Assembly: GCA_015061915.1 (NCBI GenBank)
Contig: SUVR01000005.1
Coordinates: 101,596 to 165,595 of the forward strand
Reading direction: 5' to 3'
Length of the DNA stretch: 64,000 bases
From: Lentisphaerota bacterium
GTDB lineage: Bacteria > Verrucomicrobiota > Lentisphaeria > Victivallales > UBA1829
The position numbers and the translations under genes are program-made. The notes beneath the pieces were generated by a model. The model was not told the DNA's origin and made no database searches. It worked only from the letters and a program-made list of their open reading frames with translations. Within the stretch, counting starts at the first letter, position 1. Every line of letters begins with the position of its first letter. Positions 1-64,000 of this stretch are shown one piece after another.

Positions 1-285
1 CTTGCGTTTCAGGTCCAGGATCTGCCGTTTGAAACCGGTGGTCTTTTCCATCGTTTCATAGCTGTCCCAGTGATCGTAAAAGGTGGGTTCATGCACGATC
101 AGGAGATTTGCGCCCCACGCTGCCGCCTGCCGGATCACGTCCGGGGTGGGGAACATGGTGACGGCGATTTTTGTCAGTTCCTGTTCCGGATCTCCGGCTT
201 TGATGGTATCGCACGTTACCTCGTAGTGGCTGGCGTCGTTATCGGTCCAATCGTAAAGTTCCTGCATAAAATCTTTGATTTTCAT
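1..285 (-). CDS. Nif3-like (DUF34/YbgI family) protein, first 95 codons; gene continues past the left edge
   Basis: Own minus-strand translation from ATG (285-283), open to nt 1: MKIKDFMQELYDWTDNDASHYEVTCDTIKAGDPEQELTKIAVTMFPTPDVIRQAAAWGANLLIVHEPTFYDHWDSYETMEKTTGFKRQILDLKRK. The block GANLLIVHEPTFY parallels the YbgI/NIF3 block GADAVIVHHGYFW. Not in the ORF track because there is no stop in the window. Confidence 0.5.
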   Translation of the reverse strand, partial: MKIKDFMQELYDWTDNDASHYEVTCDTIKAGDPEQELTKIAVTMFPTPDVIRQAAAWGANLLIVHEPTFYDHWDSYETMEKTTGFKRQILDLKRK

Positions 286-356
286 ATTCGTTTCTCCTGT
301 GGTTTGGTCTTTGAGTCAAATATAAATTACTTTTTTCAAATTGCAAATGTTTCAAC

Positions 357-385
357 TTGTAAATGACGGGGAAATATGATATATT
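357..385 (+). promoter_or_regulatory. Candidate sigma-70 promoter for leuCD
   Basis: TTGTAA (357-362), 17-nt spacer, TATATT (380-385) preceded by TGa (extended -10). Lies in an AT-rich divergent intergenic region. A purine-rich GAAAGGAAAA sits just upstream of the ATG at 419. Confidence 0.3.
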
Positions 386-418
386 ATACAAAAAACAAGA
401 AGAAAGGAAAATCCTGAA

Positions 419-1705
419 ATGGGTAAAACAGCTGCACAAAAAATTTTTGATGCGCACCGGATCGATACTCCGGCTCCGGGCGTGTCCGTATTGAAACTGG
501 ATCGCGTGTTCTGCCACGAGATCACCACCCCCATCGCCATCAACGACCTGATCGCCCGCGGCAAGGACCGTGTTTTTGACTGCTCCTGCATCAAGGCGGT
601 CATCGACCACGTGACCCCGGCGAAAGACTCCAAGACTGCCGAACAGGGCAAGACCCTGCGTGACTGGGCGCACCGTCAGAACATCAAAGACTTCTTTGAT
701 ATTGGTCGTAACGGTGTCTGCCACGCCATCTTCCCGGAAAAAGGCTTTGTCCGCCCCGGTTTCACGGTCATTATGGGTGACTCCCACACCTGCACTCACG
801 GTGCGTTCGGTGCCTTTGCGGCGGGTGTCGGTACCACGGACCTGGAAGTGGGCATCCTCAAGGGCGTTGTCTCCATGCGTGAACCGGAAACGATCCGCAT
901 TAACGTGAACGGTGACCTGCGGGAAGGCGTTTATGCCAAGGACCTGATCCTGACCATCATCAAGACCCTGACCGTGAACGGCGCTACGGATAAAGTCATT
1001 GAGTTCGCCGGTTCCACCATCAGTGCCATGGATATGGATTCCCGTATGACCCTCTCCAATATGGCGATCGAAGCCGGTGCAACCTGCGGGATCTGCCTGC
1101 CGGATGAAAAAACGGTGGACTATCTCTGGGAATTCATCTCCGGTGAATTTGAAAGCAAAGAAGCCGCCCTCGCCGAGTACAGCAAATGGCTCCCGGATGC
1201 TGACGCGGAATATGTCAAGGTTCTGGAAATCAACGCCGCTGAACTGGAACCGGTGGTGACCTTCAACTACAAGCCGGATCAGGTGAAGACCGTCCGGGAA
1301 ATGACTGGCACGAAAGTGGATCAGGTCTATATCGGCAGCTGTACCAACGGCAGAATCAATGACCTGCGTGCGGCGGCAGAAGTGCTGAAAGGCAAAAAGA
1401 TCAGCCCCAATGTGCGGGCGATCGTCTCTCCCGCCACGCCCAAGATCTTCTCTCAGGCACTGGCGGAAGGTCTGATCCAGATCTTTATGGATGCGGGCTT
1501 CTGCGTTACCAACCCCACTTGCGGGGCGTGTCTCGGCATGAGCAACGGCGTTCTCGCCAACGGGGAAGTGTGTGCTTCCACCACCAACCGGAACTTTAAC
1601 GGCAGAATGGGCAAAGGCGGCATGGTCCACCTGATGAGTCCCGCCACTGCAGCCGCCACCGCCATCGCCGGTGAAATTGCCAACTCCCCCCTCTTCAAGG
1701 GCTGA
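419..1705 (+). CDS. leuC: 3-isopropylmalate (or homoaconitate) dehydratase large subunit, short type-2 form
   Basis: 428-aa ORF with aconitase-family motifs GDSHTCTHGAFGAFA, IGSCTNGR and CGACLGM (Fe-S cysteines). The small-subunit gene follows after 16 nt. Confidence 0.9.
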   Translation: MGKTAAQKIFDAHRIDTPAPGVSVLKLDRVFCHEITTPIAINDLIARGKDRVFDCSCIKAVIDHVTPAKDSKTAEQGKTLRDWAHRQNIKDFFDIGRNGVCHAIFPEKGFVRPGFTVIMGDSHTCTHGAFGAFAAGVGTTDLEVGILKGVVSMREPETIRINVNGDLREGVYAKDLILTIIKTLTVNGATDKVIEFAGSTISAMDMDSRMTLSNMAIEAGATCGICLPDEKTVDYLWEFISGEFESKEAALAEYSKWLPDADAEYVKVLEINAAELEPVVTFNYKPDQVKTVREMTGTKVDQVYIGSCTNGRINDLRAAAEVLKGKKISPNVRAIVSPATPKIFSQALAEGLIQIFMDAGFCVTNPTCGACLGMSNGVLANGEVCASTTNRNFNGRMGKGGMVHLMSPATAAATAIAGEIANSPLFKG

Positions 1706-1721
1706 AAACGAGGTAAGAATT

Positions 1722-2246
1722 ATGAAAAATCTGCAGGGAAAAGTTCTCTTTCTTGACCGGTCTGACATCAATACGGATGAGATCATACCGGCAAAATATC
1801 TGACCGAAAGCACCAAAATCGCTCTGAAGCCCTACTGTCTGGAAGACCTGATTCTGGAAGGCTTCGATCCGAAAAAGGACATTGACGGCAAAAGCGTGAT
1901 CGTGACCCGCGCCAACTTCGGTTGCGGTTCCTCCCGCGAACACGCTCCGTGGGTGCTGGAATGTAACGGGATCAATCTGGTTGTGGCGGAAAACTTCGCC
2001 CGTATCTTCCGTCAGAATATGTTTAACTGCGGTATGGCGGCAATCAGCCTTTCCAGTGCTGAAATCGACGAGATTTTCAAGACGTTCAGCGGCTCGGAAA
2101 CCGATTGCTGTGCCGATATCGAAGCAAAAACCCTGACTTTCAGCAACGGGAAAGATACGAAAGTTTATCCCTTTGAAGCCAGTGCATTTGACCTGGAACT
2201 GGTCCGTGCCGGCGGCTGGGTCGATTACGCCGACCAGAAATATTGA
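1722..2246 (+). CDS. leuD: 3-isopropylmalate dehydratase small subunit
   Basis: MKNLQGKVLFLDRSDINTDEIIPAKYL... with the GCGSSREHAPW motif. I chose the ATG at 1722 (after AGGTAAGA) rather than the track start at 1671, which overlaps the leuC 3' end. Confidence 0.9.
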   Translation: MKNLQGKVLFLDRSDINTDEIIPAKYLTESTKIALKPYCLEDLILEGFDPKKDIDGKSVIVTRANFGCGSSREHAPWVLECNGINLVVAENFARIFRQNMFNCGMAAISLSSAEIDEIFKTFSGSETDCCADIEAKTLTFSNGKDTKVYPFEASAFDLELVRAGGWVDYADQKY

Positions 2247-2315
2247 GCGTAAAATATTTTGCAGTGGGGAAGCCCTGAAAACGTTTCCCCTTGCAAATGA
2301 AATATCTCTCCCGGA

Positions 2316-3053
2316 TCATTTCTTTCTGAAAAAGGGATCGTATGCGCTGTCGTCTTCGGAAAGATAGCCCAGACTTTTCTCGTTCTGACCGCCGCTCTTT
2401 TTCATTTCCCGGGACTCGCAGTGACCATCCACAAAGACAGCGTTCGCCAGCTCCTGATGCCGGAAGTCGGCATATCCTCCGGTGCCGGAGGATGGCTGAT
2501 TCAGAAATGAGGTCGGTCCCACTTCATCGGCACTCCACATAACGCCCGCATCTGCGGCGATCACCACTTTCCCGGGACGGTTTACCTTGACCGTTTTGAC
2601 GAACCGGAACGCCGGTGGAAAGTCTCTGTGGCTGGCGAAGGAGAGCATATAGTTGTAGCCGTATCCGGCGAATTTCGGAGCATATTCCTTTTTCCGGAAC
2701 TTCTTTTGGGCGGCGGGACAGGAAAAAACTTCTGTATTGTTTGCGTCTCCGGCCTCGTGAACACTGCGGGAAAGGAAACCGCCTTCCTTGTAGTTGCTTG
2801 CGCTGTCCCATTGACAGAAGGTTTCGTCCCAGGCGGGACAGAAGATGCCCTCATTATTGTCCGCATATTGCAGGTGCATCAGTCCCACTTGCCGCAGATT
2901 GGAAAAACAAAGTGCCTTTTCACCGGATCCCTTCACTTGAAAGACGGCAGAGCCGATCATCGTGGCAAGGGCGGCGATAATGGCAATGACCACCAGCATT
3001 TCGATCAGCGTGAATTCTGAATGTTTCCGATGTTTTGTTTTTTGCTTCATCAT
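2316..3053 (-). CDS. Prepilin-type N-terminal cleavage/methylation protein with DUF1559 (H-X9-DG) domain
   Basis: N-terminus HSEFTLIEMLVVIAIIAALA matches the class III signal / N-methylation motif. Near the C-terminus HQELANAVFVDG is an exact H-X9-DG box. Confidence 0.85.
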   Translation of the reverse strand: MMKQKTKHRKHSEFTLIEMLVVIAIIAALATMIGSAVFQVKGSGEKALCFSNLRQVGLMHLQYADNNEGIFCPAWDETFCQWDSASNYKEGGFLSRSVHEAGDANNTEVFSCPAAQKKFRKKEYAPKFAGYGYNYMLSFASHRDFPPAFRFVKTVKVNRPGKVVIAADAGVMWSADEVGPTSFLNQPSSGTGGYADFRHQELANAVFVDGHCESREMKKSGGQNEKSLGYLSEDDSAYDPFFRKK

Positions 3054-3274
3054 CCGTACTCTGTTTTCCCGGCACAGGATAACAAAGCACGGCAGAAAAC
3101 GGAAACACCGGTTTTCTGCTGACTCCCATCTTGTGTTACGGGCACAATTCCGGCAGTGCCGGAGGGATCTTGACCGGAGCGGGGATCTGGCTTGCCGTTG
3201 CTCAACGGCTCACAGTTGCTCGACAGTCCGTGAATCTCACACGGTTCACCCGTCATCCGGTCGTATTTTTTTTC

Positions 3275-4459
3275 TTACTTGTTTTTGATCTCGTTTACAA
3301 AGTCACCGATCCGCTTCAATGCTTCCCGGATCCCTTCCATACTGGTGGCGTAGGAACAGCGGATATACCCGCTGCCGCACTCGCCGAACGCATCGCCGGG
3401 GACGACTGCCACATTTTTGCGTTTCAGCAGTTCCACTGCAAACTCCTGAGAAGTCATACCGGTGGATGTGATGTTCGGGAATACATAAAACGCACCGTTC
3501 GGCGTCAGGCAGGGCAGTCCGATCTCATTGAAGCCCTTGACGATCACATTGCGGCGTTCCAGATATTCCTGACGCATGGATGCCATTGCATTGCAACCAT
3601 TTTTCAATGCTTCTTCCGCCGCATCCTGTGCGGTCACGGAGGCGCAGAGCATAGTGTACTGATGGATCTTCATCATGGCGTCGATGACCTTCTGCGGACC
3701 GCAGGCGTAACCGATCCGGAACCCGGTCATTGCGAAGGCTTTGGAGAAGCCGTGGAGCAGCACGGTCCGTTCCCTCATTCCGGGGAAGGTGGCGATGCAG
3801 GGGGTGCGTTCGCCATAGGTCAGCTCCGAGTAGATGTCATCTGCAATGACCAGCAGATCGTATTTGCAGGCGATTTCAGCAATACGCCTGGTCTGTTCAT
3901 ACGTCAGCACGGCGCCTGTGGGATTGCAGGGGAAGTTCAGCAGGATCGCCTTGGTGCGGGGCGTGATGGCTTTTTCCAGATCGTCCGGATCCAATGCAAA
4001 CGCATTCTTTTCATAGGTATTCACACTGACCGGGACGCCGTGTGCCATACGGATCTCCGGCACATAGGAAACGTAGCAGGGTTCATGAAAAATGATTTCA
4101 TCGCCGGGGGCAGTAATGGCGCGGATCACCAGGTCCAGCGCTTCACTGACACCGACTGTGATCAGACACTCGCTTTTGGGATCGTATTCCACCGCATAGT
4201 CCCGCGCCAGATAGTCGCAGACTGCCTTGCGCAGAGAGAGGGTTCCCAGATTGCTGGTGTAGCTGGTTCTGCCCTTTTCCAGAGAGAAAAGCGCACTTTC
4301 ACGGATCGTCCACGGCGTTACGAAGTCCGGTTCCCCCACGCTCAGGGAGATCACGTCCTTCATGGTGCTGACGATATCGAAAAACTTGCGGATCCCGCTT
4401 TTGGGCAGGATGTCGATATGTTCTGAAACGAAATTACGGGGTGACTTGCAGTCGCTCAT
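3275..4459 (-). CDS. PLP-dependent aminotransferase, class I/II (AlaT/AspC-like)
   Basis: 394 aa with PLP-lysine block SKAFAMTGFRIGY and NPTGAV. Typical length. Its 5' end overlaps the upstream Lrp-family gene by 26 nt. Confidence 0.9.
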   Translation of the reverse strand: MSDCKSPRNFVSEHIDILPKSGIRKFFDIVSTMKDVISLSVGEPDFVTPWTIRESALFSLEKGRTSYTSNLGTLSLRKAVCDYLARDYAVEYDPKSECLITVGVSEALDLVIRAITAPGDEIIFHEPCYVSYVPEIRMAHGVPVSVNTYEKNAFALDPDDLEKAITPRTKAILLNFPCNPTGAVLTYEQTRRIAEIACKYDLLVIADDIYSELTYGERTPCIATFPGMRERTVLLHGFSKAFAMTGFRIGYACGPQKVIDAMMKIHQYTMLCASVTAQDAAEEALKNGCNAMASMRQEYLERRNVIVKGFNEIGLPCLTPNGAFYVFPNITSTGMTSQEFAVELLKRKNVAVVPGDAFGECGSGYIRCSYATSMEGIREALKRIGDFVNEIKNK

Positions 4460-4931
4460 TGGTCTCTTCCTCTTCGTAGAGTTTGCCGGATTCTTTGTAC
4501 TTCTTCAACAGAAAATGGGTCGCGGTGCTGAGAACACCGTCGATCGTTGCCAGTTTACTGGAAACGAACATTGCCACATCATTGAGCGTGGCGCCCCGGA
4601 CTTCCGCCATCAGGTCGAACCCGCCGGACATCAGATACAGGCTGGTGACCTGGGGGAACTTGCTCAGACGGCGTGCGATGCGGTCGAATCCGCCTTCCCG
4701 TTCCGGTCTGATTTTGATTTCAATGATCGCTTTGACTGCCGCTTCCGGCAGTACGGATTCATCGATCAGGGCGCAATAGCCCACGATTTCATTGGCTTCT
4801 TCCAGTTCGGTAATGGCAGCTGCCACTTTTTCCGGTGTAGTTTCCAGCCGATCCGCCATATCTTCCAGCGGGCGGCGGGCGTTTTCCGCCAGAAGGCGGA
4901 GCAGATTTTTCTTGAAGTCAGGGTTCAGCAT
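4434..4931 (-). CDS. Lrp/AsnC family transcriptional regulator
   Basis: 165 aa. N-terminal HTH (ARRPLEDMADRLETTPEKVAAAITELEE) followed by a C-terminal RAM-like ligand domain. Confidence 0.85.
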   Translation of the reverse strand: MLNPDFKKNLLRLLAENARRPLEDMADRLETTPEKVAAAITELEEANEIVGYCALIDESVLPEAAVKAIIEIKIRPEREGGFDRIARRLSKFPQVTSLYLMSGGFDLMAEVRGATLNDVAMFVSSKLATIDGVLSTATHFLLKKYKESGKLYEEEETNERLQVTP

Positions 4932-4949
4932 TGTATCATCTCCGTTTTC

Positions 4950-5798
4950 TTATTGGACACCGCAGGGACCGCGCAAGTAGTCCAGATTTGATTTGATTCG
5001 TTCTTCCACCGGCTGAACCGTGGAGAAATCTTCCAGCATCAGCCAGCCGTTATAGTTTGCTTTCTTCAGCTCTGCGATCACGGCAGGCCAGTTGACCTCA
5101 CCAAAGGCGAGGGGGGTATTGTCGCACTGCCACAGCAGAGAACCGTCTTTCAGATTCACCGGACGGGTCGCACGGTTTTTGACGTGGACTTCCGCCAGAT
5201 AGGGACCGGCAGCATTGATCGCATAATGGTAACGCTCTCTGCCTTCTTCCACCTGATTGCCCGGATCCCACATGATCCCAACATACTCCGGATCAAGCCC
5301 TTCCAGAACCTGGACCGCAGTCGTGACGGTGGGGGTCAGCAGCCCCATATGGGTTTCGATCAGGGCTTTGACTTTGTAACGTTTGGAGATTTGTTCCACT
5401 TTGGCAAACTGTTCCCGGTTTTCCCGGATCTGCTGGGCAAAAGAGACTTCCGGATTATAACCGGCGGTGTTGATACGGGCAGCCGTTGCGCCCACCGCAT
5501 TGGCGGCTTTGAATACATTTTCCACCGTTTCCAGATCGAAACAGCTGGTGTAGGCGCCCAGAGACGGCATCTCCACACCCAGTTTTTCTGCAGCGTTGCG
5601 CAGCGTGGGAGCACATTCCATCAGAACATCCGGTGTCATACTGGTACGGTTACCGCTCCAGAACGAGGGCTTTTCCCGGTCGCCTTTATCCAGCGTCACG
5701 CGCCATTCGAGACCGTCATATCCGATTGCTGCAGCAACTTCCAGTGCACGCACCGGTTCAAATTCAGGAATACTGACTGTAAAAATACCGATTTTCAT
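4950..5798 (-). CDS. Sugar phosphate isomerase/epimerase (xylose isomerase-like TIM barrel)
   Basis: 282 aa. MKIGIFTVS...AAAIGYDGLEW..., ...ALIETHMG..., ...EVHVKN..., ...WLMLEDF pattern typical of the AP_endonuc_2 TIM-barrel family. Confidence 0.75.
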   Translation of the reverse strand: MKIGIFTVSIPEFEPVRALEVAAAIGYDGLEWRVTLDKGDREKPSFWSGNRTSMTPDVLMECAPTLRNAAEKLGVEMPSLGAYTSCFDLETVENVFKAANAVGATAARINTAGYNPEVSFAQQIRENREQFAKVEQISKRYKVKALIETHMGLLTPTVTTAVQVLEGLDPEYVGIMWDPGNQVEEGRERYHYAINAAGPYLAEVHVKNRATRPVNLKDGSLLWQCDNTPLAFGEVNWPAVIAELKKANYNGWLMLEDFSTVQPVEERIKSNLDYLRGPCGVQ

Positions 5799-5821
5799 AG
5801 AACAAACTGCTCCTTTCCCAA

Positions 5822-6514
5822 TCAGTGTTTCGGTTTAATGGTGAGGATAAAGCCCAGTGCCAGACTGAGAAATGCACTCATCAGGATCCGGTAGTCCGGC
5901 GGCAGACAGAACGTAATGGTGTGTGCCGGGACCCAGAAAACGATGATCGATTTGGGCAGGAAAGAACCCCAGGTGTGAGCATCCAGCCCTTTGATGAACT
6001 CTGTACCGCCGATAAAACGCTTGTTCTTGATGCAGCTGTTGAACCATTCGTGGGAGAGCATCATGGGATAGCAGAAGATGATGTTCAGCCAGAAAGAGGT
6101 GCTGAACGCAAAAATCAGCGTGTTCCAGCAGTTGTCAACCTTGAAGGGCCAGACCGCAGTGCCGGAAAGTGCGTTGATCCCCTGGGCAAACAGAGCAAAG
6201 ACCAGCGTGAAGAGCATACCGTAAAGACCCCAGACAACAAACTTCAGAAAGAGATCGTCCGTCTTGTAACTGCCGGTGCGTCCACGGGTCTTGATCATTT
6301 CGCCGAAGGTTGCCAGAATGGCGACTTTCAGAAAGCCGGAGATGTAGGGAAATTTGTTGACAAGATTACCGAAGTTCTTGAGCCCGGTCAGATCTGCCGA
6401 GCAGGAACCGGCAATGTCGATCCCGCACCAGCCGCAGGCACCGAAGGGGAAGAAAAAGACCAGGGCTGCAAGAAAAATGAAAAACAGAATGGCGAAAATG
6501 TCAGCAGTTTTCAT
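5822..6514 (-). CDS. Integral membrane protein of unknown function (about 6 TM, Cys-rich N-terminus)
   Basis: 230 aa and hydrophobic throughout. N-terminal ACGWCGIDIAGSC cluster. First gene of the minus-strand unit 6514-3275, preceded by an AT-rich intergenic region. Confidence 0.6.
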   Translation of the reverse strand: MKTADIFAILFFIFLAALVFFFPFGACGWCGIDIAGSCSADLTGLKNFGNLVNKFPYISGFLKVAILATFGEMIKTRGRTGSYKTDDLFLKFVVWGLYGMLFTLVFALFAQGINALSGTAVWPFKVDNCWNTLIFAFSTSFWLNIIFCYPMMLSHEWFNSCIKNKRFIGGTEFIKGLDAHTWGSFLPKSIIVFWVPAHTITFCLPPDYRILMSAFLSLALGFILTIKPKH

Positions 6515-6706
6515 ACCGGCAAATATCCTTTCAATTTGTGTTTGTAAAAAAAGATCTATTCATATAAAATAACACAGTTTTTTTAAAAGAACAAACTCAA
6601 ATCAGCAGAAAAATCAAAAAAAGGAGAATTTTAACTTGATTTTTTCCGATTTCAGTTTACTTTTACTTCACAAATACAGTGAAAACCGGAGAGGAGGACA
6701 ACTTTT

Positions 6707-6961
6707 ATGGATACAATAAAAATGATCAAAATACTGTTGCTGTGTATCGCAGTGCCGTTCGTGATCGCATTTTTTATTTTCGTCATTCTGCCGTTTCTGA
6801 TCGTGTTCCTGCTGGTTGGTGCCATCTTTGCACCCCATCGGATCCGCGGAACATTTCAACAGTTCCGGAAAAGACCGGCATCGCAGCAGAAGCCGGACGA
6901 CGGCAATATTGATGTGGAATGTACCGTTCTGGAATCGAAAGAGATCAGCAGCGATTCATGA
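6707..6961 (+). CDS. Small membrane protein, unknown function
   Basis: 84 aa with two hydrophobic helices (ILLLCIAVPFVIAFFIFVILPFLIVFLLVGAIF). AGGAGGA Shine-Dalgarno sequence lies ~10 nt upstream. Its stop overlaps the next start (ATGA at 6958-6961). Confidence 0.45.
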   Translation: MDTIKMIKILLLCIAVPFVIAFFIFVILPFLIVFLLVGAIFAPHRIRGTFQQFRKRPASQQKPDDGNIDVECTVLESKEISSDS

Positions 6962-7350
6962 ATATTCCTCTCGAAAATCTTGACCGGTCACGACTACTTC
7001 AACTCTGGGACCGGTCTTTTCTGAATTATACACCCGGAGCCCCCGACCGATGGATCGATCCGGAACAGGAATATGACGGCTTTTTTGACGATCCACGCAT
7101 CGCCGTTCCGATCCTGATGAAATTGGATGACAGAGACCGGCAACAGGCATATGTGGAGTATTTCGCCGCCGTGTGGCGTCAGCATTTCGCCGGAGAATAT
7201 GAATGTCTTGAAGCCGTTTTACCTCTGCTTGAAATGGCAACGGCACAGTGGCTGGACCGGACCGGTGATCTAACAGCACTCCTGCAGGCAGTAAAATGTA
7301 CGCTCGCAGCTGCACCACGCACAGAACAGGGCGGGTCGCGTCAGCGGTGA
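6958..7350 (+). CDS. Hypothetical soluble protein
   Basis: 130 aa from the ATG at 6958 (MNIPLENLDRSRLLQLW...). The track ORF starts at 6919, but the ATGA overlap with the preceding gene favours 6958. No motif recognised. Confidence 0.45.
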   Translation: MNIPLENLDRSRLLQLWDRSFLNYTPGAPDRWIDPEQEYDGFFDDPRIAVPILMKLDDRDRQQAYVEYFAAVWRQHFAGEYECLEAVLPLLEMATAQWLDRTGDLTALLQAVKCTLAAAPRTEQGGSRQR

Positions 7351-7469
7351 GCCGCTGACATACGAAAAAAGCGGCAGAGTGCGCGGAAAAAAACAGCGTA
7401 CTCCTGCCGCTTTTTTCGTATACGGACGGGGTGATCCCGTCCGTGCGACCCGCCCTGTTCGGTGCGTGG
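7315..7469. repeat. 25-nt imperfect inverted repeat (24/25) enclosing two inner hairpins
   Basis: CCACGCACAGAACAGGGCGGGTCGC (7315-7339) pairs with GCGACCCGCCCTGTTCGGTGCGTGG (7445-7469). The left arm lies inside the last codons of the 6958-7350 CDS. Confidence 0.8.
7360..7421. terminator. Bidirectional intrinsic terminator between convergent genes
   Basis: 18-bp perfect stem ATACGAAAAAAGCGGCAG (7360-7377) / CTGCCGCTTTTTTCGTAT (7404-7421). The GC-rich core is flanked by A6 on one side and T6 on the other. Confidence 0.7.
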
Positions 7470-7483
7470 TAGCGGCGGGGCAG

Positions 7484-8776
7484 TTATTTCGTTGGTCTCA
7501 TACGCGGATCCACGTATGCGTAAGCAATATCGGTCAGCAGATTGATCGCTACGAAGAGAAAGGAGCTGAGGATCACGAGTGCTTTCAGCATTTGCAAGTC
7601 GGCATCATGCAGGGCGTTGATCCCGGCGCTGCCCAGACCGGGGATCCCGAAGAAGCTTTCCAGCAGCAGACTGCCGGTGAAGAGGAACGGAAGGATCCCG
7701 GAGGCGCGGGTGATGATGGGGATCATGGAGTTGCGCAGCAGATGTTTACCGTACACCATTACCGGGGATGCCCCTTTTGCCACGGCGGTCCGCAGGTATT
7801 CCCGGTTGATCTCGTTCAGAAACACGGTCCGGTAGAATCGTACGCCGCTGCCGGTGCCGCTGATGATCCCGATGATGACCGGCAGAACAAGATATTTTGC
7901 GCTGCCCCAGCCCCAGACGGGAAACCAGTTCCAGTAGTAACCGAGAAGCCATTGTCCGGCAATGATCAATGCCAGATAACTGATGCTCATCCCGGCGACA
8001 GAAAGAACAACGATCACCCTGTCGATCCAGGTGCCCCGCCACACGCAGGCGATCATTGCGAGGATGATCCCGAACAGCAGTTCTCCGAAAAAGATCGGCA
8101 GCATCAGCATAAGGGAGGGAAGCATTCCGCTCCAGAGTTTTTCCCGGATCGGTTCCCGGGTCGTCAGTGTTCTGCCGAAGTTGAAAAACTCCACATACGG
8201 TGCTGTACTTTTGAATGTAACGATCTCTTTCAGCGATGCCAGAAGCTGGCTGTCAAAAGGATCGTCGGACTCACGGCAGAAATTGACTTTTTTTACGGTC
8301 GCATTTCCCCGGATGCAAACGGTTCCTGTGTCCGTATCAATTTCCGTTTCACTGTTGCCGTCACACGGTGTCCCGTTGACGGTATATTGTCCCTCTGCTT
8401 CGATTTGCACCAGGCATCTTCTGCCATCCGGAGTAAAATTCTGGCGGAAAATGATTTCGCCGTCATCCTTCAGGATCATTCCCGTTTTATGCGCTGCCGT
8501 ATTCCCTCCGTATTTCACGGCATTGAATTCGGAACGCCCGCCGGTGAATGAGACATTGGTGTATGCCTCTGTTTTGCGCCATTTTCCGTAGAACATTGGA
8601 CGATCGCTTCCGAGACTCTGCCGGAGCTGTTCCACTTCTTCCGGCTTGGGATTTTTGCCGAGAAGCGTTGCCACCGGATCTCCGGCAGCCATCCGGAACA
8701 GAACAAAAGTCAGGATCAGTACCCCCAGCAGGATCAGCAGGGAGTAGGCGGTCCTTTTCAAAATAAAGCGCAACAT
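7484..8776 (-). CDS. ABC transporter permease, DppB/OppB-like, with enlarged first extracytoplasmic loop
   Basis: 430 aa. N-terminus MLRFILKRTAYSLLILLGVLILTFVLFRMAAGDP is the hallmark of OppB/DppB permeases. C-terminal half carries an EAA-like region (REYLRTAVAKGAS). Confidence 0.85.
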   Translation of the reverse strand: MLRFILKRTAYSLLILLGVLILTFVLFRMAAGDPVATLLGKNPKPEEVEQLRQSLGSDRPMFYGKWRKTEAYTNVSFTGGRSEFNAVKYGGNTAAHKTGMILKDDGEIIFRQNFTPDGRRCLVQIEAEGQYTVNGTPCDGNSETEIDTDTGTVCIRGNATVKKVNFCRESDDPFDSQLLASLKEIVTFKSTAPYVEFFNFGRTLTTREPIREKLWSGMLPSLMLMLPIFFGELLFGIILAMIACVWRGTWIDRVIVVLSVAGMSISYLALIIAGQWLLGYYWNWFPVWGWGSAKYLVLPVIIGIISGTGSGVRFYRTVFLNEINREYLRTAVAKGASPVMVYGKHLLRNSMIPIITRASGILPFLFTGSLLLESFFGIPGLGSAGINALHDADLQMLKALVILSSFLFVAINLLTDIAYAYVDPRMRPTK

Positions 8777-8972
8777 AAAATCCGATCAATCCGGTCTGGT
8801 TAATATCATGTTTTTCAGTCTTGTCCCTGAAAGATACAACCACGGGTAAAAAAATCAAGTCTTTTTCCGGATTTTTTCTTGAATATCCGGCGATTTGGCG
8901 TTAAATTACAGAAATACCGGAATTTGGTTTGTATTAAAGTGTAGAATATAAGATAAACAGAAAGGCAAAAAC

Positions 8973-10757
8973 ATGATTCAACGCATGAACAATGTGCTGA
9001 TCAAACACAGCAAAATTCTTTTCGGGATCATTACGATCATCATCATCATCTCCTTCGTCTGGTTCTTTACGCCGGGCGCAGATGGTTCTCTGTTCTTTTC
9101 CCGCAACAGCAATGTGATTGCAAAAATCGGCAATGAAGAAGTCAAAGTCAGCGATGCGGAACGCGCTCAGAAAAGCACGATGCTCGCTCAGGCTTCTGCT
9201 CTCTACACCGTTTATGGGGAAAAGGCTTCCAACTTCATCGGGCGTATGAGCAGAATGGACGAAAATCAGATCCGCGTCCTTGCCACTACGCTGAAACTGG
9301 CAGAGCTGCGCGGGTTTGCTGTCTCTGATACGGAAGTGCTGGATGAGATCAAGAACGATCCGGCATTCAAGGACAACAATAAATTCTCTGCAGAAAAGTA
9401 CAAAGCGTTCATCAAGATTCTGGAAGGAGCCGGTTTCACTGTCGCTGATTATGAAAATGCCACAAGAGATGCTCTGCTGCTCCAGAAGTTCCGGAACAGC
9501 GCCTTCGATGGTGTTGTCGCTCCCACGGCAAGTGAAGTGGAAGCCGATCTGCTTCCGTTGCTGTTTACCTTCTCTTCAAAGGTCGTCACTGCGGATCAGG
9601 AAGCGTTCCTCAAGGCTGTGAAGACTCCTGCGGAAGACGAACTCAAGAAAGAATACGAAAGCGCAAAAGAAACCTATATGAGCCTGCCTGCTTCCGATGC
9701 CACGGTCTACTTTGTCAATCACAAAGATGTGAAGGTGGCAGATCTGGAAAAACAGGTCGAAGAAATGTATAAGTCCTTCGCTGCCAATAATAAGAAAGAA
9801 CAGACTGCAGAAGAAGTCAAGAAGGCGAAAGATAATCTGCGTGCCGGCATTGTGGCGGAAGAAGCCCGTAAACTGCTGGCGGCGGTCGTGAAAGAAGCCG
9901 GGGAAAAGCCCACCGCAGAAATGCTGAAAGCGGCAGCTGCAAAGAAGGGGGTCAAACTGCAGTCCACCACGATGACCGGCGTCACCCTTGAAACTGCTCC
10001 CTCTGCACTGGCGGATCAGGGATTGATTTTCAGCATTTGCATGATTCCGGAAGTCAATGGTATTTCCCAGGTCGTCAGCAACAAGGATTCTGCAGCTTTT
10101 GCACTGTTGACCAAACGTTCTGAAGCGGAACAGCTGACTTTTGAAGCCGCGAAGAAAACCGTTGCAGACCGCCTGACCCGCAAACTGGCGAACCAGAAGA
10201 TCTCCGAGGCGCTTGCTGCGCTCCGTGCGGATATCGTCAATGGCACCGTCAAGCTGGATCAGATCGATGCAGCAGCAAAGAAACTCGGTCTGACTGTTTC
10301 CGAAGAAACGAAAAATACTGACAGCAATGCCGTCATGTTCCATCAGGCGTTTACCATGGCGCAGCAGTTTATGATGCAGCTGCAGGAAATCCAGAACGCA
10401 GCTCAGATGGGCGATCAGCAGAGACTTGCAGAACTTGTGCCGGCTGGAATGGATATCAATGGATATGCCGCCATGCTGCAGAATTATGCTGTGCGCAGCT
10501 TTGAATCGCTGAACGAGTACCACAAGCAGAAAGTCGGTTATGTGTCCCCGGCTGTGAGCAATGCTTTCCGGGTCATCACCAAGGCGGAATCGGCAGATAT
10601 GAAACAGGATTTGTTCAAGGCGCATGAATCCTACCTGCTGATGCGTAAGAGAGAAGCTGCATTCCAGAATTGGCAGGAATGGTATCAGAAAGAGATCATG
10701 GCTGCAGTCGGACCGTACATCCAGCAGCAGGAACAGCCTGCGCCTGCCGCAGAGTAA
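8973..10757 (+). CDS. PpiD/SurA-N-like membrane-anchored periplasmic chaperone; no clear parvulin signature seen
   Basis: 594 aa with an N-terminal TM anchor (ILFGIITIIIIISFVWFF) followed by a long helical K/A/E-rich periplasmic region, as in PpiD-family proteins. Confidence 0.55.
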   Translation: MIQRMNNVLIKHSKILFGIITIIIIISFVWFFTPGADGSLFFSRNSNVIAKIGNEEVKVSDAERAQKSTMLAQASALYTVYGEKASNFIGRMSRMDENQIRVLATTLKLAELRGFAVSDTEVLDEIKNDPAFKDNNKFSAEKYKAFIKILEGAGFTVADYENATRDALLLQKFRNSAFDGVVAPTASEVEADLLPLLFTFSSKVVTADQEAFLKAVKTPAEDELKKEYESAKETYMSLPASDATVYFVNHKDVKVADLEKQVEEMYKSFAANNKKEQTAEEVKKAKDNLRAGIVAEEARKLLAAVVKEAGEKPTAEMLKAAAAKKGVKLQSTTMTGVTLETAPSALADQGLIFSICMIPEVNGISQVVSNKDSAAFALLTKRSEAEQLTFEAAKKTVADRLTRKLANQKISEALAALRADIVNGTVKLDQIDAAAKKLGLTVSEETKNTDSNAVMFHQAFTMAQQFMMQLQEIQNAAQMGDQQRLAELVPAGMDINGYAAMLQNYAVRSFESLNEYHKQKVGYVSPAVSNAFRVITKAESADMKQDLFKAHESYLLMRKREAAFQNWQEWYQKEIMAAVGPYIQQQEQPAPAAE

Positions 10758-10780
10758 AAATACTGAAAAGTCTTTTTGAG

Positions 10781-10810
10781 GTCTGTATCCCAGGGTACAG
10801 ACCTTTTTTC
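10781..10810 (+). terminator. Intrinsic terminator after the PpiD-like gene
   Basis: GGTCTGTAtcccagggTACAGACC hairpin followed by TTTTTT. It lies upstream of the ispF ATG at 10821. Confidence 0.6.
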
Positions 10811-10820
10811 GGAGTGTTTT

Positions 10821-11306
10821 ATGGAACTTCCATTCAGAATCGGATCCGGTTATGATTCCCACCGGTTTGTGCCGGGAAGAAGGCTTGTCCTTTGCGGACA
10901 GGTGATCGAACATTCTGCCGGTCTGCTGGGACACAGCGATGCCGATGCACCGGTTCATGCTCTGATTGATGCCATTCTCGGAGCGTTGGCAATGGGGGAT
11001 ATCGGCAGACTTTTTCCCGATAGCGATCCCTCATTCAAGGATGCAGAGAGTATGGCTCTGCTGCGGAATGTGATGAGCCGGATCCGGGACTGGCAGATCG
11101 GTAATGCTGACCTGACAATTATCACTGAGATGCCGAAACTGGCTCCCTTTATGGACGCAATGCGTCAAAATCTGGCAGATGCTCTGCAAACAGATATTCA
11201 AAATATTTCCATCAAAGCCAAAACGGCAGAAAAACTCGGTCCCGTCGGGGCAGGGGAGGCGCTCGAAGCTTATGCCGCTGTTCTTATGGTAAGGAAAGAA
11301 AAATGA
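10821..11306 (+). CDS. ispF: 2-C-methyl-D-erythritol 2,4-cyclodiphosphate synthase
   Basis: MELPFRIGSGYDSHRF...GHSDADAPVHALIDAILGA...GDIG..FPD are canonical IspF motifs. Start at 10821 chosen because the track start at 10776 lies across the preceding terminator. Confidence 0.9.
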   Translation: MELPFRIGSGYDSHRFVPGRRLVLCGQVIEHSAGLLGHSDADAPVHALIDAILGALAMGDIGRLFPDSDPSFKDAESMALLRNVMSRIRDWQIGNADLTIITEMPKLAPFMDAMRQNLADALQTDIQNISIKAKTAEKLGPVGAGEALEAYAAVLMVRKEK

Positions 11307-12619
11307 GTAAAGAGCAAATACAGTTTGTCGATACTTTATCCGACAGCGAACGGAAACGGTTCCGGCTGCTTGGTATTGCGTCCACCTGGTTCGGGTGCTT
11401 TGGCGATATCCTGGTCGATAACTCCGCCATTATGATCCTCTTCTTCCTTGCGCTGGAAAGCAGCGAAACCCTGACAATGTTTCAGACATCGCTGAGCGGG
11501 ATCGCTTTTCTGATCCTGCTGGTTCCTGCCTCGTTTCTGGTGGCAAAATTCGGCTGCAAACCGGTGGTGCGGGCGTCCTGCCTGATCTCGCTGGTCTCGT
11601 TTATCCTGATGTCCTTTGCTCCATGGCTCGGTGTAGCAGGGAAGTACTGGACTGCGTTCTGGTGTTTCGTTTACGCCTTCTCACGGGTCCTGTGGAGCGG
11701 CTCCTGGTTCCCGTTGCTGACCTATATTCTCAAACCGGAAGAACGGGGAAAATTCTTCGGAATGATGCGCTTTTCTTATTATGTTATCACCGGAACTGTT
11801 TTCTTTCTGCTGGGGCTTTTTATGGGAGAAAAACCGCCGGTCCTGTTCCTGCAGATCGTTCTCTTTGTGGTGGGGCTTCTCGCCTGGGGACGCTGGCTTT
11901 GCATAAAACAGATCCGTTTGCCGGAGCAGGGCGAAGCCCAGACCAGCGGTGCCAATATGAAAACGGCGTTCCTGACATCCCTGCGCAATGCTCCCCTGGT
12001 GATGTTCAGTGTGTATATCTGCTTTTCTATGGCGGCATTCGGCGGGCTGACTCCACTTGTGCTGCTTTATGTGAAGGAGGGACTCCATTTCGGCGATGGC
12101 ACAACGCAGCTGCTTTCTACCGTTACGATCGTTGGATGTGCCATTGGTTATCTGGTCTTCCCCGTTATCCTGAAAAAGTTTGGAATGCGCACCCTGCAGC
12201 TGTTCGCTCATATACTTTTTATCCTGCTTCCCGCAGCTCTGTTTTTCTGCGGTAAGGATGTGCCGTATCTGTTCTATATCCTTTCGGTGCTGCTGTTTCT
12301 CTGCAATTTTGTGTGGGCTGTTTTTTATGCGGGGGCATCCAGCGAAATGCTTGCTCTTGCCAGACCGGGAAATGCAACCATGGCAACAGCTTTCAGCCAG
12401 ACGTATCTGCAGTTCGGTCTGGCTGCCGGAAGAATTGCCAGCAGTCTGTTGCTGGGGGGCGGACTCCTGGCGGTCCATTGGGATTTTCATGGATTGAGTA
12501 TCAGTAATTACCAGTCTATTTTTCTGATCGCCGCCGGTTTTGCAACATTCTGCCTGACTCTGATCTTCTGTCTGCCCAGTGTGGTCCCCAGACACGATGA
12601 AGATTATTACAATCCCTGA
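11303..12619 (+). CDS. MFS transporter
   Basis: 438 aa, about 12 TM in a 6+6 arrangement. ATGA overlap with the ispF stop (11303-11306). Confidence 0.75.
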   Translation: MSKEQIQFVDTLSDSERKRFRLLGIASTWFGCFGDILVDNSAIMILFFLALESSETLTMFQTSLSGIAFLILLVPASFLVAKFGCKPVVRASCLISLVSFILMSFAPWLGVAGKYWTAFWCFVYAFSRVLWSGSWFPLLTYILKPEERGKFFGMMRFSYYVITGTVFFLLGLFMGEKPPVLFLQIVLFVVGLLAWGRWLCIKQIRLPEQGEAQTSGANMKTAFLTSLRNAPLVMFSVYICFSMAAFGGLTPLVLLYVKEGLHFGDGTTQLLSTVTIVGCAIGYLVFPVILKKFGMRTLQLFAHILFILLPAALFFCGKDVPYLFYILSVLLFLCNFVWAVFYAGASSEMLALARPGNATMATAFSQTYLQFGLAAGRIASSLLLGGGLLAVHWDFHGLSISNYQSIFLIAAGFATFCLTLIFCLPSVVPRHDEDYYNP

Positions 12620-12627
12620 TTCCTGCC

Positions 12628-13096
12628 TGTTCTCTCTGAGTCGTCCGAATTGCCGGCAAACAACTCTTTCCGTGCTGCCAGTTCACAGGATTATACCGGG
12701 AATACCGGGAAGCACCTCTCAGTTCTCTCTGTCCGAATCGCTGGCAAATAAATCCCCCCGTGCCGCGATGAAACGAAGTTGAGTCGGGCGGCACAATGAA
12801 AACACACCTTTGGGGTGAAACAAAATCCCCCGTGCCGCGAACAAGCGCAGCGCAGTTGGGCGGCACAATGAAAAGGGTGCTTTACACCCCGAACCTTTTG
12901 GCGTGGCAAATAGATCTTCCCGTGCCGCGAACAAGCGCAGCGCAGTTGGGCGGCACAAGTAAGAGGGCGCTTTGCGCCCCCTGTTTTTGACGGCTCCCCC
13001 TTACCCCCATACTGCGATCAGTCGCCCGTCAAAAACAGACCCGTCCGGATCACCGGGGAACGTTTCCCCGGCGACATTAAGGTACGGCGCGTCAAA
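12628..13096. repeat. Cluster of palindromic repeats (REP/BIME-like) plus a ~150-bp structured unit, copy A
   Basis: Three hairpin repeats GTGCCGCG-N19-CGGGCGGCAC at 12760-12794, 12832-12865 and 12922-12955 (the last two identical). Small hairpins lie between them. Two ~30-bp direct repeats GTTCTCTCTG..GTCCGAATyGCyGGCAAA sit at 12628-12663 and 12721-12751. The unit at 12945-13096 matches 35252-35403 in inverted orientation. Confidence 0.9.
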
Positions 13097-13122
13097 GAAT
13101 ATCGGTAGAAAATCAGAAGAAA

Positions 13123-14463
13123 TCAGGAAACAAGTACCGTGTAATACTTCTTGATTTTGCAGTTTTTCAGCTGCGTAACTGCAGTAGCCAGATCTTTTTC
13201 CCGGGTGCGTCCGGTTTGAACCATCAGGATCACGGAATCTGCCACATCGTCCAGGAGAGAGACAGCGGGTGTGTCGACAGCCCCCGGCACAGCGATCAGG
13301 ATCGTGCTGTACTGCAGTCGCAGATCTGCCATCAGATCCCGGAATACTTTACTGTTCAACTGCGTTGTTGTGAGCATCCGGTTGCTTCCGCTTGAAATGG
13401 TGGAACCGCCATCTTTTTTCTGCAGGATTTCCTCCAGTCCGTTTCTGCCCTCAATAAAGTCTGCAATTCCGGCGGAGCCATCGCCGGATGCAAGGTCGAT
13501 CAGCAGGGTATTGTGTCCCAATGCGGAAAAGCCCTGAAACAGCGGGCGGATCAGACCGGGATGGTACTCTGCTGCGGTGGGAACCGTTCCGACGAGGACC
13601 TGTCCTGCCGCCGGATCTTTTTCCAACATTCTGCAGCAAAGTTCCGCAGATTCCCGGACCATTGTTTTTCTTTTACGCAGGACCGTGATCAGGGGCTGTT
13701 CGCCCAACGTGTTTTTGATGTCCTGTTCGTTTAGGACCTCAGAACGGCGCAGGAATATGATCAATGCGATCAGCCACAGGAAGCCGGCAGCGGCAACGGC
13801 AAGGAAGACCACCAGTTTGAGATTGATCTTTTTGCCTTGCGTCGTGATAGCAACCGGTTCCTTGCTGTCAATGATCCGGATATTTTTGAACCCGAGAAGT
13901 TCCTGAGATGCCTGCTCAAACTGCTGCAATACCGTGGCGGTGATCTGTTCCGCTTCCGCTTTTCCTGCCGTTTCGACCGTAATCTCAAGGAAGCGGGAAT
14001 TTTCCTGCTGTTTCCTGTTTACGGCAACAACGATTTGAGAGGAAAGTGTGTAATCGGGAATTGCACAGCTGTATGTTTGTTGATAGGCGTTTTTGACCTT
14101 GTCTGCAAACATTTTTGAGTCCAGCATAATTCTGTAATCAGCCATAAATGCATTACGGTTGTGAAGTTCATAGTAGCGCGCTCTGGTTGCATCATCCTGC
14201 TCAGAATCAAAGGCGACCCGGACAATCTTGTAGGCAGGTGTCGGGGCGCTTCCTTCTGCCGGTTCAGTTTTTGAGTCATGCTCGTTCAGCGCAATAAAGA
14301 CGGTTGATGTCTGCCGGTAGTTTGTTTGCTGCTTACCTGTTTTGCTCTTCTGGAACAGATAAGCCGCCGCAGCCGCAACAAGTGCAACAATGATACACCA
14401 GATCAGACTTTTTCTGGTAATATGAGCAAGAAATGCACCATCAATATCTTCAATTTTTTTCAT
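13123..14463 (-). CDS. Polysaccharide co-polymerase (Wzz-like) fused to a BY-kinase-like domain with degenerate Walker motifs
   Basis: TM - ~190-aa ectodomain - TM (LKLVVFLAVAAAGFLWLIALIIFL), then a CpsD/CapB-like region (..NTLLIDLASGDG.., ..STILIAVPG..) that lacks GK[ST]. Ends ..KKYYTVLVS. Start at 14463 (MKKIEDID) preferred over the track start at 14520, which overlaps the upstream gene. Confidence 0.65.
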   Translation of the reverse strand: MKKIEDIDGAFLAHITRKSLIWCIIVALVAAAAAYLFQKSKTGKQQTNYRQTSTVFIALNEHDSKTEPAEGSAPTPAYKIVRVAFDSEQDDATRARYYELHNRNAFMADYRIMLDSKMFADKVKNAYQQTYSCAIPDYTLSSQIVVAVNRKQQENSRFLEITVETAGKAEAEQITATVLQQFEQASQELLGFKNIRIIDSKEPVAITTQGKKINLKLVVFLAVAAAGFLWLIALIIFLRRSEVLNEQDIKNTLGEQPLITVLRKRKTMVRESAELCCRMLEKDPAAGQVLVGTVPTAAEYHPGLIRPLFQGFSALGHNTLLIDLASGDGSAGIADFIEGRNGLEEILQKKDGGSTISSGSNRMLTTTQLNSKVFRDLMADLRLQYSTILIAVPGAVDTPAVSLLDDVADSVILMVQTGRTREKDLATAVTQLKNCKIKKYYTVLVS

Positions 14464-14488
14464 CGGAAAGTATCCTTTCGTTAATTGA

Positions 14489-15247
14489 TTATCTGATTGT
14501 GTACCGGTAAACCCGGACAACTTTCTTTTTTCTTCGGTTGATATATTCCTGTCCCAGAAATTTCCAACGCTGATCCGAACGATTGTTGTTTTTCAGCTGG
14601 ATCGGTTCTGTACCGCTCTGTTCTCTTGTAACAAAAATGAGAATATCTGTTCTGTTCCGGTTCCTTGCAATGTGCGAATAAATCTTTTTATCGATCGGAA
14701 TTTGATCCGGTGATCCCAGACGCAGACCGGGTGTGACCGGAAGTTTCGTGTAGTAACGATACTGGGCACTTCTATCGTCCTCTGTCAGGATCAATATCCT
14801 TTTCCCCTTGTTTTCGCTCTGTTCCTGTAAAACAAGATTTGATACCTGCTTTACAAAGTGATAGGGGGAGAGCCGGACCGCTTTGCAGAAGCAGGCGATA
14901 CACAAACCGCCGACCAGTGCATAAGGGAGAAAACGCCATATTTTTTCGGGGATGTATTTTTTGAACAGAGGTGCGATCAGGTCGGAAAACTTGAAACACG
15001 CATAAACAGAAGCGATCACTGCCGGATAAAGCAGAATTTCAGCATAACGGGAAGAAATAATCTGGATCGCGATCCGCCAGATAAGCATATAAAGCAGCAT
15101 TCCGGCAATGAGCCAGTAGAATTTTCCAAACGGGCGCTTCGCATAAAAAACAGCCGCAGCCAGGATACCGAGAAGTCCGGCAACCGCAATGGGTTCATAC
15201 AGGATCTGGGGGATCTCTTTCAAGAAAATTTCAAGAAAATCGTTCAT
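14489..15247 (-). CDS. Membrane protein; probable C-terminal half of a split GT-C (ArnT/PMT_2-like) glycosyltransferase
   Basis: 252 aa with about 4 TM and a ~130-aa soluble C-terminal domain. ATGA overlap with the upstream GT-C N-terminal-half ORF. Confidence 0.45.
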   Translation of the reverse strand: MNDFLEIFLKEIPQILYEPIAVAGLLGILAAAVFYAKRPFGKFYWLIAGMLLYMLIWRIAIQIISSRYAEILLYPAVIASVYACFKFSDLIAPLFKKYIPEKIWRFLPYALVGGLCIACFCKAVRLSPYHFVKQVSNLVLQEQSENKGKRILILTEDDRSAQYRYYTKLPVTPGLRLGSPDQIPIDKKIYSHIARNRNRTDILIFVTREQSGTEPIQLKNNNRSDQRWKFLGQEYINRRKKKVVRVYRYTIR

Positions 15248-16029
15248 TGAAAAACTCCGGTTTTATCCTGCAGAAGCTCATACTTGTCTTCGTAGTAGGT
15301 CTGATATTGCTTTTTTACATATTCCGTTGTGCCGGAGACGGAAAGCAGCAGAAAAAGGACCGCACAGAGTGTGATTGAAAAAATACCGCAATGCAGGACC
15401 TGTTTCAGGCGTTCGTTTTTCCGGATGATCAGAAGAATCAGAAAATAAAGACCGAAAACCGGGATCATTTCAAGGGTTTCATAGCGGATCAGGAAGGAAA
15501 CCGAAAAACATCCTCCGGCAGCCAGCCAATAATACCAGCGGTTCCGCCGGATGGCGCAGCTGGTGAAAAACAGCAGCAGTCCGCAAAAAAGCAGATAAGG
15601 CATATCCCGCTGGGCTTCTACCGCCAAATCAATGACAACCGGATTGAATGCAAGCAGAACAGCGGAACACAGTGCAATTTTTCTGTTTTCTGTGACTTCA
15701 TTCGCAATGCCGAAAATGATCAGGGGGAGAAAACAGGCAAACACCATATTCATCCCGACTGCAGCAGATTCGGCGGGGATGCCGCAATCAACCAGCAGCT
15801 TCCCCAAAAACAGGCTCAAAGGCGGGAACCAGAAATTCGGCTGTGCTTTGAGTACCCCCTCAATCGAACCGGTGTCATGCCAGGTTTGAATGATCCTGAT
15901 GTAATGTACACTGTCCCTGCCCAGAGTGGGGTCGCAAATCCGGTGATAAACAGAAAGAGAAAGAAGAACGAGGACGGAACAGGTCAGAACCAGAATTTCA
16001 AGCCAATGTTTACTCAGAAAGTTTTTCAT
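15244..16029 (-). CDS. GT-C fold glycosyltransferase (ArnT/PMT_2-like), N-terminal half
   Basis: 261 aa. First-loop GRDSVHY (DE/DxxY-type), then FPPLSLFLGKLL and ..LLAFNPVVIDLAVEAQRDMPYLLF.. follow the PMT_2/ArnT consensus layout. It stops after about 8 TM. Confidence 0.6.
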   Translation of the reverse strand: MKNFLSKHWLEILVLTCSVLVLLSLSVYHRICDPTLGRDSVHYIRIIQTWHDTGSIEGVLKAQPNFWFPPLSLFLGKLLVDCGIPAESAAVGMNMVFACFLPLIIFGIANEVTENRKIALCSAVLLAFNPVVIDLAVEAQRDMPYLLFCGLLLFFTSCAIRRNRWYYWLAAGGCFSVSFLIRYETLEMIPVFGLYFLILLIIRKNERLKQVLHCGIFSITLCAVLFLLLSVSGTTEYVKKQYQTYYEDKYELLQDKTGVFQ

Positions 16030-17466
16030 TTACCGGGCGCCCTTCCGGAGTAGTACGATCAATACAGTCTTGAAGAAAATGTAATAATCCAGCCAGATGG
16101 ACCAGTTTACGATATAGTAGGAATCCAGCACTACCCGATAGGAATATTCGGTATCATTCCTGCCGGAAACCTGCCACAAACCCGTGATCCCCGGCTTGAC
16201 CCGTTTCCGGATTTCGTATGTCTCGCCATAATAGTGAACTTCCCCCTCAACAATGGGACGGGGACCGATGATCGACATCTCACCGGTCAATACGTTCCAG
16301 AATTGCGGCAGTTCATCCAGAGACGTTTTGCGCAGAAAATTACCGATCGGTGTGATGCGCGGATCATTCTGCAGTTTGAAATCTTTTTCCCATTCTTTTC
16401 TGATTTCCGGATCGCCGGCAAGCATCCTTTCCAGACGGGCATCAGCATCCGCATACATTGTCCGGAACTTTAAAACTCCGATCTTTTTACCGTTTTTTCC
16501 CAACCGCCAGGAGCGGTAAAATATCGGTCCGGGACTGGACAACTTTACGCACAATGCAAGAACCAGAAAAACCGGAAACAGTACAATGATCGCAGAAAAA
16601 GACATAAGTACTTCAAGACAGAATTTGAGAACTCTTGGAACAGGCTGCAATAATTTGTTGCGGACTTCAAAACCGCTGAAAACCCCGATCGATATGGGAG
16701 ACAGCCACGAAATTGGAAATATCGTACTCGCCGGGACAAAAAGAATATGCTTGAAGTAGGCGGAATACTGCTGGAAAGTACGCATGGCAACCTGAACCGG
16801 AAGACAGCAGATCACATAGTTGATACTCCATTCTTTTGCAATGTTGTGAGCGGCAGTCAACTCGCCGACAACCGGAATTCCGGAGATGTTCCGGTTTTGC
16901 TTTTCGGGATCATCATCCAGAAAACCGACAACCCGGAAGCCGTAGTAGCTGTTGGCAGAAAGTTCTTTTGCGATTGCGATACCGGTCTTTCTGGCACCGG
17001 CAATGAGAACATTGATCTCGCCGAATTTCAGGAATTTCATGATCCTTCTGGCAATTGCACGTGCCATTGGTAAAACAATGATCGTTACCGCCATGGAAAA
17101 TGCCAGAACAATACGGGAATAAATCTCGGCATGGCGATTGAAAAGCAGCCAGGCAAACAGCACAAAATAGGTCGTTGCCACCGAATAGAACAGATGCTCG
17201 ATCTCCGTGATCTTGTTCAGCCCGGCTCCGGGATAGAACACATTGCCGTGATAGCAGCGGAAAATAATGTTGCAAAAAATCAGAACGCCGACAAACGGAA
17301 GCAGAGGCAGATAATCAGAAATCAGATAGCGTCCGAACCCGATAAAACGGTACAGCCACAGCAGAAACAGCACAACGGAAACTGATGTTACAACATCCGT
17401 CAGCAGCAGAAGTAATATTCTGCACCGCAAACCGCTGATTTTTTTCGGGGGAGCGTGATTTTTCAT
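16030..17466 (-). CDS. Polyprenyl-phosphate sugar phosphotransferase (WbaP-like initiating transferase)
   Basis: 478 aa. N-terminal TMs, central Rossmann-like region, and the C-terminal bacterial sugar transferase domain (DELPQFWNVLTGEMSIIGPRP...GITGLWQVSGRN). Confidence 0.9.
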   Translation of the reverse strand: MKNHAPPKKISGLRCRILLLLLTDVVTSVSVVLFLLWLYRFIGFGRYLISDYLPLLPFVGVLIFCNIIFRCYHGNVFYPGAGLNKITEIEHLFYSVATTYFVLFAWLLFNRHAEIYSRIVLAFSMAVTIIVLPMARAIARRIMKFLKFGEINVLIAGARKTGIAIAKELSANSYYGFRVVGFLDDDPEKQNRNISGIPVVGELTAAHNIAKEWSINYVICCLPVQVAMRTFQQYSAYFKHILFVPASTIFPISWLSPISIGVFSGFEVRNKLLQPVPRVLKFCLEVLMSFSAIIVLFPVFLVLALCVKLSSPGPIFYRSWRLGKNGKKIGVLKFRTMYADADARLERMLAGDPEIRKEWEKDFKLQNDPRITPIGNFLRKTSLDELPQFWNVLTGEMSIIGPRPIVEGEVHYYGETYEIRKRVKPGITGLWQVSGRNDTEYSYRVVLDSYYIVNWSIWLDYYIFFKTVLIVLLRKGAR

Positions 17467-17475
17467 TGGCAGACC

Positions 17476-18255
17476 TCAATGTTTTCCGAACAGTCGTTTG
17501 CTGTCATAGAACTTGAAGAGCCCCGCTATTCCCCAATATGCCGTATTGAAAAGACTGCGGAGTATCCCGAGTCCCAGATGTTTACGATAGAATTGATACT
17601 GGATCCGGATCAGTTTGGATTTCTTCCCTGTTGTAGATTGTGTGAAAATCCGGTAACTTGCCAGAACCTCCGGATTGCCGTATGCGATTCCGGTGTTTTT
17701 CATAATATCGACCCAGTACGCATAGTCATCCCGCAAACTCTTCAATTCTTCCCGCAGGTAGATCTTCCCATATTTTGAAGTGTCATAGACTCCGGTCATG
17801 CACTGGATGTGATTGGTGATCAGCATCTGTTTGTAGGTGACCTGCGGTCTGCAGATGAAGGGTCTCAGAATCTCATTGCCCCGTTCATTGATCCGTTTGA
17901 AGGAGGAATAAACCAGCAGTGCGTTCTTTTCTTCCATAAACTTCAGCTGCTTTTCGAGAAACGCCGGTTCCCAGAGATCGTCTGCATCCAGAAGGACGAT
18001 ATATCTGCCTTTTGCCTGCCGGATCCCGTTGTTGCGGGCTGCGGAAGAACCGGCATTTTCCTGCCGGATGGGGATAATGCGGGAATCTTTATCCGCATAT
18101 CTTTTCAGAATTTCGGGGGTGCTGTCCTTCGATCCGTCATCAATGACCAGCAGTTCCCAGTGGGGATAGGTTTGACTCAAAACGGAATCCAGTGTCTCAG
18201 TTATGAAACGCTCTGCATTGTATGCCGGTGTTATAATTGAGACCAGTCCGTTCAT
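17476..18255 (-). CDS. Family 2 glycosyltransferase
   Basis: VSIITPAYNAERFITETLDSVLSQTY..WELLVIDDGSKDST and ..LDADD.. are classic GT2 motifs. Confidence 0.9.
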   Translation of the reverse strand: MNGLVSIITPAYNAERFITETLDSVLSQTYPHWELLVIDDGSKDSTPEILKRYADKDSRIIPIRQENAGSSAARNNGIRQAKGRYIVLLDADDLWEPAFLEKQLKFMEEKNALLVYSSFKRINERGNEILRPFICRPQVTYKQMLITNHIQCMTGVYDTSKYGKIYLREELKSLRDDYAYWVDIMKNTGIAYGNPEVLASYRIFTQSTTGKKSKLIRIQYQFYRKHLGLGILRSLFNTAYWGIAGLFKFYDSKRLFGKH

Positions 18256-18266
18256 ATTTCAACCTT

Positions 18267-19385
18267 TCAGGTAATGATTTCTTGAAACAACTCCATCGCT
18301 GCAAGGATCGTATCGTCCATATCAAAGTAACGGTACATCCCAAGCCTTCCCCCAAATATAACACGCTTTTCCTGTTTTGCAAGCTCTTTGTATTTATTAT
18401 ATAGAGAAATGTTGAAAAAATTATTGACCGGATAATATGGCTCATCACCGCGTTTCCAGTCTGCCGGATATTCCTTTGTGATGTAGGTGCAAGCCGATTC
18501 AAATGCAGCCTTGTTTTCCGGCTCAAACAGTTTATGTTCGATGCTTCTGGTATAGGGAACTTCGGCTGCGGTATAGTTGATCACCGCCACCCCCTGGGCA
18601 TTTTGGAGAGGCAGTCTCTCCGTTTCAAAGCGCAGACTCCGGTACTCCAGTTCGCCGTAACAATAATCATAAAAACGGTCGATCGTGCCGGTATAAATTA
18701 CCTTATCTGCAAGGGCATCCAGTTCGGCGCGGTTCTGCAGGTAGTCGCAGTTCAGCCGGACTTCCGTGCCTTCCAGCATCCGTTCGACCAGCTTTGTGTA
18801 GCCGCCGAGGGGGATCCCCTGATAGCGGTCGTTGAAGTAATTGTTATCATAAATAAACCGCAGGGGCAGACGCTTGATGATGTCTGCCGAAAGCTCCGTG
18901 CAGGACCGCCCCCACTGTTTTTCGGTGTATCCCTTGATCAGCAGTTCATAAATGTCCCGTCCCACCAGAGAGATCGCCTGTTCTTCCAGATTTGCGGGTG
19001 CCTTCCCCGACATTTCCGCAGCCTGTTCTGCGATCCGTTTCTGCGCCTGTTCCGGTGTGAGAACATCCTCCCAGATCTGGTGAAATGTGTTCATATTGAA
19101 CGGAAGATTGTACAGTTTTCCGTTAATATACGCCACCGGAGAATTGGTATAGCGGTTGAACTCGGCAAAACGGTTCACAAAATCCCAACAGACTTTGGAA
19201 TCGGTGTGGAAGATGTGAGCGCCGTACTTGTGAAGCTGAATACCCTCCACCTCTTCCGTATAGATGTTCCCCGCAAGGTGATTGCGTTTTTCCACCACGA
19301 GGCAGCGCTTCCCCGCTTCCCGTGCCAACACCGCAAGCGTAGCAGAAAACAGCCCCGCACCAACGAGTAAGTAATCATATTTCAT
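18267..19385 (-). CDS. glf: UDP-galactopyranose mutase
   Basis: MKYDYLLVGAGLFSATLA...VVEKRNHLAGN...GAHIFHT... with a typical length of 372 aa. Confidence 0.95.
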   Translation of the reverse strand: MKYDYLLVGAGLFSATLAVLAREAGKRCLVVEKRNHLAGNIYTEEVEGIQLHKYGAHIFHTDSKVCWDFVNRFAEFNRYTNSPVAYINGKLYNLPFNMNTFHQIWEDVLTPEQAQKRIAEQAAEMSGKAPANLEEQAISLVGRDIYELLIKGYTEKQWGRSCTELSADIIKRLPLRFIYDNNYFNDRYQGIPLGGYTKLVERMLEGTEVRLNCDYLQNRAELDALADKVIYTGTIDRFYDYCYGELEYRSLRFETERLPLQNAQGVAVINYTAAEVPYTRSIEHKLFEPENKAAFESACTYITKEYPADWKRGDEPYYPVNNFFNISLYNKYKELAKQEKRVIFGGRLGMYRYFDMDDTILAAMELFQEIIT

Positions 19386-20382
19386 TGTTTTCTCTCTCTT
19401 TTTTATACTTGTTCAGGATGTACTGGAAATGTAGAGCGAGCAGACACAACCGGGACATACAGTAATAAGAAAGAAATGCTCCCCCTAAAATGATACGCTT
19501 GGCTACGGGAACACTTTTACATCCCAACATCTTTTTGTGATCTTTCCGCCAAAGATCATGGAACTTTCCGGCAGGCAATAAAGCATGTTTTACTGCCTTG
19601 AACAAAGTTGAGGCTTTGAAGTAAAGCAAATCATTCTGTAAATGTTCCGGCAGACAATTTTCCAAAATTCCGACCAAAGAACAACAACCATTGAAATATT
19701 CGATCTTATAACTTTTCGGATCTGTATAAGAACTTATTCTATCTCTGCGATAGTTGTAACTGGTGTCATTACATTGCGCAATACGCTTGCAGCGCAACAG
19801 CATTTGTGCCGTACGGAGATAATCCTCTGAAAGGCATATATCATCCGGTATCTGCATTGTCGGATCCAAGGCAATATCCCGCTTGAATAACTTGTTACAC
19901 AAAGAACAATGTATTTTCCCCTGCAGGAGGTCCTTTAAGAATAATTCACATGATTTGAAGGTAGAAATTTTTGTAAAAGAGGTATGCCCGTTTGCAAAAA
20001 ATTCACGAAAATTGCAGTAGACTACATCGGCTTCTTCTTCAACAGCCTTCAGATACATCTTTTCGTAAAAATCTTTGTCCACCCAGTCATCGGAATCGCA
20101 ATGGATAATGTAGTCACCGCAAGCAGCAGCAAGTGCCGTTTTCCTTGCAGCAACCAATCCCCGGTTTTGATCATGATGCAGAATTTTTACCAGCTCTATC
20201 CTGTGCGGATATTCTTCCAGAACCTGCCTGAGGATCTCTATACTTCTGTCCGGCGTGCAGTCATTTACAAAAACAAATTCGATCCCTTCCTGCATAGTTT
20301 GTTCAAACAAACTCCGAGCGCATTTTTCAATAAAGTTTTCCACTTTGTATACAGGAATACAAACAGAGACTTTTACATCCAT
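19375..20382 (-). CDS. Family 2 glycosyltransferase
   Basis: VSVCIPVYKVENFIEKCARSLFEQT...FVFVNDCTPDRS...CDSDDW. Its 3' end overlaps the glf start by 11 nt. Confidence 0.85.
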   Translation of the reverse strand: MDVKVSVCIPVYKVENFIEKCARSLFEQTMQEGIEFVFVNDCTPDRSIEILRQVLEEYPHRIELVKILHHDQNRGLVAARKTALAAACGDYIIHCDSDDWVDKDFYEKMYLKAVEEEADVVYCNFREFFANGHTSFTKISTFKSCELFLKDLLQGKIHCSLCNKLFKRDIALDPTMQIPDDICLSEDYLRTAQMLLRCKRIAQCNDTSYNYRRDRISSYTDPKSYKIEYFNGCCSLVGILENCLPEHLQNDLLYFKASTLFKAVKHALLPAGKFHDLWRKDHKKMLGCKSVPVAKRIILGGAFLSYYCMSRLCLLALHFQYILNKYKKERENNEI

Positions 20383-20591
20383 ACGATTCCCTCATCTACA
20401 TCTGAAGTGAAATGTTTTCTGTTCGTCAACCGTTTTTTATAAACTTTCATTACTTTGTGTTCCATATGCAAAATGTATGATTGAAACTGCCAATATGTAT
20501 GCTGTTCCTTGTGGGGTAATTTATCGCAACTTGAAGAAAGTGCAAACGAAAAGCCGAAAAAAAACAGTTTTTTTGGCGTATGGATTTAAAA

Positions 20592-21947
20592 TCAGAGGTT
20601 TTGCTGCTCATCCGGAGAGTGTAAACTCCGAAGCGCCTTTTTTCTCTGTATATGCAAGTGCAGACAGAACAGCAGAATCAGGCAAACTACCATGAAACCG
20701 AATTTTCCAACAAAAGTCCACCCCATTACAGAAAGAATCAGTATATAAAAATAGAACGCTGCCAAAAGTGTGCTGGCAGGCGAGCGTATTTTTCCTTTCA
20801 TGAACGCAACGGAAAAAAGAATCGAAATCAGAAACATCAGCAGTAATACCCCGCCGGGAGAAAAATCCAATAAAAAAATGCCGGCAATCGTTTTGAATTC
20901 TCCGGAATAAGCACCGGATATGCCCCTGTAAATATTGTCAATTTCCGGAGAATTCCCCAAACGCTGATCTCCCCCCCAATAAAAATTTTCAAAGTAGAGC
21001 TGCTTTTCAGTATAAGTATCGGTGTCCAGAATTTTATCGTAAATATAATAATGCAAGCCACAGATCAGATAACCATTTCCTGCTTTTACTCCACCTTCCG
21101 TCCGGGCGGCATAGTCAACATTAAAACTGTATGGCCCCGTGGCAAAATAGGATACCATGGAATAGATTATATTATCTTTGAAGCGCGCGATTGAAATCGC
21201 CATAAAGGGAATGGACATGATAACGAAGAAAAGTAGAAAAAAACGTTTTATTGTACGTTTCCTCTCTTCAGGGATAATCGCAAGAAAAAGAATAACGCAT
21301 ACAGCACAGAAAATCATGTTGTGAAAGATAACAAAACGGGTAACTGTTTTTAATGAGTCGATGGCGGTTGCCAGTGCCCCGAAAAACAGCAGTAATATGA
21401 CCCAGAACTTCTGTTTTTTTAAGGCAAAACAGTAAATTGCCATAAAAAACGCACAGTACCCGAAAGTGGCACCGCAACGGGTAATAAAACTTTCAATTGA
21501 GGAAAAATTATTTCCAAATTCCAAACTGTCTCGGAATGCTCCCCGCCCAAGATTGCTTGACAGATAAAAAAGCAGTGGAGGAATGCTCCTGTACAAATAA
21601 AAGAGACTTGCCGGGACGGTTAAAATACATAGCGTATATGTGGTGAAACGGACCACGTTATCCGGCAGGTCAACAAACTTCAAATCGTTGTCCTTTTTCC
21701 CATCTTTGAAAAATAATGCCGGCAGACAGAGCAGAATAAAGCAAATCGAAAGAAAGATCATGGCGTCCAAACGAACATATGGCGTTCCGGTACGCGGCTT
21801 CAGTACCATAAAAATGGCACTGAACAAAGCTGTGCAAACATACAGCAACGAAAGAGATGAGAGACAACACAGCTTTCTTTTTATTCCAAGGTTCAGAATG
21901 AAAAGAAAAAAGATACAAAAAAATGGAATTGCCTGTATTAATTGCAT
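20592..21947 (-). CDS. Wzy-like oligosaccharide repeat-unit polymerase (polytopic membrane protein)
   Basis: About 450 aa, 10 or more TM, AT-rich, located between GT and flippase genes. Start at 21947 (MQLIQAIPFF) preferred over the track start at 22010. Function assigned mainly from context. Confidence 0.5.
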   Translation of the reverse strand: MQLIQAIPFFCIFFLFILNLGIKRKLCCLSSLSLLYVCTALFSAIFMVLKPRTGTPYVRLDAMIFLSICFILLCLPALFFKDGKKDNDLKFVDLPDNVVRFTTYTLCILTVPASLFYLYRSIPPLLFYLSSNLGRGAFRDSLEFGNNFSSIESFITRCGATFGYCAFFMAIYCFALKKQKFWVILLLFFGALATAIDSLKTVTRFVIFHNMIFCAVCVILFLAIIPEERKRTIKRFFLLFFVIMSIPFMAISIARFKDNIIYSMVSYFATGPYSFNVDYAARTEGGVKAGNGYLICGLHYYIYDKILDTDTYTEKQLYFENFYWGGDQRLGNSPEIDNIYRGISGAYSGEFKTIAGIFLLDFSPGGVLLLMFLISILFSVAFMKGKIRSPASTLLAAFYFYILILSVMGWTFVGKFGFMVVCLILLFCLHLHIQRKKALRSLHSPDEQQNL

Positions 21948-22933
21948 CCGAACGGTATCCCCAGTTTGCCATATTTTTCTTCTAATGCAGGAGAAAACTT
22001 GCTGCCACACCAGATAATCTCAGCTCCACTGCGTTTTAGTATGAATACACTCGTAGAACTGACCGTTACAGCTTTTTTGATCCGGATACAATTCAGTGCC
22101 ATCAACTCCAAAGGAACTTTTTTTCGGTACACCGTGAACCCCGGGAAATTACTTTCATAATCAGTCGTTTCCCTGGGATGTGTCTTGATCAGCGTCATTT
22201 GGGGGGATAACTGATGCGCCTCAATGATTGCGTGATAACATGCAAGTTTTTCCTGTTCTGTAATCATGTAATCTTCAGAAAAGCATTGAGTCAAAAGAAT
22301 ATTTTCACATCGGTCGAAAATTGCAAGATCTTCTTTGGAGATATCAAACAAATCCAAAATAAATTGCTTTTTTTGTGCAGAAGATTCGCTCCATAATTTT
22401 TGAAGATCAAATTTACAATATGGTTTCCGGCACAAATAGGAATCCGGCGCTGGATCCCGACTTAACAAGCGATAACGGCAGTTTTTAGATCTGCCCCATT
22501 GCTTTTCGAGTGGAAAGCCGAATAGCCGGGCTGTCGCTATTGTGCTGTTCGGCGGTGAATATGTTCCGAAGCCATCTTCCAACTGTATATATTGATATCC
22601 CCGGAGATAAGGGAAAAAAAGTGACGCATGATCCAACGCATAAATCTCTGCATGTTTGAGAAATGGATAAGTGATTTTATTGGTGCATTGGCGAAATAAT
22701 TTCAGCAAATTGTGAAACGGCCGCAGCAAAAACGGCGCCTTGTGAGGGTAACAGACATATTTGTTGGGAAGCCTGTCCAATAAATGGGGACTGAAATCTG
22801 TTGACAAAAAGAAAAATGTTTGTTGGAGTTCCTCCTCACTGCTGATCAGTAAATATTGTAATAATGTATAAACCGTATGTGCCATACACACCCGTTTGAC
22901 ATCTTTTGATTTGATCTTTTCCAACTTAAACAT
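21938..22933 (-). CDS. Putative sialyl/nonulosonate transferase (GT52-like)
   Basis: 331 aa. Contains the two short motifs shared by bacterial sialyltransferases: D/E-D/E-G (QLEDGFG) and H-P (LIKTHPRE). Sits beside neuA and neuB. Confidence 0.5.
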   Translation of the reverse strand: MFKLEKIKSKDVKRVCMAHTVYTLLQYLLISSEEELQQTFFFLSTDFSPHLLDRLPNKYVCYPHKAPFLLRPFHNLLKLFRQCTNKITYPFLKHAEIYALDHASLFFPYLRGYQYIQLEDGFGTYSPPNSTIATARLFGFPLEKQWGRSKNCRYRLLSRDPAPDSYLCRKPYCKFDLQKLWSESSAQKKQFILDLFDISKEDLAIFDRCENILLTQCFSEDYMITEQEKLACYHAIIEAHQLSPQMTLIKTHPRETTDYESNFPGFTVYRKKVPLELMALNCIRIKKAVTVSSTSVFILKRSGAEIIWCGSKFSPALEEKYGKLGIPFGCN

Positions 22934-24383
22934 GAAGCACCTTATCGTTTTTTATCAGTTTCAATACATTTTTGCCAACCTCTTTGAGAGAGGAAAGATT
23001 GCAGCAGATATATGCTGCCAACGGCAGAAGCAGCCACAGAGGATGCTGGCGCAGAAGCACAAGAATCAGCGTGGCACACCAGAGCAAAGTTTGCAGGACA
23101 GGCAGGTTGACCCGGAAGAAGGAGGCAGGTTTCCGGTCACCGAGCAGATGCTGCGCGCACAGATTGACTGCGAACGAATAAATAATGTAGGTGATCAAAG
23201 TGCCGAGAATCGCAAATTCAAAAGAAAGTTTCAGCACAGCGATGATGAAGTACACCGCAAGAATATTCAGAAGCAGTCCGCCCCCCACCAGCAGTGCCAG
23301 CAATTTTTCACGGTTCTGTGCTATCAAATACATATTGTAGCCGAAACAGGTGGAGTAAGAGACCAGCGTAAACATAATCAGCAGAAATGGCAGATAACTC
23401 CGGCTGTACTGCGGAAGCAGGTAAAAGAATACGATACTGCCGGCAACGACCATATAAAACAAAAGATACAGCGGTGTCAGGTAATTTTTACGCATCATCA
23501 GGATCGCTTCCTGAATTGCCGGTTTGTCGTCTCCTTTCAATAGATCGATCATCTTTGGCATTGCCAGGAACAACAGACTTTCCAAAAGCAGATTTACGCC
23601 GTTCGCAAGAGCAAACGCAAATGAAAAATAACCGAATTCTTCTACCGGATAACAGGAACTGATCATAGTCTTTGTCGAGAGAATAATCAGAAGAAAACCG
23701 GCGTTATAGAGAAACAGAAAGAAACCTTTTCCGAAAAGTTCCCGGCAGGTAATGGCAGAGAAATGACCTTTGAAACATTCTTTTCTGCTGCGGTAAACAA
23801 AGATCGCCAGCGCAAGCAGAGAGGCAGAAACATAGCCGGATACAAGCAGAAAAAGCAGCGTTTTTTCCGTTGCTGAAAAAATCAGGCAGAACATCAATAC
23901 CGGCCATAAGGTCTGCTGGATCATAACTTCGATCAGCTTGTTGCGAAACCGGAAAATGTTGATGAACAGGTTGGCAAAATATTGCAGGATCACCAGCAGA
24001 CAGACCGCATAGACCATATTGTTCAAATGGTACTTTTCAAAAAGCGGGATCCCGAAGAACCGGTCATACGCCGTTACAGCCACCGGTAAAACTGCAGTGA
24101 AAAGCACAAGGCACAGCGAATTGAAAATATAATTCAGACACTTTTGCTCATCTTCCTTGTGTTGGACACACAGCACCGTAACAGCCGATCCGATCCCCCA
24201 GTTGAACTGGCTGCCGATCGTCGTCAGGAGGATAATAAAACTCCAGATCCCGAAGTAATAGGCACCCAACTTGACCGCAATAAAAATCGTCGTCAGAAAC
24301 TGAAGCCCCATGACTCCATATCTGCTGGCAAGATACCAGAAGATCTTGTTCTTTAATGCTGATTTAAGGACATTCAACATCAT
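22926..24383 (-). CDS. wzx: Wzx-type oligosaccharide flippase (MOP superfamily)
   Basis: 485 aa, about 12-14 TM. N-terminus LKNKIFWYLASRYGVMGLQFLTTIFIAVKLG is typical of the polysaccharide biosynthesis protein family. Confidence 0.8.
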   Translation of the reverse strand: MMLNVLKSALKNKIFWYLASRYGVMGLQFLTTIFIAVKLGAYYFGIWSFIILLTTIGSQFNWGIGSAVTVLCVQHKEDEQKCLNYIFNSLCLVLFTAVLPVAVTAYDRFFGIPLFEKYHLNNMVYAVCLLVILQYFANLFINIFRFRNKLIEVMIQQTLWPVLMFCLIFSATEKTLLFLLVSGYVSASLLALAIFVYRSRKECFKGHFSAITCRELFGKGFFLFLYNAGFLLIILSTKTMISSCYPVEEFGYFSFAFALANGVNLLLESLLFLAMPKMIDLLKGDDKPAIQEAILMMRKNYLTPLYLLFYMVVAGSIVFFYLLPQYSRSYLPFLLIMFTLVSYSTCFGYNMYLIAQNREKLLALLVGGGLLLNILAVYFIIAVLKLSFEFAILGTLITYIIYSFAVNLCAQHLLGDRKPASFFRVNLPVLQTLLWCATLILVLLRQHPLWLLLPLAAYICCNLSSLKEVGKNVLKLIKNDKVLHV

Positions 24384-24389
24384 CGAATG

Positions 24390-25097
24390 TTACCTTTGGG
24401 TGCTTTTCTGCAGGTAGTCCGCCACAATGTCTGCCAGAATGATGTCTTCTTCGTTGTCAATATCGACTGCATTCTGCCAGGGTATATCGAAAAATTTATG
24501 GTTCTTCCCGTAAAAACTGCGGTCTCGTTTCAATGATTCCGCATTTGCCAGCCAAATCGCTCCAGTGGGGCAATGCAGTTCCGGTAAATCCTGAGATCGA
24601 ATAAATGTGTTCTCAAACAGACGTTTTCCCGTACCATCTGACTGCAGTGTCAATGCCCACCATGGATTCATAAAACCAAACTTGAAACAGGAAAGAGAAA
24701 ATTCATTAGCGTTTCTTATATGAAATTCCCATATGTCCAAAATGTTTCGGGGCGTTCGCAAAGGGCAGTTGGCCATCAGTTGGCAGACATTCTGAAACTT
24801 TTCCCCGTAATATTCTTCTGCCTGCAGCAAGGCGGCAAGAGTAGCTTCACTGACCGGTGTCATATCATCCGCGCAACTGACTCGGAGAAAGGGCACTTCC
24901 GCTCCTGCTGAAACAGCCACTTCAGCGATTTGCTCTGAATCTGTGCTTACAAGAACATGGGAGAACAGATCTGTTCGTATGGCGGCCTCAATCGTGTGCG
25001 CAATCATCGGACGACCACGGAACATCCGGATGTTTTTTCCGGGAATCCGTTTCGAGCCGCCACGAGCGGGAATAATAGCAATTTGTTTCAAAGACAT
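24390..25097 (-). CDS. neuA: Acylneuraminate (nonulosonate) cytidylyltransferase
   Basis: From M at 25097: MSLKQIAIIPARGGSKRIPGKNIRMFRGRPMIAHTI is the CMP-NeuAc synthetase signature. The track start at 25160 would overlap neuB. Confidence 0.85.
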   Translation of the reverse strand: MSLKQIAIIPARGGSKRIPGKNIRMFRGRPMIAHTIEAAIRTDLFSHVLVSTDSEQIAEVAVSAGAEVPFLRVSCADDMTPVSEATLAALLQAEEYYGEKFQNVCQLMANCPLRTPRNILDIWEFHIRNANEFSLSCFKFGFMNPWWALTLQSDGTGKRLFENTFIRSQDLPELHCPTGAIWLANAESLKRDRSFYGKNHKFFDIPWQNAVDIDNEEDIILADIVADYLQKSTQR

Positions 25098-25113
25098 GAA
25101 ATCCCGCCCTGCC

Positions 25114-26175
25114 TTACTTAATATCTTCCCAGCGGAGGACATCATCTTCCAGCACATCACGGGTTACCGTTCTGCCATAAAGATTGGTGATTTCGTTCGG
25201 CGGGATACCCAGACCCGGACGCTTTGCAGTCAGGTCCTCCGGCGTGATCACAGAACCTTTGGCGATCGGGCGGGTCGCAACCACACTGCGGCGGAATTTC
25301 AGCTTTTTCGCTTCTTCGTCCGCAGAAACCGTCCGGACATAAGAGCCCATGGATTTTGCAATGATCTTGGTTTCTTCCGCAAGCATTTTCATTTCCGGCG
25401 GATCGGCGGAGATCATGTGGTCCCAGCCGGGCAGATCTTTGTCGATCGTAAAGTGTTTTTCGATTACACAGGCACCCAGAGCAACAGAAGCAATGGGAAT
25501 CGTGAACCCCATAGAGTGATCGGAGAAACCAACCGGATAACCGAATGTCTGCTGAAGCATCGTGATGTTCAGCAGGTTGATATCTTCATGTTTCGGCGGA
25601 TAGATCGCAATGCAGTGCAGGAGAACAATGTTTTTGTTGCCTTCCGCTTCAATCGTTTTGACTGCCGTTTCAATTTCGGTCAGGGTACTCATCCCGGTGG
25701 AGAGAAGGACCGGTTTACCGGTGCGTGCAATATGACGCAGCAACAGCAGGTTGTTGATATCCATAGAGGCGACTTTGTGGAACGGGACCCCCAGATCTTC
25801 CAGAAGATCCACTTCATGGTTTGCGAAGGGGCTGGAACAGAAATCGATCTCATTTTCGTCGCAAAATTCTTTCAGTTCATAATGCTGCTCCGGACGGAGA
25901 TAATAGCGTTCACACATCTCGCGGAGAGAGCCGAAATGTTTTTTCGGATTATCCGTGTATTTCGTATTCCGTTCGTATTCTTCCCGGGCGATCAGGGTGG
26001 CGGGAGACCAGGACTGAAATTTAACCGCATCCACTCCGCACGCTTTCGCAGAAAGGATCATTTCCTTGGCAAGGACCATATCGCCATTGTGATTTGAACC
26101 GATTTCAGCAATAATATACGGCTCACAAAAATTACTCAGAACTTTCTTCGGAGTCAGTTGTACTTTATCTGTCAT
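25114..26175 (-). CDS. neuB: N-acetylneuraminate (nonulosonate) synthase with C-terminal SAF domain
   Basis: YIIAEIGSNHNGDMVLAKEMI..AKACGVDAVKFQ, ..GFSDHS.., and a C-terminal SAF-like RRSVVATRPIAKGSVITPEDL. Confidence 0.9.
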   Translation of the reverse strand: MTDKVQLTPKKVLSNFCEPYIIAEIGSNHNGDMVLAKEMILSAKACGVDAVKFQSWSPATLIAREEYERNTKYTDNPKKHFGSLREMCERYYLRPEQHYELKEFCDENEIDFCSSPFANHEVDLLEDLGVPFHKVASMDINNLLLLRHIARTGKPVLLSTGMSTLTEIETAVKTIEAEGNKNIVLLHCIAIYPPKHEDINLLNITMLQQTFGYPVGFSDHSMGFTIPIASVALGACVIEKHFTIDKDLPGWDHMISADPPEMKMLAEETKIIAKSMGSYVRTVSADEEAKKLKFRRSVVATRPIAKGSVITPEDLTAKRPGLGIPPNEITNLYGRTVTRDVLEDDVLRWEDIK

Positions 26176-26250
26176 TCGTGTTTCTCCTGCGCTGCAACCG
26201 CTTTGGTTATGTTTGTGTTCTCTTGCAGGGAGATGCAGAACCCTGTGGCA

Positions 26251-26277
26251 TAATATACTGCATTAGATAGTATATTA
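26251..26277. promoter_or_regulatory. Operator-like palindrome upstream of neuB
   Basis: TAATATACT-N9-AGTATATTA, a perfect 9-bp inverted repeat, lies 76-102 nt upstream of the neuB start in the only sizeable gap (167 bp) at this end of the glycan locus. Confidence 0.25.
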
Positions 26278-26342
26278 CAAGCAATCTGCACGCCTTTTTT
26301 TGTCTTTTTGTTCGGGATACAGCGTGCCGCAAAAGTATTTTT

Positions 26343-27161
26343 TTACCACCGTGCTGCAAAATACTCCGCACAGATCTTCGTGAACTTGTTGGGGAAGTCC
26401 ACCGCAAAGGACCGGACACCCAGATCCAGCACCGCTGTAAGATCCTGCTTTTCAAACTGCCACGGCAGGGTCTGAAGCAGAACACCGGCGTTTTCCGTTA
26501 TGCGCAGAGCTTCCCGGACAAAGTCCGGCGTCAACTGGTAACGCCAGGAGGATCCGTCCCAATCCGCCAGCTGGTTCAGGTGCAGCTGTACTTCGGTGAT
26601 CCCTTCAAAGTTTTCCTGTTCCAGCGTACGGAACTTTTCCATGATCGCCTCCGCCGTGCCGCCCAGCCAGTTTTTGGTCCGGATCTCCGGAACCAGACTT
26701 TTCATCTGCCGGAGCAGGGCGCGGTCATTGCTGGCGAAAGTGATCTGGCTGCCGACACCGTACTCTCTGATCAAGTCTGCAAGCAGTTCCAGCCGGACCC
26801 GTTTGTAGTCAATGATCATATTCCGTTCCGGATATTCTTTCAGACGGGAGAAAAGTTCTGCCATTGTGGGGACACACTGACCGGGATATTCATCCCAGCC
26901 CACATCGCACGCCTTGATCTGATCATAGGTCAGCTCGTTGACCGGTTTCCCCTTGACTTCTTCCGGCAGATCACGCCCGATCCGGTCCAGTGTTGGATCG
27001 TGGATGGAGATGATCACGCCGTCCGCCGTCATATTCACATCAGCTTCGGGTCGACCGCCCAGCAGCCAGCCGTATTCAAAAGAGAGCCGGCAGCTTTCCG
27101 GCATTTCAAAACCGCCGCCACCGCCGCGATGTGCTTCCCAGAGAATGATCCCGTCTTTCAT
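26343..27161 (-). CDS. Glycerophosphodiester phosphodiesterase family protein
   Basis: 272 aa. ..WEAHRGG..ESCRLSFEYGW..ADVNMTADGVIISIHDPTLDR.. matches the GDPD catalytic N-terminal pattern. Confidence 0.75.
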   Translation of the reverse strand: MKDGIILWEAHRGGGGGFEMPESCRLSFEYGWLLGGRPEADVNMTADGVIISIHDPTLDRIGRDLPEEVKGKPVNELTYDQIKACDVGWDEYPGQCVPTMAELFSRLKEYPERNMIIDYKRVRLELLADLIREYGVGSQITFASNDRALLRQMKSLVPEIRTKNWLGGTAEAIMEKFRTLEQENFEGITEVQLHLNQLADWDGSSWRYQLTPDFVREALRITENAGVLLQTLPWQFEKQDLTAVLDLGVRSFAVDFPNKFTKICAEYFAARW

Positions 27162-27643
27162 CAGTCGTGTCTTTCTCCGCCTTCAGTGATTTCTTCGTTC
27201 AGTGCCAGTTCTTCATCGTCCCGTTTCAGCTGGAACTTGCCTTTGATCTTTTCCTGGATCTCCGCACGCTGCGTGTCGGATTCGTACTGCAGCTGACGCC
27301 AGTTCCAGTGGAATCCATCATCCGTCCAGCGGGGAACGATATGCAAGTGTGCGTGCATGACCACCTGACCGGCAACGGTACCATCGGAAAGATGCAGGTT
27401 GAAGCCATCGGCATCCAGACCGCGACGCATAGCGACCCCGATCCGGGAACCGACAAGGAACATTCTGCCGGCAGTATTTTCGGGAATGGTGGCAACGCTG
27501 GTATGGTGTTCTTTCGGGATCACAAGCACGTGTCCGTAGTTGATGGGGGCAATGTCCATAAACGCCAGGACGAGTTCATCCTCATAGATCTTCAGGCTGG
27601 GGATCTCTCCGGCGATGATTTTGCAGAAAATGCAGTTCTTCAT
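27161..27643 (-). CDS. HIT family hydrolase
   Basis: MKNCIFCKIIAGEIP...GHVLVIPKEH...HAHLHIVPR contains the histidine triad. Followed by a ~45-aa charged C-terminal tail. Confidence 0.9.
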   Translation of the reverse strand: MKNCIFCKIIAGEIPSLKIYEDELVLAFMDIAPINYGHVLVIPKEHHTSVATIPENTAGRMFLVGSRIGVAMRRGLDADGFNLHLSDGTVAGQVVMHAHLHIVPRWTDDGFHWNWRQLQYESDTQRAEIQEKIKGKFQLKRDDEELALNEEITEGGERHD

Positions 27644-27663
27644 GTTCGTTTCCTTTCCTTCGG

Positions 27664-29034
27664 TTATTCAAGATTGTAAAGATTCAGTTTCCGGTGTAAT
27701 GTTCTGCGGCTGATGCCCAGTTTTTCCGCCGCTTTGCTGCGATTCCCGCCACATTCGTTCAGCGCCCGTTCAATCAGCAGTTTTTCATTCCGTTCCAGAT
27801 CGCAGCTCGCTGCCGGGGCAAGCAGACTTTTCGTAATGCCCGGAGAAATGTTTTCCCGGATGTTGGCAGGCACATTGTCGATGGTCAGTTCCTGACCGCG
27901 GCAGAGTACCACCATCCGTTCCACACAATTCCGCAGTTCCCGGATATTCCCCGGCCAGTTATATGCGGAAAGTGCTGCCATAGCGGACTCATCGATCCCC
28001 AGTTCCGTTTTTCCGTTTTCGGAGGCGAACTGTGCCATGTAATGACGCACCAGCAGAGGGATGTCATCCCGTCTTTCCCGCAGGGGCGGCAGCAGCACGG
28101 TCACTACATTCAGACGGTAGAACAAGTCTTCCCGGAATGTTCCTTCCGCCACCATCCTTTCCAGATCCTTATTGGTCGCAGCGACGATCCGGACATCCGC
28201 CTGGATCGTTTCCGTCCCGCCGAGCCGCTCAAAGCTCCGTGTTTCCAGAACCCGCAGCAGTTTTACCTGCACGGAAAGGGGGATCTCCCCGATCTCATCC
28301 AGAAACAACGTGCCGCCGGCAGCCAGTTCAAACCGTCCTTTTCGATCTTCCACCGCTCCGGTGAAAGCGCCTTTTTCGTGCCCGAAAAGTTCACTTTCCA
28401 GTAAGGTTTCCGGCAGTGCGGCGCAGTGTACCGGCATAAATTTACCCTTTCGACCGCTGAGCTGATGCAGAGATTGTGCGATCAGTTCTTTGCCGGTCCC
28501 GCTTTCGCCTTCGATCAGTACAGTGGCTTTGGTCGGAGCGACCTGCCGGACGGTATCAATGACACGGGTGATTCCTTCGGAGGAACCGATGATGGAGGTG
28601 ACGCCGAATTTATCGTCCAGGCGTTTTTTCAGTTCGATATTTTCTTCTTTGATCTGCTTCGTCTCAAGGGCTTTCTTCATGACCAGTTCCAACCGGTCAA
28701 AGTTTACCGGTTTGGTAACAAAATCAAATGCCCCTTTCCGCATAGCGTCTACGGCAGTTTCGATGGAGCCGTATGCGGTGAACATGATACACGGCGGGGG
28801 ATTCTCTTTTGCGAGGGCTTTTTCCAGAATTTTGAAGCCATCGGCACGGGGCATACGGATGTCTGTCAGAACAAGGTCGTATTGATTTTTCTCCAACAGA
28901 TTCAGACCAGCTTCACCGTCCTCGGCAAGCGTTACATTGTAGTCCAAGCGCATAAATTTTGCAAGGACTTCCCGTGTCCCGCGTTCGTCATCCACAAGCA
29001 GAACAGTCGGCTTTGCATTTTTCTTTGTTATCAT
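27664..29034 (-). CDS. Sigma-54-dependent response regulator (NtrC family)
   Basis: REC domain (LVLTDIRMPRADG), AAA+ domain (GESGTGKE, ESELFGHEKGAFTGA) and a C-terminal Fis-type HTH. Confidence 0.95.
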   Translation of the reverse strand: MITKKNAKPTVLLVDDERGTREVLAKFMRLDYNVTLAEDGEAGLNLLEKNQYDLVLTDIRMPRADGFKILEKALAKENPPPCIMFTAYGSIETAVDAMRKGAFDFVTKPVNFDRLELVMKKALETKQIKEENIELKKRLDDKFGVTSIIGSSEGITRVIDTVRQVAPTKATVLIEGESGTGKELIAQSLHQLSGRKGKFMPVHCAALPETLLESELFGHEKGAFTGAVEDRKGRFELAAGGTLFLDEIGEIPLSVQVKLLRVLETRSFERLGGTETIQADVRIVAATNKDLERMVAEGTFREDLFYRLNVVTVLLPPLRERRDDIPLLVRHYMAQFASENGKTELGIDESAMAALSAYNWPGNIRELRNCVERMVVLCRGQELTIDNVPANIRENISPGITKSLLAPAASCDLERNEKLLIERALNECGGNRSKAAEKLGISRRTLHRKLNLYNLE

Positions 29035-29037
29035 CGG

Positions 29038-30207
29038 TTAAACCTCCTCCGGTGCCGGCAGAACCTTGATCTTACGATCCCGCCGCGGCAGGCTGATCGT
29101 AAAAGTGGCTCCAACCTGATCGTGACCGCCGCCATCAACAGAAAGAGAGCCGCCGTGTTCACGAACGATCCGTTCCACGATCATCAAGCCCAATCCGGTT
29201 CCGGTCTGTTTTGTGGTGAAGTATGCTTCAAAAATATGAGCAAGATTTTCCTTGCTGATCCCGCTTCCTGAATCAGTCACGGAAAGGGAAACAAAGTCTT
29301 CGTTGGCGGCGCAGCGGATCCGGAGCAAGCCGCCGTTCTGCATCGATTGCAGGGCGTTCCGTACCAGATTGAAAAACGCCTGTTTCAACTGACCCGCATC
29401 GCCATCGACCAATGGAATATCATCTGCCCAGAGAAATTCCACTTTGACTTCCCGGGCGGTAATTTCGTGGCGCATGAAATTCAGGGACTCCAGCACCAGC
29501 GCCTTCAGATCAAGGGGCTGCAGATCCGGTTTTCCGGGACGGAGTGCGTGGAGAAATTGAGTAATGATGCTGTCCAGCCGTTCCACTTCCTTCCGGGATT
29601 CTGCCAGTTCTTCGATCGTGCTTTCCCGATCCACTTCGTCCCGATCCATTAAACGCTGAAGGTACTGCAGGTGCAGGTAGAGACTGTTCAGCGGGTTTCC
29701 GATTTCATGAGCAACACCGGCAGCCAGCATAGAGATCAGCCGGCTGCGCTCGCTTTCGGCGGTGCTGGACATCTTATCCATAGCGGAAGTAATATCGTTC
29801 AGGATCACCGCATACTGGTCACCTGTCTCCCCGAGCGGGAGCGCATAAACCTGTACGATCCGCCGTTCAGGGTAACACAATTCCAGTTCCTGACGGAGCA
29901 GGGTGGAGTTGCTGTCTGTGGCATCTTCCCGGGGGAGAATGGCGTCCCAGTTTGCTCCTTTCAGAATCTTATCCACGGGCAGATGAGTCAGGTCTTCCGG
30001 CAAACCAAGCATGGATTTTGCTGCAGTGTTGTGATACAGGATCCGACGGCTGCCATCCACCACAATGATTGCTTCATGAATGGTGTTGAAGACCGTTTCC
30101 AGAAAGCCCTGTTCCCGTGCAAGGTGTTGGATCACAGAGTGCATACTGCCGCGATCCAGAGTTTTCAATTTCGGAATGATCCGCTGAATTCGATTTCCCG
30201 ACGGCAT
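29038..30207 (-). CDS. Cytoplasmic PAS sensor histidine kinase (NtrB-like)
   Basis: 389 aa with no TM. PAS domain (FNTIHEAIIVVDGSRRILYHN), H-box AAGVAHEIGNPLN, and N/G boxes (RNALQSM, DSGSGI, GTGLGL). Confidence 0.9.
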   Translation of the reverse strand: MPSGNRIQRIIPKLKTLDRGSMHSVIQHLAREQGFLETVFNTIHEAIIVVDGSRRILYHNTAAKSMLGLPEDLTHLPVDKILKGANWDAILPREDATDSNSTLLRQELELCYPERRIVQVYALPLGETGDQYAVILNDITSAMDKMSSTAESERSRLISMLAAGVAHEIGNPLNSLYLHLQYLQRLMDRDEVDRESTIEELAESRKEVERLDSIITQFLHALRPGKPDLQPLDLKALVLESLNFMRHEITAREVKVEFLWADDIPLVDGDAGQLKQAFFNLVRNALQSMQNGGLLRIRCAANEDFVSLSVTDSGSGISKENLAHIFEAYFTTKQTGTGLGLMIVERIVREHGGSLSVDGGGHDQVGATFTISLPRRDRKIKVLPAPEEV

Positions 30208-30306
30208 AATCTCTCCTGTTTTATGGTGTGACTTTTTTGCTCACTATACCATACTTCCGGATCCCCGGATTGTCAAGTGTCCATCACTCAAAAATGTGAC
30301 TTTTTG

Positions 30307-31527
30307 TCACTCTATTTCATCCAGAGGGAGGAACATTCCGCCAATACGCCAGCGTCCACCGTTTTCGATGTACCGGGTAACCGCTTTCTGCAGACTTGTT
30401 TTGCGCGGGGCTTTCAGCAGTTCAAATGCACCTTCATGCAGGAAGATGAACCAGAGACCATCTGTTTTTGTACTGGCACGGGGAATGGGATGCACCCGTT
30501 TCAGCAGACGGACCAGATTGGATTCCGGGGGCAGGATTTCCGGCAGGTTCGGGTTGAAGATCCAGGAGGAGCAGACGATCGCAACCGGCATATTGTCCGG
30601 TCCGGAATGTTCTGTAAAAAACTGCTTGGCAAGGCGGAAAGACCGTTCTGATTCTTCGCTTGTCATACCACCGCCGGAGGGAATATGCATATCCAGAACC
30701 GGCATACCGTGACCGAGGATCAGATCATATTCTGCCTTGTTGATGGTTTTTGTTTCCCGGTTTGTTCTGCCGTCCGGGGAGACAGGGTTGCCGGTAGCGG
30801 TGTATTCATCTTCGGTATAGACGGATTGAAAAGTGCAGTCCGGGATCCCCGGAGTATTTTCGAGAGCGAACCCGCTGCAGTCAAATTGAAATTCCGGGTT
30901 GGCGAAGATCACCAGCTCTTTTGTCTTTTTGTGACGGAATACATGGCTGTGGAAAGGGTAGCTGATCTTGCGGAACTCAAATCTGCCCAGACGCACCATG
31001 AAACATTCCGGCAGTTGATAAACATAAAGCCAGTTGAACTGCTGCGGGTAAATGCCCGGCTTTCCGGTACCGGCGATATGGTTGTTGCAATAGGCATTCA
31101 GCTGAGAACAGGTGTCGCGCGTGATCTGTTCACTGATGTTGAGTTTTGAGTGCAGTTTTTTCAGGATCGGTACAAGTCCGAGTGCTGCGGCAAGACACAT
31201 CAGGTGAGCGTTGTCTCCGTACTTTTTCTGCAATGGCTGATGCGTCCACGGTTTTGCCCAGCCGGAATCAGTCAGATAGACACAGCGGTAGATCGTTTTG
31301 ATGATCAGTACCGCTGCGGGATCCTGTAATGCAAGCCGGACTGCCTCCTGCAATTCAGAGACCACCGGTTCCGGAATGGAGCAGAAACGGGCGTATTCTG
31401 TGATTGTTTCTTCCGTCAGTTGAAGATCGTTTTCCTGTTCAATAAATTCCGTATGCAGGATCTCCGGCGGAAACAGACCTCCCATCTCAGCGGAGTCCAG
31501 CTGCGCCAATGCTTCGGCAAGAGTCAT
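30307..31527 (-). CDS. Hypothetical protein; possibly the NAT_N/GNAT_C-type acyltransferase-domain family
   Basis: 406 aa, soluble. Blocks VLDMHIPSGGG, SSWIFNPNL and GGMFLP recall the family annotated 'acyltransferase domain-containing protein'. This is from memory only. Confidence 0.4.
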   Translation of the reverse strand: MTLAEALAQLDSAEMGGLFPPEILHTEFIEQENDLQLTEETITEYARFCSIPEPVVSELQEAVRLALQDPAAVLIIKTIYRCVYLTDSGWAKPWTHQPLQKKYGDNAHLMCLAAALGLVPILKKLHSKLNISEQITRDTCSQLNAYCNNHIAGTGKPGIYPQQFNWLYVYQLPECFMVRLGRFEFRKISYPFHSHVFRHKKTKELVIFANPEFQFDCSGFALENTPGIPDCTFQSVYTEDEYTATGNPVSPDGRTNRETKTINKAEYDLILGHGMPVLDMHIPSGGGMTSEESERSFRLAKQFFTEHSGPDNMPVAIVCSSWIFNPNLPEILPPESNLVRLLKRVHPIPRASTKTDGLWFIFLHEGAFELLKAPRKTSLQKAVTRYIENGGRWRIGGMFLPLDEIE

Positions 31528-31539
31528 AATCTTTGCTCC

Positions 31540-32091
31540 TTACACCAGATCCGTGGAAAATGCGTATGCCACGACTTTTGCATCGACCACATCGCCGTTT
31601 CTACGGGCATTTTCCAGAAATTCATTCAGTTTGTCCGGCGCAACAAGAAATGTCTCAATGGACTCTGCCTCGTCGAAATCGGTCTGGATTTCCCCCTGTA
31701 CAGCGGGGTCGATTTCCACTCTTGCAAAAATCAGAAATTCATCGGTCAGACCGGGGGAGGAATATGCCCGGTCCGACAGCTTTTTCAGTTCGCCTTTGTA
31801 GCCGGTTTCTTCCCGCAGTTCCCGTAAAGCTGCTTCGCCCGGTTCTTCGCCGTCATCAATCAGACCGGCGGGGAACTCAATGGCAAAACGGTCCAGGGGC
31901 GGACGGTACTGGCGGATCAGGACGATCTCTCCGCTGTCTTTCATCGTCGCAAGGATTCCGACTGCACCACGGCTGTTTTTCCGGTTGACTGTTTCCCAGG
32001 TCCGTGTTACGCCGTCGTGTCCTTCATAATATATGCGGGCGAGAGTGAGCCAGTCGCCGCTGCCAATGGTCTGTTTTTCGATCCGTCTCAT
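31540..32091 (-). CDS. NUDIX hydrolase (ADP-ribose pyrophosphatase-like)
   Basis: From M at 32091: MRRIEKQTIGSGDW.. with Nudix box GLIDDGEEPGEAALRELREETGY. The track start at 32268 adds an implausible AT-rich leader. Confidence 0.85.
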   Translation of the reverse strand: MRRIEKQTIGSGDWLTLARIYYEGHDGVTRTWETVNRKNSRGAVGILATMKDSGEIVLIRQYRPPLDRFAIEFPAGLIDDGEEPGEAALRELREETGYKGELKKLSDRAYSSPGLTDEFLIFARVEIDPAVQGEIQTDFDEAESIETFLVAPDKLNEFLENARRNGDVVDAKVVAYAFSTDLV

Positions 32092-32132
32092 ATTGTTTTT
32101 CCTGTCTCTTAAAAAAAAATTACAGATTCGAC

Positions 32133-32160
32133 TTGAAATTTTTAAATTCTGTGATAAAAT
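32133..32160 (+). promoter_or_regulatory. Candidate sigma-70 promoter for coaE-rho
   Basis: TTGAAA (32133-32138), 16-nt spacer, TAAAAT (32155-32160) with a TGa extended -10. Lies in an AT-rich divergent intergenic region. Confidence 0.3.
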
Positions 32161-32335
32161 ATAGCATGGTTTGGTAAAAATCCGAAATAAATTTATGAAA
32201 AAATCAAACTTTTTCAGAAAAATTCGCCAAACCGGATGCGAAAAATACTGTAAATCCCAATTTTTCACATTTCTTTTTCAATTTAGATGCTGTCTTTGTA
32301 TTGATGGCTGAATAATTTTTTCGGAGTAATGTATT

Positions 32336-32959
32336 TTGAGAGTTATTGCGCTTACCGGCGGAATCGGCTGCGGAAAATCAACTGCTTCGGCATTTTTCCA
32401 GAAAATGGGAATCCCGTGCATTGATGCAGACAAACTCTGCCACGAACTTTATCTTTCCGGCGATCCGGATCTGCTCAAACAGATCACGGAGCGGTGGGGA
32501 TGCGGCGTTTTGGCAGAAGATGGCAGCCTGGACCGGGCTGCTGTGGCAAATATTGTCTTTCAGGACAAAAATGAGCTGGATGCCCTTAATGCCATGATCA
32601 AGCCCTTTGCCGAGCAGGAAGTCCGGCGTCGTCTGGAACAGTTCCGGAGTGCCGGCGAAAAGGTCGTTCTGCTGGATGTCCCGCTCCTTTACGAGGCGGG
32701 CTGGGATCAGCTGGCAGAGGTGGTGATCGCTGTCTGGACGCCGCCCGCGATCCGGGATGAGCGTCTGCAGCAGAGCAGAGGCTGGGATTTGGCGGAGATC
32801 CGCCGCCGGCAGCAGTTCCAGATGGATGACAACGAAAAACTGGAACGTGCCGATTACGGGATCATCAACAGTGGTACGCAGGCGGAACTGGAGGAACAGT
32901 GCCGTGCAATCTGGGAGAGGATCTGCTCCCACGGAATATCGGATAACAAAATTTTTTGA
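32336..32959 (+). CDS. coaE: Dephospho-CoA kinase
   Basis: (TTG start) MRVIALTGGIGCGKSTASAFF..GIPCIDADK. 207 aa. Confidence 0.9.
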   Translation: MRVIALTGGIGCGKSTASAFFQKMGIPCIDADKLCHELYLSGDPDLLKQITERWGCGVLAEDGSLDRAAVANIVFQDKNELDALNAMIKPFAEQEVRRRLEQFRSAGEKVVLLDVPLLYEAGWDQLAEVVIAVWTPPAIRDERLQQSRGWDLAEIRRRQQFQMDDNEKLERADYGIINSGTQAELEEQCRAIWERICSHGISDNKIF

Positions 32960-32988
32960 GATAGAACAGACGAAAACGAGGTGTCAGT

Positions 32989-35160
32989 ATGGACAACGAA
33001 CCGACCAACACAAACCCGCAGGAAAATGTACCGGTCCAGCCGCAGGAAGCGGCACCGCAGCCGCCGAAAAGACGCGGCAGACCGCCGAAAAATCCGGAAG
33101 CCATCGCCCGCCGCGCAAAAGAAGATGCCGAGGCCGCCGCCGCTGTACAGAAAACGGTTGAACCTGCTCCCGCAGCAGAGCCGCCCGCTCCCGTGATTGA
33201 AGCTCCTGCAGCCCCCGTTCCCGCCCCCGTCGTTCCGGCAGCTGAAGAACCCGCCTCCGGAATTAAAGAAGTCCGCACGATGAGTTTGAACAGCCGTCAT
33301 AAATCTGCTCCGGCGGAACAGACAGAGATTTCTGCAGAACAGCCGGATATCCGCCCGGACAAAATCGTGATTGCCAATGAAGCGCCCGTTTCCGGTGCAT
33401 CTCCTGCCGGTCTGCCGGTCATCGAAGGAGAAAAGGATAATTATACGCCGCCGCCGGAACCGGTCCAGGCGATCGTGGCACCGCCCCCGGTAATGACGGA
33501 GGAGGAACGGGAAATCGCCGAACTGCGCGCTTACAATGCACCGGATTATGTGGAACAGCAGCAGATCGCCCGTCTTCAGCAGCAGCGTCAGCAGCGCCAG
33601 CAACAGCAGCAGAACCGGAATAACAACGGCAATCAGCGCTGGAACAACAACGGAAACAACGGCAACCGGAACAACAACGGCAACCGGAACAACAATGGCA
33701 ATAACGGCAACCGGAATAACAACGGCAACCGGAACAACAATGGCAACAACGGCAACCGGAATAACGGCAACCGGAACAATTACAACAACTATAATCAGGG
33801 CTCTTATGAGGATCAGATCTATGCCGGACTCCGTCGCAGTCAGCGTATGGAGCAGCAGGGTATGATGAATGGTGATCCTGCCATGCCTCAGCCGGATCTG
33901 CCCAAACTCAATATCGCCGAACTGCAGTCCAAGTCCATGGAAGAACTCATGCAGCTGGCTTTGGAACTGGGTGTGGAAGGGGTCGGCGCTCTGGAAAAAC
34001 CGAAGCTGGTTTTTGAGATCCTCCGTGCCAATGCAGAAATGCACGGGATCATGTACGGCAGCGGTTTCCTGGAAGTCCTGCCGGATGGATACGGATTCCT
34101 GCGCAGCCCTGCATACAGCTATATGCCGTCTTCGGAAGATATTTACCTCTCGCCCCAGCAGATCCGTCAGTTGGCGCTGAAGACCGGCGACTTCGTGGCT
34201 GGGCAGATTCGTCCGCCCCGGGAAAAAGAACGCTTCTTTGCCATGCTCAAGGTGGAATCCATCAACCATGAATCCGTGGAAAAAAAGAAGAATATCATCC
34301 CCTTCAACAACCTGACGCCGGACTTCCCCACACGCCGGCTGATCCTGGAAACCAGCCCCGATGAATTGTCCACCCGTGTCATCGACCTGGTGACGCCGAT
34401 CGGGATGGGACAGCGCGGTTTGATCGTGGCACCGCCCCGTACCGGGAAAACTGTCCTTATGCAGAAGGTGGCAAACTCCATCATCAAGAATAATCCGGAT
34501 GTGACGCTGATCATTCTCCTGATCGACGAACGCCCGGAAGAAGTGACCGATATGAAGCGCTGCGTCAGCTCCAATGCGGAAGTCGTCAGCTCCACTTTCG
34601 ATGAACCCCCCGAACGCCATGTGCAGATCGCGGAAATGGTCATTGAAAAGGCGAAGCGTCTGGTGGAATACAAGAAAGATGTGGTGATCCTGCTGGACTC
34701 CATTACCCGTCTTGCACGTGCCTACAATACGCTCCAGCCACACAGCGGCAAGATCCTCTCCGGCGGTGTGGATGCCAACGCCCTCCACAAGCCGAAACGC
34801 TTTTTCGGTGCCGCCCGGAACATTCAGGGACACGGCAGCCTGACCATCATTGCCACTGCCCTCATTGATACCGGAAGCAAGATGGATGAAGTGATCTTTG
34901 AAGAGTTCAAAGGTACCGGCAATATGGAACTGCATCTTGACCGCCGTCTGGTGGATAAGCGGGTCTATCCTGCCATCAACATTGAGGCATCCGGTACCCG
35001 TAAGGAAGAGCTGCTGCTCCATCCGGATGAGCTGCAGAAGATGTGGACCCTGCGCAAGGCAATGAACGGTGTTCCCCCGGTGGAAGCCATGGAACTGATC
35101 ATTGCAAAGCTGAAAAAGATCGGTACCAACGCCGAGTTCCTCTGGACTTTACAGGTGTAA
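32989..35160 (+). CDS. rho: Transcription termination factor Rho with ~300-aa N-terminal extension
   Basis: C-terminal ~420 aa are canonical Rho: [18 protein letters not shown], the CSD-like RNA-binding region, Walker A APPRTGKT and [10 protein letters not shown]. The N-terminal extension is low-complexity P/A-rich then N/Q/G/R-rich. Confidence 0.95.
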
Positions 35161-35195
35161 CGCAACCGGAATACAGACCGTAATCCATAATCTGA

Positions 35196-35232
35196 AAGCG
35201 GGACAGGGTTGGAACTTTGTCCCGCTTTTTCT
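35196..35232 (+). terminator. Intrinsic terminator after rho
   Basis: GCGGGACA (35198-35205) / TGTCCCGC (35218-35225) stem followed by TTTTT. Confidence 0.65.
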
Positions 35233-35251
35233 GTCTTTTTTATGATTTTTG

Positions 35252-35499
35252 TTTGACGCGCCGTACCTTAATGTCGCCGGGGAAACGTTCCCCGGTGATC
35301 CGAACGGGTCTGTTTTTGACGGGCGACTGATCGCAGTATGGGGGTAGGGGGGGAGCCGTCAAAAACAGGGGCGCAAAGCGCCCTCTTACTTGTGCCGCCC
35401 AACTCAACTTCGTTTCGTCGCGGCACGGGGGGATTTTGTTTCACCCCAAAGGTGTGTTTTCATTGTGCCGCCCAACTCAACTTCGTTTCGTCGCGGCAC
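35252..35499. repeat. Structured ~150-bp unit plus two palindromic hairpin repeats, copy B (inverted relative to copy A)
   Basis: 35252-35403 is the reverse complement of 12945-13096 with only a few mismatches or indels. Hairpin repeats GTGCCGCCC-N17-GCGGCAC lie at 35392-35425 and 35466-35499. The spacer 35426-35465 equals the reverse complement of 12795-12831. Confidence 0.9.
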
Positions 35500-35522
35500 G
35501 GGTGTGTGTGCCAGATCCGGAT

Positions 35523-35558
35523 ACTTCGGACACTTCGGACACTTCGGACACTTCGGAC
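35523..35558. repeat. 9-bp tandem repeat, 4 copies
   Basis: ACTTCGGAC x4, perfect. Confidence 0.95.
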
Positions 35559-35738
35559 AGGGGGAAAGCACGCTGAAGGCGTGCGGGAGTATAGCCTATG
35601 GGCTTGCCCATAGGTCAAAGGGGACACTACATCATATGCACGCTGAAGGCGTGCGGGAGGTATTATAACCGTCAACTGCTCCTGCGCTCCTGCAGAGCGC
35701 ATCCGGATCCGTGCAGAAAAATATCTGAAAGGGGGAGG

Positions 35739-36638
35739 TCAGTTTTCAGCGGGGACGGCGAAGGAGCCGCCGCGCCATTCTTTTTCCGCTTCGGAGAACA
35801 GTTCCACGCAGCCCAGTTCCTCAAACTCTTTCCGGACGTTGGGATATTCGGTGCCGAGGATGCCCGCCAGGATCAGTCTGCCACCCGGTTTGACCATGGA
35901 AAGCAATTTTTTCTTGCCGGCGATCAGCGCAGAGGAAAGGATGTTTGCCGCCACGATGTCGTACTGCATCTTGCAATCATATTCTTCCAGTGCAGCAACA
36001 TCAAAGGGCAGGTCTTCATCCGGAATACCATTGACCTGCGCGTTTTCCCGTGCGACCGGAACGGTATCCGGATCGATGTCAAAGGCGGCAACAGGACGGC
36101 ATCCCAGCTTGTATGCGGCGATGGAAAGGATCCCCGATCCTGCGCCCGCATCCAGAAACGAAAGCGTTTTTCCGGCAGCTTCCTGCGTGAACTTATCAAT
36201 GGCGCCGAGACAGGATTTCGTGGTGGCGTGCTGTCCGGTCCCGAAGCTCATGCCGGGATCCAGCGTCAGCACGGTCTGTCCGGCGGGGGCATCGTACTTT
36301 TCCCACGAGGGCTTGACCGCAAGTCGTTCGGAAATGACAATGGTCTTGAAGTGGAGTTTCCAGGATTCCGCCCAGTCCTCCCGGCGGACTTCACCCCGCT
36401 GGAAGTCTTCGAGAACGATCCCGAAATCTTTCCAGTTTTCTGCTTCCGCCGTCACAAAGTCGTAAGCGGCGTCCGCTTCTTCCGGAGTCAGAAAATAGAT
36501 GGTATGGCGGATGACTTTGCTTTCTTCATCCCGCCAGGAACTCATTTCATAATCGAACGCCGCAAGCATTTCGGCGCCTGCGCCTTCGGTTTCCGAGTTA
36601 TCGCGCATACTCACGCAGTAAAGCATTTCCTGAACCAT
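35739..36638 (-). CDS. prmA: Ribosomal protein L11 methyltransferase
   Basis: ..LDPGMSFGTGQHATT.. and the SAM motif FLDAGAGSGILSIAA. 299 aa. Confidence 0.9.
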   Translation of the reverse strand: MVQEMLYCVSMRDNSETEGAGAEMLAAFDYEMSSWRDEESKVIRHTIYFLTPEEADAAYDFVTAEAENWKDFGIVLEDFQRGEVRREDWAESWKLHFKTIVISERLAVKPSWEKYDAPAGQTVLTLDPGMSFGTGQHATTKSCLGAIDKFTQEAAGKTLSFLDAGAGSGILSIAAYKLGCRPVAAFDIDPDTVPVARENAQVNGIPDEDLPFDVAALEEYDCKMQYDIVAANILSSALIAGKKKLLSMVKPGGRLILAGILGTEYPNVRKEFEELGCVELFSEAEKEWRGGSFAVPAEN

Positions 36639-36648
36639 AATTTTCTCC

Positions 36649-37569
36649 TTAAAATTTCGCTACGAGGATCAGCCCGATGATGATCAGGATCAGCCCCGCA
36701 AGTTTCGGTTTTGTTGTTTTTTCGTGCAATAACAGGATCCCGAGGAACGCACCCAGCGGGATGCTGAACTGACGGAACGCCTGAATGTAACTGACATTAT
36801 CCACAAACTGCATCGCCCAGAGGATCAGCAGATAGGCACCGTTGCAGAGGAATGCCGCCAGCAGGGCGTAGGAACAGCTTTTGAGACTGACGATCTGTTC
36901 CTTGAGCTGCTGCCGTTCCTTTCCGTAGATCAGAACATAGGGCGTCAGCCACAACCCGATGGCAACGTTTTCCAGATACAGAAAGAAAAATGCCGCATCC
37001 AGTTTGCCGTGGGGAGCCGCTGCACAGGTTTCCATGATCCGGAGTCCTTCTTTATCTATGACCGTGTAGCCCGTAATGCAGATGGCTGCGCCGAGAGCAA
37101 ACAGCACGGAAGCATTGAGATATTTCCGCCAGTTGACTACGTCTGCAAAACAGCTGTGGGGCAGAATGACTCCGCCGCAGAAAATGATCCCCATCCCGCA
37201 GAGCGCCACGTTCCCCGGCATCTTCCCCAGCGCAAAAAGGGCAGTGACCAGCGGCGTCAGCAGAAGCGGAATGGAGCGTGCCAGCGGATAGGCAATGGAG
37301 ACTTCCCCCAACCGGTATGCGTTGGCGAGTCCGATGTAGTAACCGGTCTGAAACAAACCGGTTGCGATCATCAGAAACCAGAACGGCAGGGGCAGGGCAG
37401 TGAGGGCATCCGTATATCGGCTGAAGAACACCGGAGCGCCGGGGATCAGCGTGAACAGAGTCAGCATCCAGAAGAATGTTGCTGATGGGGCCTTTGCCTT
37501 GCAGATCAGATTCCATGAGGCGTGTGCAACTGCGCTGATAACGATCAGCAGGATCGCAAAAAGTGTCAT
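36649..37569 (-). CDS. EamA/DMT family transporter
   Basis: 306 aa, 10 TM in a 5+5 arrangement. N-terminus LIVISAVAHASWNLICK is typical of the DMT family. Confidence 0.75.
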   Translation of the reverse strand: MTLFAILLIVISAVAHASWNLICKAKAPSATFFWMLTLFTLIPGAPVFFSRYTDALTALPLPFWFLMIATGLFQTGYYIGLANAYRLGEVSIAYPLARSIPLLLTPLVTALFALGKMPGNVALCGMGIIFCGGVILPHSCFADVVNWRKYLNASVLFALGAAICITGYTVIDKEGLRIMETCAAAPHGKLDAAFFFLYLENVAIGLWLTPYVLIYGKERQQLKEQIVSLKSCSYALLAAFLCNGAYLLILWAMQFVDNVSYIQAFRQFSIPLGAFLGILLLHEKTTKPKLAGLILIIIGLILVAKF

Positions 37570-37581
37570 ATCAACTTACTT

Positions 37582-38907
37582 TCATTTACCCCAGAACTGT
37601 TCCATGAACTTCCGCACCGCACCGGACCGGCTCTTGATCTGAGCGGCGGCATCCGGTTCGCCGTATCCGGCAAGATCCCGGCGCATAATCTCGCCTTCCG
37701 CTTTGCAGAGGGCGTCGTGGTCCGGATAAAATTCCCGGATCAGGAAGTAAACAAACTTTGTCAGCCGGAACGGACCGACCACCACCGGGTGTTCTTCGGG
37801 GATCCAGTGGACCGCCACAGACCGTTCATCCCGGATGGCTTCTGCAATGGAGTCGAATTCCAGTTTGTCAGCAAAAACGATCGTATAGAACCAGCCGGCG
37901 AGGTCGCCATCGCAGCCGTGGCAATCGCTGATCCCGGCAACGGGGATCTTTTTGCCCTTGGCGCGTTCCTCCTGCCAGCGGGAGATGGAAAGCATATTAC
38001 ATTCGGTCTGGTGACGGTAGAAGCCGCCGACAACTTCCAGAACGTCGAACTTGTTGTGTTCCAGCAGCAGTTCGTTCACGTCTTCTCCGATGTAGTTGTG
38101 ATACCAGGGTCTCCAGAAGGGATGGCAGAACATGGCGATCCCGCCCGCTTCCCGGATCCGGTCAAAGGTCCATTCGCTCGCCGCCACCTGAAAACGGGTC
38201 AGTTCATCGTAACTTTCGGGAATGTTTTTCGTATATTCCGCGACTTCTGCCCGGTATTTTGCTTCATCGTTGTACGCCAGATCATTGACGCTGTACTTAC
38301 CGCCGAAATGGACAATGTGAACCGGGTTGTCCGGCAGATGCACTTCTTCCCCGGGGCAGACCAGCATATCGCAGCCGTAGTCCGCCATTGCCTGTTTTGC
38401 GGTCAGGGAGGGGGCGTACTGACGGTGGTCGGTAAGCGCCATAAAATCGAACCCGTTTTTCCGGCAGGTGGCAGCCACATATTCCGGCGTTTCCTTGCCG
38501 TCCGAGCAGTTGCTGTGCATATGGAAGTCGCCCTTGTACGGCATAAGTTTGTAAAGATCTTCTTTCAAAGCATAAACGCAAAGGACCTGCTCCTGCGCAA
38601 AGGTGCCGTCTTCTTTCTGTGATTCCAGATAAATGACATACTCACCTTCATAGGGAACAGTCACTTTGAAGACCAGATCGCCATTTTCTTCCCGGATGAA
38701 ATCGGCGGCGGGCGCATCATCGATCCAGGCACGCCACCCCTTTACGGGGCTGTCCACGCGGAAAAATTTGATCCGTGCCGTGTTGTCAAGCACGAACCGG
38801 GCGCGGCGGTGATAGTTTTTGGCGGAGATACGGACTTCCTGTTCCTGTTTGCCGATGCAGAAGACCGTGGGGGTGACAGTGAGATACGGACAGTATTGAT
38901 TTTCCAT
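37582..38907 (-). CDS. PHP-domain metallohydrolase (CehA/McbA-like) with N-terminal beta-rich domain
   Basis: GDFHMHSNCSDGKETPEYV...FDFMALTDH is the PHP His/Asp motif set. 441 aa. Confidence 0.7.
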   Translation of the reverse strand: MENQYCPYLTVTPTVFCIGKQEQEVRISAKNYHRRARFVLDNTARIKFFRVDSPVKGWRAWIDDAPAADFIREENGDLVFKVTVPYEGEYVIYLESQKEDGTFAQEQVLCVYALKEDLYKLMPYKGDFHMHSNCSDGKETPEYVAATCRKNGFDFMALTDHRQYAPSLTAKQAMADYGCDMLVCPGEEVHLPDNPVHIVHFGGKYSVNDLAYNDEAKYRAEVAEYTKNIPESYDELTRFQVAASEWTFDRIREAGGIAMFCHPFWRPWYHNYIGEDVNELLLEHNKFDVLEVVGGFYRHQTECNMLSISRWQEERAKGKKIPVAGISDCHGCDGDLAGWFYTIVFADKLEFDSIAEAIRDERSVAVHWIPEEHPVVVGPFRLTKFVYFLIREFYPDHDALCKAEGEIMRRDLAGYGEPDAAAQIKSRSGAVRKFMEQFWGK

Positions 38908-38940
38908 GGGAAAGTTCCTTGTTTTTTTATCTTTGATGTT

Positions 38941-39990
38941 TCAGAAAAGATCGGGTTGATCGATGCGTTTCGGGGCTCTGCGGTTGCGGACCTGCGGAGT
39001 CAGACCAAAGAGATTCCAGCTGCGTTCCGTGGCGATCCTCCCCTGTGCTGTGCGCATGAGATAGCCTTCCTGGATGAGGTACGGTTCGTACACATCCTCA
39101 ATGGTTCCGGCTTCCTCCCCGATGGCGACAGCCAGCGAGTTCAAACCAACGGGTCCGCCGTTGAAGTTGGCGAGGAGGGTTTCCAGGATCCGCTTATCCA
39201 TTTCATCCAGACCGTGTTCATCAATATCCATCATGGAAAGGGCTTTTTTGGCGATCTCCGTGGTGATGGTGCCGTTGGACTTGACTTGTGCGTAGTCCCG
39301 GGTCCATGCAAGGAGGTTGTTGGCGATTCGCGGTGTTCCCCGGCTGCGGAGTGCGATCTCCAGTGCGCCGCCGTCTTCGATGGGGGCGTTGAGGATCCCG
39401 GCGGAACGGGTCACGATCTTCTGCAGGTAGTCCGGCTGATAGTAGTCCAGACGGAGCGAAAGTTTGAACCGGGCACGGAGCGGAGCGGAAAGCAATCCCT
39501 GCCGGGTGGTGGCACCGATGAGCGTGAAACGGGGCAGATTCAACCGGACCGAACGGGCGCCCGGACCTTGATCGATCATGATGTCGATGAAAAAGTCTTC
39601 CATGGCGCTGTAAAGATATTCCTCCACAGCGGTATTGAGGCGGTGGATCTCATCAATGAAGAGAATATCGCCTTCTTCCAGACTGGTCAGCAGTCCGGCA
39701 AGGTCGCCCGGTTTTTCGATGACCGGTCCGCTGCTGGACTTGATATTGGTTCCTTTTTCGTTGGCGATGATGTAGGCAAGGGTGGTTTTGCCCAGTCCCG
39801 GCGGACCGCTCAACAGCAGATGCCCCAGCGGTTCGTTGCGGGTCTTGGCGGCTTCCACATAGACTTCCAGCCGCTCTTTGACTTTATCCTGTCCGGGAAA
39901 AGATGCAAAATTCTGGGGACGGAGCGTTTTTTCCGCCGCCTCATCTTTCCTTGTCAGTGTCGATGTAATAAAACGTTCAGGCGTTTCCAT
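38941..39990 (-). CDS. ruvB: Holliday junction branch migration helicase RuvB
   Basis: [40 protein letters not shown]. 349 aa. Confidence 0.95.
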
Positions 39991-40100
39991 AAAGAAAGTT
40001 CTTTCAAATTTTCAAAAGTGATTTGTAATTTTCTTATTTTACAGTATTGTATTAATGAGAAAATTTCAAGTACGTTTTTAAAGATTGTGAGGTTTTTGCC

Positions 40101-42098
40101 ATGAGAGACACGAAAAAATTGAAACTTGCCGCCGATACGATCCGTATCCTTTCCGCCGATGCGATCCAGAAAGCCAAGTCCGGACACCCCGGTATGCCGA
40201 TGGGCTGCGCCGACTTTGCGATCGCTCTGTGGCAGCACCATCTCCGCGTCAATCCGAAAAATCCCGCATGGCTGGGACGGGACCGTTTTGTTCTTTCCGC
40301 TGGTCACGGCTCCATGCTGCTTTACAGCCTGCTGCACCTGTATAACTTCGGCGTCTCTATGGATGAGATCAAAAACTTCCGTCAGTGGGGCAGCATCACG
40401 CCGGGTCATCCGGAATATGGCGTGACACCGGGCGTGGATATCTCCACCGGTCCGCTGGGATCCGGCTTTGCATCCGCTTGCGGTCTCGCCGTGGCGCAGA
40501 AACATTTTGCAGCAGTGACCGGTTTGGATAAGACCGATCTGATGGATGGCAGGATCTGGGTCATCGCCGGCGACGGCTGTATGATGGAAGGCGTGTCTCA
40601 CGAAGCCGCATCCTTTGCCGGTACCCAGAAACTGGATAACATTATCTGCTTCTATGACTCCAATGACATCAGCATCGAAGGCAGCACGAACCTCGCCTTC
40701 ACCGAAGATGTGGGCGCCCGGTTTGAAGCATACGGCTGGCGGGTCGTCCGCTGCGCCAACGCCAACGATCCGGATCTGGTGGAAGCCGCTATCTGTGAAG
40801 CGGAAAAATGCGATGGCAGACCTACGATCATTATCGGCAAGACCAAGATCGGTTACGGTGCGCCCAACAAAGAAGGTAAAGCCAACGCACACGGCGAACC
40901 GCTGGGCGAAGATGAACTCAAGGGCGTTAAGGCACACTTCGGGTTCGATCCGGAACAGTGCTTCGTGATTCCGGAAGAAGTCAAGGCAATGACCGATGCC
41001 CGCGCCGCAGAAATGGAACAGGAAGGCGCTCTCTGGGATGCAAAATTCCAGCAGTTCCTGGAAGAAAATCCGGAAAGCGCAAAACTGATCGCCGATATGC
41101 TCAGCAAGAACCTGCCGGACGATCTGGAAGAACAGCTTATGGCTGCCGTGGATCTGAGCAAGCCTCAGGCGACAAGAGCCAGCTCCGGCGCTGTCCTGCA
41201 GAAACTCAGCAGCCTCATCCCCGCTCTGATGGGCGGATCCGCTGACCTCGGTCCTTCCAACAAGACTGTGATCAAGGCGACCGATTCTTTCAATCCGGAA
41301 AACAGAAGCGGCAGAAATATGCACTTCGGCGTCCGGGAACTGGCAATGTCCATGATCGCAAACGGGATGGCTCTCTCCGGGACCGCTCTGCCGTATTGCG
41401 CCACTTTCTGTGTGTTCTGCGATTACATGAAGCCGGGTATGCGTCTCGCCGCCCTGATGAAACTGCCTGTGGTGTACGTCCTGACGCACGATTCCTTCTA
41501 TGTGGGCGAAGACGGCCCCACTCACCAGCCGATCGAACACATCGCTATGCTCCGCAGTACGCCGGATATCAATGTGCTGCGTCCCGCAGATGCCAGAGAA
41601 ACCGCTGCCGCATGGGCATTCGCTGTCCGCTCCCAGACGAAACCGACTGCTCTGCTGCTGACCCGTCAGGATCTCGCTCCGCTGCCCGCCGAATGTGCCG
41701 GAAATATCAATATCGCCCGCGGCGGTTATGTGATCAGTGATGATGCAGACTTTGAATATATCCTCATTGCCTCCGGTTCCGAAGTCGCAGTCGCCCTCGG
41801 CGCTGCCGATCTGCTCCGGGCAGACGGCAAAAAGGTGCGCGTGGTCTCCATGCCCTCCTTCAAGATGTTTATGGAACAGGATAAGGCGTACCGGGATACT
41901 GTCCTGCCGCCCGCCTGCCGGAAGCGCGTGTCCATCGAAGCGGCTTCCACTTTCGGTTGGGAACGGGTCACGACGGACGACGGCTTGAACATCGGTCTGG
42001 ATCACTTCGGCGCCTCCGCTCCGTATAAGGTCCTGGCGGAAAAATTCGGCTTCACGCCCGCAGCCGTCGCTGAAAAGGTCCGCACCTTCTTCGCATAA
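40101..42098 (+). CDS. tkt: Transketolase
   Basis: IRILSADAIQKAKSGHPG.., GDGCMMEGVSHEA, THDSFYVGEDGPTHQPIEH. 665 aa. Confidence 0.95.
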   Translation: MRDTKKLKLAADTIRILSADAIQKAKSGHPGMPMGCADFAIALWQHHLRVNPKNPAWLGRDRFVLSAGHGSMLLYSLLHLYNFGVSMDEIKNFRQWGSITPGHPEYGVTPGVDISTGPLGSGFASACGLAVAQKHFAAVTGLDKTDLMDGRIWVIAGDGCMMEGVSHEAASFAGTQKLDNIICFYDSNDISIEGSTNLAFTEDVGARFEAYGWRVVRCANANDPDLVEAAICEAEKCDGRPTIIIGKTKIGYGAPNKEGKANAHGEPLGEDELKGVKAHFGFDPEQCFVIPEEVKAMTDARAAEMEQEGALWDAKFQQFLEENPESAKLIADMLSKNLPDDLEEQLMAAVDLSKPQATRASSGAVLQKLSSLIPALMGGSADLGPSNKTVIKATDSFNPENRSGRNMHFGVRELAMSMIANGMALSGTALPYCATFCVFCDYMKPGMRLAALMKLPVVYVLTHDSFYVGEDGPTHQPIEHIAMLRSTPDINVLRPADARETAAAWAFAVRSQTKPTALLLTRQDLAPLPAECAGNINIARGGYVISDDADFEYILIASGSEVAVALGAADLLRADGKKVRVVSMPSFKMFMEQDKAYRDTVLPPACRKRVSIEAASTFGWERVTTDDGLNIGLDHFGASAPYKVLAEKFGFTPAAVAEKVRTFFA

Positions 42099-42131
42099 GC
42101 CGCACAGCCGCTCAAAAAACAAGACACGGCA

Positions 42132-42168
42132 ACGCCCGCACCCCGAAAATCGGGGGCGGGCGTTTTTT
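42132..42168 (+). terminator. Strong intrinsic terminator after tkt
   Basis: ACGCCCGCaCCCCGA aaa TCGGGGgCGGGCGT stem (one mismatch) followed by TTTTTT. Confidence 0.75.
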
Positions 42169-42400
42169 CTCCGGCGGCAGAGGCGGTATGTGTGGTTACC
42201 ACGGATCATAGACGCCGGAGAAAAGCCGGAGCGCCCGAGGTGGCATCGCCACCACGGGCTGAACCGGCGCCGTGTCTTGTTTTTGAGCGGCGTACGGCGG
42301 ACGCGCTTCACCTTTTCTTTTTTTCTTGACAAACGCAATAATTGTGCTATATTTCCGTTATATAAAATAAAATAGAAAAAACAGACAGGAGAAAAGATTT

Positions 42401-43516
42401 ATGGCACAAGACTTTCCGTTCAAAAATAAGTTTGCGATCGGTTATTATTTTCACTTCCCGGGCAAGTTCATGGAAACGATCCGCCCGTACATCCCGGCGT
42501 TGGCGGAGATCTACTTCCCGCTGCCGGGGATCCTTTCCGCCCGTGAGCTTTCCGGCGATGAGGAAGCGCAGCGCGCCCAGCTGGTGAAAGACCTGCGGGA
42601 ATGTCGTGAAAACGGCATCAAACTGGACCTGCTGATCAACGCCACCTGCTACGGGGAAAAGTCCTATACTGCTGCATGGCGTAAGACGGTGGAAGGGGCG
42701 ATCGAGTATCTGGATAGCTTCGGACTCAAGCCGGAAGTCGTCACCACGACCAGTCCTTTTGTTGCGAAAAGCATCAAGACCCGCTGGCCGGAGATCGACA
42801 TCCGTGGTTCGGTAAACCTGAAGATCGGTTCCACTCTCGCTCTGGAATATGTGGAAGATCTGTACGATTCTTTCTATATGAACCGGGACCTGCAGCGGGA
42901 TATTCCCACGCTCAAACTTTTTTCCGAATGGTGCAAAGCCCACGGTAAAAAACTCTGTATGCTTGCCAACAGCGGCTGCCTGCGGAACTGTCCCACCCAG
43001 GTATTTCATGAAACGCTCCTCGCCCACGGCTTCTGGCGTGCCGGAAACGAACGCAACCGGATGAAGCAGTCTCCGACCCTGTGTATGCAGTTGATCACGG
43101 AACAGAACAAGTACGAAGAGATCCTGCGCCAGACCTGGGTCCGTCCGGAGGATCTGCATTACTACGATCCCTATGTGGAAGTGTTCAAACTTTCCACCCG
43201 CGACCCCTCGCTGGATGTGCCGACTATCCTGAAGGCCTATTGTAACGGAAAGTGGGATGGAGACCTGTGCGAGATCATCGACCCCCGCTTCGTGGAAGGA
43301 TTGCGCGGGAAGATCATCGACAACTCCGCATTCCCGGAAGACTGGGTCCCCTCCGGTATCGCCGGGCTGTGTGCGGTCAACTGCACCCATTGCGGAAAGT
43401 GTACCGAAGTGCTGGAAAAGGTCCTGAAGGACAATCCGGATTACAAGCCGCCTATTGAAGAACAGTTTACCATGAATCTGAGCGGACTGACGATCGGGCA
43501 GTACTCCTTCAAATAA
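42401..43516 (+). CDS. Hypothetical protein, distantly U32-peptidase-like, with C-terminal Cys cluster
   Basis: 371 aa. DIRGSVNLKIG...KLCMLANSGCLRNCP resembles the U32 core (..hGalC..SG.C..). C-terminal CAVNCTHCGKC has spacing Cx3Cx2Cx2C. Family assignment is by eye only. Confidence 0.4.
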   Translation: MAQDFPFKNKFAIGYYFHFPGKFMETIRPYIPALAEIYFPLPGILSARELSGDEEAQRAQLVKDLRECRENGIKLDLLINATCYGEKSYTAAWRKTVEGAIEYLDSFGLKPEVVTTTSPFVAKSIKTRWPEIDIRGSVNLKIGSTLALEYVEDLYDSFYMNRDLQRDIPTLKLFSEWCKAHGKKLCMLANSGCLRNCPTQVFHETLLAHGFWRAGNERNRMKQSPTLCMQLITEQNKYEEILRQTWVRPEDLHYYDPYVEVFKLSTRDPSLDVPTILKAYCNGKWDGDLCEIIDPRFVEGLRGKIIDNSAFPEDWVPSGIAGLCAVNCTHCGKCTEVLEKVLKDNPDYKPPIEEQFTMNLSGLTIGQYSFK

Positions 43517-43588
43517 AATTCGGTTCTTTTTCGGTTTCCCGCTTGATTTTTTGCCCCTTTATGCTAAAGTAAGGGGCATATCTTCCGC

Positions 43589-43662
43589 AACCTCATGGTG
43601 TAATGGTAGCACAAGTGGTTTTGGTCCACTTAGTTCAAGTTCGAATCTTGATGAGGTTGCCA
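43589..43662 (+). tRNA. tRNA-Gln (anticodon TTG), CCA encoded
   Basis: Manual fold: acceptor AACCTCA/TGAGGTT; D arm GTG..CAC; anticodon stem AGTGG/CCACT with loop TTTTGGT (anticodon TTG); T arm TCAAG-TTCGAAT-CTTGA; discriminator G followed by CCA. Confidence 0.85.
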
Positions 43663-43702
43663 TTTTTGTATTTATTGTTTGGTACAATAAAACAACGGTC
43701 TG

Positions 43703-44101
43703 TTATTCTGCTGCGTCTTCCGGTTCTTCCGGGGGAAGTTCCACTGCGATCAGGGCACGCTGCATCATATTGCCGATGTATTGCATCATCAGCGTGCGTG
43801 CTTCAAAGAAAGAAAGTTTTTCACGGTCGATAAACCACTGGATCAAGTCCCGCATAAGGATCGGCTCCGCTTTGATCAACCGGTAAAGTTCGCAGTTGAA
43901 TCCGGTGAGCAGGTGCTTTTTATAATCCCGCATTTTCCAGATCACATTGACGATTTTGGCGAAAAATCCGTGACGCAGCTTGATCTTCAGCTGAATGTAA
44001 TCTTCGCCTTCTTTTTCCAGAACAGCGGCATCATTGATGCGGACCGTGGCACGCATCTGCCGCTCAAAAGAAATAGGCTTTGTCTGCTTTTTCTTTGCCA
44101 T
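43703..44101 (-). CDS. Hypothetical soluble protein (last gene of the ABC/OPT-like operon)
   Basis: 132 aa. Basic N-terminus MAKKKQTKP and acidic C-terminus PPEEPEDAAE. Starts 3 nt after the upstream stop. Confidence 0.5.
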   Translation of the reverse strand: MAKKKQTKPISFERQMRATVRINDAAVLEKEGEDYIQLKIKLRHGFFAKIVNVIWKMRDYKKHLLTGFNCELYRLIKAEPILMRDLIQWFIDREKLSFFEARTLMMQYIGNMMQRALIAVELPPEEPEDAAE

Positions 44102-44104
44102 AGA

Positions 44105-45025
44105 TCAGTCCTTTGCCGTCAGTTTCTGCTGAAAAATGTCTTTCAGTTTTTCCCGTTCTTTCGAGAATTGGGAGCCGAGATGCTCAAACGCATAGATCCG
44201 GTTTTCTGATTTTTTGTAAAATGCGGAAGCGAAGCCGTGCCACCAAGGACCGAGAAGAAAGTCGAAGCCGAACTTGCCTCTGGCACGGTAATCGATTTCT
44301 ACCGTTTCACAGCCGTTCACCGGCGGAAGCTTCCGGATGTCCCGGATCGCATAGCGTCTCGCATAGAGGCAGCGGTGATAAAAGTTTGCCGTATCCGCTC
44401 CCTGCATATAGACGTCTGCCAGACCGAACCGGTGGACGCTGATTTTGTAATGCTTGGCATTTTCAAAATTCATTGTTACCGAGGTGGGAACCGCCTCCAG
44501 ATCCACAAAATGGTATCCTTCCGGCAGACTTACTTCCAGTCCGAACAGCGCAAAAAACTGCCGTTTTGTCGCCGGATCCGGAGCGTTGTCGGTAAAGGAG
44601 TCCAGCATAGGGACGACCAACTCCGCCATATCCTTGCTGTATTTATCAAAAATCCATTCGCAGAGAAGCATTTTAGACAAATTGAAGACGCTGGCATAAA
44701 ACCGTTCTCCCTGCCTTGTATGGGCAAGATAAACCCTGCCGTTGGCGTGGCGGGTGAAACGGATTTTCGGTGCCGTATCTTCTCCCAGATAACGGCGGTG
44801 GACTTCTTCAATGATTCGCTCAATGTCCGGAGATGCATTTATTTTCCGCCAGGAAAACTGCCCCATCGGACCTTTTTCCGTGGCAAAAGAGAAACGTCCT
44901 TCCCGCTCCGCATCATCCAGATCGTAGGCAGTGATCTCCCAGTCTCTGGGGAGCAGAAAAGAAAAACCGGACATCGCTGTCCGGAATTGAGGATGTCTGA
45001 AATGTTTGAGATCAACCATGTTCAT
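44105..45025 (-). CDS. Hypothetical soluble protein
   Basis: About 306 aa from the ATG at 45025 (MNMVDLKHFRHPQF...). The track start at 45052 is a TTG. No TM and no recognisable motif. Overlaps the upstream ATPase stop. Confidence 0.5.
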   Translation of the reverse strand: MNMVDLKHFRHPQFRTAMSGFSFLLPRDWEITAYDLDDAEREGRFSFATEKGPMGQFSWRKINASPDIERIIEEVHRRYLGEDTAPKIRFTRHANGRVYLAHTRQGERFYASVFNLSKMLLCEWIFDKYSKDMAELVVPMLDSFTDNAPDPATKRQFFALFGLEVSLPEGYHFVDLEAVPTSVTMNFENAKHYKISVHRFGLADVYMQGADTANFYHRCLYARRYAIRDIRKLPPVNGCETVEIDYRARGKFGFDFLLGPWWHGFASAFYKKSENRIYAFEHLGSQFSKEREKLKDIFQQKLTAKD

Positions 45026-45755
45026 CACGGATGGACCCGGTGTCGATGTCAAGGTCAGACACGTTTTCGATGTGGTCGATCTTACCCTGATCGATCCAGA
45101 CGATTCTGGAGGATGCCGCCAGCATACGGTGGTCGTGTGTTGCAGAAATGACCGTCACACCGAATTCTTTTGTCATGTTCTTGAACAATTCAATGATCCC
45201 GGCACCGGTCTTCAGGTCCAGGTTTGCAGTCGGTTCGTCCGCCAGCAGAATGGTCGGATTGTTTGCCAGCGCACGGGCAATGGCAACACGCTGCTGCTGA
45301 CCGCCGGAAAGTTCCAGCGGCTTGTGGGTGAGACGCCCGTGCAGCCCCACGAATTCCAGCAGTTCTGCGGCACGCTTTTCCGCTTCTTTGCGGGGAGTAC
45401 CGAGCAGGATCTGGGGGATCGCCGTGTTGTCCAGTGCAGAAAGGTGCCCGATCAGGTTGTAGCTCTGGAACACATAACCGATATAGCGGCAGCGGAAATA
45501 GGCAAGCTGCAGCGGAGAAAGCTTTGTCAGGTCCACATCACCGACCTTGATTGCCCCCTGCGTCGGCGTATCCAGAGCCCCGATCATATTGAACAGCGTG
45601 GATTTACCGGATCCGGAGGGACCCATGATCGAGATGTATTCTTTCCGGTAGATATCCAGATTGATCCCGCTGAGTGCGTGGACTGCGGCATCACCTTTGC
45701 CAAAGGTCTTCCAGATGTTTCTTACAACGATAAAAGGATCTTTTGTTTCTTCCAT
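45012..45755 (-). CDS. ABC transporter ATP-binding protein (MacB/LolD/FtsE-type), module 2
   Basis: Walker [11 protein letters not shown]-loop, signature [15 protein letters not shown], Walker B ILLADEPT, and H-loop ATHD. ATG at 45755 follows GGAGAG. The track start at 45767 is a TTG that abuts the upstream stop. Confidence 0.9.
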   Translation of the reverse strand: MEETKDPFIVVRNIWKTFGKGDAAVHALSGINLDIYRKEYISIMGPSGSGKSTLFNMIGALDTPTQGAIKVGDVDLTKLSPLQLAYFRCRYIGYVFQSYNLIGHLSALDNTAIPQILLGTPRKEAEKRAAELLEFVGLHGRLTHKPLELSGGQQQRVAIARALANNPTILLADEPTANLDLKTGAGIIELFKNMTKEFGVTVISATHDHRMLAASSRIVWIDQGKIDHIENVSDLDIDTGSIRDEHG

Positions 45756-45767
45756 AAGACTCTCCAA

Positions 45768-47729
45768 TTAGTAGGGCAGGGCGCTTGAGGATTTCGAGAG
45801 GAACACAATACCGACGCAGAGCATCGATATCAGACCGCTACCGACAAAGTAACCTGCAGATACAACAATGATCGAACGTTTCCAATTTTCACCGTATTTC
45901 TTGCGGAATACAAACTGTCCCAACACTGCACCGATGAACTGCGGGATCGCCGAGTGCGGCATCGTCTGGTTGAAACCGCGGACAATACCGTAGCAGAGGG
46001 TAGTCGGCGCCGAGAAGAACGCAAACGTACCGAAACTGATCAACCCGGTAATCGTACCAATGATGATGTAGGAGATCCGGAACGCTTCACTGAAGGGCGA
46101 GTAGTAACCCAGCGTGGAGGAGTAGATCAGAGCTGCATTCTTTGCGTTGAATTCCCAGATTTCCATGGTGTAGGGATATGCCGCAGAGGGGACGTCGCTC
46201 AAAGAGAAGATGAAGCTGGAGAATCCGACAGTGGCAAGCAGAATGATCGGGAACAGCAACGCGTCCACCTTCCAGATGGAGCGGAAACTTGTTCCGGTCA
46301 GTTCAGCTGTCTTGTAGAACACGGTCATTGCACCGTAGTTTGCCTGCGGTGTCGGAATAAACCAGATCGCCAACCCCTGATAACCGGAAAGGATGAAGGA
46401 GATTTCACGGATATACGGCACTTCCACCACCTGACCGGCAAGACCTTCCAGTCGTGCGGTCACATAGGAAATCAGCGGTGTGTAAACGATCCCGAAGAAA
46501 ATCAGAACGATCATCACGCCCTTGTGCCAGTCAATCAGCCAGCCGGCGACCAGAATGTAGAGAGACGTGGAGGTGATATAGGTGGCGATGAACAGCCAGT
46601 TCGGAATGTCACCGCGCCCTTTCGGAATCTCATTTTCCTTGATTTCGTCCGGAGTCATATCCGGCTTTTTGCTGCTGGCGCGGATCACACTGATTATACC
46701 GACAACAGCAATTGCCAGTGAAAGACCGATCCCGAAGCTGAAGTAGAAGTCAACGTTGTTGTTGAACAGCGTTTCGACCGTACTCTGCTGTTCTGTCCAG
46801 GAGGGGAGCAGACGCATCTTGAAGAGGATCGGGTTCAGCACGAAGGTAATGATCAGACCGATAAAACTGCCGACCATGGCGAAGAAGGGCAGCACCATAC
46901 CCAGGATCACGTTACCCAGGTCAAATGCCAGACCGGTCGCCACTGCAGGCAGGACTTTAGCCGTGTTCTGTGTCCAGTCAACGAAGGGGATCGGGAAGAT
47001 CTGGATCGTTTCCTTGAGGAACGCCCCGGAAAGAGCCGGGATACCCATATAAAGGAAACCGAACGCCATCCCGATGGCACCGCCGATGGAGAATGCTCTC
47101 CAGCGCCAGGAGCCGCCTTTTTCCCCTTTGTCGGAGAAGTCTTCAGCCAGCGTCATCATGCCCTGAGCCTGCATCGGAGCCATGGGGAAGGGCAGTTTTT
47201 CCACGTCACTGGTCATACGGAAAAGACCGTACCCCAAGATCGTTGCGTCCGCACGTCCGATGATACCGGTGAACAGCATCATACCCAAAGCCGGCAGCCA
47301 CGCTTCCTGAATGAAGGTACGGGGCAGTTCCGCCACGTTGGAAGGCGCATACCATTCCGGGAACTGATCCAGCAGACCGAAGGAGGTTGCAGCTTCGCTT
47401 CGTACCATAAACTGACGGAAGATCAGGTCAATATTACCGCTGGAGATCACAGCCCCTGCCATGTAGAACAGGATGAAGATTTCCGCCTTTTTCAAGGTCG
47501 CGTTGGCGCGTTTTGCCAGTTCGATGAAGAGGATCACCGTCACCCACTGAGCAGCGGCACCGATCCCCACACCGGCGATCAGCTGCATATAGACTGCGCC
47601 GGGGATCATCACGATTGCGATAAAGATCGCACCGAAGAATGCAGAAAGTGTAAAGCCGTCATCGAAGTGCGAAGGCACTTCCATCAGGTTCTTATATTCC
47701 TGTAATTCCTTGTCAAGTTTGTGTGCCAT
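45768..47729 (-). CDS. OPT-superfamily-like polytopic membrane protein, module 2
   Basis: About 653 aa, about 14-16 TM. Motif VEKLPFPMAPMQAQG resembles the OPT/YSL 'KLTYPSGTATA' block. ATG at 47729 is preceded by AAGGAGAG; the track start at 47753 overlaps the upstream gene. Confidence 0.55.
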   Translation of the reverse strand: MAHKLDKELQEYKNLMEVPSHFDDGFTLSAFFGAIFIAIVMIPGAVYMQLIAGVGIGAAAQWVTVILFIELAKRANATLKKAEIFILFYMAGAVISSGNIDLIFRQFMVRSEAATSFGLLDQFPEWYAPSNVAELPRTFIQEAWLPALGMMLFTGIIGRADATILGYGLFRMTSDVEKLPFPMAPMQAQGMMTLAEDFSDKGEKGGSWRWRAFSIGGAIGMAFGFLYMGIPALSGAFLKETIQIFPIPFVDWTQNTAKVLPAVATGLAFDLGNVILGMVLPFFAMVGSFIGLIITFVLNPILFKMRLLPSWTEQQSTVETLFNNNVDFYFSFGIGLSLAIAVVGIISVIRASSKKPDMTPDEIKENEIPKGRGDIPNWLFIATYITSTSLYILVAGWLIDWHKGVMIVLIFFGIVYTPLISYVTARLEGLAGQVVEVPYIREISFILSGYQGLAIWFIPTPQANYGAMTVFYKTAELTGTSFRSIWKVDALLFPIILLATVGFSSFIFSLSDVPSAAYPYTMEIWEFNAKNAALIYSSTLGYYSPFSEAFRISYIIIGTITGLISFGTFAFFSAPTTLCYGIVRGFNQTMPHSAIPQFIGAVLGQFVFRKKYGENWKRSIIVVSAGYFVGSGLISMLCVGIVFLSKSSSALPY

Positions 47730-47730
47730 C

Positions 47731-50700
47731 TTATGCCTTCTCTCCTTCCGCATCAGCAGCGCTGTTCAAATTCTGGGCTGCAAGTTCCCGATAATGCATG
47801 ACCGTTTCCACCGGCAGGGAACGCCACAGGAGGAACTGGTTTCTGATTTCACCGACGAAACGGGTGTTCCCGCGCAGCCACGCTCCCTTGGAGCCGTCCT
47901 TGCGGATGATACGCACCGTTACAACATCAATTCCTTCGATATCGGAAGGAGCTGAGTACATACTCATCTCTTCTGCAACACCCAGGTCAAAGGGCGCAAG
48001 AGTGAAGTCGGCGGTCAGCATATAGCCATCCGTCAGTTCGTTCTTGCCGTGAGTGATCCGGATATTGGAGGCGGCAAAGCTGCCGAGAGAGCTGTCTGCA
48101 TGGTTTGCAAAGTGTTCACTGATGAACACCAGAATACCGCCGAAGTCCACACGGGAAACCGTGAAGGGGAACTGGAAGCAGAGGATATCGCCATCCGGCG
48201 GCGGCATTTTCCATTTTCTTGCGACGTCCGGGCTGGCGGCACGGCCCGCCTTGATGGCAGGATAAACCGTGGAGAGCAGAACGATCGCCATAACGATCAG
48301 GATCGTGTAGACCGTGGTCATGGAGGAGAAGTTCATCTGCGGTGCTTCCAGCACACCGCGTTTCGCCAGTGCAGTAAGGACCGCATTGGTGACCTGGCTG
48401 AGCAGATAGCCGCCGAGACCGCCGATCACGGCGTAAACGCTGGATTCAGCGAAGAACAGGCAGCTGACATCTTTCGGGGAGAGTCCCAGTGCGCTGAAGG
48501 TGAAGATTTCACGTTCGCGGTCGGCAATGGAGCCAAGCAGCGAGCTGAGGATGATCAAAGCACCCAGCAGCAGCGGGACCAGCAGGTTGCTGAGACCGGA
48601 GGCTTCAAAGACCGGAGCCATGAAGTGCCGTTCCACTCCGTTGGATGCAGTGTTGGAGTAAACAATACCGAAGGTGACTTCGGCAATGTCCGTCGCATCC
48701 TTGCGGATATCGATTTCACTGCTCTTCGGGTAGAAGAGGACGGCATTGACGAAACCGTTGACCTTCTTTGCTGTTTCGTAGTCGGTCAGCATCGTCAGGT
48801 CCGGAGAACTCCAGATGAAGTTACTGGCGTCAACATAAGAACTGTTCAGAACAGCAAAGATGTTGGAGGCTTCAGCCGTGGCTGTCTGGTTGAAGTTCGG
48901 CGGAGTGACCTTACCGTTGTCAAGGTAGGTGAAATCGTCCAGATCCTTTGCTTCAAAGACGCCATCCAGCCGGACCGGCATCGTTCTGAGGTAGAAGATG
49001 TCGCCCACCTTCAGATCGAGAGATTCCGCTCTGACTTTAGAGAGATAGACACCGGGAACCGGGTCCGCAGCAGGAGCCGTGTACGGAGTTCCGTTCTTTT
49101 CCGCTTCTGCTTTTTTCTGCAGTTCAGCAGCCGTTTTTTCTCTCAGTTTCACCATCAGTTTACCCAGTTTTTCGGAGCTGATGGTTTCTTCCGGTTCAAA
49201 ACCGACCACCGCATCCAGTTCAATCGTCTGGGGCAACGGTTTGCCATCCAATGTTCCGTGGAATTTCGGATTGTAGATGACGTTTGCCTGATTGGGATAG
49301 GTGGGAAGCATATAGAACGGAGAATTGTAACTCGCCGAACGGAAGAATACATGATAATCATCTTTGTAAAGTTCCTTCATGGAGCGGCAAAGTGGTTCCA
49401 GCAGATCCACGTGCTGCGGCAGGAAGGATTCAATACGCTGTTCGCCGGATCCGCTGCCCATATAAACCGGGCGTACATAGGTAGTGGAATCGAAGGAGGC
49501 GAAGGAGATGATCGTGAAGGTCAACAGTACGACCGTCAAGATGGTCAGAAGTGTTTTGACCGGACGGTTTCTCATACTGGAGACACCGATCATGATCGCC
49601 GCCAGCAGCATACTGTTTTCAGAATTCACACGGTGAGCAGAGGTATCCATTCCCTGCATGGCGAGCAGTTCCGATTTGAACCGGCTCATCACAATGTAGA
49701 TCACCATAACACTCATCACGATGATGAAGAATGCAATGAAGATGATCATCGGGGACTGGGACATGGCAAATGCCGGGTGCGTGAAATAGAGCATCAGGAA
49801 GGTGCCGATGAAGAAGACCAGGATCCAAGCCATCTGCTTGTAAATGCTGGTTGCGCCGATAAGGAGGCGTTCCAACGCAAAGGAGAAGGGGATCGTCAGG
49901 ATCAACAGGATCAAGACACTCTTGACCAGGTCGTTGATCAGATTTTTGAGCGGTCTGTATGCCTGTACCGCCAGCGTCTGCCCGAAGATTTCGTGGGCTC
50001 TTGCCAGGTTCAGGTTGCCTTCTTCATGAGCTGCTTTCGCCGCCTGTTTGTGCTGTTCCGCTTTGTCGTGATAAAGTTCAACAACACTGTTGAAGATATT
50101 ACGGCTGTGCAGTTTTTTCAGACGCTGCAGGTTCAGCGCAATCGTGTTGTCGATCGCAACACGGTTTACATTCAGGTTTTTCAGAGCTTCCGGTTCAATG
50201 GAGATACCATCGCCGGTCGGGACATCATCCGTAACTTTCCCCAACATAAATGTTTCATTGTTGAAGTACAGTTTGGACTTGATGTTGCTGTCGGCGTAGG
50301 CATAGCCGTCACCGGTTGCCACACGGGCATAGGTTTTGGAGTTTTTGAACGCACTGTCCGTGAAGCCGTTGACCAGACTCAAAGAGCCGGCGAAGTTGGA
50401 AGTCAGCGGAGCGTAGGGATAGAAGTGCGGACCGCCGTATGCACGGAACAGTTTTGTCTTGTCGGCACTGGAGTTGATATATTTCACGTGACCGACTTCA
50501 TCAAAACAGATAGCACCGCAGTGGAGGTTGAAGTTTTCTCTGCCCCATCTGCCGCCGCCGGTCAGCAACGGCATGGTGGTGTAGCCGATCTGATTGATCT
50601 GTCCGATAGCAGCCTGCGAGAAGCCAGCCATCGGAAGGATACGGTCGTATTCATTCTGCTGAACGAGGGCGAGGGCGCCGGCGGCAGGTCCGTCAATTTC

Positions 50701-53124
50701 TTTGCCGTCTTCAGAAAGAATGTTGAACTGTCTGCCCTGAGGACTGCCGGTGTAGTAATAGTTTACGATGTTATCATACATTTTGGATGCTTCAAACATC
50801 GTTGTCATTGCTTTATCCGTGAAGGATTTATCGTTCACGAGGACCGTAAACATTTCGGTCATGACCGGGATCATTGCCTTGAGGTCGTCCGCCTTGTGCT
50901 TGCCGGGCATTTCGTCAAAATCATACTGATTGGAAATACTGCGGAGCGTGGTGGAGAATGTTTCAGACAGGGGCAGAGATGCCGCGTGAGGCAGGTATAC
51001 CAGAGAAAGGCTGCTGAGCGTATTGACCGCATTGCTGCCAATACCCAGACTTTCTTTGAAGAAGAGCTGGCTGGTCAGCGGCATTTGGTTCAGTGAAACT
51101 TCAAACTTTTCAAAGAACTTTCTGTAGTTTGCCGGTTCCAGTGTGTGAGAATAATGCAGCGCCTCATACGTTCTGGTAGCAAAGAAGAACGGTTCTGTAG
51201 CAGAAGCCAGATCAAAGTAATAGATCCCTCTCAAATTGTAATTTTTGGTGGCTTCGGCAATATCGATCCAGCAGTCGCCCATGCGGATGGAGAGAGCCAG
51301 TTCCTTTTCGCGCTGTTCAAGCGTGTTCCGGATTCCCTGTGCAAAGGAGGCAAGCATCTTTCTTTCAGCAGGTGTTTTGATCAGGCGTTCGTTGATGAGA
51401 CGACGCATATTCGCAACATCTTTTTTCGTGGTATCAAGATATTTCTTTTCTGCCGTCAGTGCATCGATCTGCTTCTGCAGTTCGGGGGAGACTGTTGCAT
51501 TTTTACCGGGGTTCAGCTTCCGCAGCAGAACGTTGATTTCCGCAAGACGGTAGTTCTTGGCATTGTAGTCTTTGATGACTGCATTTCTGAGCAGCAGACG
51601 GACTGCGCCGTTGGTCGGTTCCAGCGGATCGCCTTCATCGCCGTTTCTGAAATCCTTTTGAATTTCATCATATTTTTCGATCAGCTCGTAATACTCTGCT
51701 TCCAGTGCTGCTTTTTTTGCAGCATCAGCCGTTTGGGAAATTTCTTTTTCCTTGGACTGGATCGCAGCAAGGGTGCTATCCATTTCAGCTTTCAGCGTTT
51801 CCAGTTTGGCATCCGGCATTTTTGTGCTGAAGATCAGAGCAAAATAGATGATCAGCGCAATACCCATCAAAGAAATCCAGCTGCCCCAGGTGAGATAACG
51901 TTTTGCGTTGAACTCGACCTTTTCTGTGCCTTTTTTCCAGATCAGGGCAAGAATGAAAAGTCCGGCGGCAAGAATCAGAACGCCAACTGCAACGCCGATA
52001 TATTTTGTGTAGTCTTTCACCGTGTATTCGGTTTTACTGCGCACGATCGGAGCAGGCGTTTCCAGAATATTCAACTTAACTCTGTTGTCTGCAATTTCCT
52101 GTTCAAAACCGGATTTGTATGTGGAGATCTCCGGCGGATTGGCGGCATCATTTTTTCTTTTGAATACCGGGTAATAGAAGAACCGCAGCCCGTCATAGGC
52201 ATTGAAAGAGGATCCGTAGAAGACAATAAATACGGAATTATCCAATTTCTGTTTGGAGAGATTGAGCGCCGTTTCGGCAAGCAGAGCAATGTTTTCTGCC
52301 TGTCTTTCGCCGGCGACCATACCGGGAACCGTTCCGAACGTATCAAGTCTGGCGTTCAGGAACATCGCTTCGGAAGCGGAACCTTTGATCTCGGTCCAAA
52401 GGTTGATCCCTTCCACCTGTTTCCAACGGGAATGGCAGAGCAGAGATGCTTTCGGCAGTTTTTCTTTTGCAACTTCCGGTGTAGCCTTCAGCAGATCGTG
52501 CTTCAAGGCTTCATCACGGGTAATGTAAAAATAGGGGAATGCAATATGATACTGGCTGAGTACCTTCGCCGCATCCCACTGAGTTGCAGTGTCATTGCCA
52601 ACGAACACAATGGCTTTTGCACCTTCGGGGAAGAAGACTTTGGGATAGTAGCTTTCGCCCCAATCCAACAGGACGATCTTGCCGTCAACATGACCGAAAT
52701 CATTGCGCTGGAGACGTTCGTTGGAGATATAGACCAGCGGACCTTCCAGTTTCTTTTCACCGGTGGAAATCAGTGCCGCATTGTTCGGCGCCAGCGGATA
52801 AAATTCGACATCTTTGCCGTTGACTTTGAATTCCTTTTCTGTGACTTCCGGAACCAGAGTCGGGTATGTCTGACGCTTCAGAACGATTCCTTTGTCGCGG
52901 AAAGATTTTTCGATCGCTTCAACTGCTTTCAGGTATTCCGGACTGCCGGGAACCCGGTGCGGCAGAGCGGCAAGCTCCTGCTTGATCGTATCGTAAATGG
53001 CAGTCGTTGCGGGTACCGTTTTTGCCGCTTCAACCGTTTTCTCCGGGGTCGCCGGAGCTGCCTGCAGCATAAAGGCAGCAGAACACAGGATCAGCGGAAG
53101 AATTTTTTTCAATCTGGTCATCAT
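47731..53124 (-). CDS. 1797-aa multidomain membrane protein: signal peptide, degenerate M28/PA peptidase-like ectodomain, coiled coil, large unknown ectodomain, FtsX/MacB-type permease unit, C-terminal tail
   Basis: Signal peptide [24 protein letters not shown]-like GPLVYIS..VDGKIVLLD..GAKAIVFV. M28-like FLNARLDTFG / AGERQAENIALLAETA. MacB-type TM1 SMRNRPVKTLLTILTVVLLTF. FtsX box SIADREREIFTFSALGLSPKDV followed by 3 TM. ATGA overlap with the upstream ATPase stop. Confidence 0.8.
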   Translation of the reverse strand: MMTRLKKILPLILCSAAFMLQAAPATPEKTVEAAKTVPATTAIYDTIKQELAALPHRVPGSPEYLKAVEAIEKSFRDKGIVLKRQTYPTLVPEVTEKEFKVNGKDVEFYPLAPNNAALISTGEKKLEGPLVYISNERLQRNDFGHVDGKIVLLDWGESYYPKVFFPEGAKAIVFVGNDTATQWDAAKVLSQYHIAFPYFYITRDEALKHDLLKATPEVAKEKLPKASLLCHSRWKQVEGINLWTEIKGSASEAMFLNARLDTFGTVPGMVAGERQAENIALLAETALNLSKQKLDNSVFIVFYGSSFNAYDGLRFFYYPVFKRKNDAANPPEISTYKSGFEQEIADNRVKLNILETPAPIVRSKTEYTVKDYTKYIGVAVGVLILAAGLFILALIWKKGTEKVEFNAKRYLTWGSWISLMGIALIIYFALIFSTKMPDAKLETLKAEMDSTLAAIQSKEKEISQTADAAKKAALEAEYYELIEKYDEIQKDFRNGDEGDPLEPTNGAVRLLLRNAVIKDYNAKNYRLAEINVLLRKLNPGKNATVSPELQKQIDALTAEKKYLDTTKKDVANMRRLINERLIKTPAERKMLASFAQGIRNTLEQREKELALSIRMGDCWIDIAEATKNYNLRGIYYFDLASATEPFFFATRTYEALHYSHTLEPANYRKFFEKFEVSLNQMPLTSQLFFKESLGIGSNAVNTLSSLSLVYLPHAASLPLSETFSTTLRSISNQYDFDEMPGKHKADDLKAMIPVMTEMFTVLVNDKSFTDKAMTTMFEASKMYDNIVNYYYTGSPQGRQFNILSEDGKEIDGPAAGALALVQQNEYDRILPMAGFSQAAIGQINQIGYTTMPLLTGGGRWGRENFNLHCGAICFDEVGHVKYINSSADKTKLFRAYGGPHFYPYAPLTSNFAGSLSLVNGFTDSAFKNSKTYARVATGDGYAYADSNIKSKLYFNNETFMLGKVTDDVPTGDGISIEPEALKNLNVNRVAIDNTIALNLQRLKKLHSRNIFNSVVELYHDKAEQHKQAAKAAHEEGNLNLARAHEIFGQTLAVQAYRPLKNLINDLVKSVLILLILTIPFSFALERLLIGATSIYKQMAWILVFFIGTFLMLYFTHPAFAMSQSPMIIFIAFFIIVMSVMVIYIVMSRFKSELLAMQGMDTSAHRVNSENSMLLAAIMIGVSSMRNRPVKTLLTILTVVLLTFTIISFASFDSTTYVRPVYMGSGSGEQRIESFLPQHVDLLEPLCRSMKELYKDDYHVFFRSASYNSPFYMLPTYPNQANVIYNPKFHGTLDGKPLPQTIELDAVVGFEPEETISSEKLGKLMVKLREKTAAELQKKAEAEKNGTPYTAPAADPVPGVYLSKVRAESLDLKVGDIFYLRTMPVRLDGVFEAKDLDDFTYLDNGKVTPPNFNQTATAEASNIFAVLNSSYVDASNFIWSSPDLTMLTDYETAKKVNGFVNAVLFYPKSSEIDIRKDATDIAEVTFGIVYSNTASNGVERHFMAPVFEASGLSNLLVPLLLGALIILSSLLGSIADREREIFTFSALGLSPKDVSCLFFAESSVYAVIGGLGGYLLSQVTNAVLTALAKRGVLEAPQMNFSSMTTVYTILIVMAIVLLSTVYPAIKAGRAASPDVARKWKMPPPDGDILCFQFPFTVSRVDFGGILVFISEHFANHADSSLGSFAASNIRITHGKNELTDGYMLTADFTLAPFDLGVAEEMSMYSAPSDIEGIDVVTVRIIRKDGSKGAWLRGNTRFVGEIRNQFLLWRSLPVETVMHYRELAAQNLNSAADAEGEKA

Positions 53125-53900
53125 ACTTTAAGCTCCTGTCCGTCTTTTCTTGCAATCTGGGCGCGACGGATATCAACTTCAGCACTCAATTCGATCCGGT
53201 CGATCAGACCATCACTGAGCCAAAGCATTCGATCGCTTACCGTAAGCATATTGTGGTCGTGTGTAACGCAAACGACAGTAACGCCGTCGTTCTTATTCAA
53301 ATCGTAGAGAAGATTGTGAACATCATTCCCCGTCTTGAAGTCAAGGTTTGCTGTCGGTTCGTCGCAGAGGATCAGGGACGGGTCATTCGCCAGAGACCGG
53401 GCGATTGCAACACGCTGCTGCTGACCGCCGGACATTTCTTTCGGTCTGTGGTTCCAGCGTTTTTCCAAACCGACGCGTTCCAGAAGGCGCATTCCTTTCT
53501 TACGTGCTTCTTCGGGGCTCTTACCGGCGAAAATCATCGGCAGGGTCACATTTTCCAATGCTGTCATAACCTGATTGAGGTTGAACTGCTGGAACACATA
53601 GCTGATCTTCCGGCAACGGAGGAACGCCAGTTCAGAAGCCTTGAGCTGTGCCATATCCACTTCGTCAATAAAGATTCGTCCTGCAGTGGGAGTGTCAAGG
53701 GCTCCGATCATATTGAACAGAGTTGATTTACCGGATCCGGAGGGTCCCATGATACAGATATATTCTCCGCGGTAGATCTCCAGGGAGATATTTCTGAGCG
53801 CATGCGTGACTTCCGCCCCGCGGTGATAGGTCTTTTCGATGTGGTGCACACGCACCAGAACCTCTTTACCTTTCGCATATTCTACTGGATCGTAAGGCAT
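53121..53900 (-). CDS. ABC transporter ATP-binding protein (MacB/LolD/FtsE-type), module 1
   Basis: [36 protein letters not shown]. Shares the identical block [23 protein letters not shown] with the 45012-45755 product. Confidence 0.9.
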
Positions 53901-53921
53901 ATTGTTATCCTCTCGTCAAAA

Positions 53922-55511
53922 TTATTCCACACGCATTGCTTCCATCGGAGCCATACGGGCTGCTTTCGCAGAGGGGTACAGCGAGGAAAGCACCGAGAGC
54001 AGCACGCCTGCCAGCAGGGAGAACAATGCTGCAAAACCGATCATACTCCAGTCGAACGAGGCAAAAACACGAAGTCCGACCTGGAATACCGAACTGGACA
54101 AAGCAACGATGAATCCGAGGATGAGACCGATCACACCACCGATCACGCCCTGGATCATTGCTTCAAGAACAATCTGGATCAAAATAAAGGAGTCTGTTGC
54201 ACCGAGACACTTCAGTGTTGCAATTTCACGGAAGCGTTCTGTGATACTCATAAGCATAGCATTGGTGATCCCGACCACGCAGACCAGGAAGGAGAGACAC
54301 ATCAGATAAATCTGATCGGGTGTAAATCCTTTTGCATCGTCCAGCGTGTTGATGTCGAGCTGGAGTTCCAGCTTCTGCAGTTCTTTCTGCATATCATCGT
54401 TTTCACGGATGGATTCGAGGTCCGTTCTGGGAATCAGTTTCAGCTGATCATCGGGAAGTGACTTCACTTCGTCGGGATTGCCGCCGAAATAGATCACGTG
54501 CTGCAGTTCGCGCAGATTTCTTTTCTGCTGACTGGGCGCTTCATTAAAGACACGCCATGTTTTATTGGTATCAAGATGAGCCAGTTTTTCGTCCATACGG
54601 CTGTACTGATTTTTGCCGTAGACCTGACGCCATCTGATACGGTAGGCTTCATTGGAAAGAAGCATTTTGACTTTATTGGTGCGTTCCTGGACATCCAGGT
54701 AGTCGACGATCATTTTTGTTTCGTCATCGGTGATAAACACGTTCAAAGCCGCCAGTTTATCGCGCCACTGCTGATTGATCTGTTTCTGAGCATTCAGATC
54801 CAGCAGATGTTTTGCCAGGACCTGTCTTTCTTTCAGTTCTTTCCCGTCGGTTGCGCGTGCGGGGAAAGCCTTGTCATTCCGCACAGCCTGCAGTTTTGCG
54901 AAAGACTGTTTCAGTTCGGTCCGGTATGCTTTATAGCCGTCGAGATAGGTTTTGAGTTTATCTTCACCGCCGGGGATCCGGATCCCGCCGAGTTCACGGG
55001 TCTTTTTCAGGAATTCGTCATAACTGCCATCCTTGAGCAGCATTTCCAGCTGAGCGGAATCCTTGTTCTGACCGAAAAGAGCTTTGCGTTTCCCGAAGGG
55101 CAGTTTTTCAAAGAAACGGAGATAAATCATTTCCTGTGCGGCGTTATCAACAAACGTCTGCATCTGTTTCTGATCTTTGCCGAGCATTTTAGCCAGGCGG
55201 TCGAAATCGCCGGGACTCTTTCTGGCATCAACCAGCATGGAGACGAAGTCTTTTTCTGTAATAGAAGCATAGAGCATATTCAGGATACGCGCAGCTTTGC
55301 GGCTTTCCAGAATTTCTTTTTCCACGCCTTCTTTTACGGAGTTTCTGAAAATATTACTGCACTGCAGGAACATAAAGAACGCCACAGCCAGAATCACCAC
55401 GCTCAAGGTGAGCAGTGAACGCATAAAACGGTGCCGGATACTGCTGATACAGAAATCCAAAGTTTCGGCAAAGGTCATTTGCCTTTGTTTTTTGATAATG
55501 ATTTCTTCCAT
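53922..55511 (-). CDS. FtsX/MacB-type ABC permease with ~340-aa helical ectodomain, module 1
   Basis: N-terminal RHRFMRSLLTLSVVILAVAFFMF (MacB TM1 pattern), a K/E/Q-rich ectodomain, and a C-terminal FtsX domain ITERFREIATLKCLGATDSFI... ending ..YPSAKAARMAPMEAMRVE. Confidence 0.85.
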   Translation of the reverse strand: MEEIIIKKQRQMTFAETLDFCISSIRHRFMRSLLTLSVVILAVAFFMFLQCSNIFRNSVKEGVEKEILESRKAARILNMLYASITEKDFVSMLVDARKSPGDFDRLAKMLGKDQKQMQTFVDNAAQEMIYLRFFEKLPFGKRKALFGQNKDSAQLEMLLKDGSYDEFLKKTRELGGIRIPGGEDKLKTYLDGYKAYRTELKQSFAKLQAVRNDKAFPARATDGKELKERQVLAKHLLDLNAQKQINQQWRDKLAALNVFITDDETKMIVDYLDVQERTNKVKMLLSNEAYRIRWRQVYGKNQYSRMDEKLAHLDTNKTWRVFNEAPSQQKRNLRELQHVIYFGGNPDEVKSLPDDQLKLIPRTDLESIRENDDMQKELQKLELQLDINTLDDAKGFTPDQIYLMCLSFLVCVVGITNAMLMSITERFREIATLKCLGATDSFILIQIVLEAMIQGVIGGVIGLILGFIVALSSSVFQVGLRVFASFDWSMIGFAALFSLLAGVLLSVLSSLYPSAKAARMAPMEAMRVE

Positions 55512-55513
55512 GA

Positions 55514-57595
55514 TTACACCTGATAGCTGATGGTGGAGGGATTCTTGGTAATGATATAAAAGATCAGCCCGCTGATGATAAACAGACCGGAAGCTGCAAT
55601 TTCACCAAAGATCAAGCCGAGGAAAAGCGGTTTCATCTTGATGTAGTTCTTTTCACCGCCGAGCTTGACCACGATGGTTCTGAGGAGCCAGCCAAGCAGG
55701 AAGCTGAACCAGATCACGTTCGCCGGACCGGTGTTCCAGATACAGAAGATTACTGCATGGAAGGGCCACCAGAGGAAACGGGTCCGCATAAAGCCGGTAA
55801 AGAATACTGCTGCGATACCAAGAATGAAATATACCACATAGTTGATCTTTTCCGGTTCGATGGATTTGATTCTTTCACCGATGTTGGAGAAGTTGAATGC
55901 ACCTTTGAAACGTTCCTGCCATGTGGTTTCCGGAGTATAAACCGGTTCTGCCAGCTGAGCGTTGTTGTTCAGGTGTTCGATTTCAGAATAAGAGTCTCTG
56001 ATACCCAGAGACCATTCGGTTTTCTGCGGGTCTTTGTTGTTGCCGAGGCTGTAATACTGCCAGATGTGCATGAAGAAGGCAGCGCCGAATGCGATAAAGA
56101 TCGAAATCATAACGATCATGCCGACACGGCGGAGTTTGACACCGGCATCGTTGGTCACCTTCATACCGGTGGCGACATAGGGCATCATCAACTGCTTCAT
56201 ATCGCTGCAGAGAACACCGCTTGCCTGACCGGATGCCATCAGGTTTTCCGGTCCCAGCGCCAGACCACCAAAAACTTTTGCCAGGAAAGAGTTGGGCATA
56301 AACGGGGAAGCCATAAGGGGAATACCCGCTTCGCAGACGATTCGCGTGAACACCAGATACATCATGATCAGAAGCAGGGTCGTTGCCGATGCCATAATGA
56401 TGTCCATCCCGAACAGCGTGAACATAAACACAAGGAAGAGAGCGGTGAAAATGAACAGTCTTGCACCGAAAACGGCGCCCTGATCTTCTTCCGAAACACG
56501 CTTCCAGGTGATAGCCTTCCAGAAAATCGAACCGTAATATTTTCTGCCGAGAATGACCATCATGATCACAAATGCCAGATAAGCACCGGCGCGGAAGACC
56601 TGATTTTCCATACTGGAAGGAGCAACGCCGGTCGCTTCATAAACTTCCGTAGCAAACAGAAGATAGACAAAACCGTTCAACCCGACGCTGAGGCTGAGTG
56701 CCGGAGCGAGGAAGTAGGCGATCCCCACGATCAGGAACATGATTTTCACCGCACCGAAAATGCCGGAACAACCGGTCTGACCGATGATGGGGAAGGTTTC
56801 GCTGAGACCGGAGAGCATATAAGTCATCTGGATCGGCTTGAACTTTGTGTTGGGGTCCGAAGCCTGGGCGAAATTGTAAAGATGAATAATAAGGACAAAA
56901 AGGAAAGACATCCAGAAAAGTTTGGAGCGGAAAATATCAGCGAAGTGGCTGTTTTCATCCTTCTTTTCAAACAGGGACTGTGCAACCGTTGCGAGCGGGT
57001 AAGTAAGTTTTTCGTTCCGGATCCACTGACGATGGACGATCAACAGCAGAGCAAGAGACATAAGAGCGACCAGCAGGATAACCGTACCCCAGTAGATCAG
57101 GGGCATTTCCCAGGCGGACCAGGGTACTTCGCCGAAGGGCAGCCATTCACCGATACCGGTCTGGAACTGTGCAATGTTTTCACCGGGTTCGGGCAGGGTG
57201 TCGTGGTTCAGGTAATCGCCGATGTGTTTTTCCTGCCAGGAGCGGTTGCTGGAAAGAGTATGAACGGTCATTGCGGACTGCGTTGCAAACTGTTTCATCC
57301 AACCGTACCAGGCAAAGCCGCCGGCGGTGAGCGTCATGACGAATGCGACCGCAAGTTCTTTGACATTCAGCGCGAGACGCGGAACGTATCTGGAACAAAA
57401 CGGGTTCCAGAGCAGGCAGATCAGGAAGAAATAGAAATAAATCCCGATGCCGAGCTGATGGTTCAAGATTGACTGTTTTGCGATAGTCGGGCCGAATTGA
57501 CTTCCTGCAGCGATCAAAAGGATGCCGAGTAACCCGGCAATGATCGCTTTCGGCGTAAACGCCCGCGTTTTTGCTTTCTCAATGTTTCCGTCCAT
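55514..57595 (-). CDS. OPT-superfamily-like polytopic membrane protein, module 1 (first gene of operon)
   Basis: 693 aa, about 16 TM. NEKLTYPLATVAQSL closely resembles the OPT/YSL KLTYPSGTATA block and the paralogue motif at 45768-47729. Confidence 0.55.
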   Translation of the reverse strand: MDGNIEKAKTRAFTPKAIIAGLLGILLIAAGSQFGPTIAKQSILNHQLGIGIYFYFFLICLLWNPFCSRYVPRLALNVKELAVAFVMTLTAGGFAWYGWMKQFATQSAMTVHTLSSNRSWQEKHIGDYLNHDTLPEPGENIAQFQTGIGEWLPFGEVPWSAWEMPLIYWGTVILLVALMSLALLLIVHRQWIRNEKLTYPLATVAQSLFEKKDENSHFADIFRSKLFWMSFLFVLIIHLYNFAQASDPNTKFKPIQMTYMLSGLSETFPIIGQTGCSGIFGAVKIMFLIVGIAYFLAPALSLSVGLNGFVYLLFATEVYEATGVAPSSMENQVFRAGAYLAFVIMMVILGRKYYGSIFWKAITWKRVSEEDQGAVFGARLFIFTALFLVFMFTLFGMDIIMASATTLLLIMMYLVFTRIVCEAGIPLMASPFMPNSFLAKVFGGLALGPENLMASGQASGVLCSDMKQLMMPYVATGMKVTNDAGVKLRRVGMIVMISIFIAFGAAFFMHIWQYYSLGNNKDPQKTEWSLGIRDSYSEIEHLNNNAQLAEPVYTPETTWQERFKGAFNFSNIGERIKSIEPEKINYVVYFILGIAAVFFTGFMRTRFLWWPFHAVIFCIWNTGPANVIWFSFLLGWLLRTIVVKLGGEKNYIKMKPLFLGLIFGEIAASGLFIISGLIFYIITKNPSTISYQV

Positions 57596-57660
57596 AGTCT
57601 TTCCCTGTCAAATGTGTATGTCTGGGCACTTCTCATGCCACGGGCATAAGAATATTTTAT

Positions 57661-57688
57661 ATAATATCACAACTTCTATTTTTTTCAA
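57661..57688 (-). promoter_or_regulatory. Candidate sigma-70 promoter of the ABC/OPT-like operon
   Basis: On the minus strand: TTGAAA (57688-57683), 16-nt spacer ending TGa, TATTAT (57666-57661). Lies about 65 nt upstream of the ATG at 57595. Confidence 0.35.
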
Positions 57689-57824
57689 CCCGGATTGGAG
57701 AAAAAAACGAAAAAAACTTGTGCGCCGGAATGTGACTTTCTGGTACACAAGCTGTTATACACGCAAGAGCTGAAAAATCTTACATATTTTGCTGGCAAAA
57801 ATGCAATTTTTTCAGGAGGGGATT

Positions 57825-58367
57825 TTATTCTGCTTTTCCGGCAGGCTTTGCGATTTCCAAAACCTTGAGGACTGCCCGGTCTGTATCCGCATTTTTATTT
57901 TTCTTCTTGCGTTCGGTTTCTGCTTTCAGGCGATCAAGGCGTCCCTGCATCTGCCGGATCCGTTTTTCATACTGGCGGATCTGCTTTTCCGTGAAATTCA
58001 GATGTCTCTCAAATTGCGTGGAGATCTTGTTGCGCAATTCCTGTTCAAGCCGTTTTTTTTCAGCCTCATCCGTGGTTGCGTGGTAGCGCTGACCGATGGC
58101 GATCAGTTCCTGTTTGTGTTTTTCAAATTCTTTTTTCCAGTATGCCCGCGCCTGCTCCCGGAAGGCAGCAGGATTTTCACGGAATAATTTTTTCAGCTGA
58201 TTTTTTTCTGCATCCGGCAGCTGATCAAGAAAAGGCGGATAAGGTCTTTCTGTATGACGATGAAGACTTTTTGCCGGAGCCGGCGGAGGAGGAGCGGCAA
58301 AGGTCTGCGGAAGCAGCGCTGCAACGAAAAGCAGAGCTGAAAAATGGATGAAATATTTGCTTTTCAT
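57825..58367 (-). CDS. Secreted helical protein, Spy/CpxP-like (periplasmic stress-chaperone-like)
   Basis: Signal peptide MKSKYFIHFSALLFVAALLPQTFA followed by K/E/Q/R-rich helices. It is the third gene after the ECF sigma and anti-sigma genes. Confidence 0.45.
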   Translation of the reverse strand: MKSKYFIHFSALLFVAALLPQTFAAPPPPAPAKSLHRHTERPYPPFLDQLPDAEKNQLKKLFRENPAAFREQARAYWKKEFEKHKQELIAIGQRYHATTDEAEKKRLEQELRNKISTQFERHLNFTEKQIRQYEKRIRQMQGRLDRLKAETERKKKNKNADTDRAVLKVLEIAKPAGKAE

Positions 58368-58402
58368 AATGTTATGACTCCGTATTGCATCTTGTTCTGT
58401 TT

Positions 58403-58936
58403 TTATTTTTCAAAGGGGTTGGAAGTGAGTGCAGTGTAGCTCATATCCCATGCGGAAACGGCAGCGATATCCAGGTCGACTTCATTGAAATCATCCGAAA
58501 GATCCGAGATTTCAGTCAGGACATCGGTCCAGGCGAGATTGGATTGATCGCTTGTTGTAACTGTATTGTTTGCAAGGCGATCTGCTGAAAAACGATTTGT
58601 TTCTCCCGTGAGTTGAAGGGTGTCGGAAGCGACCGGGGACTGTTCCTGCATTGTTGTGAAACAGAGAATGGAAAAAGAGACAGCAAAAGCAGCGGCAATG
58701 CTGCCGGACCAGAAAAGGATCCGTTTTTTCTGAGCTCTCTGATTTTTTTTCAAATTCTGTCTGGCGGCAGCCATAATGAAAGAATCGATCTGTGCAGACG
58801 GAACCGCAGCGGAATGTTTCAATTCCGCTTTCAGATCTTGCATAAATGTTTCATCCTGTTTGCTTAACATCTGCTGTTCCATTTCATTTTTCTTTTGATT
58901 TTTCATAATCCCGCCTCCTTTTTTTAACTTATCCAA
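58403..58936 (-). CDS. Putative anti-sigma factor (single-pass membrane protein)
   Basis: 177 aa with one TM (ILFWSGSIAAAFAVSFSILCF). Directly downstream of, and overlapping, the ECF sigma gene. An alternative start exists at 58906. Confidence 0.5.
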   Translation of the reverse strand: MDKLKKGGGIMKNQKKNEMEQQMLSKQDETFMQDLKAELKHSAAVPSAQIDSFIMAAARQNLKKNQRAQKKRILFWSGSIAAAFAVSFSILCFTTMQEQSPVASDTLQLTGETNRFSADRLANNTVTTSDQSNLAWTDVLTEISDLSDDFNEVDLDIAAVSAWDMSYTALTSNPFEK

Positions 58937-59496
58937 CCCGAAAGTTGCGTTCTCAGCTTTTTCAAAGCGTACTGCATTCTTGCCAGGCAGGTGTTAATGG
59001 AGCATTTTTGTATGACGGCGATCTCTTTGAATGAGATGTTCTCGCATCTCATCAGGAAAACCGCTCTGATCTCCGGAGAAAGTGTCTGTACTGCCTCCTG
59101 AATCGCATCTGCCAGTTCTCTGTTCTGAATGTTTGAATCCGGCGCAAAGGATTCTGCAGCGGGAAGGATCGCCTCAAATTTTTCATCGAACTCGGACTCT
59201 GCCCGCCGCTTTCCTGCCCGGAAGAGATCGATTGTCTGGTTGTATGCGATTCGCATCAGCCAGGCGGAAAACTTTTCCCGGTTTTCATAGCGGTGCAGAT
59301 TGTCGATCGCTTTCAGCCAGGTGCGCTGAAAGATGTCATCCGCATTTGCTTTTTCCCCACGCAGCAGATTTTGCAGGTACCCGTAAAGGGGCTGCCGGTA
59401 TCTTTCATAGAGCAGATCGAAAGCCTGTGCATTGCCACCCAGATACGAGCGGATCAGCTCCTGATCAGTTTGTATGTCCGGTGTTTCTGCAGTCAT
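58924..59496 (-). CDS. ECF-type RNA polymerase sigma-70 family factor
   Basis: 190 aa. Region 2 (AFDLLYERYRQPLYGYL...DIFQRTWLKA..F.AWL.RIAYNQTIDLFR) and region 4 (FLMRCENISFKEIAVIQKCSINTCLARMQYALKKL). Confidence 0.9.
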   Translation of the reverse strand: MTAETPDIQTDQELIRSYLGGNAQAFDLLYERYRQPLYGYLQNLLRGEKANADDIFQRTWLKAIDNLHRYENREKFSAWLMRIAYNQTIDLFRAGKRRAESEFDEKFEAILPAAESFAPDSNIQNRELADAIQEAVQTLSPEIRAVFLMRCENISFKEIAVIQKCSINTCLARMQYALKKLRTQLSGWIS

Positions 59497-59514
59497 CTTA
59501 TGTGCTTCCGTTAT

Positions 59515-59967
59515 TCAATTAACGCCGGGAGGGGCGGTTTTATTGCATAATGAATGATTTTTTGCAGAAATGTGCGCTTCAGCCAGTAATTTTGCCAGAG
59601 GCAGATCAGCAGGCAGGAGATTTTCTTCGTGAATGGAACCGGAGGGGACCCATTTGATCTCCTGATTGTCCAACGGTGCAGGCGGCGGGGAATCGGAGGT
59701 GATGAAACAGCGGATAAAGAAAACCCGCACGAATTTATCGGGATAATGGTGTTCGAGAACATGGATCCGGTCATAAGGGATGACTTTGATCCCCAATTCT
59801 TCACGGATTTCTCTCACGATGCACTGTTCCGGCGTTTCCCCCGGCTCACACTTTCCACCGGGAAATTCCATAAAATCAGCGAGAGACGAGTTTTTCGGGC
59901 GGCTGCAGAGAAGAGTGTAACCATTTTTCCGGATCACGGCAGCGGCGACATCGATCCGTTTTGTCAT
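59515..59967 (-). CDS. NUDIX hydrolase, MutT (8-oxo-dGTP diphosphatase)-like
   Basis: From M at 59967: MTKRIDVAAAVI... with Nudix box FPGGKCEPGETPEQCIVREIREELG. ATGA overlap with the upstream gene. Confidence 0.85.
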   Translation of the reverse strand: MTKRIDVAAAVIRKNGYTLLCSRPKNSSLADFMEFPGGKCEPGETPEQCIVREIREELGIKVIPYDRIHVLEHHYPDKFVRVFFIRCFITSDSPPPAPLDNQEIKWVPSGSIHEENLLPADLPLAKLLAEAHISAKNHSLCNKTAPPGVN

Positions 59968-60599
59968 GACAGGGATCCATCCATGCGTTTTTTGCAATCA
60001 GCCATAAATTCTTCGTGCGCACGCGCGAAGCGGTCCATATCGGACTTTGTGAGGGATTCCAGAAACAGCTGGCGTTTTTCCTGAAATGCGGGGCAGAGTT
60101 TTGCGAGGGCGCTCTGCAGATTCCGCAGGATCTGTTCCGAGATGCTGTGGTAGAAGCAGCACTGGGTTTCCGGTCCGGGGGGCAATCCGGCGCAAATCCC
60201 CACTTTGAGATCGCAGGAACTGTTTTTTGCTTCTGCCGCGGCCTGTAACACTTTCAGGTGACGGCAGAGGAAGGAAAGGCTGCCGGTCAGATCGGAAAAA
60301 TCAGCCTGAATATGGTCTGCTTTTGTCAGCAGATCGGCATCCTTTGCCATTGTATAAGCCTCATTTGCCAGCGCGTGAAATCTGCTGTAATCCGGCTCGG
60401 TACATTTTTCCGGCGGAATGTTGCGGAGCAGATCGGTCAGGACCAGAAAAGAGGCGTCGGCACGGGCAAGCATGGGCGGAACGTTCCGGGAAATGATCGT
60501 GACATTTTCCTTGCGTTCCTGTCCGAACTCCTGCGGGGATGTCATCTGCAAAAACTTGCTTCTGAGATCCTTCAGGCGGTTTGTTTCCTGTGTACCCAT
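59964..60599 (-). CDS. Hypothetical protein
   Basis: 211 aa, soluble, several Cys, helical. No motif recognised. Translationally coupled to the MutT-like gene. Confidence 0.45.
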   Translation of the reverse strand: MGTQETNRLKDLRSKFLQMTSPQEFGQERKENVTIISRNVPPMLARADASFLVLTDLLRNIPPEKCTEPDYSRFHALANEAYTMAKDADLLTKADHIQADFSDLTGSLSFLCRHLKVLQAAAEAKNSSCDLKVGICAGLPPGPETQCCFYHSISEQILRNLQSALAKLCPAFQEKRQLFLESLTKSDMDRFARAHEEFMADCKKRMDGSLS

Positions 60600-60624
60600 A
60601 CTGTGCCGTGCGGTTTAAGAATTG

Positions 60625-61023
60625 TCAGCGCAGAACGTTTCCGGACGCCTGAACGCTCTTGTAGAAGAAGAAGGCGGAGGGAACGATCCAGGTGGAAGAC
60701 GTTTCCGTCTGCAGATCGGAAACGATCTGTGCTTTGTATCTTGCCTTGGCGTACTTGGTCAGGAGCTGGACCGCATTGCCGGGGGTGACGGTGTCTTCAA
60801 ACATTCTGCATTCGCCTTCGATTCTGCTGCTGCCGGAGAAAATGGGGAAGTTGAAAACATAGATACCCCAGATGTCCACATTGATGTGACCCATGGTTTC
60901 GTAGTTTGCTTCCGTGGTCAGTTTGACATCGTTCAGGTCATTGCCGAGACGGACGGAAGAGCAGGCGCTTGTCATAGCGATCGCCGCGATCAGTGCAGTG
61001 CAAAACAGAATTTTCTTGAACAT
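60625..61023 (-). CDS. Putative lipoprotein
   Basis: 132 aa. MFKKILFCTALIAAIAMTSAC is a signal peptide with a lipobox-like cysteine. Confidence 0.55.
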   Translation of the reverse strand: MFKKILFCTALIAAIAMTSACSSVRLGNDLNDVKLTTEANYETMGHINVDIWGIYVFNFPIFSGSSRIEGECRMFEDTVTPGNAVQLLTKYAKARYKAQIVSDLQTETSSTWIVPSAFFFYKSVQASGNVLR

Positions 61024-61139
61024 TTTTCATGTCCTCCAGTTTGTTATGTTTTTGTTTTGATGAGTTTTCTTTCCTGATAATAAACTGTCAAAAGCGGGAA
61101 AATCAAGTCCGGAACGGGAAAAAATCCCGTTTTTTTGTG

Positions 61140-62420
61140 TTACCGCTTGATGAATGCCCGTTTTGCGATGTCGCTGCGGTATTGCACATCCTGCCAGGAG
61201 ATCTTGCGGACAGCTTCATACGCACCGGCAACAGCTGCTTCCATCGTCTCACCCACATTGGCGACCACGAGGACGCGACCGCCGGAGTTGGTCAGGGTGT
61301 CGCCTTCCATCTTTGTTCCGGCGTGGAACACAATGGAGCCGTTCTTTTCCGCATCTGCGATCCCGGAGATGGCGTGACCTTTGCTCAACGGACCGGCAGG
61401 ATAACCACCGGATGCCATCACGATACAGGCAGAGGGCTTTTCCGTCCAGACCAGTTCGGCTTCCGCCAATTTGCCGGTGGCAGTTTTATAAAGGGCGTCG
61501 AAGAGGCTGCTTTCCAGACGGGGCAGGATCGCTTCTGTTTCCGGGTCGCCGAAACGCACGTTGAATTCCAATACTTTGGAACCCTGTGCCGTGACCATGA
61601 TCCCGGCGTAGATGATCCCGCGGTAGAGGAACCCTTCCGCCTGAACGCCTTTCAGGAACGGCGTTAAAACATTTTCCGTGACTTCATCCATGACCGCCTT
61701 GGTAACGACCGGAGCGGGGGAGTAGGCACCCATACCGCCGGTATTTGGACCCATGTCGTTATCCAGCAGTCGCTTGTGGTCCTGGGAGCTGACCAGAGGA
61801 ACAATGGTGTTGCCGTCCGTGAGGGCGAGAATGGAGGCTTCTTCGCCGATGAGCAGTTCTTCAATGACCACTCTTGCACCGGCAGAACCGAAGGCACCGT
61901 CGAAGCAGATTTCCACGGCATCCAGTGCTTCCTGTTCGTTTGCCGCCACGATCACGCCTTTGCCTGCCGCCAGACCATCCGCCTTGACCACAACGCCGCG
62001 ACCGGCAGCGTATTCTTTTTTGACGTATGCAATGGCATCTTCCCGGTTGTCAAAGCTGCCGTAAGCGGCAGTGGGGATCCCGTACTTCATCATGAACGCC
62101 TTGGAAAAATCCTTGCTGCCTTCCAGACGGGCGCCGTCTTTGGAGGGACCGAAGACCGGGATCCCTTTCGCACGGACTGCATCCGCCACGCCGAGGCAGA
62201 GGGGAACTTCCGGCCCGACCACGACCAGACCGATATTCTTTTCTGCAGCAAAGTTTGCGATCGCATCGATCTCTTCCACCTTGATGGGGACCAGTTCGGC
62301 AATCTCGCCGATCCCCGGATTGCCGGGTGCGCAATAAAGTTTTCCGGTTTCGGGGCTGAGTTTCAGTCCGCGGCAGATCGCGTGTTCACGGCCGCCGTTA
62401 CCAATGACAAGTACATCCAT
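61140..62420 (-). CDS. purD: Phosphoribosylamine-glycine ligase
   Basis: MDVLVIGNGGREHAI.., an ATP-grasp core, and ..GGRVL.V.. near the C-terminus. 426 aa. Confidence 0.95.
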   Translation of the reverse strand: MDVLVIGNGGREHAICRGLKLSPETGKLYCAPGNPGIGEIAELVPIKVEEIDAIANFAAEKNIGLVVVGPEVPLCLGVADAVRAKGIPVFGPSKDGARLEGSKDFSKAFMMKYGIPTAAYGSFDNREDAIAYVKKEYAAGRGVVVKADGLAAGKGVIVAANEQEALDAVEICFDGAFGSAGARVVIEELLIGEEASILALTDGNTIVPLVSSQDHKRLLDNDMGPNTGGMGAYSPAPVVTKAVMDEVTENVLTPFLKGVQAEGFLYRGIIYAGIMVTAQGSKVLEFNVRFGDPETEAILPRLESSLFDALYKTATGKLAEAELVWTEKPSACIVMASGGYPAGPLSKGHAISGIADAEKNGSIVFHAGTKMEGDTLTNSGGRVLVVANVGETMEAAVAGAYEAVRKISWQDVQYRSDIAKRAFIKR

Positions 62421-62456
62421 TGTTGTTTCCTTCGGTTGATATCGTTGATTTGTTTG

Positions 62457-63110
62457 TTATTCCATGTTCAGAGGGGGCTGCAGGTGGCTTTGGATCAGCG
62501 CCCGCACCTTATCTTCATCGCCGGATGAGATGGCGTTCAGGATCTGCTGGTGGTCCTCCGTGCTGCGTCTGACCCATTGGGGCGTCTGGTAATTTTTACG
62601 GAACTCCTGACGGAAGATCGTATAAAGCACGTTCGAGTACAGTTTCAGCACGCTGTTGCCGGAGACCGCCAGCAGCTGCAGGTGAAATTCACGGTCCAAG
62701 GCGTCCGCCCGGACCGGATCTTCCGCCGATTGTTTCATCTCATTGATGATGTTCTGCAGTTTTTCCGTGGATTCCCGGTTGATCCGTTTGATGAGCAGGG
62801 GCGCAACAGAAAGTTCCAGGGCGATCCGTGCCTCCAGCAGGTCGGAGTAGGGCAGCTGTGCCAACTGAAAACAGAGCGTCATATCATTCTGCAGATTGGC
62901 GTAAGGGACTTCACAGATGAAGGTGCCACGCTTCTTGACGCGGGAAAGCAGCCCCAGGTGGGAAAAGTGCATCAACACTTCCCGGATGTCGCCGCGGGAG
63001 ATGCCGAACTGTTCCGCCAGCTCCATTTCGCCGGGCAGTTTATCGCCGGGTCCGAAGCCGTTACCGGTCAGATATTCCCGGAATTTCTGTAAAATTTCAG
63101 TCTTATTCAT
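62457..63110 (-). CDS. GntR family transcriptional regulator (FadR/FCD subfamily)
   Basis: N-terminal wHTH LPGEMELAEQFGISRGDIREVLMHFSHLGLL followed by a helical FCD-like C-terminal domain. Confidence 0.9.
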   Translation of the reverse strand: MNKTEILQKFREYLTGNGFGPGDKLPGEMELAEQFGISRGDIREVLMHFSHLGLLSRVKKRGTFICEVPYANLQNDMTLCFQLAQLPYSDLLEARIALELSVAPLLIKRINRESTEKLQNIINEMKQSAEDPVRADALDREFHLQLLAVSGNSVLKLYSNVLYTIFRQEFRKNYQTPQWVRRSTEDHQQILNAISSGDEDKVRALIQSHLQPPLNME

Positions 63111-63299
63111 CGTTTCTGATCATTGATCCATTGTTTTTTTCAATCACCATACTATATTTATTATATCGTTTTTTTCAACCGGCACAACGGATTTTTTTCA
63201 AAAAAAGCTGCGCCTTTGCAATAAAAAAGGAAAAAGTGCGTTATAGAGGAAATAAGTTAGTTTGAAAATCAAAATATTTTTCAGAGAAGGAGTGATGTT

Positions 63300-64000
63300 A
63301 TGAATTGGAAGAAACTGGGCATTTACACGGCAAGTGTTGCAGGGATCGCGGCGATCTGTGCAGGGGGATATGTGCTTTACGGAAAATTTTTCGGCAGCAG
63401 CGAGAAAGTGGAGTATATTCTGCAGAAGGCATCCCGAAACGATCTGGAGCTGACCATTGCCGCCACCGGGACCGTGGAACCGGAAGAGTTGGTGAATGTG
63501 GGTGCGCAGGTGGGCGGTATGATCACCACCCTCGGCACGGATGCCAACGGGAATACGGTCAATTACGGTTCGGAAGTGAAGGCAGGTATGGTGCTTGCCC
63601 GGATCGATGATGCGTTGTATCAGACGGAACTGCAGTCCGCCAAAGCCCAGTTGAAACAGGCGGAGGCGCAGCAGAAACAGGCGCAGACGCAGAAAAAACA
63701 GGCGGAAGCCCAGCTGAAACAGGCGCAGGCGCAGAAAAAGAACGCAGAAGCGGGGATTCTTCAGGCGAAAGCAAAAGTTTCCGAAACGATCGCCAATCAG
63801 AAAAAAGTGGATGTTTCCCTGAAAAAGACGGAACTTGCCTGGGAACGGGCAAAAAATCTGCATCGCGGCAATGCGTCCACAGACAGCGAGTTTGAAGAAG
63901 CGGCGGCGGCATATCTTTCCGCCAAGACCGAAAAAGATGCAGCTGCGGCAGCGGTGGAATCGGCAAAAGCAAACCTGACAGCGGCGGAATCGGCGTTGCA
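63300..64000 (+). CDS. HlyD/MacA-family periplasmic adaptor (membrane fusion protein), 5' part; continues past the right edge
   Basis: Own translation from ATG 63300 (RBS AGAAGGAG): MNWKKLGIYTASVAGIAAICAGGYVLY...LELTIAATGTVEPEELVNVGAQVGGMI...ARIDDALYQTELQSAKAQLKQAEAQ... shows TM anchor, lipoyl-like and coiled-coil hairpin regions. No stop in the window, so it is absent from the track. Confidence 0.8.
   Translation, partial: MNWKKLGIYTASVAGIAAICAGGYVLYGKFFGSSEKVEYILQKASRNDLELTIAATGTVEPEELVNVGAQVGGMITTLGTDANGNTVNYGSEVKAGMVLARIDDALYQTELQSAKAQLKQAEAQQKQAQTQKKQAEAQLKQAQAQKKNAEAGILQAKAKVSETIANQKKVDVSLKKTELAWERAKNLHRGNASTDSEFEEAAAAYLSAKTEKDAAAAAVESAKANLTAAESAL

Follow-up and report, generated by a model that had tools for sequence, protein, structure and literature searches.

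Eight close-packed genes, G1 to G8, all on the minus strand at 43703-57595 of the window (the whole 64,000-nucleotide stretch of DNA from a Lentisphaerota bacterium that was analysed; coordinates below are minus-strand unless stated), form one real, conserved operon, in which two predicted type VII ABC permeases and their ATPases are encoded together with two OPT/YSL-like polytopic proteins. Their start and stop codons overlap or nearly abut; G1-G6 order is the same in about 20 loci, which represent at least four labelled phyla, even where G1 identity is only 25-33%; and the ATPases G3 and G6 belong to separate, ancient orthogroups, each with its catalytic motifs intact. These features support a reading of the operon as one functional unit.

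An earlier note on this DNA had placed eight minus-strand reading frames here, every junction being a short overlap or a gap of at most about 21 nt. All eight are there, and direct reading of the sequence bears out the spacing: G1 and G2 are separated by 2 nt (55512-55513), G2 and G3 by 21 nt with GAGAGGA inside, G3 and G4 share an ATGA (53121-53124), and G7 and G8 are 3 nt apart. The other junctions depend on the start codon. With ATG 47729 as the likely start of G5 (653 aa; GGAGAGAAGG ahead of the ATG), the junction with G4 reads TAA-G-ATG; with ATG 45755 as the likely start of G6 (247 aa; GGAGAG ahead of the ATG), G5 and G6 are 12 nt apart; for G7, a start at ATG 45025 or 45019 is favoured by conservation of the N-terminal motif HF.HP.F among orthologues and makes the gene overlap G6. 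The boundaries call for some revision. The best sigma-70-like match (TTGAAA-16-TATTAT with extended TG, 57661-57688, a consensus match only) does lie 66 nt upstream of the G1 ATG, where the only good promoter had been claimed, but another, matching at 10 of 12 positions, falls within G5 (46722-46693), and the total of 11 promoter-like sites is not above the 12.5 expected from shuffling, so that promoters alone make a weak argument. The tRNA said to follow the last gene is likewise present, a tRNA-Gln (TTG; 43589-43662, ARAGORN), but on the plus strand; it is convergent with the operon and marks its downstream boundary.

Loci with the G1-G6 order come from metagenome-assembled genomes of Lentisphaeria, Victivallales, Verrucomicrobiota and Planctomycetota, and from one such assembly labelled Spirochaetes. 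The gene-neighbourhood comparison that the earlier note had proposed thus came out in its favour, across three PVC phyla and that one assembly, and this conservation in other genomes shows that the arrangement is no accident. Among loci long enough to judge, neither triad (G1-G3 or G4-G6) is found without the other; the sole departure is a Planctomycetota locus (L016) with a paralogous G1-G4 pair alone, its codons overlapping. The earlier note's division into two modules, G1-G3 and G4-G6, is at most tentative. G7 and G8 come after G6 in the three loci that extend that far and keep both (L028, L030 and L031); in L032 they are absent beside the operon. The ABC-OPT system is common, not rare. The operon is usually single-copy in the genomes compared; clustered at 50% identity, the G4 family has 1,068 representatives (E<=1e-30), and the G5 family, clustered at 90%, forms more than 3,600 clusters, under the NCBI names 'peptide transporter' or 'OPT/YSL family transporter'.

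G2 (53922-55511) is a 529-aa FtsX-type permease by its match to Pfam FtsX (PF02687; 4e-19, 69.3 bits against a cut-off of 25.5) and by hydropathy, which places TM1 at ~33-52, a loop at ~55-400 and TM2-4 at ~403-522. The loop, presumably extracytoplasmic, is helix-rich and poorly conserved in an alignment of 11 orthologues. Neither G2 nor G4 matches Pfam MacB_PCD (PF12704) at E<=0.1, and the NCBIfam MacB model gives G2 49 bits (cut-off 966), as against 257 for a canonical MacB-like permease of a related genome. G3 (53121-53900) encodes a 259-aa ATPase and is the most conserved gene of the operon (66-99% identity in orthologous loci). Each of the seven G3 sequences checked keeps an intact Walker A, Q-loop, SGGQ and Walker B, and six of them show the H-loop pattern. 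G6 (45012-45767) is a second ABC ATPase of a distinct orthogroup, with identity of 59-87% within the group and ~50% to G3, and all catalytic motifs are intact in the orthologues checked. By Pfam and NCBIfam both are of the LolD/MacB/FtsE type, matching the LolD, MacB and FtsE models at E 1e-56 to 1e-68, and the identical 23-residue block on which their paralogy had been argued is present in both. With Pfam FtsX found in G2 and G4, the proposal of two MacB/FtsX-type ABC modules stands: judged from sequence, G2 and G4 are predicted membrane subunits of the type VII (MacB/FtsX) superfamily, and G3 and G6 motif-intact LolD/MacB-type ATPases.

The 1797-aa fusion protein G4 (47731-53124) is more elaborate. 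Pfam, PDB profile matches, hydropathy and alignment give the order signal peptide, dead M28/PA-like domain, large region (presumably extracytoplasmic), three TM helices, FtsX 4-TM unit and C-terminal domain. Residues 43-314 (52183-52998) are M28/PA aminopeptidase-like: the family profile matches PDB 2ek8 (5.6e-12) and YwaD 6hc6 (7.7e-7). In alignment to M28, SHHDS is replaced by ArlDt, GANDD by Glvpgd and GAEE by yGss, and the ligand columns show no conservation across 128 representatives of the family (His at the first ligand column in 14; no EE pair conserved). Against Pfam Peptidase_M28 (cut-off 21.3), distant members reach 22.7-31.9 bits, with the match confined to model positions 1-78; G4 of the window itself has no match to Pfam M28. 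With zinc ligands and catalytic Glu replaced across the family, the domain is predicted to be a pseudo-peptidase. Residues ~372-510 (51595-52011), two TM helices and a charged helix-like linker, are a lineage-specific insertion missing from most orthologues. Residues 1060-1630 (48235-49947), a region with invariant columns, hold three conserved TM helices, FtsX TM1 (1187-1214), a ~290-aa loop domain (1215-1505, presumably extracytoplasmic) and TM2-4 (1505-1627), with invariant charged residues E1085 and R1086 in membrane helices. Pfam FtsX is matched at 1518-1628 (4e-12, 46.7 bits, cut-off 25.5), and residues 1511-1632 match LolC and LolF in the PDB. The strongly conserved C-terminal domain (1635-1797; 47734-48222) has many invariant columns and is probably cytoplasmic; hhalign relates it to neither G7 nor G8.

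The OPT-like permeases of the earlier note are borne out by different routes. G5 (45768-47753) scores above the Pfam OPT threshold (PF03169; 33.2 bits, cut-off 25.8) over model positions 127-619 of 623, with 56-98% identity in orthologous loci and at least 53% across phyla. The sequence of G1 (55514-57595), a 693-aa polytopic membrane protein, does not match Pfam OPT; it is so divergent from OPT/YSL transporters that Pfam files it under DUF6785 (PF20581; 3.8e-68, 230.7 bits) and DUF6784 (PF20580; 1.8e-21, 76.6 bits), both above the gathering score, and both domains are found in all 47 clusters homologous to G1. Its AlphaFold2 model (pLDDT 87, pTM 0.89) nevertheless superposes on the barley transporter HvYS1 across ~700 alignment columns; HvYS1 (7wsr_A, 7wst_A) is the only close Foldseek match (E 1.7e-8, prob 1.0, TM 0.58/0.66), the next standing at TM ~0.1-0.16. 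G1 and G5 are collinear by hhalign over 580 columns (E 7.7e-4) and have in common a motif, EKL-x-[YF]-P-x-A, which we take to resemble a conserved OPT motif. The two proteins thus resemble OPT/YSL transporters (TC 2.A.67), G5 by Pfam score and G1 by predicted fold. Known OPT proteins are stand-alone proton-coupled importers, of oligopeptides or metal chelates; in contrast, G1 and G5 are each tied by operon structure to a type VII ABC module.

Two proteins described earlier as soluble and of unknown function complete the operon. Hydropathy finds no TM or signal segment in either (nor, in G7, an N-terminal hydrophobic segment), but folds can now be proposed for both. G7 (44105-45052; ~304 aa) is modelled as two tandem Mog1/PsbP-like alpha/beta domains (AlphaFold2 pLDDT 91). 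Foldseek matches it to PsbP, Mog1 and the SciW/Eag chaperone (prob 0.99-1.0, target-normalised TM 0.44-0.60 for one domain) and, more weakly over two domains, to the T6SS immunity proteins TplEi and PA3488; at 10-15% sequence identity the similarity is of fold only. G8 (43703-44101; 132 aa) is weakly PqqD/RRE-like, that is, like a peptide-binding winged helix: one of four orthologues matches Pfam PqqD (PF05402; 2.4e-4), the window's G8 does not, and the best PDB match of the profile, over nearly the whole length, is a lasso-peptide PqqD chaperone (9x90_B, E 0.067).

Several known type VII systems resemble this one in part. G2 and G4 have the FtsX-type TM2-4 of MacAB-TolC and its layout of one TM, a large loop and three TM, with MacB/LolD-type ATPases. 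In contrast with MacAB-TolC, the ATPases are separate polypeptides, there is no MacA/HlyD adaptor, TolC-like gene or detectable MacB_PCD in the operon, and the FtsX subunits and the ATPases each come in two different kinds, alongside two OPT-fold proteins. FtsEX-EnvC (and FtsEX with PcsB, CwlO or RipC) also places a dead peptidase-like module outside the membrane, LytM/M23 in EnvC and M28/PA in G4; that of G4 is of another family and fused to the FtsX subunit, the operon has no amidase or other hydrolase gene, and the NCBIfam equivalogs are not reached (FtsX_Gneg 38.4 against 255; FtsE 198.1 against 264.85). We know of no OPT-fold partners of FtsEX. Among solved structures and NCBIfam models, it is LolCDE/LolDF that the FtsX segments match most closely (7arh_C, LolC; 9w37_A, LolF), and a heteromeric FtsX-type pair is plausible here too, but two distinct ATPases stand in place of the one LolD, LolA/LolB-like genes are lacking, G4 is four times as large as LolC/LolE, and the equivalog scores fall short (lolCE 40.5 against 362; LolD 227.8 against 307.75). 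In the Aat dispersin-export system (AatPABCD) a MacB/FtsX-type permease and ATPase are encoded together with a polytopic inner-membrane protein of unrelated family that acts on the same cargo. That protein is an Lnt-like acyltransferase; Aat also has an adaptor and a TolC-like outer-membrane protein, and its cargo gene is known. The operon likewise encodes permease and ATPase with an unrelated polytopic protein, but this is OPT-fold, and a TolC-like protein and an adaptor are not encoded. YbbAP-TesA is, according to PMC12646458, a type VII ABC system that controls a periplasmic hydrolase and can extract hydrophobic compounds. It too carries TM helices additional to the 4-TM unit and works with an extracytoplasmic hydrolase-fold partner; the partner differs in being an active, separately encoded lipid hydrolase, and OPT-fold subunits are not known to take part. 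G3 scores 192 against the NCBIfam YbbA model (cut-off 336).

In type VII ABC systems the ATPase drives long-range extracytoplasmic movements (mechanotransduction). By analogy, we tentatively prefer a mechanism in which type VII arms act on a peptide-like substrate that the OPT-fold proteins carry inward over the cytoplasmic membrane. ATP binding and hydrolysis by G3 and G6 in the cytoplasm would move the large extracytoplasmic domains of the FtsX subunits, rather than solute through them; the dead M28/PA module of G4 might bind a peptide-like ligand or a partner hydrolase without cleavage, as the dead LytM domain of EnvC suggests; peptide-containing material would be captured or released outside under ATP control and then imported via G5 and G1, the two OPT-fold proteins providing the path across the membrane; and G7 and G8 might bind peptide, or report on it, at the cytoplasmic side. 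The inward direction is preferred because it keeps known family behaviour, type VII systems being mechanotransducers and, to our knowledge, all characterised OPT/YSL proteins (TC 2.A.67) importers, and because type VII control of periplasmic hydrolases is an established paradigm (FtsEX-EnvC, YbbAP-TesA). Solitary G1 paralogues point the same way: such DUF6785 genes stand in catabolic-looking loci beside AraC regulators, PhyH, esterases, DUF2961 and GH39-like enzymes, which suggests nutrient transport by this family. Against uptake, we know of no type VII ABC system that works with an importer, and the very high conservation of G3 and G5 is more what one expects of a housekeeping machine of the envelope than of a nutrient system. 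The absence of G7 and G8 beside the operon in L032, the weak assignment of G8, and the lack of a match to MacB_PCD or any ligand-binding family in the presumed periplasmic domains of G2 and G4 also sit uneasily with it.

Export in two steps is possible but somewhat doubtful: G8 and G7 would recognise a cytoplasmic peptide or small protein, the OPT-fold proteins would pass it outward, and the FtsX modules would extract or expel it periplasmically. MacB expels cargo brought to the periplasm by another translocator, and the MacB-type systems characterised so far work in the outward direction. A PqqD/RRE-like protein and an Eag/SciW-chaperone-like fold, both without signal peptide, would fit pre-export cargo handling at least as well as uptake, and the conservation of G3 and G5 and the mostly single-copy operon are consistent with export. 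Genes like MsbA, ArnA and ArnD after the operon in L028 could be read similarly, but this context is not found in L030, L031 or L032. No cargo gene, adaptor or outer-membrane factor lies in or beside the operon, the PqqD-like assignment of G8 is weak, and we know of no OPT-family exporter.

An extractor in envelope biogenesis, Lol- or YbbAP-like, is improbable. Here an FtsX heterocomplex would pull a lipid, lipoprotein or lipid-linked peptide from the inner membrane, with the OPT-fold proteins as scaffold or flippase-like elements. The FtsX segments do find their best NCBIfam and PDB matches in LolC, LolE and LolF, the very strong conservation and the invariant E1085 and R1086 would suit such a role, and YbbAP-TesA is a type VII precedent for extraction of hydrophobic compounds (PMC12646458). 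The Lol, FtsX and MacB equivalog scores are nevertheless all far under their cut-offs, LolA/LolB-like and hydrolase genes are absent from the operon, and a dead M28/PA domain with a PqqD-like protein indicates peptides over lipids. That the operon houses by chance ordinary OPT peptide importers and ordinary MacB-like pumps, two of each, is very unlikely: each family can work alone, and solitary DUF6785 genes exist (L002, L003, L015, L020 and L023), and a canonical MacA-MacB cluster stands separately in related genomes (L005), but gene order is strict and codons overlap or abut across phyla at 25-35% protein identity, the triads stay together, and the L016 pair, its codons overlapping, argues for a direct partnership of OPT-fold protein and FtsX subunit.

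The earlier note had also remarked on what the operon lacks. Pfam and NCBIfam give no match to a MacA/HlyD adaptor, an outer-membrane factor or TolC-like protein, or a solute-binding family among the eight products, nor to adaptor or outer-membrane factor families among the flanking genes examined. A full-text search of a literature library returned no paper mentioning DUF6785/DUF6784 or the ABC-OPT gene combination, in line with the view that no characterised system has this composition. The ABC-OPT operon may well encode a cell-envelope machine of a new kind.

The eight minus-strand ORFs that the earlier note placed at 43703-57595 are borne out, and neighbouring ORFs either overlap or lie no more than 21 nt apart. 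In transcription order they encode an OPT/YSL-type membrane protein (G1, 55514-57595, 693 aa), an FtsX-type permease (G2, 53922-55511, 529 aa), an ABC ATPase (G3, 53121-53900, 259 aa), a giant FtsX fusion (G4, 47731-53124, 1797 aa), a second OPT/YSL-type protein (G5, 45768-47753, 661 aa, or 653 aa from the ATG at 47729), a second ATPase (G6, 45012-45767, 251 aa, or 247 aa from the ATG at 45755) and two further proteins, G7 (44105-45052, ~304 aa from the ATG at 45025 or 45019) and G8 (43703-44101, 132 aa). Several of the intergenic gaps carry GGAG-type ribosome-binding sites. It is the gene packing and its conservation that argue for a single transcription unit, and not the promoter. Of the promoter-like sites, the best one (10/12 positions matched, plus an extended TG) does lie 66 nt upstream of G1, but a second 10/12 match lies inside G5, which corrects the claim that a good promoter is found before the first gene and nowhere else; such matches are not commoner across the operon region than in shuffled sequence. 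Similarly, the tRNA said to follow the last gene is present, as tRNA-Gln 40 nt past G8, but on the opposite strand.

Two features of the operon's own sequence can be set aside. A terminator-like hairpin and T-run at 44984-44967 (minus strand), directly past the G6 stop codon, falls inside the G7 coding region, given the conserved N-terminus of G7, and is probably due to chance. Opposite G4, at 48049-53307 on the plus strand, in a region of ~50% G+C, run ORFs of 1015 and 720 aa; these are rejected as genes and are a by-product of codon usage, since TTA, CTA and TCA codons are nearly absent from the operon (2, 0 and 9, respectively, among 4,645 codons).

Directly upstream of the operon, and also on the minus strand, lie genes for a Metal_resist (Spy/CpxP-type) periplasmic protein (57825-58367; below the Pfam cut-off), an uncharacterised 177-aa ORF (58403-58936), which could be the anti-sigma factor of its neighbour, and an ECF sigma factor (58924-59496). 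Together (57825-59496) they look like an envelope-stress module. The sigma factor and Spy-like genes were considered as parts of the system and rejected, since other lineages do not keep this context beside the operon: no conserved context is found upstream of G1, where the neighbours vary by locus (UxuA, DnaB, DNA ligase, NUDIX, unknowns). Related genomes have a canonical cluster of MacA-like adaptor, ATPase and MacB-like permease ~7 kb upstream of G1 (L005, 738-4206, minus strand, with similar matches in L004 and L007; L numbers are handles for related loci and contigs), and its equivalent in the window would lie just past position 64000.

Related loci came from a scan of a single genome for each species, queried with an alignment of 9 G1 sequences (24 loci), and from contigs encoding homologues of G1, G5 and G7; gene order was read by searching them with each of the eight window proteins (tblastn, phmmer). 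Nearly all of these loci come from MAGs, and their taxonomic labels are no better than the binning. The order G1-G2-G3-G4-G5-G6 is kept, on one strand, in MAGs of Lentisphaeria and Victivallales (L004-L010, L027, L028/L029, L030), Verrucomicrobiota (L011, L024) and Planctomycetota (L012, L013, L018, L021), in a 'PVC group' MAG (L017), in two unlabelled metagenome contigs (L001, L032) and in a MAG labelled Spirochaetes (L031), which bears out the conserved neighbourhood. Several contigs stop before G6, and in every one of them whichever genes are present are in register. G7 and G8 follow G6 in L028, L030 and L031, being only 30% and 33% identical, respectively, to the window proteins in the last of these; in L032 neither is found after G6. 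Among orthologous loci, identity to the window proteins is 66-99% for G3, 56-98% for G5, 60-87% for G6, 34-90% for G4, 25-94% for G2 and 26-94% for G1, the top values deriving from L004, a MAG ~94% identical to the window.

Some of these loci have features of their own. In L004 (JAGAPM010000009.1), G4 is interrupted in frame by a TAG where the window protein has Q822 and by a TAA where it has K1060 (positions 16914 and 17628). Either this gene is a pseudogene or the assembly is in error; in the window, G4 is intact. The L008 orthologues of G1, G4 and G5 (CASERY010000089.1) contain nine in-frame TAG codons (10337, 16336, 16903, 16966, 17245, 18574, 19006, 19503 and 19998), whereas TAA and TGA do not occur in frame. 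Of the nine, eight align to A, L, Q or K of the window proteins, and because the genes otherwise look intact, TAG may be a sense codon in that lineage. Past the operon in L028, and only there, lie genes for an MsbA-like ABC exporter, an ArnA-like formyltransferase/epimerase fusion and an ArnD-like deacetylase (11381-16385, plus strand), of the lipid A modification type.

G3 and G6 are ABC ATPases of the LolD/MacB/FtsE type by NCBIfam models. They form two separate orthogroups, ~50% identical to each other, with 65-97% identity inside the G3 group and 59-87% inside the G6 group, and the 23-residue block previously read as common to both is indeed identical. Walker A, Q-loop, SGGQ and Walker B motifs are intact in every sequence checked; for the H-loop, a simple pattern missed one G3 orthologue. 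G2 carries Pfam FtsX and has, by hydropathy, the type VII layout of one TM helix, a large loop and three TM helices. Its ~345-residue loop is poorly conserved, appears helix-rich in the orthologue alignment, and has no relationship to the domains of G4 by hhalign.

G4 also carries Pfam FtsX. It begins with a signal peptide and an M28/PA aminopeptidase-like domain (residues 43-314), followed by a large further region that is probably extracytoplasmic; the membrane part consists of three strongly conserved TM helices and then the FtsX four-TM unit with a ~290-residue loop domain, and the protein ends in a highly conserved domain of ~160 residues that is likely to be cytoplasmic. Neither this C-terminal domain nor the loop domain nor the middle region is related to G7 or G8 by hhalign. 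The family, collected with the C-terminal 738 residues at E<=1e-30, comprises 1,068 representatives of 50%-identity clusters, mostly of 1,580-1,900 aa. Its profile matches the M28/PA aminopeptidases 2ek8 (5.6e-12) and YwaD (7.7e-7), but the zinc-ligand motifs are replaced in the alignment (SHHDS by ArlDt, GANDD by Glvpgd, GAEE by yGss), the ligand columns are not conserved among 128 family representatives, and distant members match Pfam Peptidase_M28 over model positions 1-78 only. On these grounds the M28/PA domain of G4 is a pseudo-peptidase. Behind it, residues ~372-510 (51595-52011, minus strand) add two TM helices and a charged helix-like linker, a lineage-specific insertion that the window shares with none but its nearest relatives (L005, L007, L010). 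In the Spirochaetes-labelled MAG, G4 is two adjacent genes (L031, 5250-9987, plus strand), one of 566 aa for the N-terminal, M28-like part and one of 1009 aa for the FtsX part, which makes the giant protein a fusion whose units are separable.

G5 scores above the Pfam OPT threshold. Its family runs to over 3,600 clusters at 90% identity (E<=1e-3), the top 120 all at least 53% identical, and where the source names them they are a 'peptide transporter' or an 'OPT/YSL family transporter'. By sequence, G1 is DUF6785+DUF6784. BLASTP finds nothing between G1 and G5 and global hhalign is uninformative; local hhalign is collinear end to end and weak (E 7.7e-4), and the two proteins have the motif EKL-x-[YF]-P-x-A in common. 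That match being too weak, a test of fold was needed. PDB sequence searches with G5 and with the G1 and G7 profiles give no matches. An AF2 model of G1 made from 16 sequences (pLDDT 87, pTM 0.89) matches just one protein in the PDB, the barley OPT/YSL transporter HvYS1 (E 1.7e-8, probability 1.0, TM-score 0.58/0.66), with all other matches at TM-scores of ~0.1-0.16. The model thus shows an OPT fold for G1.

G7 has no TM or signal segment by hydropathy. Its model (pLDDT 91) consists of two tandem Mog1/PsbP-like domains, with structural matches to PsbP, Mog1, the Eag-type chaperone SciW and the two-domain T6SS immunity proteins TplEi and PA3488. G8 is weakly PqqD/RRE-like, a lead rather than a finding: PF05402 (PqqD) matches one of four orthologues, at 2.4e-4, and the best PDB match of the G8 profile is a lasso-peptide PqqD chaperone (E 0.067).

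The type VII ABC systems (MacAB, LolCDE, FtsEX, YbbAP) are a small and well-studied set, each defined by its periplasmic partner. Judged by the defining features of sequence and topology, the locus belongs to this superfamily. It is not MacAB-TolC, since the operon, as had been noted, holds no MacA/HlyD adaptor or TolC-like outer-membrane factor, no MacB_PCD domain is detected, and on the MacB model G2 reaches 49 bits, in contrast with 257 for the canonical MacB-like permease of a related genome. Nor is it LolCDE or FtsEX, all equivalog scores being far under their cut-offs. The conserved partners here are instead two OPT/YSL-fold membrane proteins and a fused, catalytically dead aminopeptidase-like arm. 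A full-text literature search found no description of DUF6785/DUF6784 or of any OPT-FtsX combination. The parts are familiar; the wiring is new and conserved.

The division into two modules, G1-G3 and G4-G6, has to be qualified by a lone pair of G1 and G4 paralogues and by solitary DUF6785 genes. The pair, with overlapping codons, occurs in a Planctomycetota MAG (L016, 9908-16872, plus strand) among genes of the AraC, PhyH, beta-helix and FGE-sulfatase types, and has neither an ATPase nor a G2 or G5 gene close by; the same MAG additionally has the full operon (L018). The neighbours of solitary DUF6785 genes include AraC regulators, PhyH, esterases, DUF2961 and GH39-like enzymes, and by gene content these loci look catabolic. 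In two of them (L002, 81-4294; L015, 1436-5813) the gene of a ~700-aa protein with a Kdo/WaaP-like kinase domain lies directly upstream of DUF6785 and overlaps its codons, with DUF2961 and GH39-like/F5_F8_type_C genes further downstream in L015. The DUF6785 family thus seems to have another conserved partnership, distinct from the first.

How might such a system work? By what is established for type VII ABC systems (MacAB, LolCDE, FtsEX, YbbAP; PMC12646458), the G3 and G6 ATPases would set the extracytoplasmic domains of G2 and G4 in motion, and would not push solute through these two subunits. By what is established for OPT/YSL proteins, G5 and G1 would form the solute path across the cytoplasmic membrane, the solute most likely being peptide-containing. 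G2 and G4 may be joined in one heteromeric complex, served by a G3/G6 heterodimer, or may each make a homodimeric complex of its own. The reading that we tentatively favour is ATP-gated capture or release on the outside followed by uptake through the OPT-type proteins, with G7 and G8 acting on the cytoplasmic side. It is favoured because the dead peptidase arm of G4 brings to mind EnvC, the partner of FtsEX whose LytM domain is catalytically dead. Two-step export, with G7 and G8 as cargo chaperones, is its main rival, conceivable but somewhat doubtful, and a Lol/YbbAP-like role as an extractor is distinctly improbable. That independent systems are merely co-located is the least likely of these, in view of the strict synteny at low sequence identity and of the G1-G4 paralogue pair.

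The system is not the curiosity of one MAG: the G4 and G5 families are found in Lentisphaeria, Verrucomicrobiota, Planctomycetota and beyond, their members all annotated as 'hypothetical', 'peptide transporter' or DUF. A bolder proposal, rather unlikely as it stands, is that they represent a hitherto unrecognised, PVC-widespread class of envelope machine, one that couples type VII ABC mechanotransducers physically to OPT-fold conduits: ATP hydrolysis would gate or drive transport through the OPT-type protein, and the giant dead-peptidase arm of G4 would be the extracytoplasmic receptor. If true, this would be a third mode of connecting ABC motors with membrane conduits. Such a machine might also underlie the unusual uptake, reported for Planctomycetes and their relatives, of substrates that are large or contain peptides. 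Solving the system would give DUF6785/DUF6784 a role, test the ATP coupling of OPT-fold proteins, and open the envelope biology of the PVC bacteria, where genetics is still sparse.

Follow-up and report, generated by a model that had tools for sequence, protein, structure and literature searches.

The gene at positions 47731–53124 of the window, the whole 64,000-nucleotide stretch of DNA analysed here, encodes a protein of 1797 residues which, judged by its sequence and by predicted structures, is a type VII ABC permease of the FtsX/MacB/LolCE superfamily. Fused to the permease is an M28/PA peptidase-like head that is predicted to be catalytically dead. On balance, we lean towards the view that this giant serves as the large permease subunit in a type VII ABC mechanotransducer of several components in the inner membrane, and that its dead-peptidase head binds a ligand, which is probably a peptide. 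Support for the architecture of the protein is good; its cargo is what we infer. All features described below lie on the minus strand.

An uninterrupted giant gene and its family

The open reading frame begins with an ATG, runs uninterrupted through its 1797 codons to the stop, and overlaps with its start the stop of an upstream ABC ATPase gene by 4 nt. Could such a protein be an artefact, with two genes run together during assembly or annotation? Its unusual length, and nothing else, speaks for this. Unbroken orthologues of 1500–1984 residues are found in about 65 independent genomes from different studies, and an assembly fusion is therefore excluded. In addition, the domain that forms the tail of the giant stands at the C-terminal end in 150 of the 150 matches listed, most of which measure 1450–2100 residues, and the AlphaFold model of residues 1–1062 reaches a pTM of 0.81. 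The comparative sequence data already refute the artefact, to which we give next to no credence. The giant protein described in the earlier note is borne out by the ORF list, the translation and the orthologues.

A hydropathy scan combined with AlphaFold models, which were built for fragments of the window protein with alignments to full-length database proteins, yields a layout that matches the earlier by-eye parse. The signal peptide covers residues 1–23 (53056–53124; hydropathy peak at 8–26, model helix at 2–20), with the cleavage site before AP placed by eye. An ectodomain up to about residue 365 is followed by a transmembrane (TM) hairpin, long helices, a second ectodomain up to about residue 1061, and a cluster of three TM helices. 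The chain continues with TM1, a periplasmic domain, three more TM helices up to about residue 1630, and a tail. All sequence strings quoted in that parse are present in the protein (HRVPGSPEYLKAVEAI, GPLVYIS, VDGKIVLLD, GAKAIVFV, NLWTEIKGS, NARLDT, AGERQAEN, SMRNRPVKTLLTILTVVLLTF and ADREREIFTFSALGLSPKDV).

The host is a gut Lentisphaeria bacterium, and many other organisms that carry a member of the family also live in the gut or rumen. Searches returned 22 close homologues and 484 genome loci. The wider family surfaced with the four most distant members as query, while a repeat with the full alignment returned the same 21 proteins. At 50% identity it comprises at least 1239 clusters, which belong to the PVC phyla and Armatimonadota, with members in Lentisphaerota, Verrucomicrobiota, Kiritimatiellia, Planctomycetota and Armatimonadota, and one Planctomycetota MAG holds three copies (loci L009, L010 and L027). 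Automatic database names of members are 'M28 family peptidase' and 'FtsX-like permease family protein', and JGI calls relatives 'ABC-type antimicrobial peptide transport system permease'. Literature searches for the giant family or the eight-gene operon around it found no paper describing either, and searches on DUF6785, or on M28, nicastrin or PqqD together with FtsX, found nothing relevant.

A peptidase-like head with replaced metal ligands

The first half of the M28-like pseudo-peptidase spans residues 40–330 (52135–53007), with a PA-like insert at about residues 120–215. The single sequence matches PDB entry 2ek8 in a phmmer search (E = 3.8e-4). A 71-member family profile reaches 1.5e-14 for 2ek8 and 1.3e-12 for YwaD/BSAP (6hc6), and also matches nicastrin (1.5e-7) and TfR1 (1e-3). 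Foldseek with the model gave an E-value of 1.4e-14, with matches to 2ek8 and BSAP as well as to glutamate carboxypeptidase II (GCPII) and TfR1, the last two at about 1e-10. The Pfam M28 family (PF04389) is matched by 34 of the 71 orthologues and PA by 10; in the window protein itself the M28 signal lies below Pfam detection. The similarity of the head to M28/PA proteins, first noticed by eye, far exceeds chance.

The best sequence-profile and Foldseek matches are the PA-domain M28 aminopeptidases, that is, those of Aneurinibacillus AM-1 (2ek8) and Bacillus subtilis (YwaD/BSAP, 6hc6) together with PaAP of Pseudomonas, which have the fold and the PA insertion point in common with the giant. Unlike in these enzymes, the ligand positions that can be aligned are replaced. 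The first His ligand is R259 (NARLDT, N257–T262), the box of the bridging Asp reads ERQAEN (AGERQAEN, A271–N278), and the Glu-Glu pair aligns with Ser-Phe in the comparison with 2ek8 and with Ser-Ser in the family alignment. The replacement of metal and catalytic residues at these positions is family-wide: across 79 family sequences the first-His position is occupied by Tyr (55), Arg (18), Phe (3) or His (1), and the ligand is missing in 78 of the 79. At the last-His position a by-eye alignment places Glu, Gly or Asp, which suggests that this ligand has been lost too. From these replacements the head is predicted to be catalytically dead, as had been proposed for the window protein on the grounds of its Arg and its altered Asp box.

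It could still be asked whether the protein works as a membrane-tethered M28 aminopeptidase, active in trimming peptides ahead of uptake. The M28/PA fold is present, NCBI calls some relatives 'M28 family peptidase', and the Asp of the HxD box is invariant in the family. Against the loss of the first His in nearly every member and the exchanged Asp box and Glu-Glu pair of the giant, however, we regard activity as very improbable.

An M28/PA-type ectodomain on a membrane protein is also what the eukaryotic proteins TfR1 (transferrin receptor 1), GCPII and nicastrin have in common with the giant. TfR1 and nicastrin use the M28 fold without catalysis, as receptors for a ligand or a substrate. The partner machinery differs, being an ABC motor for the giant as opposed to endocytosis or gamma-secretase for TfR1 and nicastrin, and the profile and Foldseek comparisons gave no evidence of direct descent linking the bacterial head with TfR1, GCPII or nicastrin.

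A lineage-variable insert and the middle region

The head differs from M28 aminopeptidases in two further respects: it is tethered to a transporter, and in the lineage of the giant the domain appears to be split by an insert of about 300 residues. This insert contains the TM hairpin at residues 369–431 (51832–52020), seen in the hydropathy scan and as model helices 369–400 and 407–431. The hairpin is variable between lineages and missing from relatives P0016–P0020 and P0022 and from most members of the Armatimonadota branch. Behind it follows a predicted periplasmic, coiled-coil-like stalk at residues 438–626 (51247–51813), modelled by AlphaFold as five helices of 25–42 residues with block pLDDT values of 77–96 over residues 431–630. 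Among PVC orthologues the insert ranges from 141 to 333 residues, and at the PVC loci its length shows no correlation with that of the partner FtsX protein (rho = 0.06). Stalk length and partner FtsX length vary together only as a contrast between the branches.

Hairpin and coiled coil look like an insertion within the M28-like domain, and part of the ectodomain of about 550 residues noted earlier would consequently be the second half of this domain. That ectodomain is present, and we refine its description: residues 627–775 (50800–51246) form a putative second M28 half, proposed from the alpha/beta elements of the model and a by-eye motif series that includes the invariant P740. Sequence statistics for this half stayed below significance, with E = 0.52 in an hhalign comparison between the PVC and Armatimonadota branches; a spliced phmmer query brought no extension of the PDB alignment, and a profile of residues 627–1062 found no match in PDB or Pfam. 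The model continues with a beta-rich ectodomain at residues 800–975 and membrane-proximal helices at 978–1061 (together 49942–50727), in which G878, F893, G973, R1001 and I1010 are conserved.

The permease unit and its cytoplasmic tail

The permease part opens with a conserved cluster of three TM helices at residues 1062–1150 (49675–49941), defined by hydropathy, model helices and invariant columns, D1065 and the H1116-P-A-F motif among them. A MacB/FtsX-type unit follows (48235–49566), with TM1 at residues 1187–1210, a periplasmic domain at 1211–1508, and TM2–4 at 1509–1630. Pfam FtsX (PF02687) matches residues 1518–1628 with an E-value of 4e-12 and 46.7 bits (cut-off 25.5), and sequence searches of the PDB return LolC, MacB and YtrF. 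The AlphaFold model of this part has a pLDDT of 82 and predicts a four-helix fold in which a large periplasmic domain separates TM1 from TM2, much as in the solved MacB and LolC structures. Foldseek places MacB (5lil) at 6.9e-9, along with LolC/E, HrtB, YbbP and BceB. For the periplasmic domain the signals are fainter: the MacB_PCD family (PF12704) finds no Pfam match in the giant of the window, in four relatives the region after TM1 scores 26.2–36.6 bits, with three of them exceeding the cut-off of 27, and the Foldseek match to the MacB periplasmic region 5c59 is weak (E = 0.017).

The protein ends in a family-specific cytoplasmic domain at residues 1631–1797 (47734–48234) with many invariant residues, which is found in 1239 clusters at E ≤ 1e-3. 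Its profile has only chance-level matches in the PDB (best E = 0.09) and none in Pfam, and Foldseek hints weakly at a START/Bet v1-like fold (E about 0.02–0.05). The signal peptide, two TM helices, coiled-coil-like stretch, three-TM cluster, MacB/FtsX-type unit and tail of the earlier parse are all recovered here.

How does this compare with known systems? MacB, LolCDE, FtsEX and YbbAP have the four-helix FtsX module and the large domain between TM1 and TM2 in common with the giant, and they work with a separate LolD/MacB-type ATPase as found in its operon. Two different permease genes are known from LolC/LolE, and a hydrolase-fold periplasmic component is associated with FtsEX (EnvC) and YbbAP (TesA). 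Unlike in all of these, the hydrolase-fold module of the giant is fused to the permease and predicted to be catalytically dead, and the FtsX unit is flanked by three extra conserved TM helices on its N-terminal side and by a family-specific cytoplasmic tail on its C-terminal side; the operon moreover holds two paralogous ATPases and partners of the OPT, DUF6785/6784 and PqqD-like types. The curated equivalog cut-offs of type VII systems are all missed. The fusion, which had been called unusual, is so in comparison with the well-studied FtsEX, MacB and Lol systems, but with at least 1239 clusters it is not peculiar to one genome.

The strongest profile match to the C-terminal half is the PADLOC model CARF_m8--CARF_LolE_TM (PDLC01991, 129 bits), which is colinear with the giant over the three-TM cluster (profile positions 60–194), the periplasmic domain (304–440) and TM2–4 (429–561). 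The match covers positions 60–601 of 810 and takes in only the first 40 or so residues of the tail. Searched alone, the tail matches neither this model nor PDLC01990, and the M28/PA head likewise matches neither. PDLC01990 (CARF_m8--CARF_Beta-galactosidase_LolE_TM, 1791 positions) would, by name and length, describe another giant with an enzyme-like N-terminal part; the layouts of both models are read from names and matched positions only. Neither a CRISPR nor a defence context is seen in the window, and a reading as a defence system was rejected, given that the PADLOC matches cover only generic portions of the permease and ATPase and the surroundings are of the housekeeping type.

A conserved eight-gene operon

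The giant gene is the fourth of eight in an operon at 43703–57595, in the order DUF6785/6784 protein, second FtsX permease, ATPase, giant, OPT-family protein, second ATPase, 315-residue protein and PqqD-like protein. This synteny is kept over 80 loci of several phyla and three further contexts. The wider neighbours are housekeeping genes. In the intergenic gap upstream of the first gene lies a promoter-like site (57661–57688; TTGAAA, 16 nt, TATTAT, TG-extended), the best match of a consensus scan (10/12). Since such sites are no more frequent in the region than expected by chance, the promoter call derives from its position.

The first gene (55514–57595) encodes a polytopic membrane protein of 693 residues with DUF6785 and DUF6784 (Pfam 3.8e-68 and 1.8e-21). 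It may be a remote relative of the OPT family: hhalign against the family of the OPT protein gives a marginal E = 1.3e-3 at 19% probability, and BLASTP between the two proteins finds nothing. The second gene (53922–55511) codes for FtsX529, a permease of 529 residues (Pfam FtsX 4e-19) with a charged helical loop of about 350 residues between TM1 and TM2. It is 27% identical to TM2–4 of the giant and present at 65 of the 80 loci. ABC259 (53121–53900, 259 residues, Pfam ABC_tran 6.7e-35) is an ATPase of the LolD/MacB/FtsE type with intact Walker A, signature, Walker B and H-loop motifs. The second ATPase, ABC251 (45012–45767, 251 residues, Pfam ABC_tran 9.8e-34), also has intact motifs, is 53% identical to ABC259 (BLASTP 7e-94) and occurs at 74 of the 80 loci.

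Immediately downstream of the giant gene, as at 72 of the 80 loci, lies the gene for OPT661 (45768–47753), a membrane protein of 661 residues. By its Pfam match (PF03169, 33.2 bits against a cut-off of 25.8, residues 177–646, profile positions 127–619 of 623) it is assigned to the OPT family, and its counterpart at an Armatimonadota-branch locus is 38.5% identical. The next gene (44105–45052) encodes a conserved soluble protein of about 306–315 residues, depending on its uncertain start codon, without Pfam or PDB match. It is related by hhalign to the N-terminal 292 residues of a 455-residue protein of locus L083 (2e-41) and to proteins of 300 and 354 residues at loci L081 (8e-16) and L082 (4e-15). 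The same L083 protein carries a Pfam PqqD domain at residues 388–446 (3e-6), and its residues 341–453 match the last protein of the operon (43703–44101, 132 residues; BLASTP 4.8e-13), which itself has no Pfam match and which we describe as PqqD-like, that is, similar to a peptide-recognition element. Such matches occur at 15 loci, mostly downstream of the 315-residue gene. A precursor-peptide gene is not seen in the operon.

The Armatimonadota branch has a smaller FtsX partner of 210–213 residues and a single ATPase in the one locus that extends that far. This combination fits a heterodimeric permease. The two ATPases and two permeases of the window operon might just as well assemble into two transporters, each a homodimer.

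A candidate mechanotransducer and its alternatives

In the mechanism that we favour, the giant and the smaller FtsX529 would pair as a LolC/LolE-like heterodimer. ATP binding and hydrolysis would be relayed through the TM helices to the periplasmic assembly by mechanotransmission, with no cargo moving through the permease itself. The dead-peptidase head could act as a binding module in the manner of the transferrin receptor or nicastrin, most likely for a peptide or a protein N-terminus. This ligand would pass on to the OPT-family protein encoded in the operon, or be gated there, and in the cytoplasm the PqqD-like protein would take charge of the peptide. Transport could run in either direction, import or export. 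The cargo proposal is drawn from the family names of the neighbours only. A peptide theme runs through the OPT membership above the Pfam cut-off, the PqqD-like gene and the pseudo-aminopeptidase head; the substrates of OPT proteins also include glutathione, folate and metal chelates.

A different function is suggested by FtsEX. EnvC is a degenerate LytM protein that serves as an adaptor for amidases; it, too, has a hydrolase-like domain that is catalytically dead. By analogy, the permease pair might use ATP to move the periplasmic coiled coils and the head and so activate a hydrolase of the cell wall or envelope that is a separate protein, with the dead peptidase as a docking or activating adaptor. 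The permease has the FtsX fold, both the giant and FtsX529 are predicted to have long periplasmic helices, and structures of FtsEX–EnvC, the system treated in a review (PMC7668044), are among the weaker Foldseek matches. However, FtsX529 scores 38.4 bits against the cut-off of 255 of the FtsX equivalog, ABC259 scores 198 against 264.85 for FtsE, and the giant matches none of the FtsX/FtsE equivalogs (TIGR00439, NF038346/7, TIGR02673). The operon contains no hydrolase gene, one Planctomycetota MAG has three copies, and the OPT-family and PqqD-like partners would be left without a place. For function, the operon context weighs more than the analogy, and we consider such a regulator rather unlikely.

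A similarly small likelihood attaches to a Lol- or YbbAP-like extractor, in which the heterodimer would pull a lipidated or hydrophobic molecule (a lipoprotein, a lipid or a hydrophobic peptide) from the inner membrane and pass it to the periplasmic head. LolC, LolE, LolF, HrtB and YbbP are the best sequence and fold matches, the operon encodes two different permeases and LolD-like ATPases, and a precedent exists in YbbAP–TesA, where a type VII system pairs with a hydrolase-fold partner (PMC12646458). Yet every Lol equivalog cut-off is missed by a wide margin (the giant reaches 21 bits against 473 and 17 against 362 for LolC/LolE; ABC259 matches NCBIfam LolD at 1e-67 and 227.8 bits against 307.75), a LolA- or LolB-like gene is absent from the operon, and the START/Bet v1-like matches of the tail are weak.

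Quite unlikely, in our view, is a pump of the MacB/BceAB/DevCA kind for peptide export or for resistance to peptide antibiotics, which would export a cytoplasmic peptide held by the PqqD-like protein or remove an external antimicrobial peptide from its target. The PqqD-like protein, the JGI naming of relatives and the comparable scores of ABC259 against bacteriocin, darobactin and DevA exporter models argue for it. It is opposed by a conserved operon without precursor peptide, modifying enzyme, MacA-type adaptor or two-component sensor, by housekeeping-like conservation across several phyla, and by a TM count of seven (two more in some lineages) as opposed to ten in BceB.

A bolder form of the mechanotransducer can also be drawn, which as a whole we hold to be unlikely. 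The eight genes would then encode an undescribed envelope machine of the PVC phyla and Armatimonadota, in which a type VII motor with a TfR1/nicastrin-like dead-peptidase receptor takes periplasmic peptides or protein termini and feeds or gates an OPT-type channel, while the PqqD-like protein receives the peptide in the cytoplasm. If true, uptake would follow a receptor-coupled, ATP-assisted route that differs from that of binding-protein-dependent ABC importers.

Concluding remarks

The systems usually cited for ATP-driven mechanotransmission across the inner membrane are MacB, LolCDE, FtsEX and YbbAP, and to our knowledge their periplasmic effector is always a separate protein. The giant family would add to them a type VII permease with a fused hydrolase-fold module that is predicted to be dead, three added conserved TM helices, a new cytoplasmic domain and an OPT-family protein as its regular companion. 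Its members come from phyla whose envelope biology is poorly understood. The cargo of the family, once worked out, would add a fifth functional class to the type VII systems. The family would also provide a bacterial example of the peptidase turned receptor, a theme so far represented by the transferrin receptor and nicastrin.

Architecture and integrity of the giant protein

The giant protein of the window is encoded by a single uninterrupted ATG open reading frame of 1797 codons (47731-53124, minus strand), whose start codon shares a 4-nt overlap with the stop of the upstream ABC ATPase gene. All sequence strings quoted in the earlier note were found in the protein at the positions given there, and its by-eye domain parse is matched by a Kyte-Doolittle scan and by two AlphaFold models, covering aa 1-1062 (pLDDT 83, pTM 0.81) and aa 1050-1797 (pLDDT 82, pTM 0.62). 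Hydropathy and models together place a signal peptide at aa 1-23, an ectodomain at aa ~40-365, a TM hairpin at aa 369-431, five long helices at aa 438-626, a further ectodomain at aa 627-1061 and three TM helices at aa 1062-1150. After a short cytoplasmic linker (aa ~1151-1186) follows the FtsX unit, with TM1 at aa 1187-1210, a periplasmic domain at aa 1211-1508 and TM2-4 at aa 1509-1630, and the protein ends in a cytoplasmic tail (aa 1631-1797). Given a cleaved signal peptide, the topology is free of contradictions, with the ectodomains outside and the linker and tail inside.

A protein of this composition could be an artefact in which the assembly has fused separate genes. A scan with one genome per species identified 484 loci encoding a relative, and about 65 of the best 80 of these contain complete, unbroken ORFs of 1500-1984 aa, which rules out an assembly fusion. 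We are highly confident of the architecture and, with the evidence of the following section, of the pseudo-enzyme status of the protein.

The closest locus, L001, stems from a Lentisphaeria MAG from water-deer caecum and is ~90% identical, which assigns the window to a Lentisphaeria bacterium of the gut. Cultured carriers of the operon are Oligosphaera ethanolica DSM 24202 (L059) and Verrucomicrobia bacterium LW23 (L074). Its orthologue (JAGAPM010000009.1) carries two in-frame stops, at codons 815 and 1053, both single-base changes from the window codons (TAG for Gln, TAA for Lys). Its neighbours show no such damage and are all intact. Either the orthologue is a pseudogene or the stops are consensus errors in the MAG.

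A pseudo-peptidase head

The N-terminal head had been described as resembling an M28 peptidase with an inserted PA domain. The window protein itself has no M28 or PA match in Pfam; a phmmer search of PDB sequences aligned its aa 43-313 to 2ek8, the Aneurinibacillus AM-1 PA-domain M28 aminopeptidase (E=3.8e-4). A profile built from 71 orthologous N-termini retrieved 2ek8 (1.5e-14), YwaD/BSAP (1.3e-12), nicastrin (1.5e-7), Pseudomonas PaAP/keratinase (about 4e-6) and the transferrin receptor (1e-3). Among these 71 orthologues Pfam recognizes M28 in 34, PA in 10 and Nicastrin in 6, and Foldseek matches the head model to 2ek8 (1.4e-14) as well as to BSAP, 3iib, GCPII and TfR1. Because phmmer, family profile, Pfam in orthologues and Foldseek agree, the M28/PA fold of the head is secure.

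The proposed loss of metal ligands also holds when the head is aligned to 2ek8 and to its own family. The first His ligand, in the HxD box, is R259, the bridging-Asp box reads ERQAEN, and the Glu-Glu pair is replaced by Ser-Phe in the 2ek8 alignment and Ser-Ser in the family alignment. In a 79-member alignment spanning the whole giant family, the first ligand position is occupied by Y (55), R (18), F (3) or H (1) and the catalytic-Glu position by H (60), S (11) or A (7); the Asp of the HxD box alone is invariant. Conserved residues of the head are R57, N114, D261, R274/E274 and R314. Since metal and catalytic positions are replaced in this way across the alignment, the head is predicted to be a pseudo-peptidase family-wide. 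An active peptidase, as an improbable rival reading, would fit the fold and the name 'M28 peptidase' found in some database records; the protein has the M28 fold without passing the defining metal-ligand test, so this name should not apply.

How does the M28-like domain continue? In P0101, a protein of the Armatimonadota branch, and in similar relatives the domain is contiguous, and by eye its second half keeps an M28-like GLDLSS, with VDTPFDT replacing the HTPxDT box. In the lineage of the window, an insert of ~300 residues consisting of a helix, the TM hairpin and a coiled coil follows the first M28 half. Insert length varies from 141 to 333 aa in PVC orthologues. Many members have no hairpin, which occurs in the clade of the window and in a few more. 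The model shows alpha/beta elements after the insert, and an invariant Pro (P740) within a DEMPGK segment aligns by eye to the HTPxDT box, from which we infer that the M28-like domain may resume here. Neither the spliced sequence nor profile-profile comparison yielded a significant match for a post-insert M28 half, nor did a family profile of aa 627-1062 match anything significantly in PDB or Pfam. Further along, this ectodomain comprises two unassigned parts, a beta-rich domain (aa 800-975) and the membrane-proximal helices (aa 978-1061).

The permease half and its tail

The MacB-like unit read by eye from the sequence is recognized by Pfam FtsX at aa 1518-1628 (4e-12) and by Foldseek, which matches it to MacB (6.9e-9), LolC/E, HrtB, YbbP and BceB. 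PDB sequence matches of this half include LolC, LolF, the S. pneumoniae MacB-like permease 5xu1, MacB and YtrF, and MacB_PCD is detected in aligned relatives. Few parts of the protein are as conserved as the three TM helices preceding the FtsX unit (D1065, E1085-R1086, H1116-P-A-F, S1138).

The strongest profile match of the permease half is the PADLOC model CARF_m8--CARF_LolE_TM (129 bits), which is colinear with the 3-TM cluster, periplasmic domain and TM2-4. The match ends ~40 residues into the tail, which on its own gives no match to the model. As no defence context is present around the gene, we take the match to reflect shared permease ancestry only. Both this model (PDLC01991) and PDLC01990 (CARF_m8--CARF_Beta-galactosidase_LolE_TM) match aa 1052-1678 of the giant. 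Judging from its name and its length of 1791 positions, PDLC01990 seemingly describes a further giant permease of the LolE type that includes a beta-galactosidase-like part. This is a hint that FtsX-type permeases with fused enzyme-like ectodomains form a wider class.

The tail (aa 1631-1797) forms a compact alpha+beta domain in which many residues are invariant. It has no sequence match in Pfam or PDB, and its fold matches to START/Bet v1-like proteins are weak. In an exhaustive search over 1.84 billion cluster representatives, the domain was found in 1239 proteins at E<=1e-3 and in 669 at E<=1e-10. It is C-terminal in 150/150 matches listed; most of these 150 proteins are 1450-2100 aa long, and the shorter ones are taken to be fragments. 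The tail thus marks the giant family and gauges its size. Starting from the four most distant members, a search gave >620 clusters at E<=1e-20, most of them with precomputed M28, MacB_PCD and FtsX domains. The family extends over PVC phyla, Armatimonadota/Fimbriimonadales, Chthonomonadales and Chloroherpetonaceae. The Planctomycetota MAG PL25a_bin.47 holds three loci (L009, L010, L027), and paralogous copies therefore exist in some genomes.

A conserved operon

When the neighbours of the giant gene were compared with 80 loci by tblastn, six genes emerged in conserved order: DUF6785/6784 (693 aa), FtsX (529 aa), ABC ATPase (259 aa), giant, OPT-family protein (661 aa) and ABC ATPase (251 aa), often followed by a gene for a 315-aa protein. 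The eighth gene is a 132-aa ORF (43703-44101, minus strand). Pfam does not recognize its product, which matches the C-terminus of a 455-aa protein at the same operon position in the related locus L083 (BLASTP 4.8e-13). That C-terminal region is itself assigned to Pfam PqqD (3e-6), and hhalign shows homology between the N-terminus of the L083 protein and the 315-aa protein of the window (2e-41). By this transitive homology the 132-aa protein is a putative PqqD-like, peptide recognition element-like protein. Operon genes overlap or are spaced by 0-21 nt, and the gap upstream of the first one contains the best sigma-70-like site of the region. The flanking genes are housekeeping and chromosomal (transketolase, RuvB, PurD, NUDIX protein, ECF sigma factor).

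Two Armatimonadota-branch genomes (L081, L082) carry a smaller set, in which the giant is joined by an OPT-like protein (38.5% identical in L081), a protein of ~300-350 aa, PqqD and an FtsX of 210-213 aa without periplasmic domain. One ATPase is also seen in L081, and the L082 locus stops at the FtsX gene. We take this set as the minimal core of the operon. In both window ATPases, which are 53% identical to each other, the Walker A, signature, Walker B and H-loop motifs are intact. The OPT-family protein scores above the Pfam OPT gathering threshold (33.2 vs 25.8) and is more conserved across phyla than the giant (50-57% vs 32-40% identity); its family shows marginal profile similarity to the DUF6785 family (E=1.3e-3).

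Several local variations were observed. In L082 (the P0067 context) three genes, one of the thioredoxin/AhpC-TSA family and two small ORFs, are inserted between the giant and OPT-like genes (15849-16370). Just upstream of the window operon, on the same strand (57825-59496, minus), lies a trio of an ECF sigma factor (58924-59496, minus), a 177-aa protein in the usual anti-sigma position without family match (58403-58936, minus) and a 180-aa protein whose match to Pfam Metal_resist, PF13801, is below threshold (57825-58367, minus). Among the 80 loci only the closest relatives L001, L002 and L004 keep this trio, which may be connected with envelope stress. In L003 (CASERY010000089.1, uncultured bacterium CO.O43.metabat-bins.8) the operon at ~5589-18422 contains 16 in-frame TAGs in six genes (giant 6, FtsX partner 4, OPT-like 2, 315-aa gene 2, ATPase 1, DUF6785 gene 1), with no in-frame TAA or TGA and no frameshifts. 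At the aligned positions the window proteins mostly have Ala (6) or Leu (3), and no flanking motif is common to the TAGs. The pattern suggests a genetic code in which TAG encodes an amino acid, or else a systematic artefact of the MAG. Elsewhere in the window, at about 14000-26000, a run of minus-strand ORFs has a G+C of 0.40-0.48 vs 0.51-0.56 in the flanks. It could be an island of horizontal origin or of the surface-polysaccharide type.

Proposed mechanism and relation to known permeases

The giant resembles type VII ABC permeases in its presumed mode of action and has the fold and the Pfam domain of that superfamily. Every curated equivalog test failed, whether for FtsX, LolC/E, MacB or DevC, and the protein differs from type VII permeases in its fused pseudo-enzyme head, extra 3-TM cluster, novel cytoplasmic domain and unusual partners. 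Besides the permease fold, the system includes cognate ATPases and a second, smaller FtsX partner. By analogy to MacB, LolCDE, FtsEX and YbbAP, the giant and this partner would pair as a heterodimer, and ATP-driven closure of the ATPases would be passed via the TM helices to the periplasmic assembly. We give this mechanotransmission and heterodimer model about even chances. Two less likely rivals are an FtsEX-like regulator of a separate hydrolase and a Lol/YbbAP-like extractor of hydrophobic molecules, to which the LolC/E and YbbP fold matches would be relevant.

What would a mechanotransmitting complex act on? The dead M28/PA head is periplasmic, and the giant gene is in constant linkage with those of OPT-family and PqqD-like proteins. 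As in the transferrin receptor and nicastrin, the head might serve as a binding module, whose ligand would most likely be a peptide or protein N-terminus because of the OPT family, the PqqD-like recognition element and the former aminopeptidase pocket. A peptide cargo is nevertheless a tentative proposal that we consider rather doubtful. A further, less likely rival, a peptide exporter or resistance pump, would accord with one of the automatic source names, 'ABC-type antimicrobial peptide transport system permease', which stands next to 'FtsX-like permease family protein', 'M28 family peptidase' and 'hypothetical protein'.

Full-text literature searches returned no paper that deals with the giant family, with DUF6785 or with the pairing of FtsX with M28 or PqqD. 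The giant belongs to a large and conserved family for which we found no published description, and which is of relevance to both ABC mechanotransmission and the biology of the PVC envelope.
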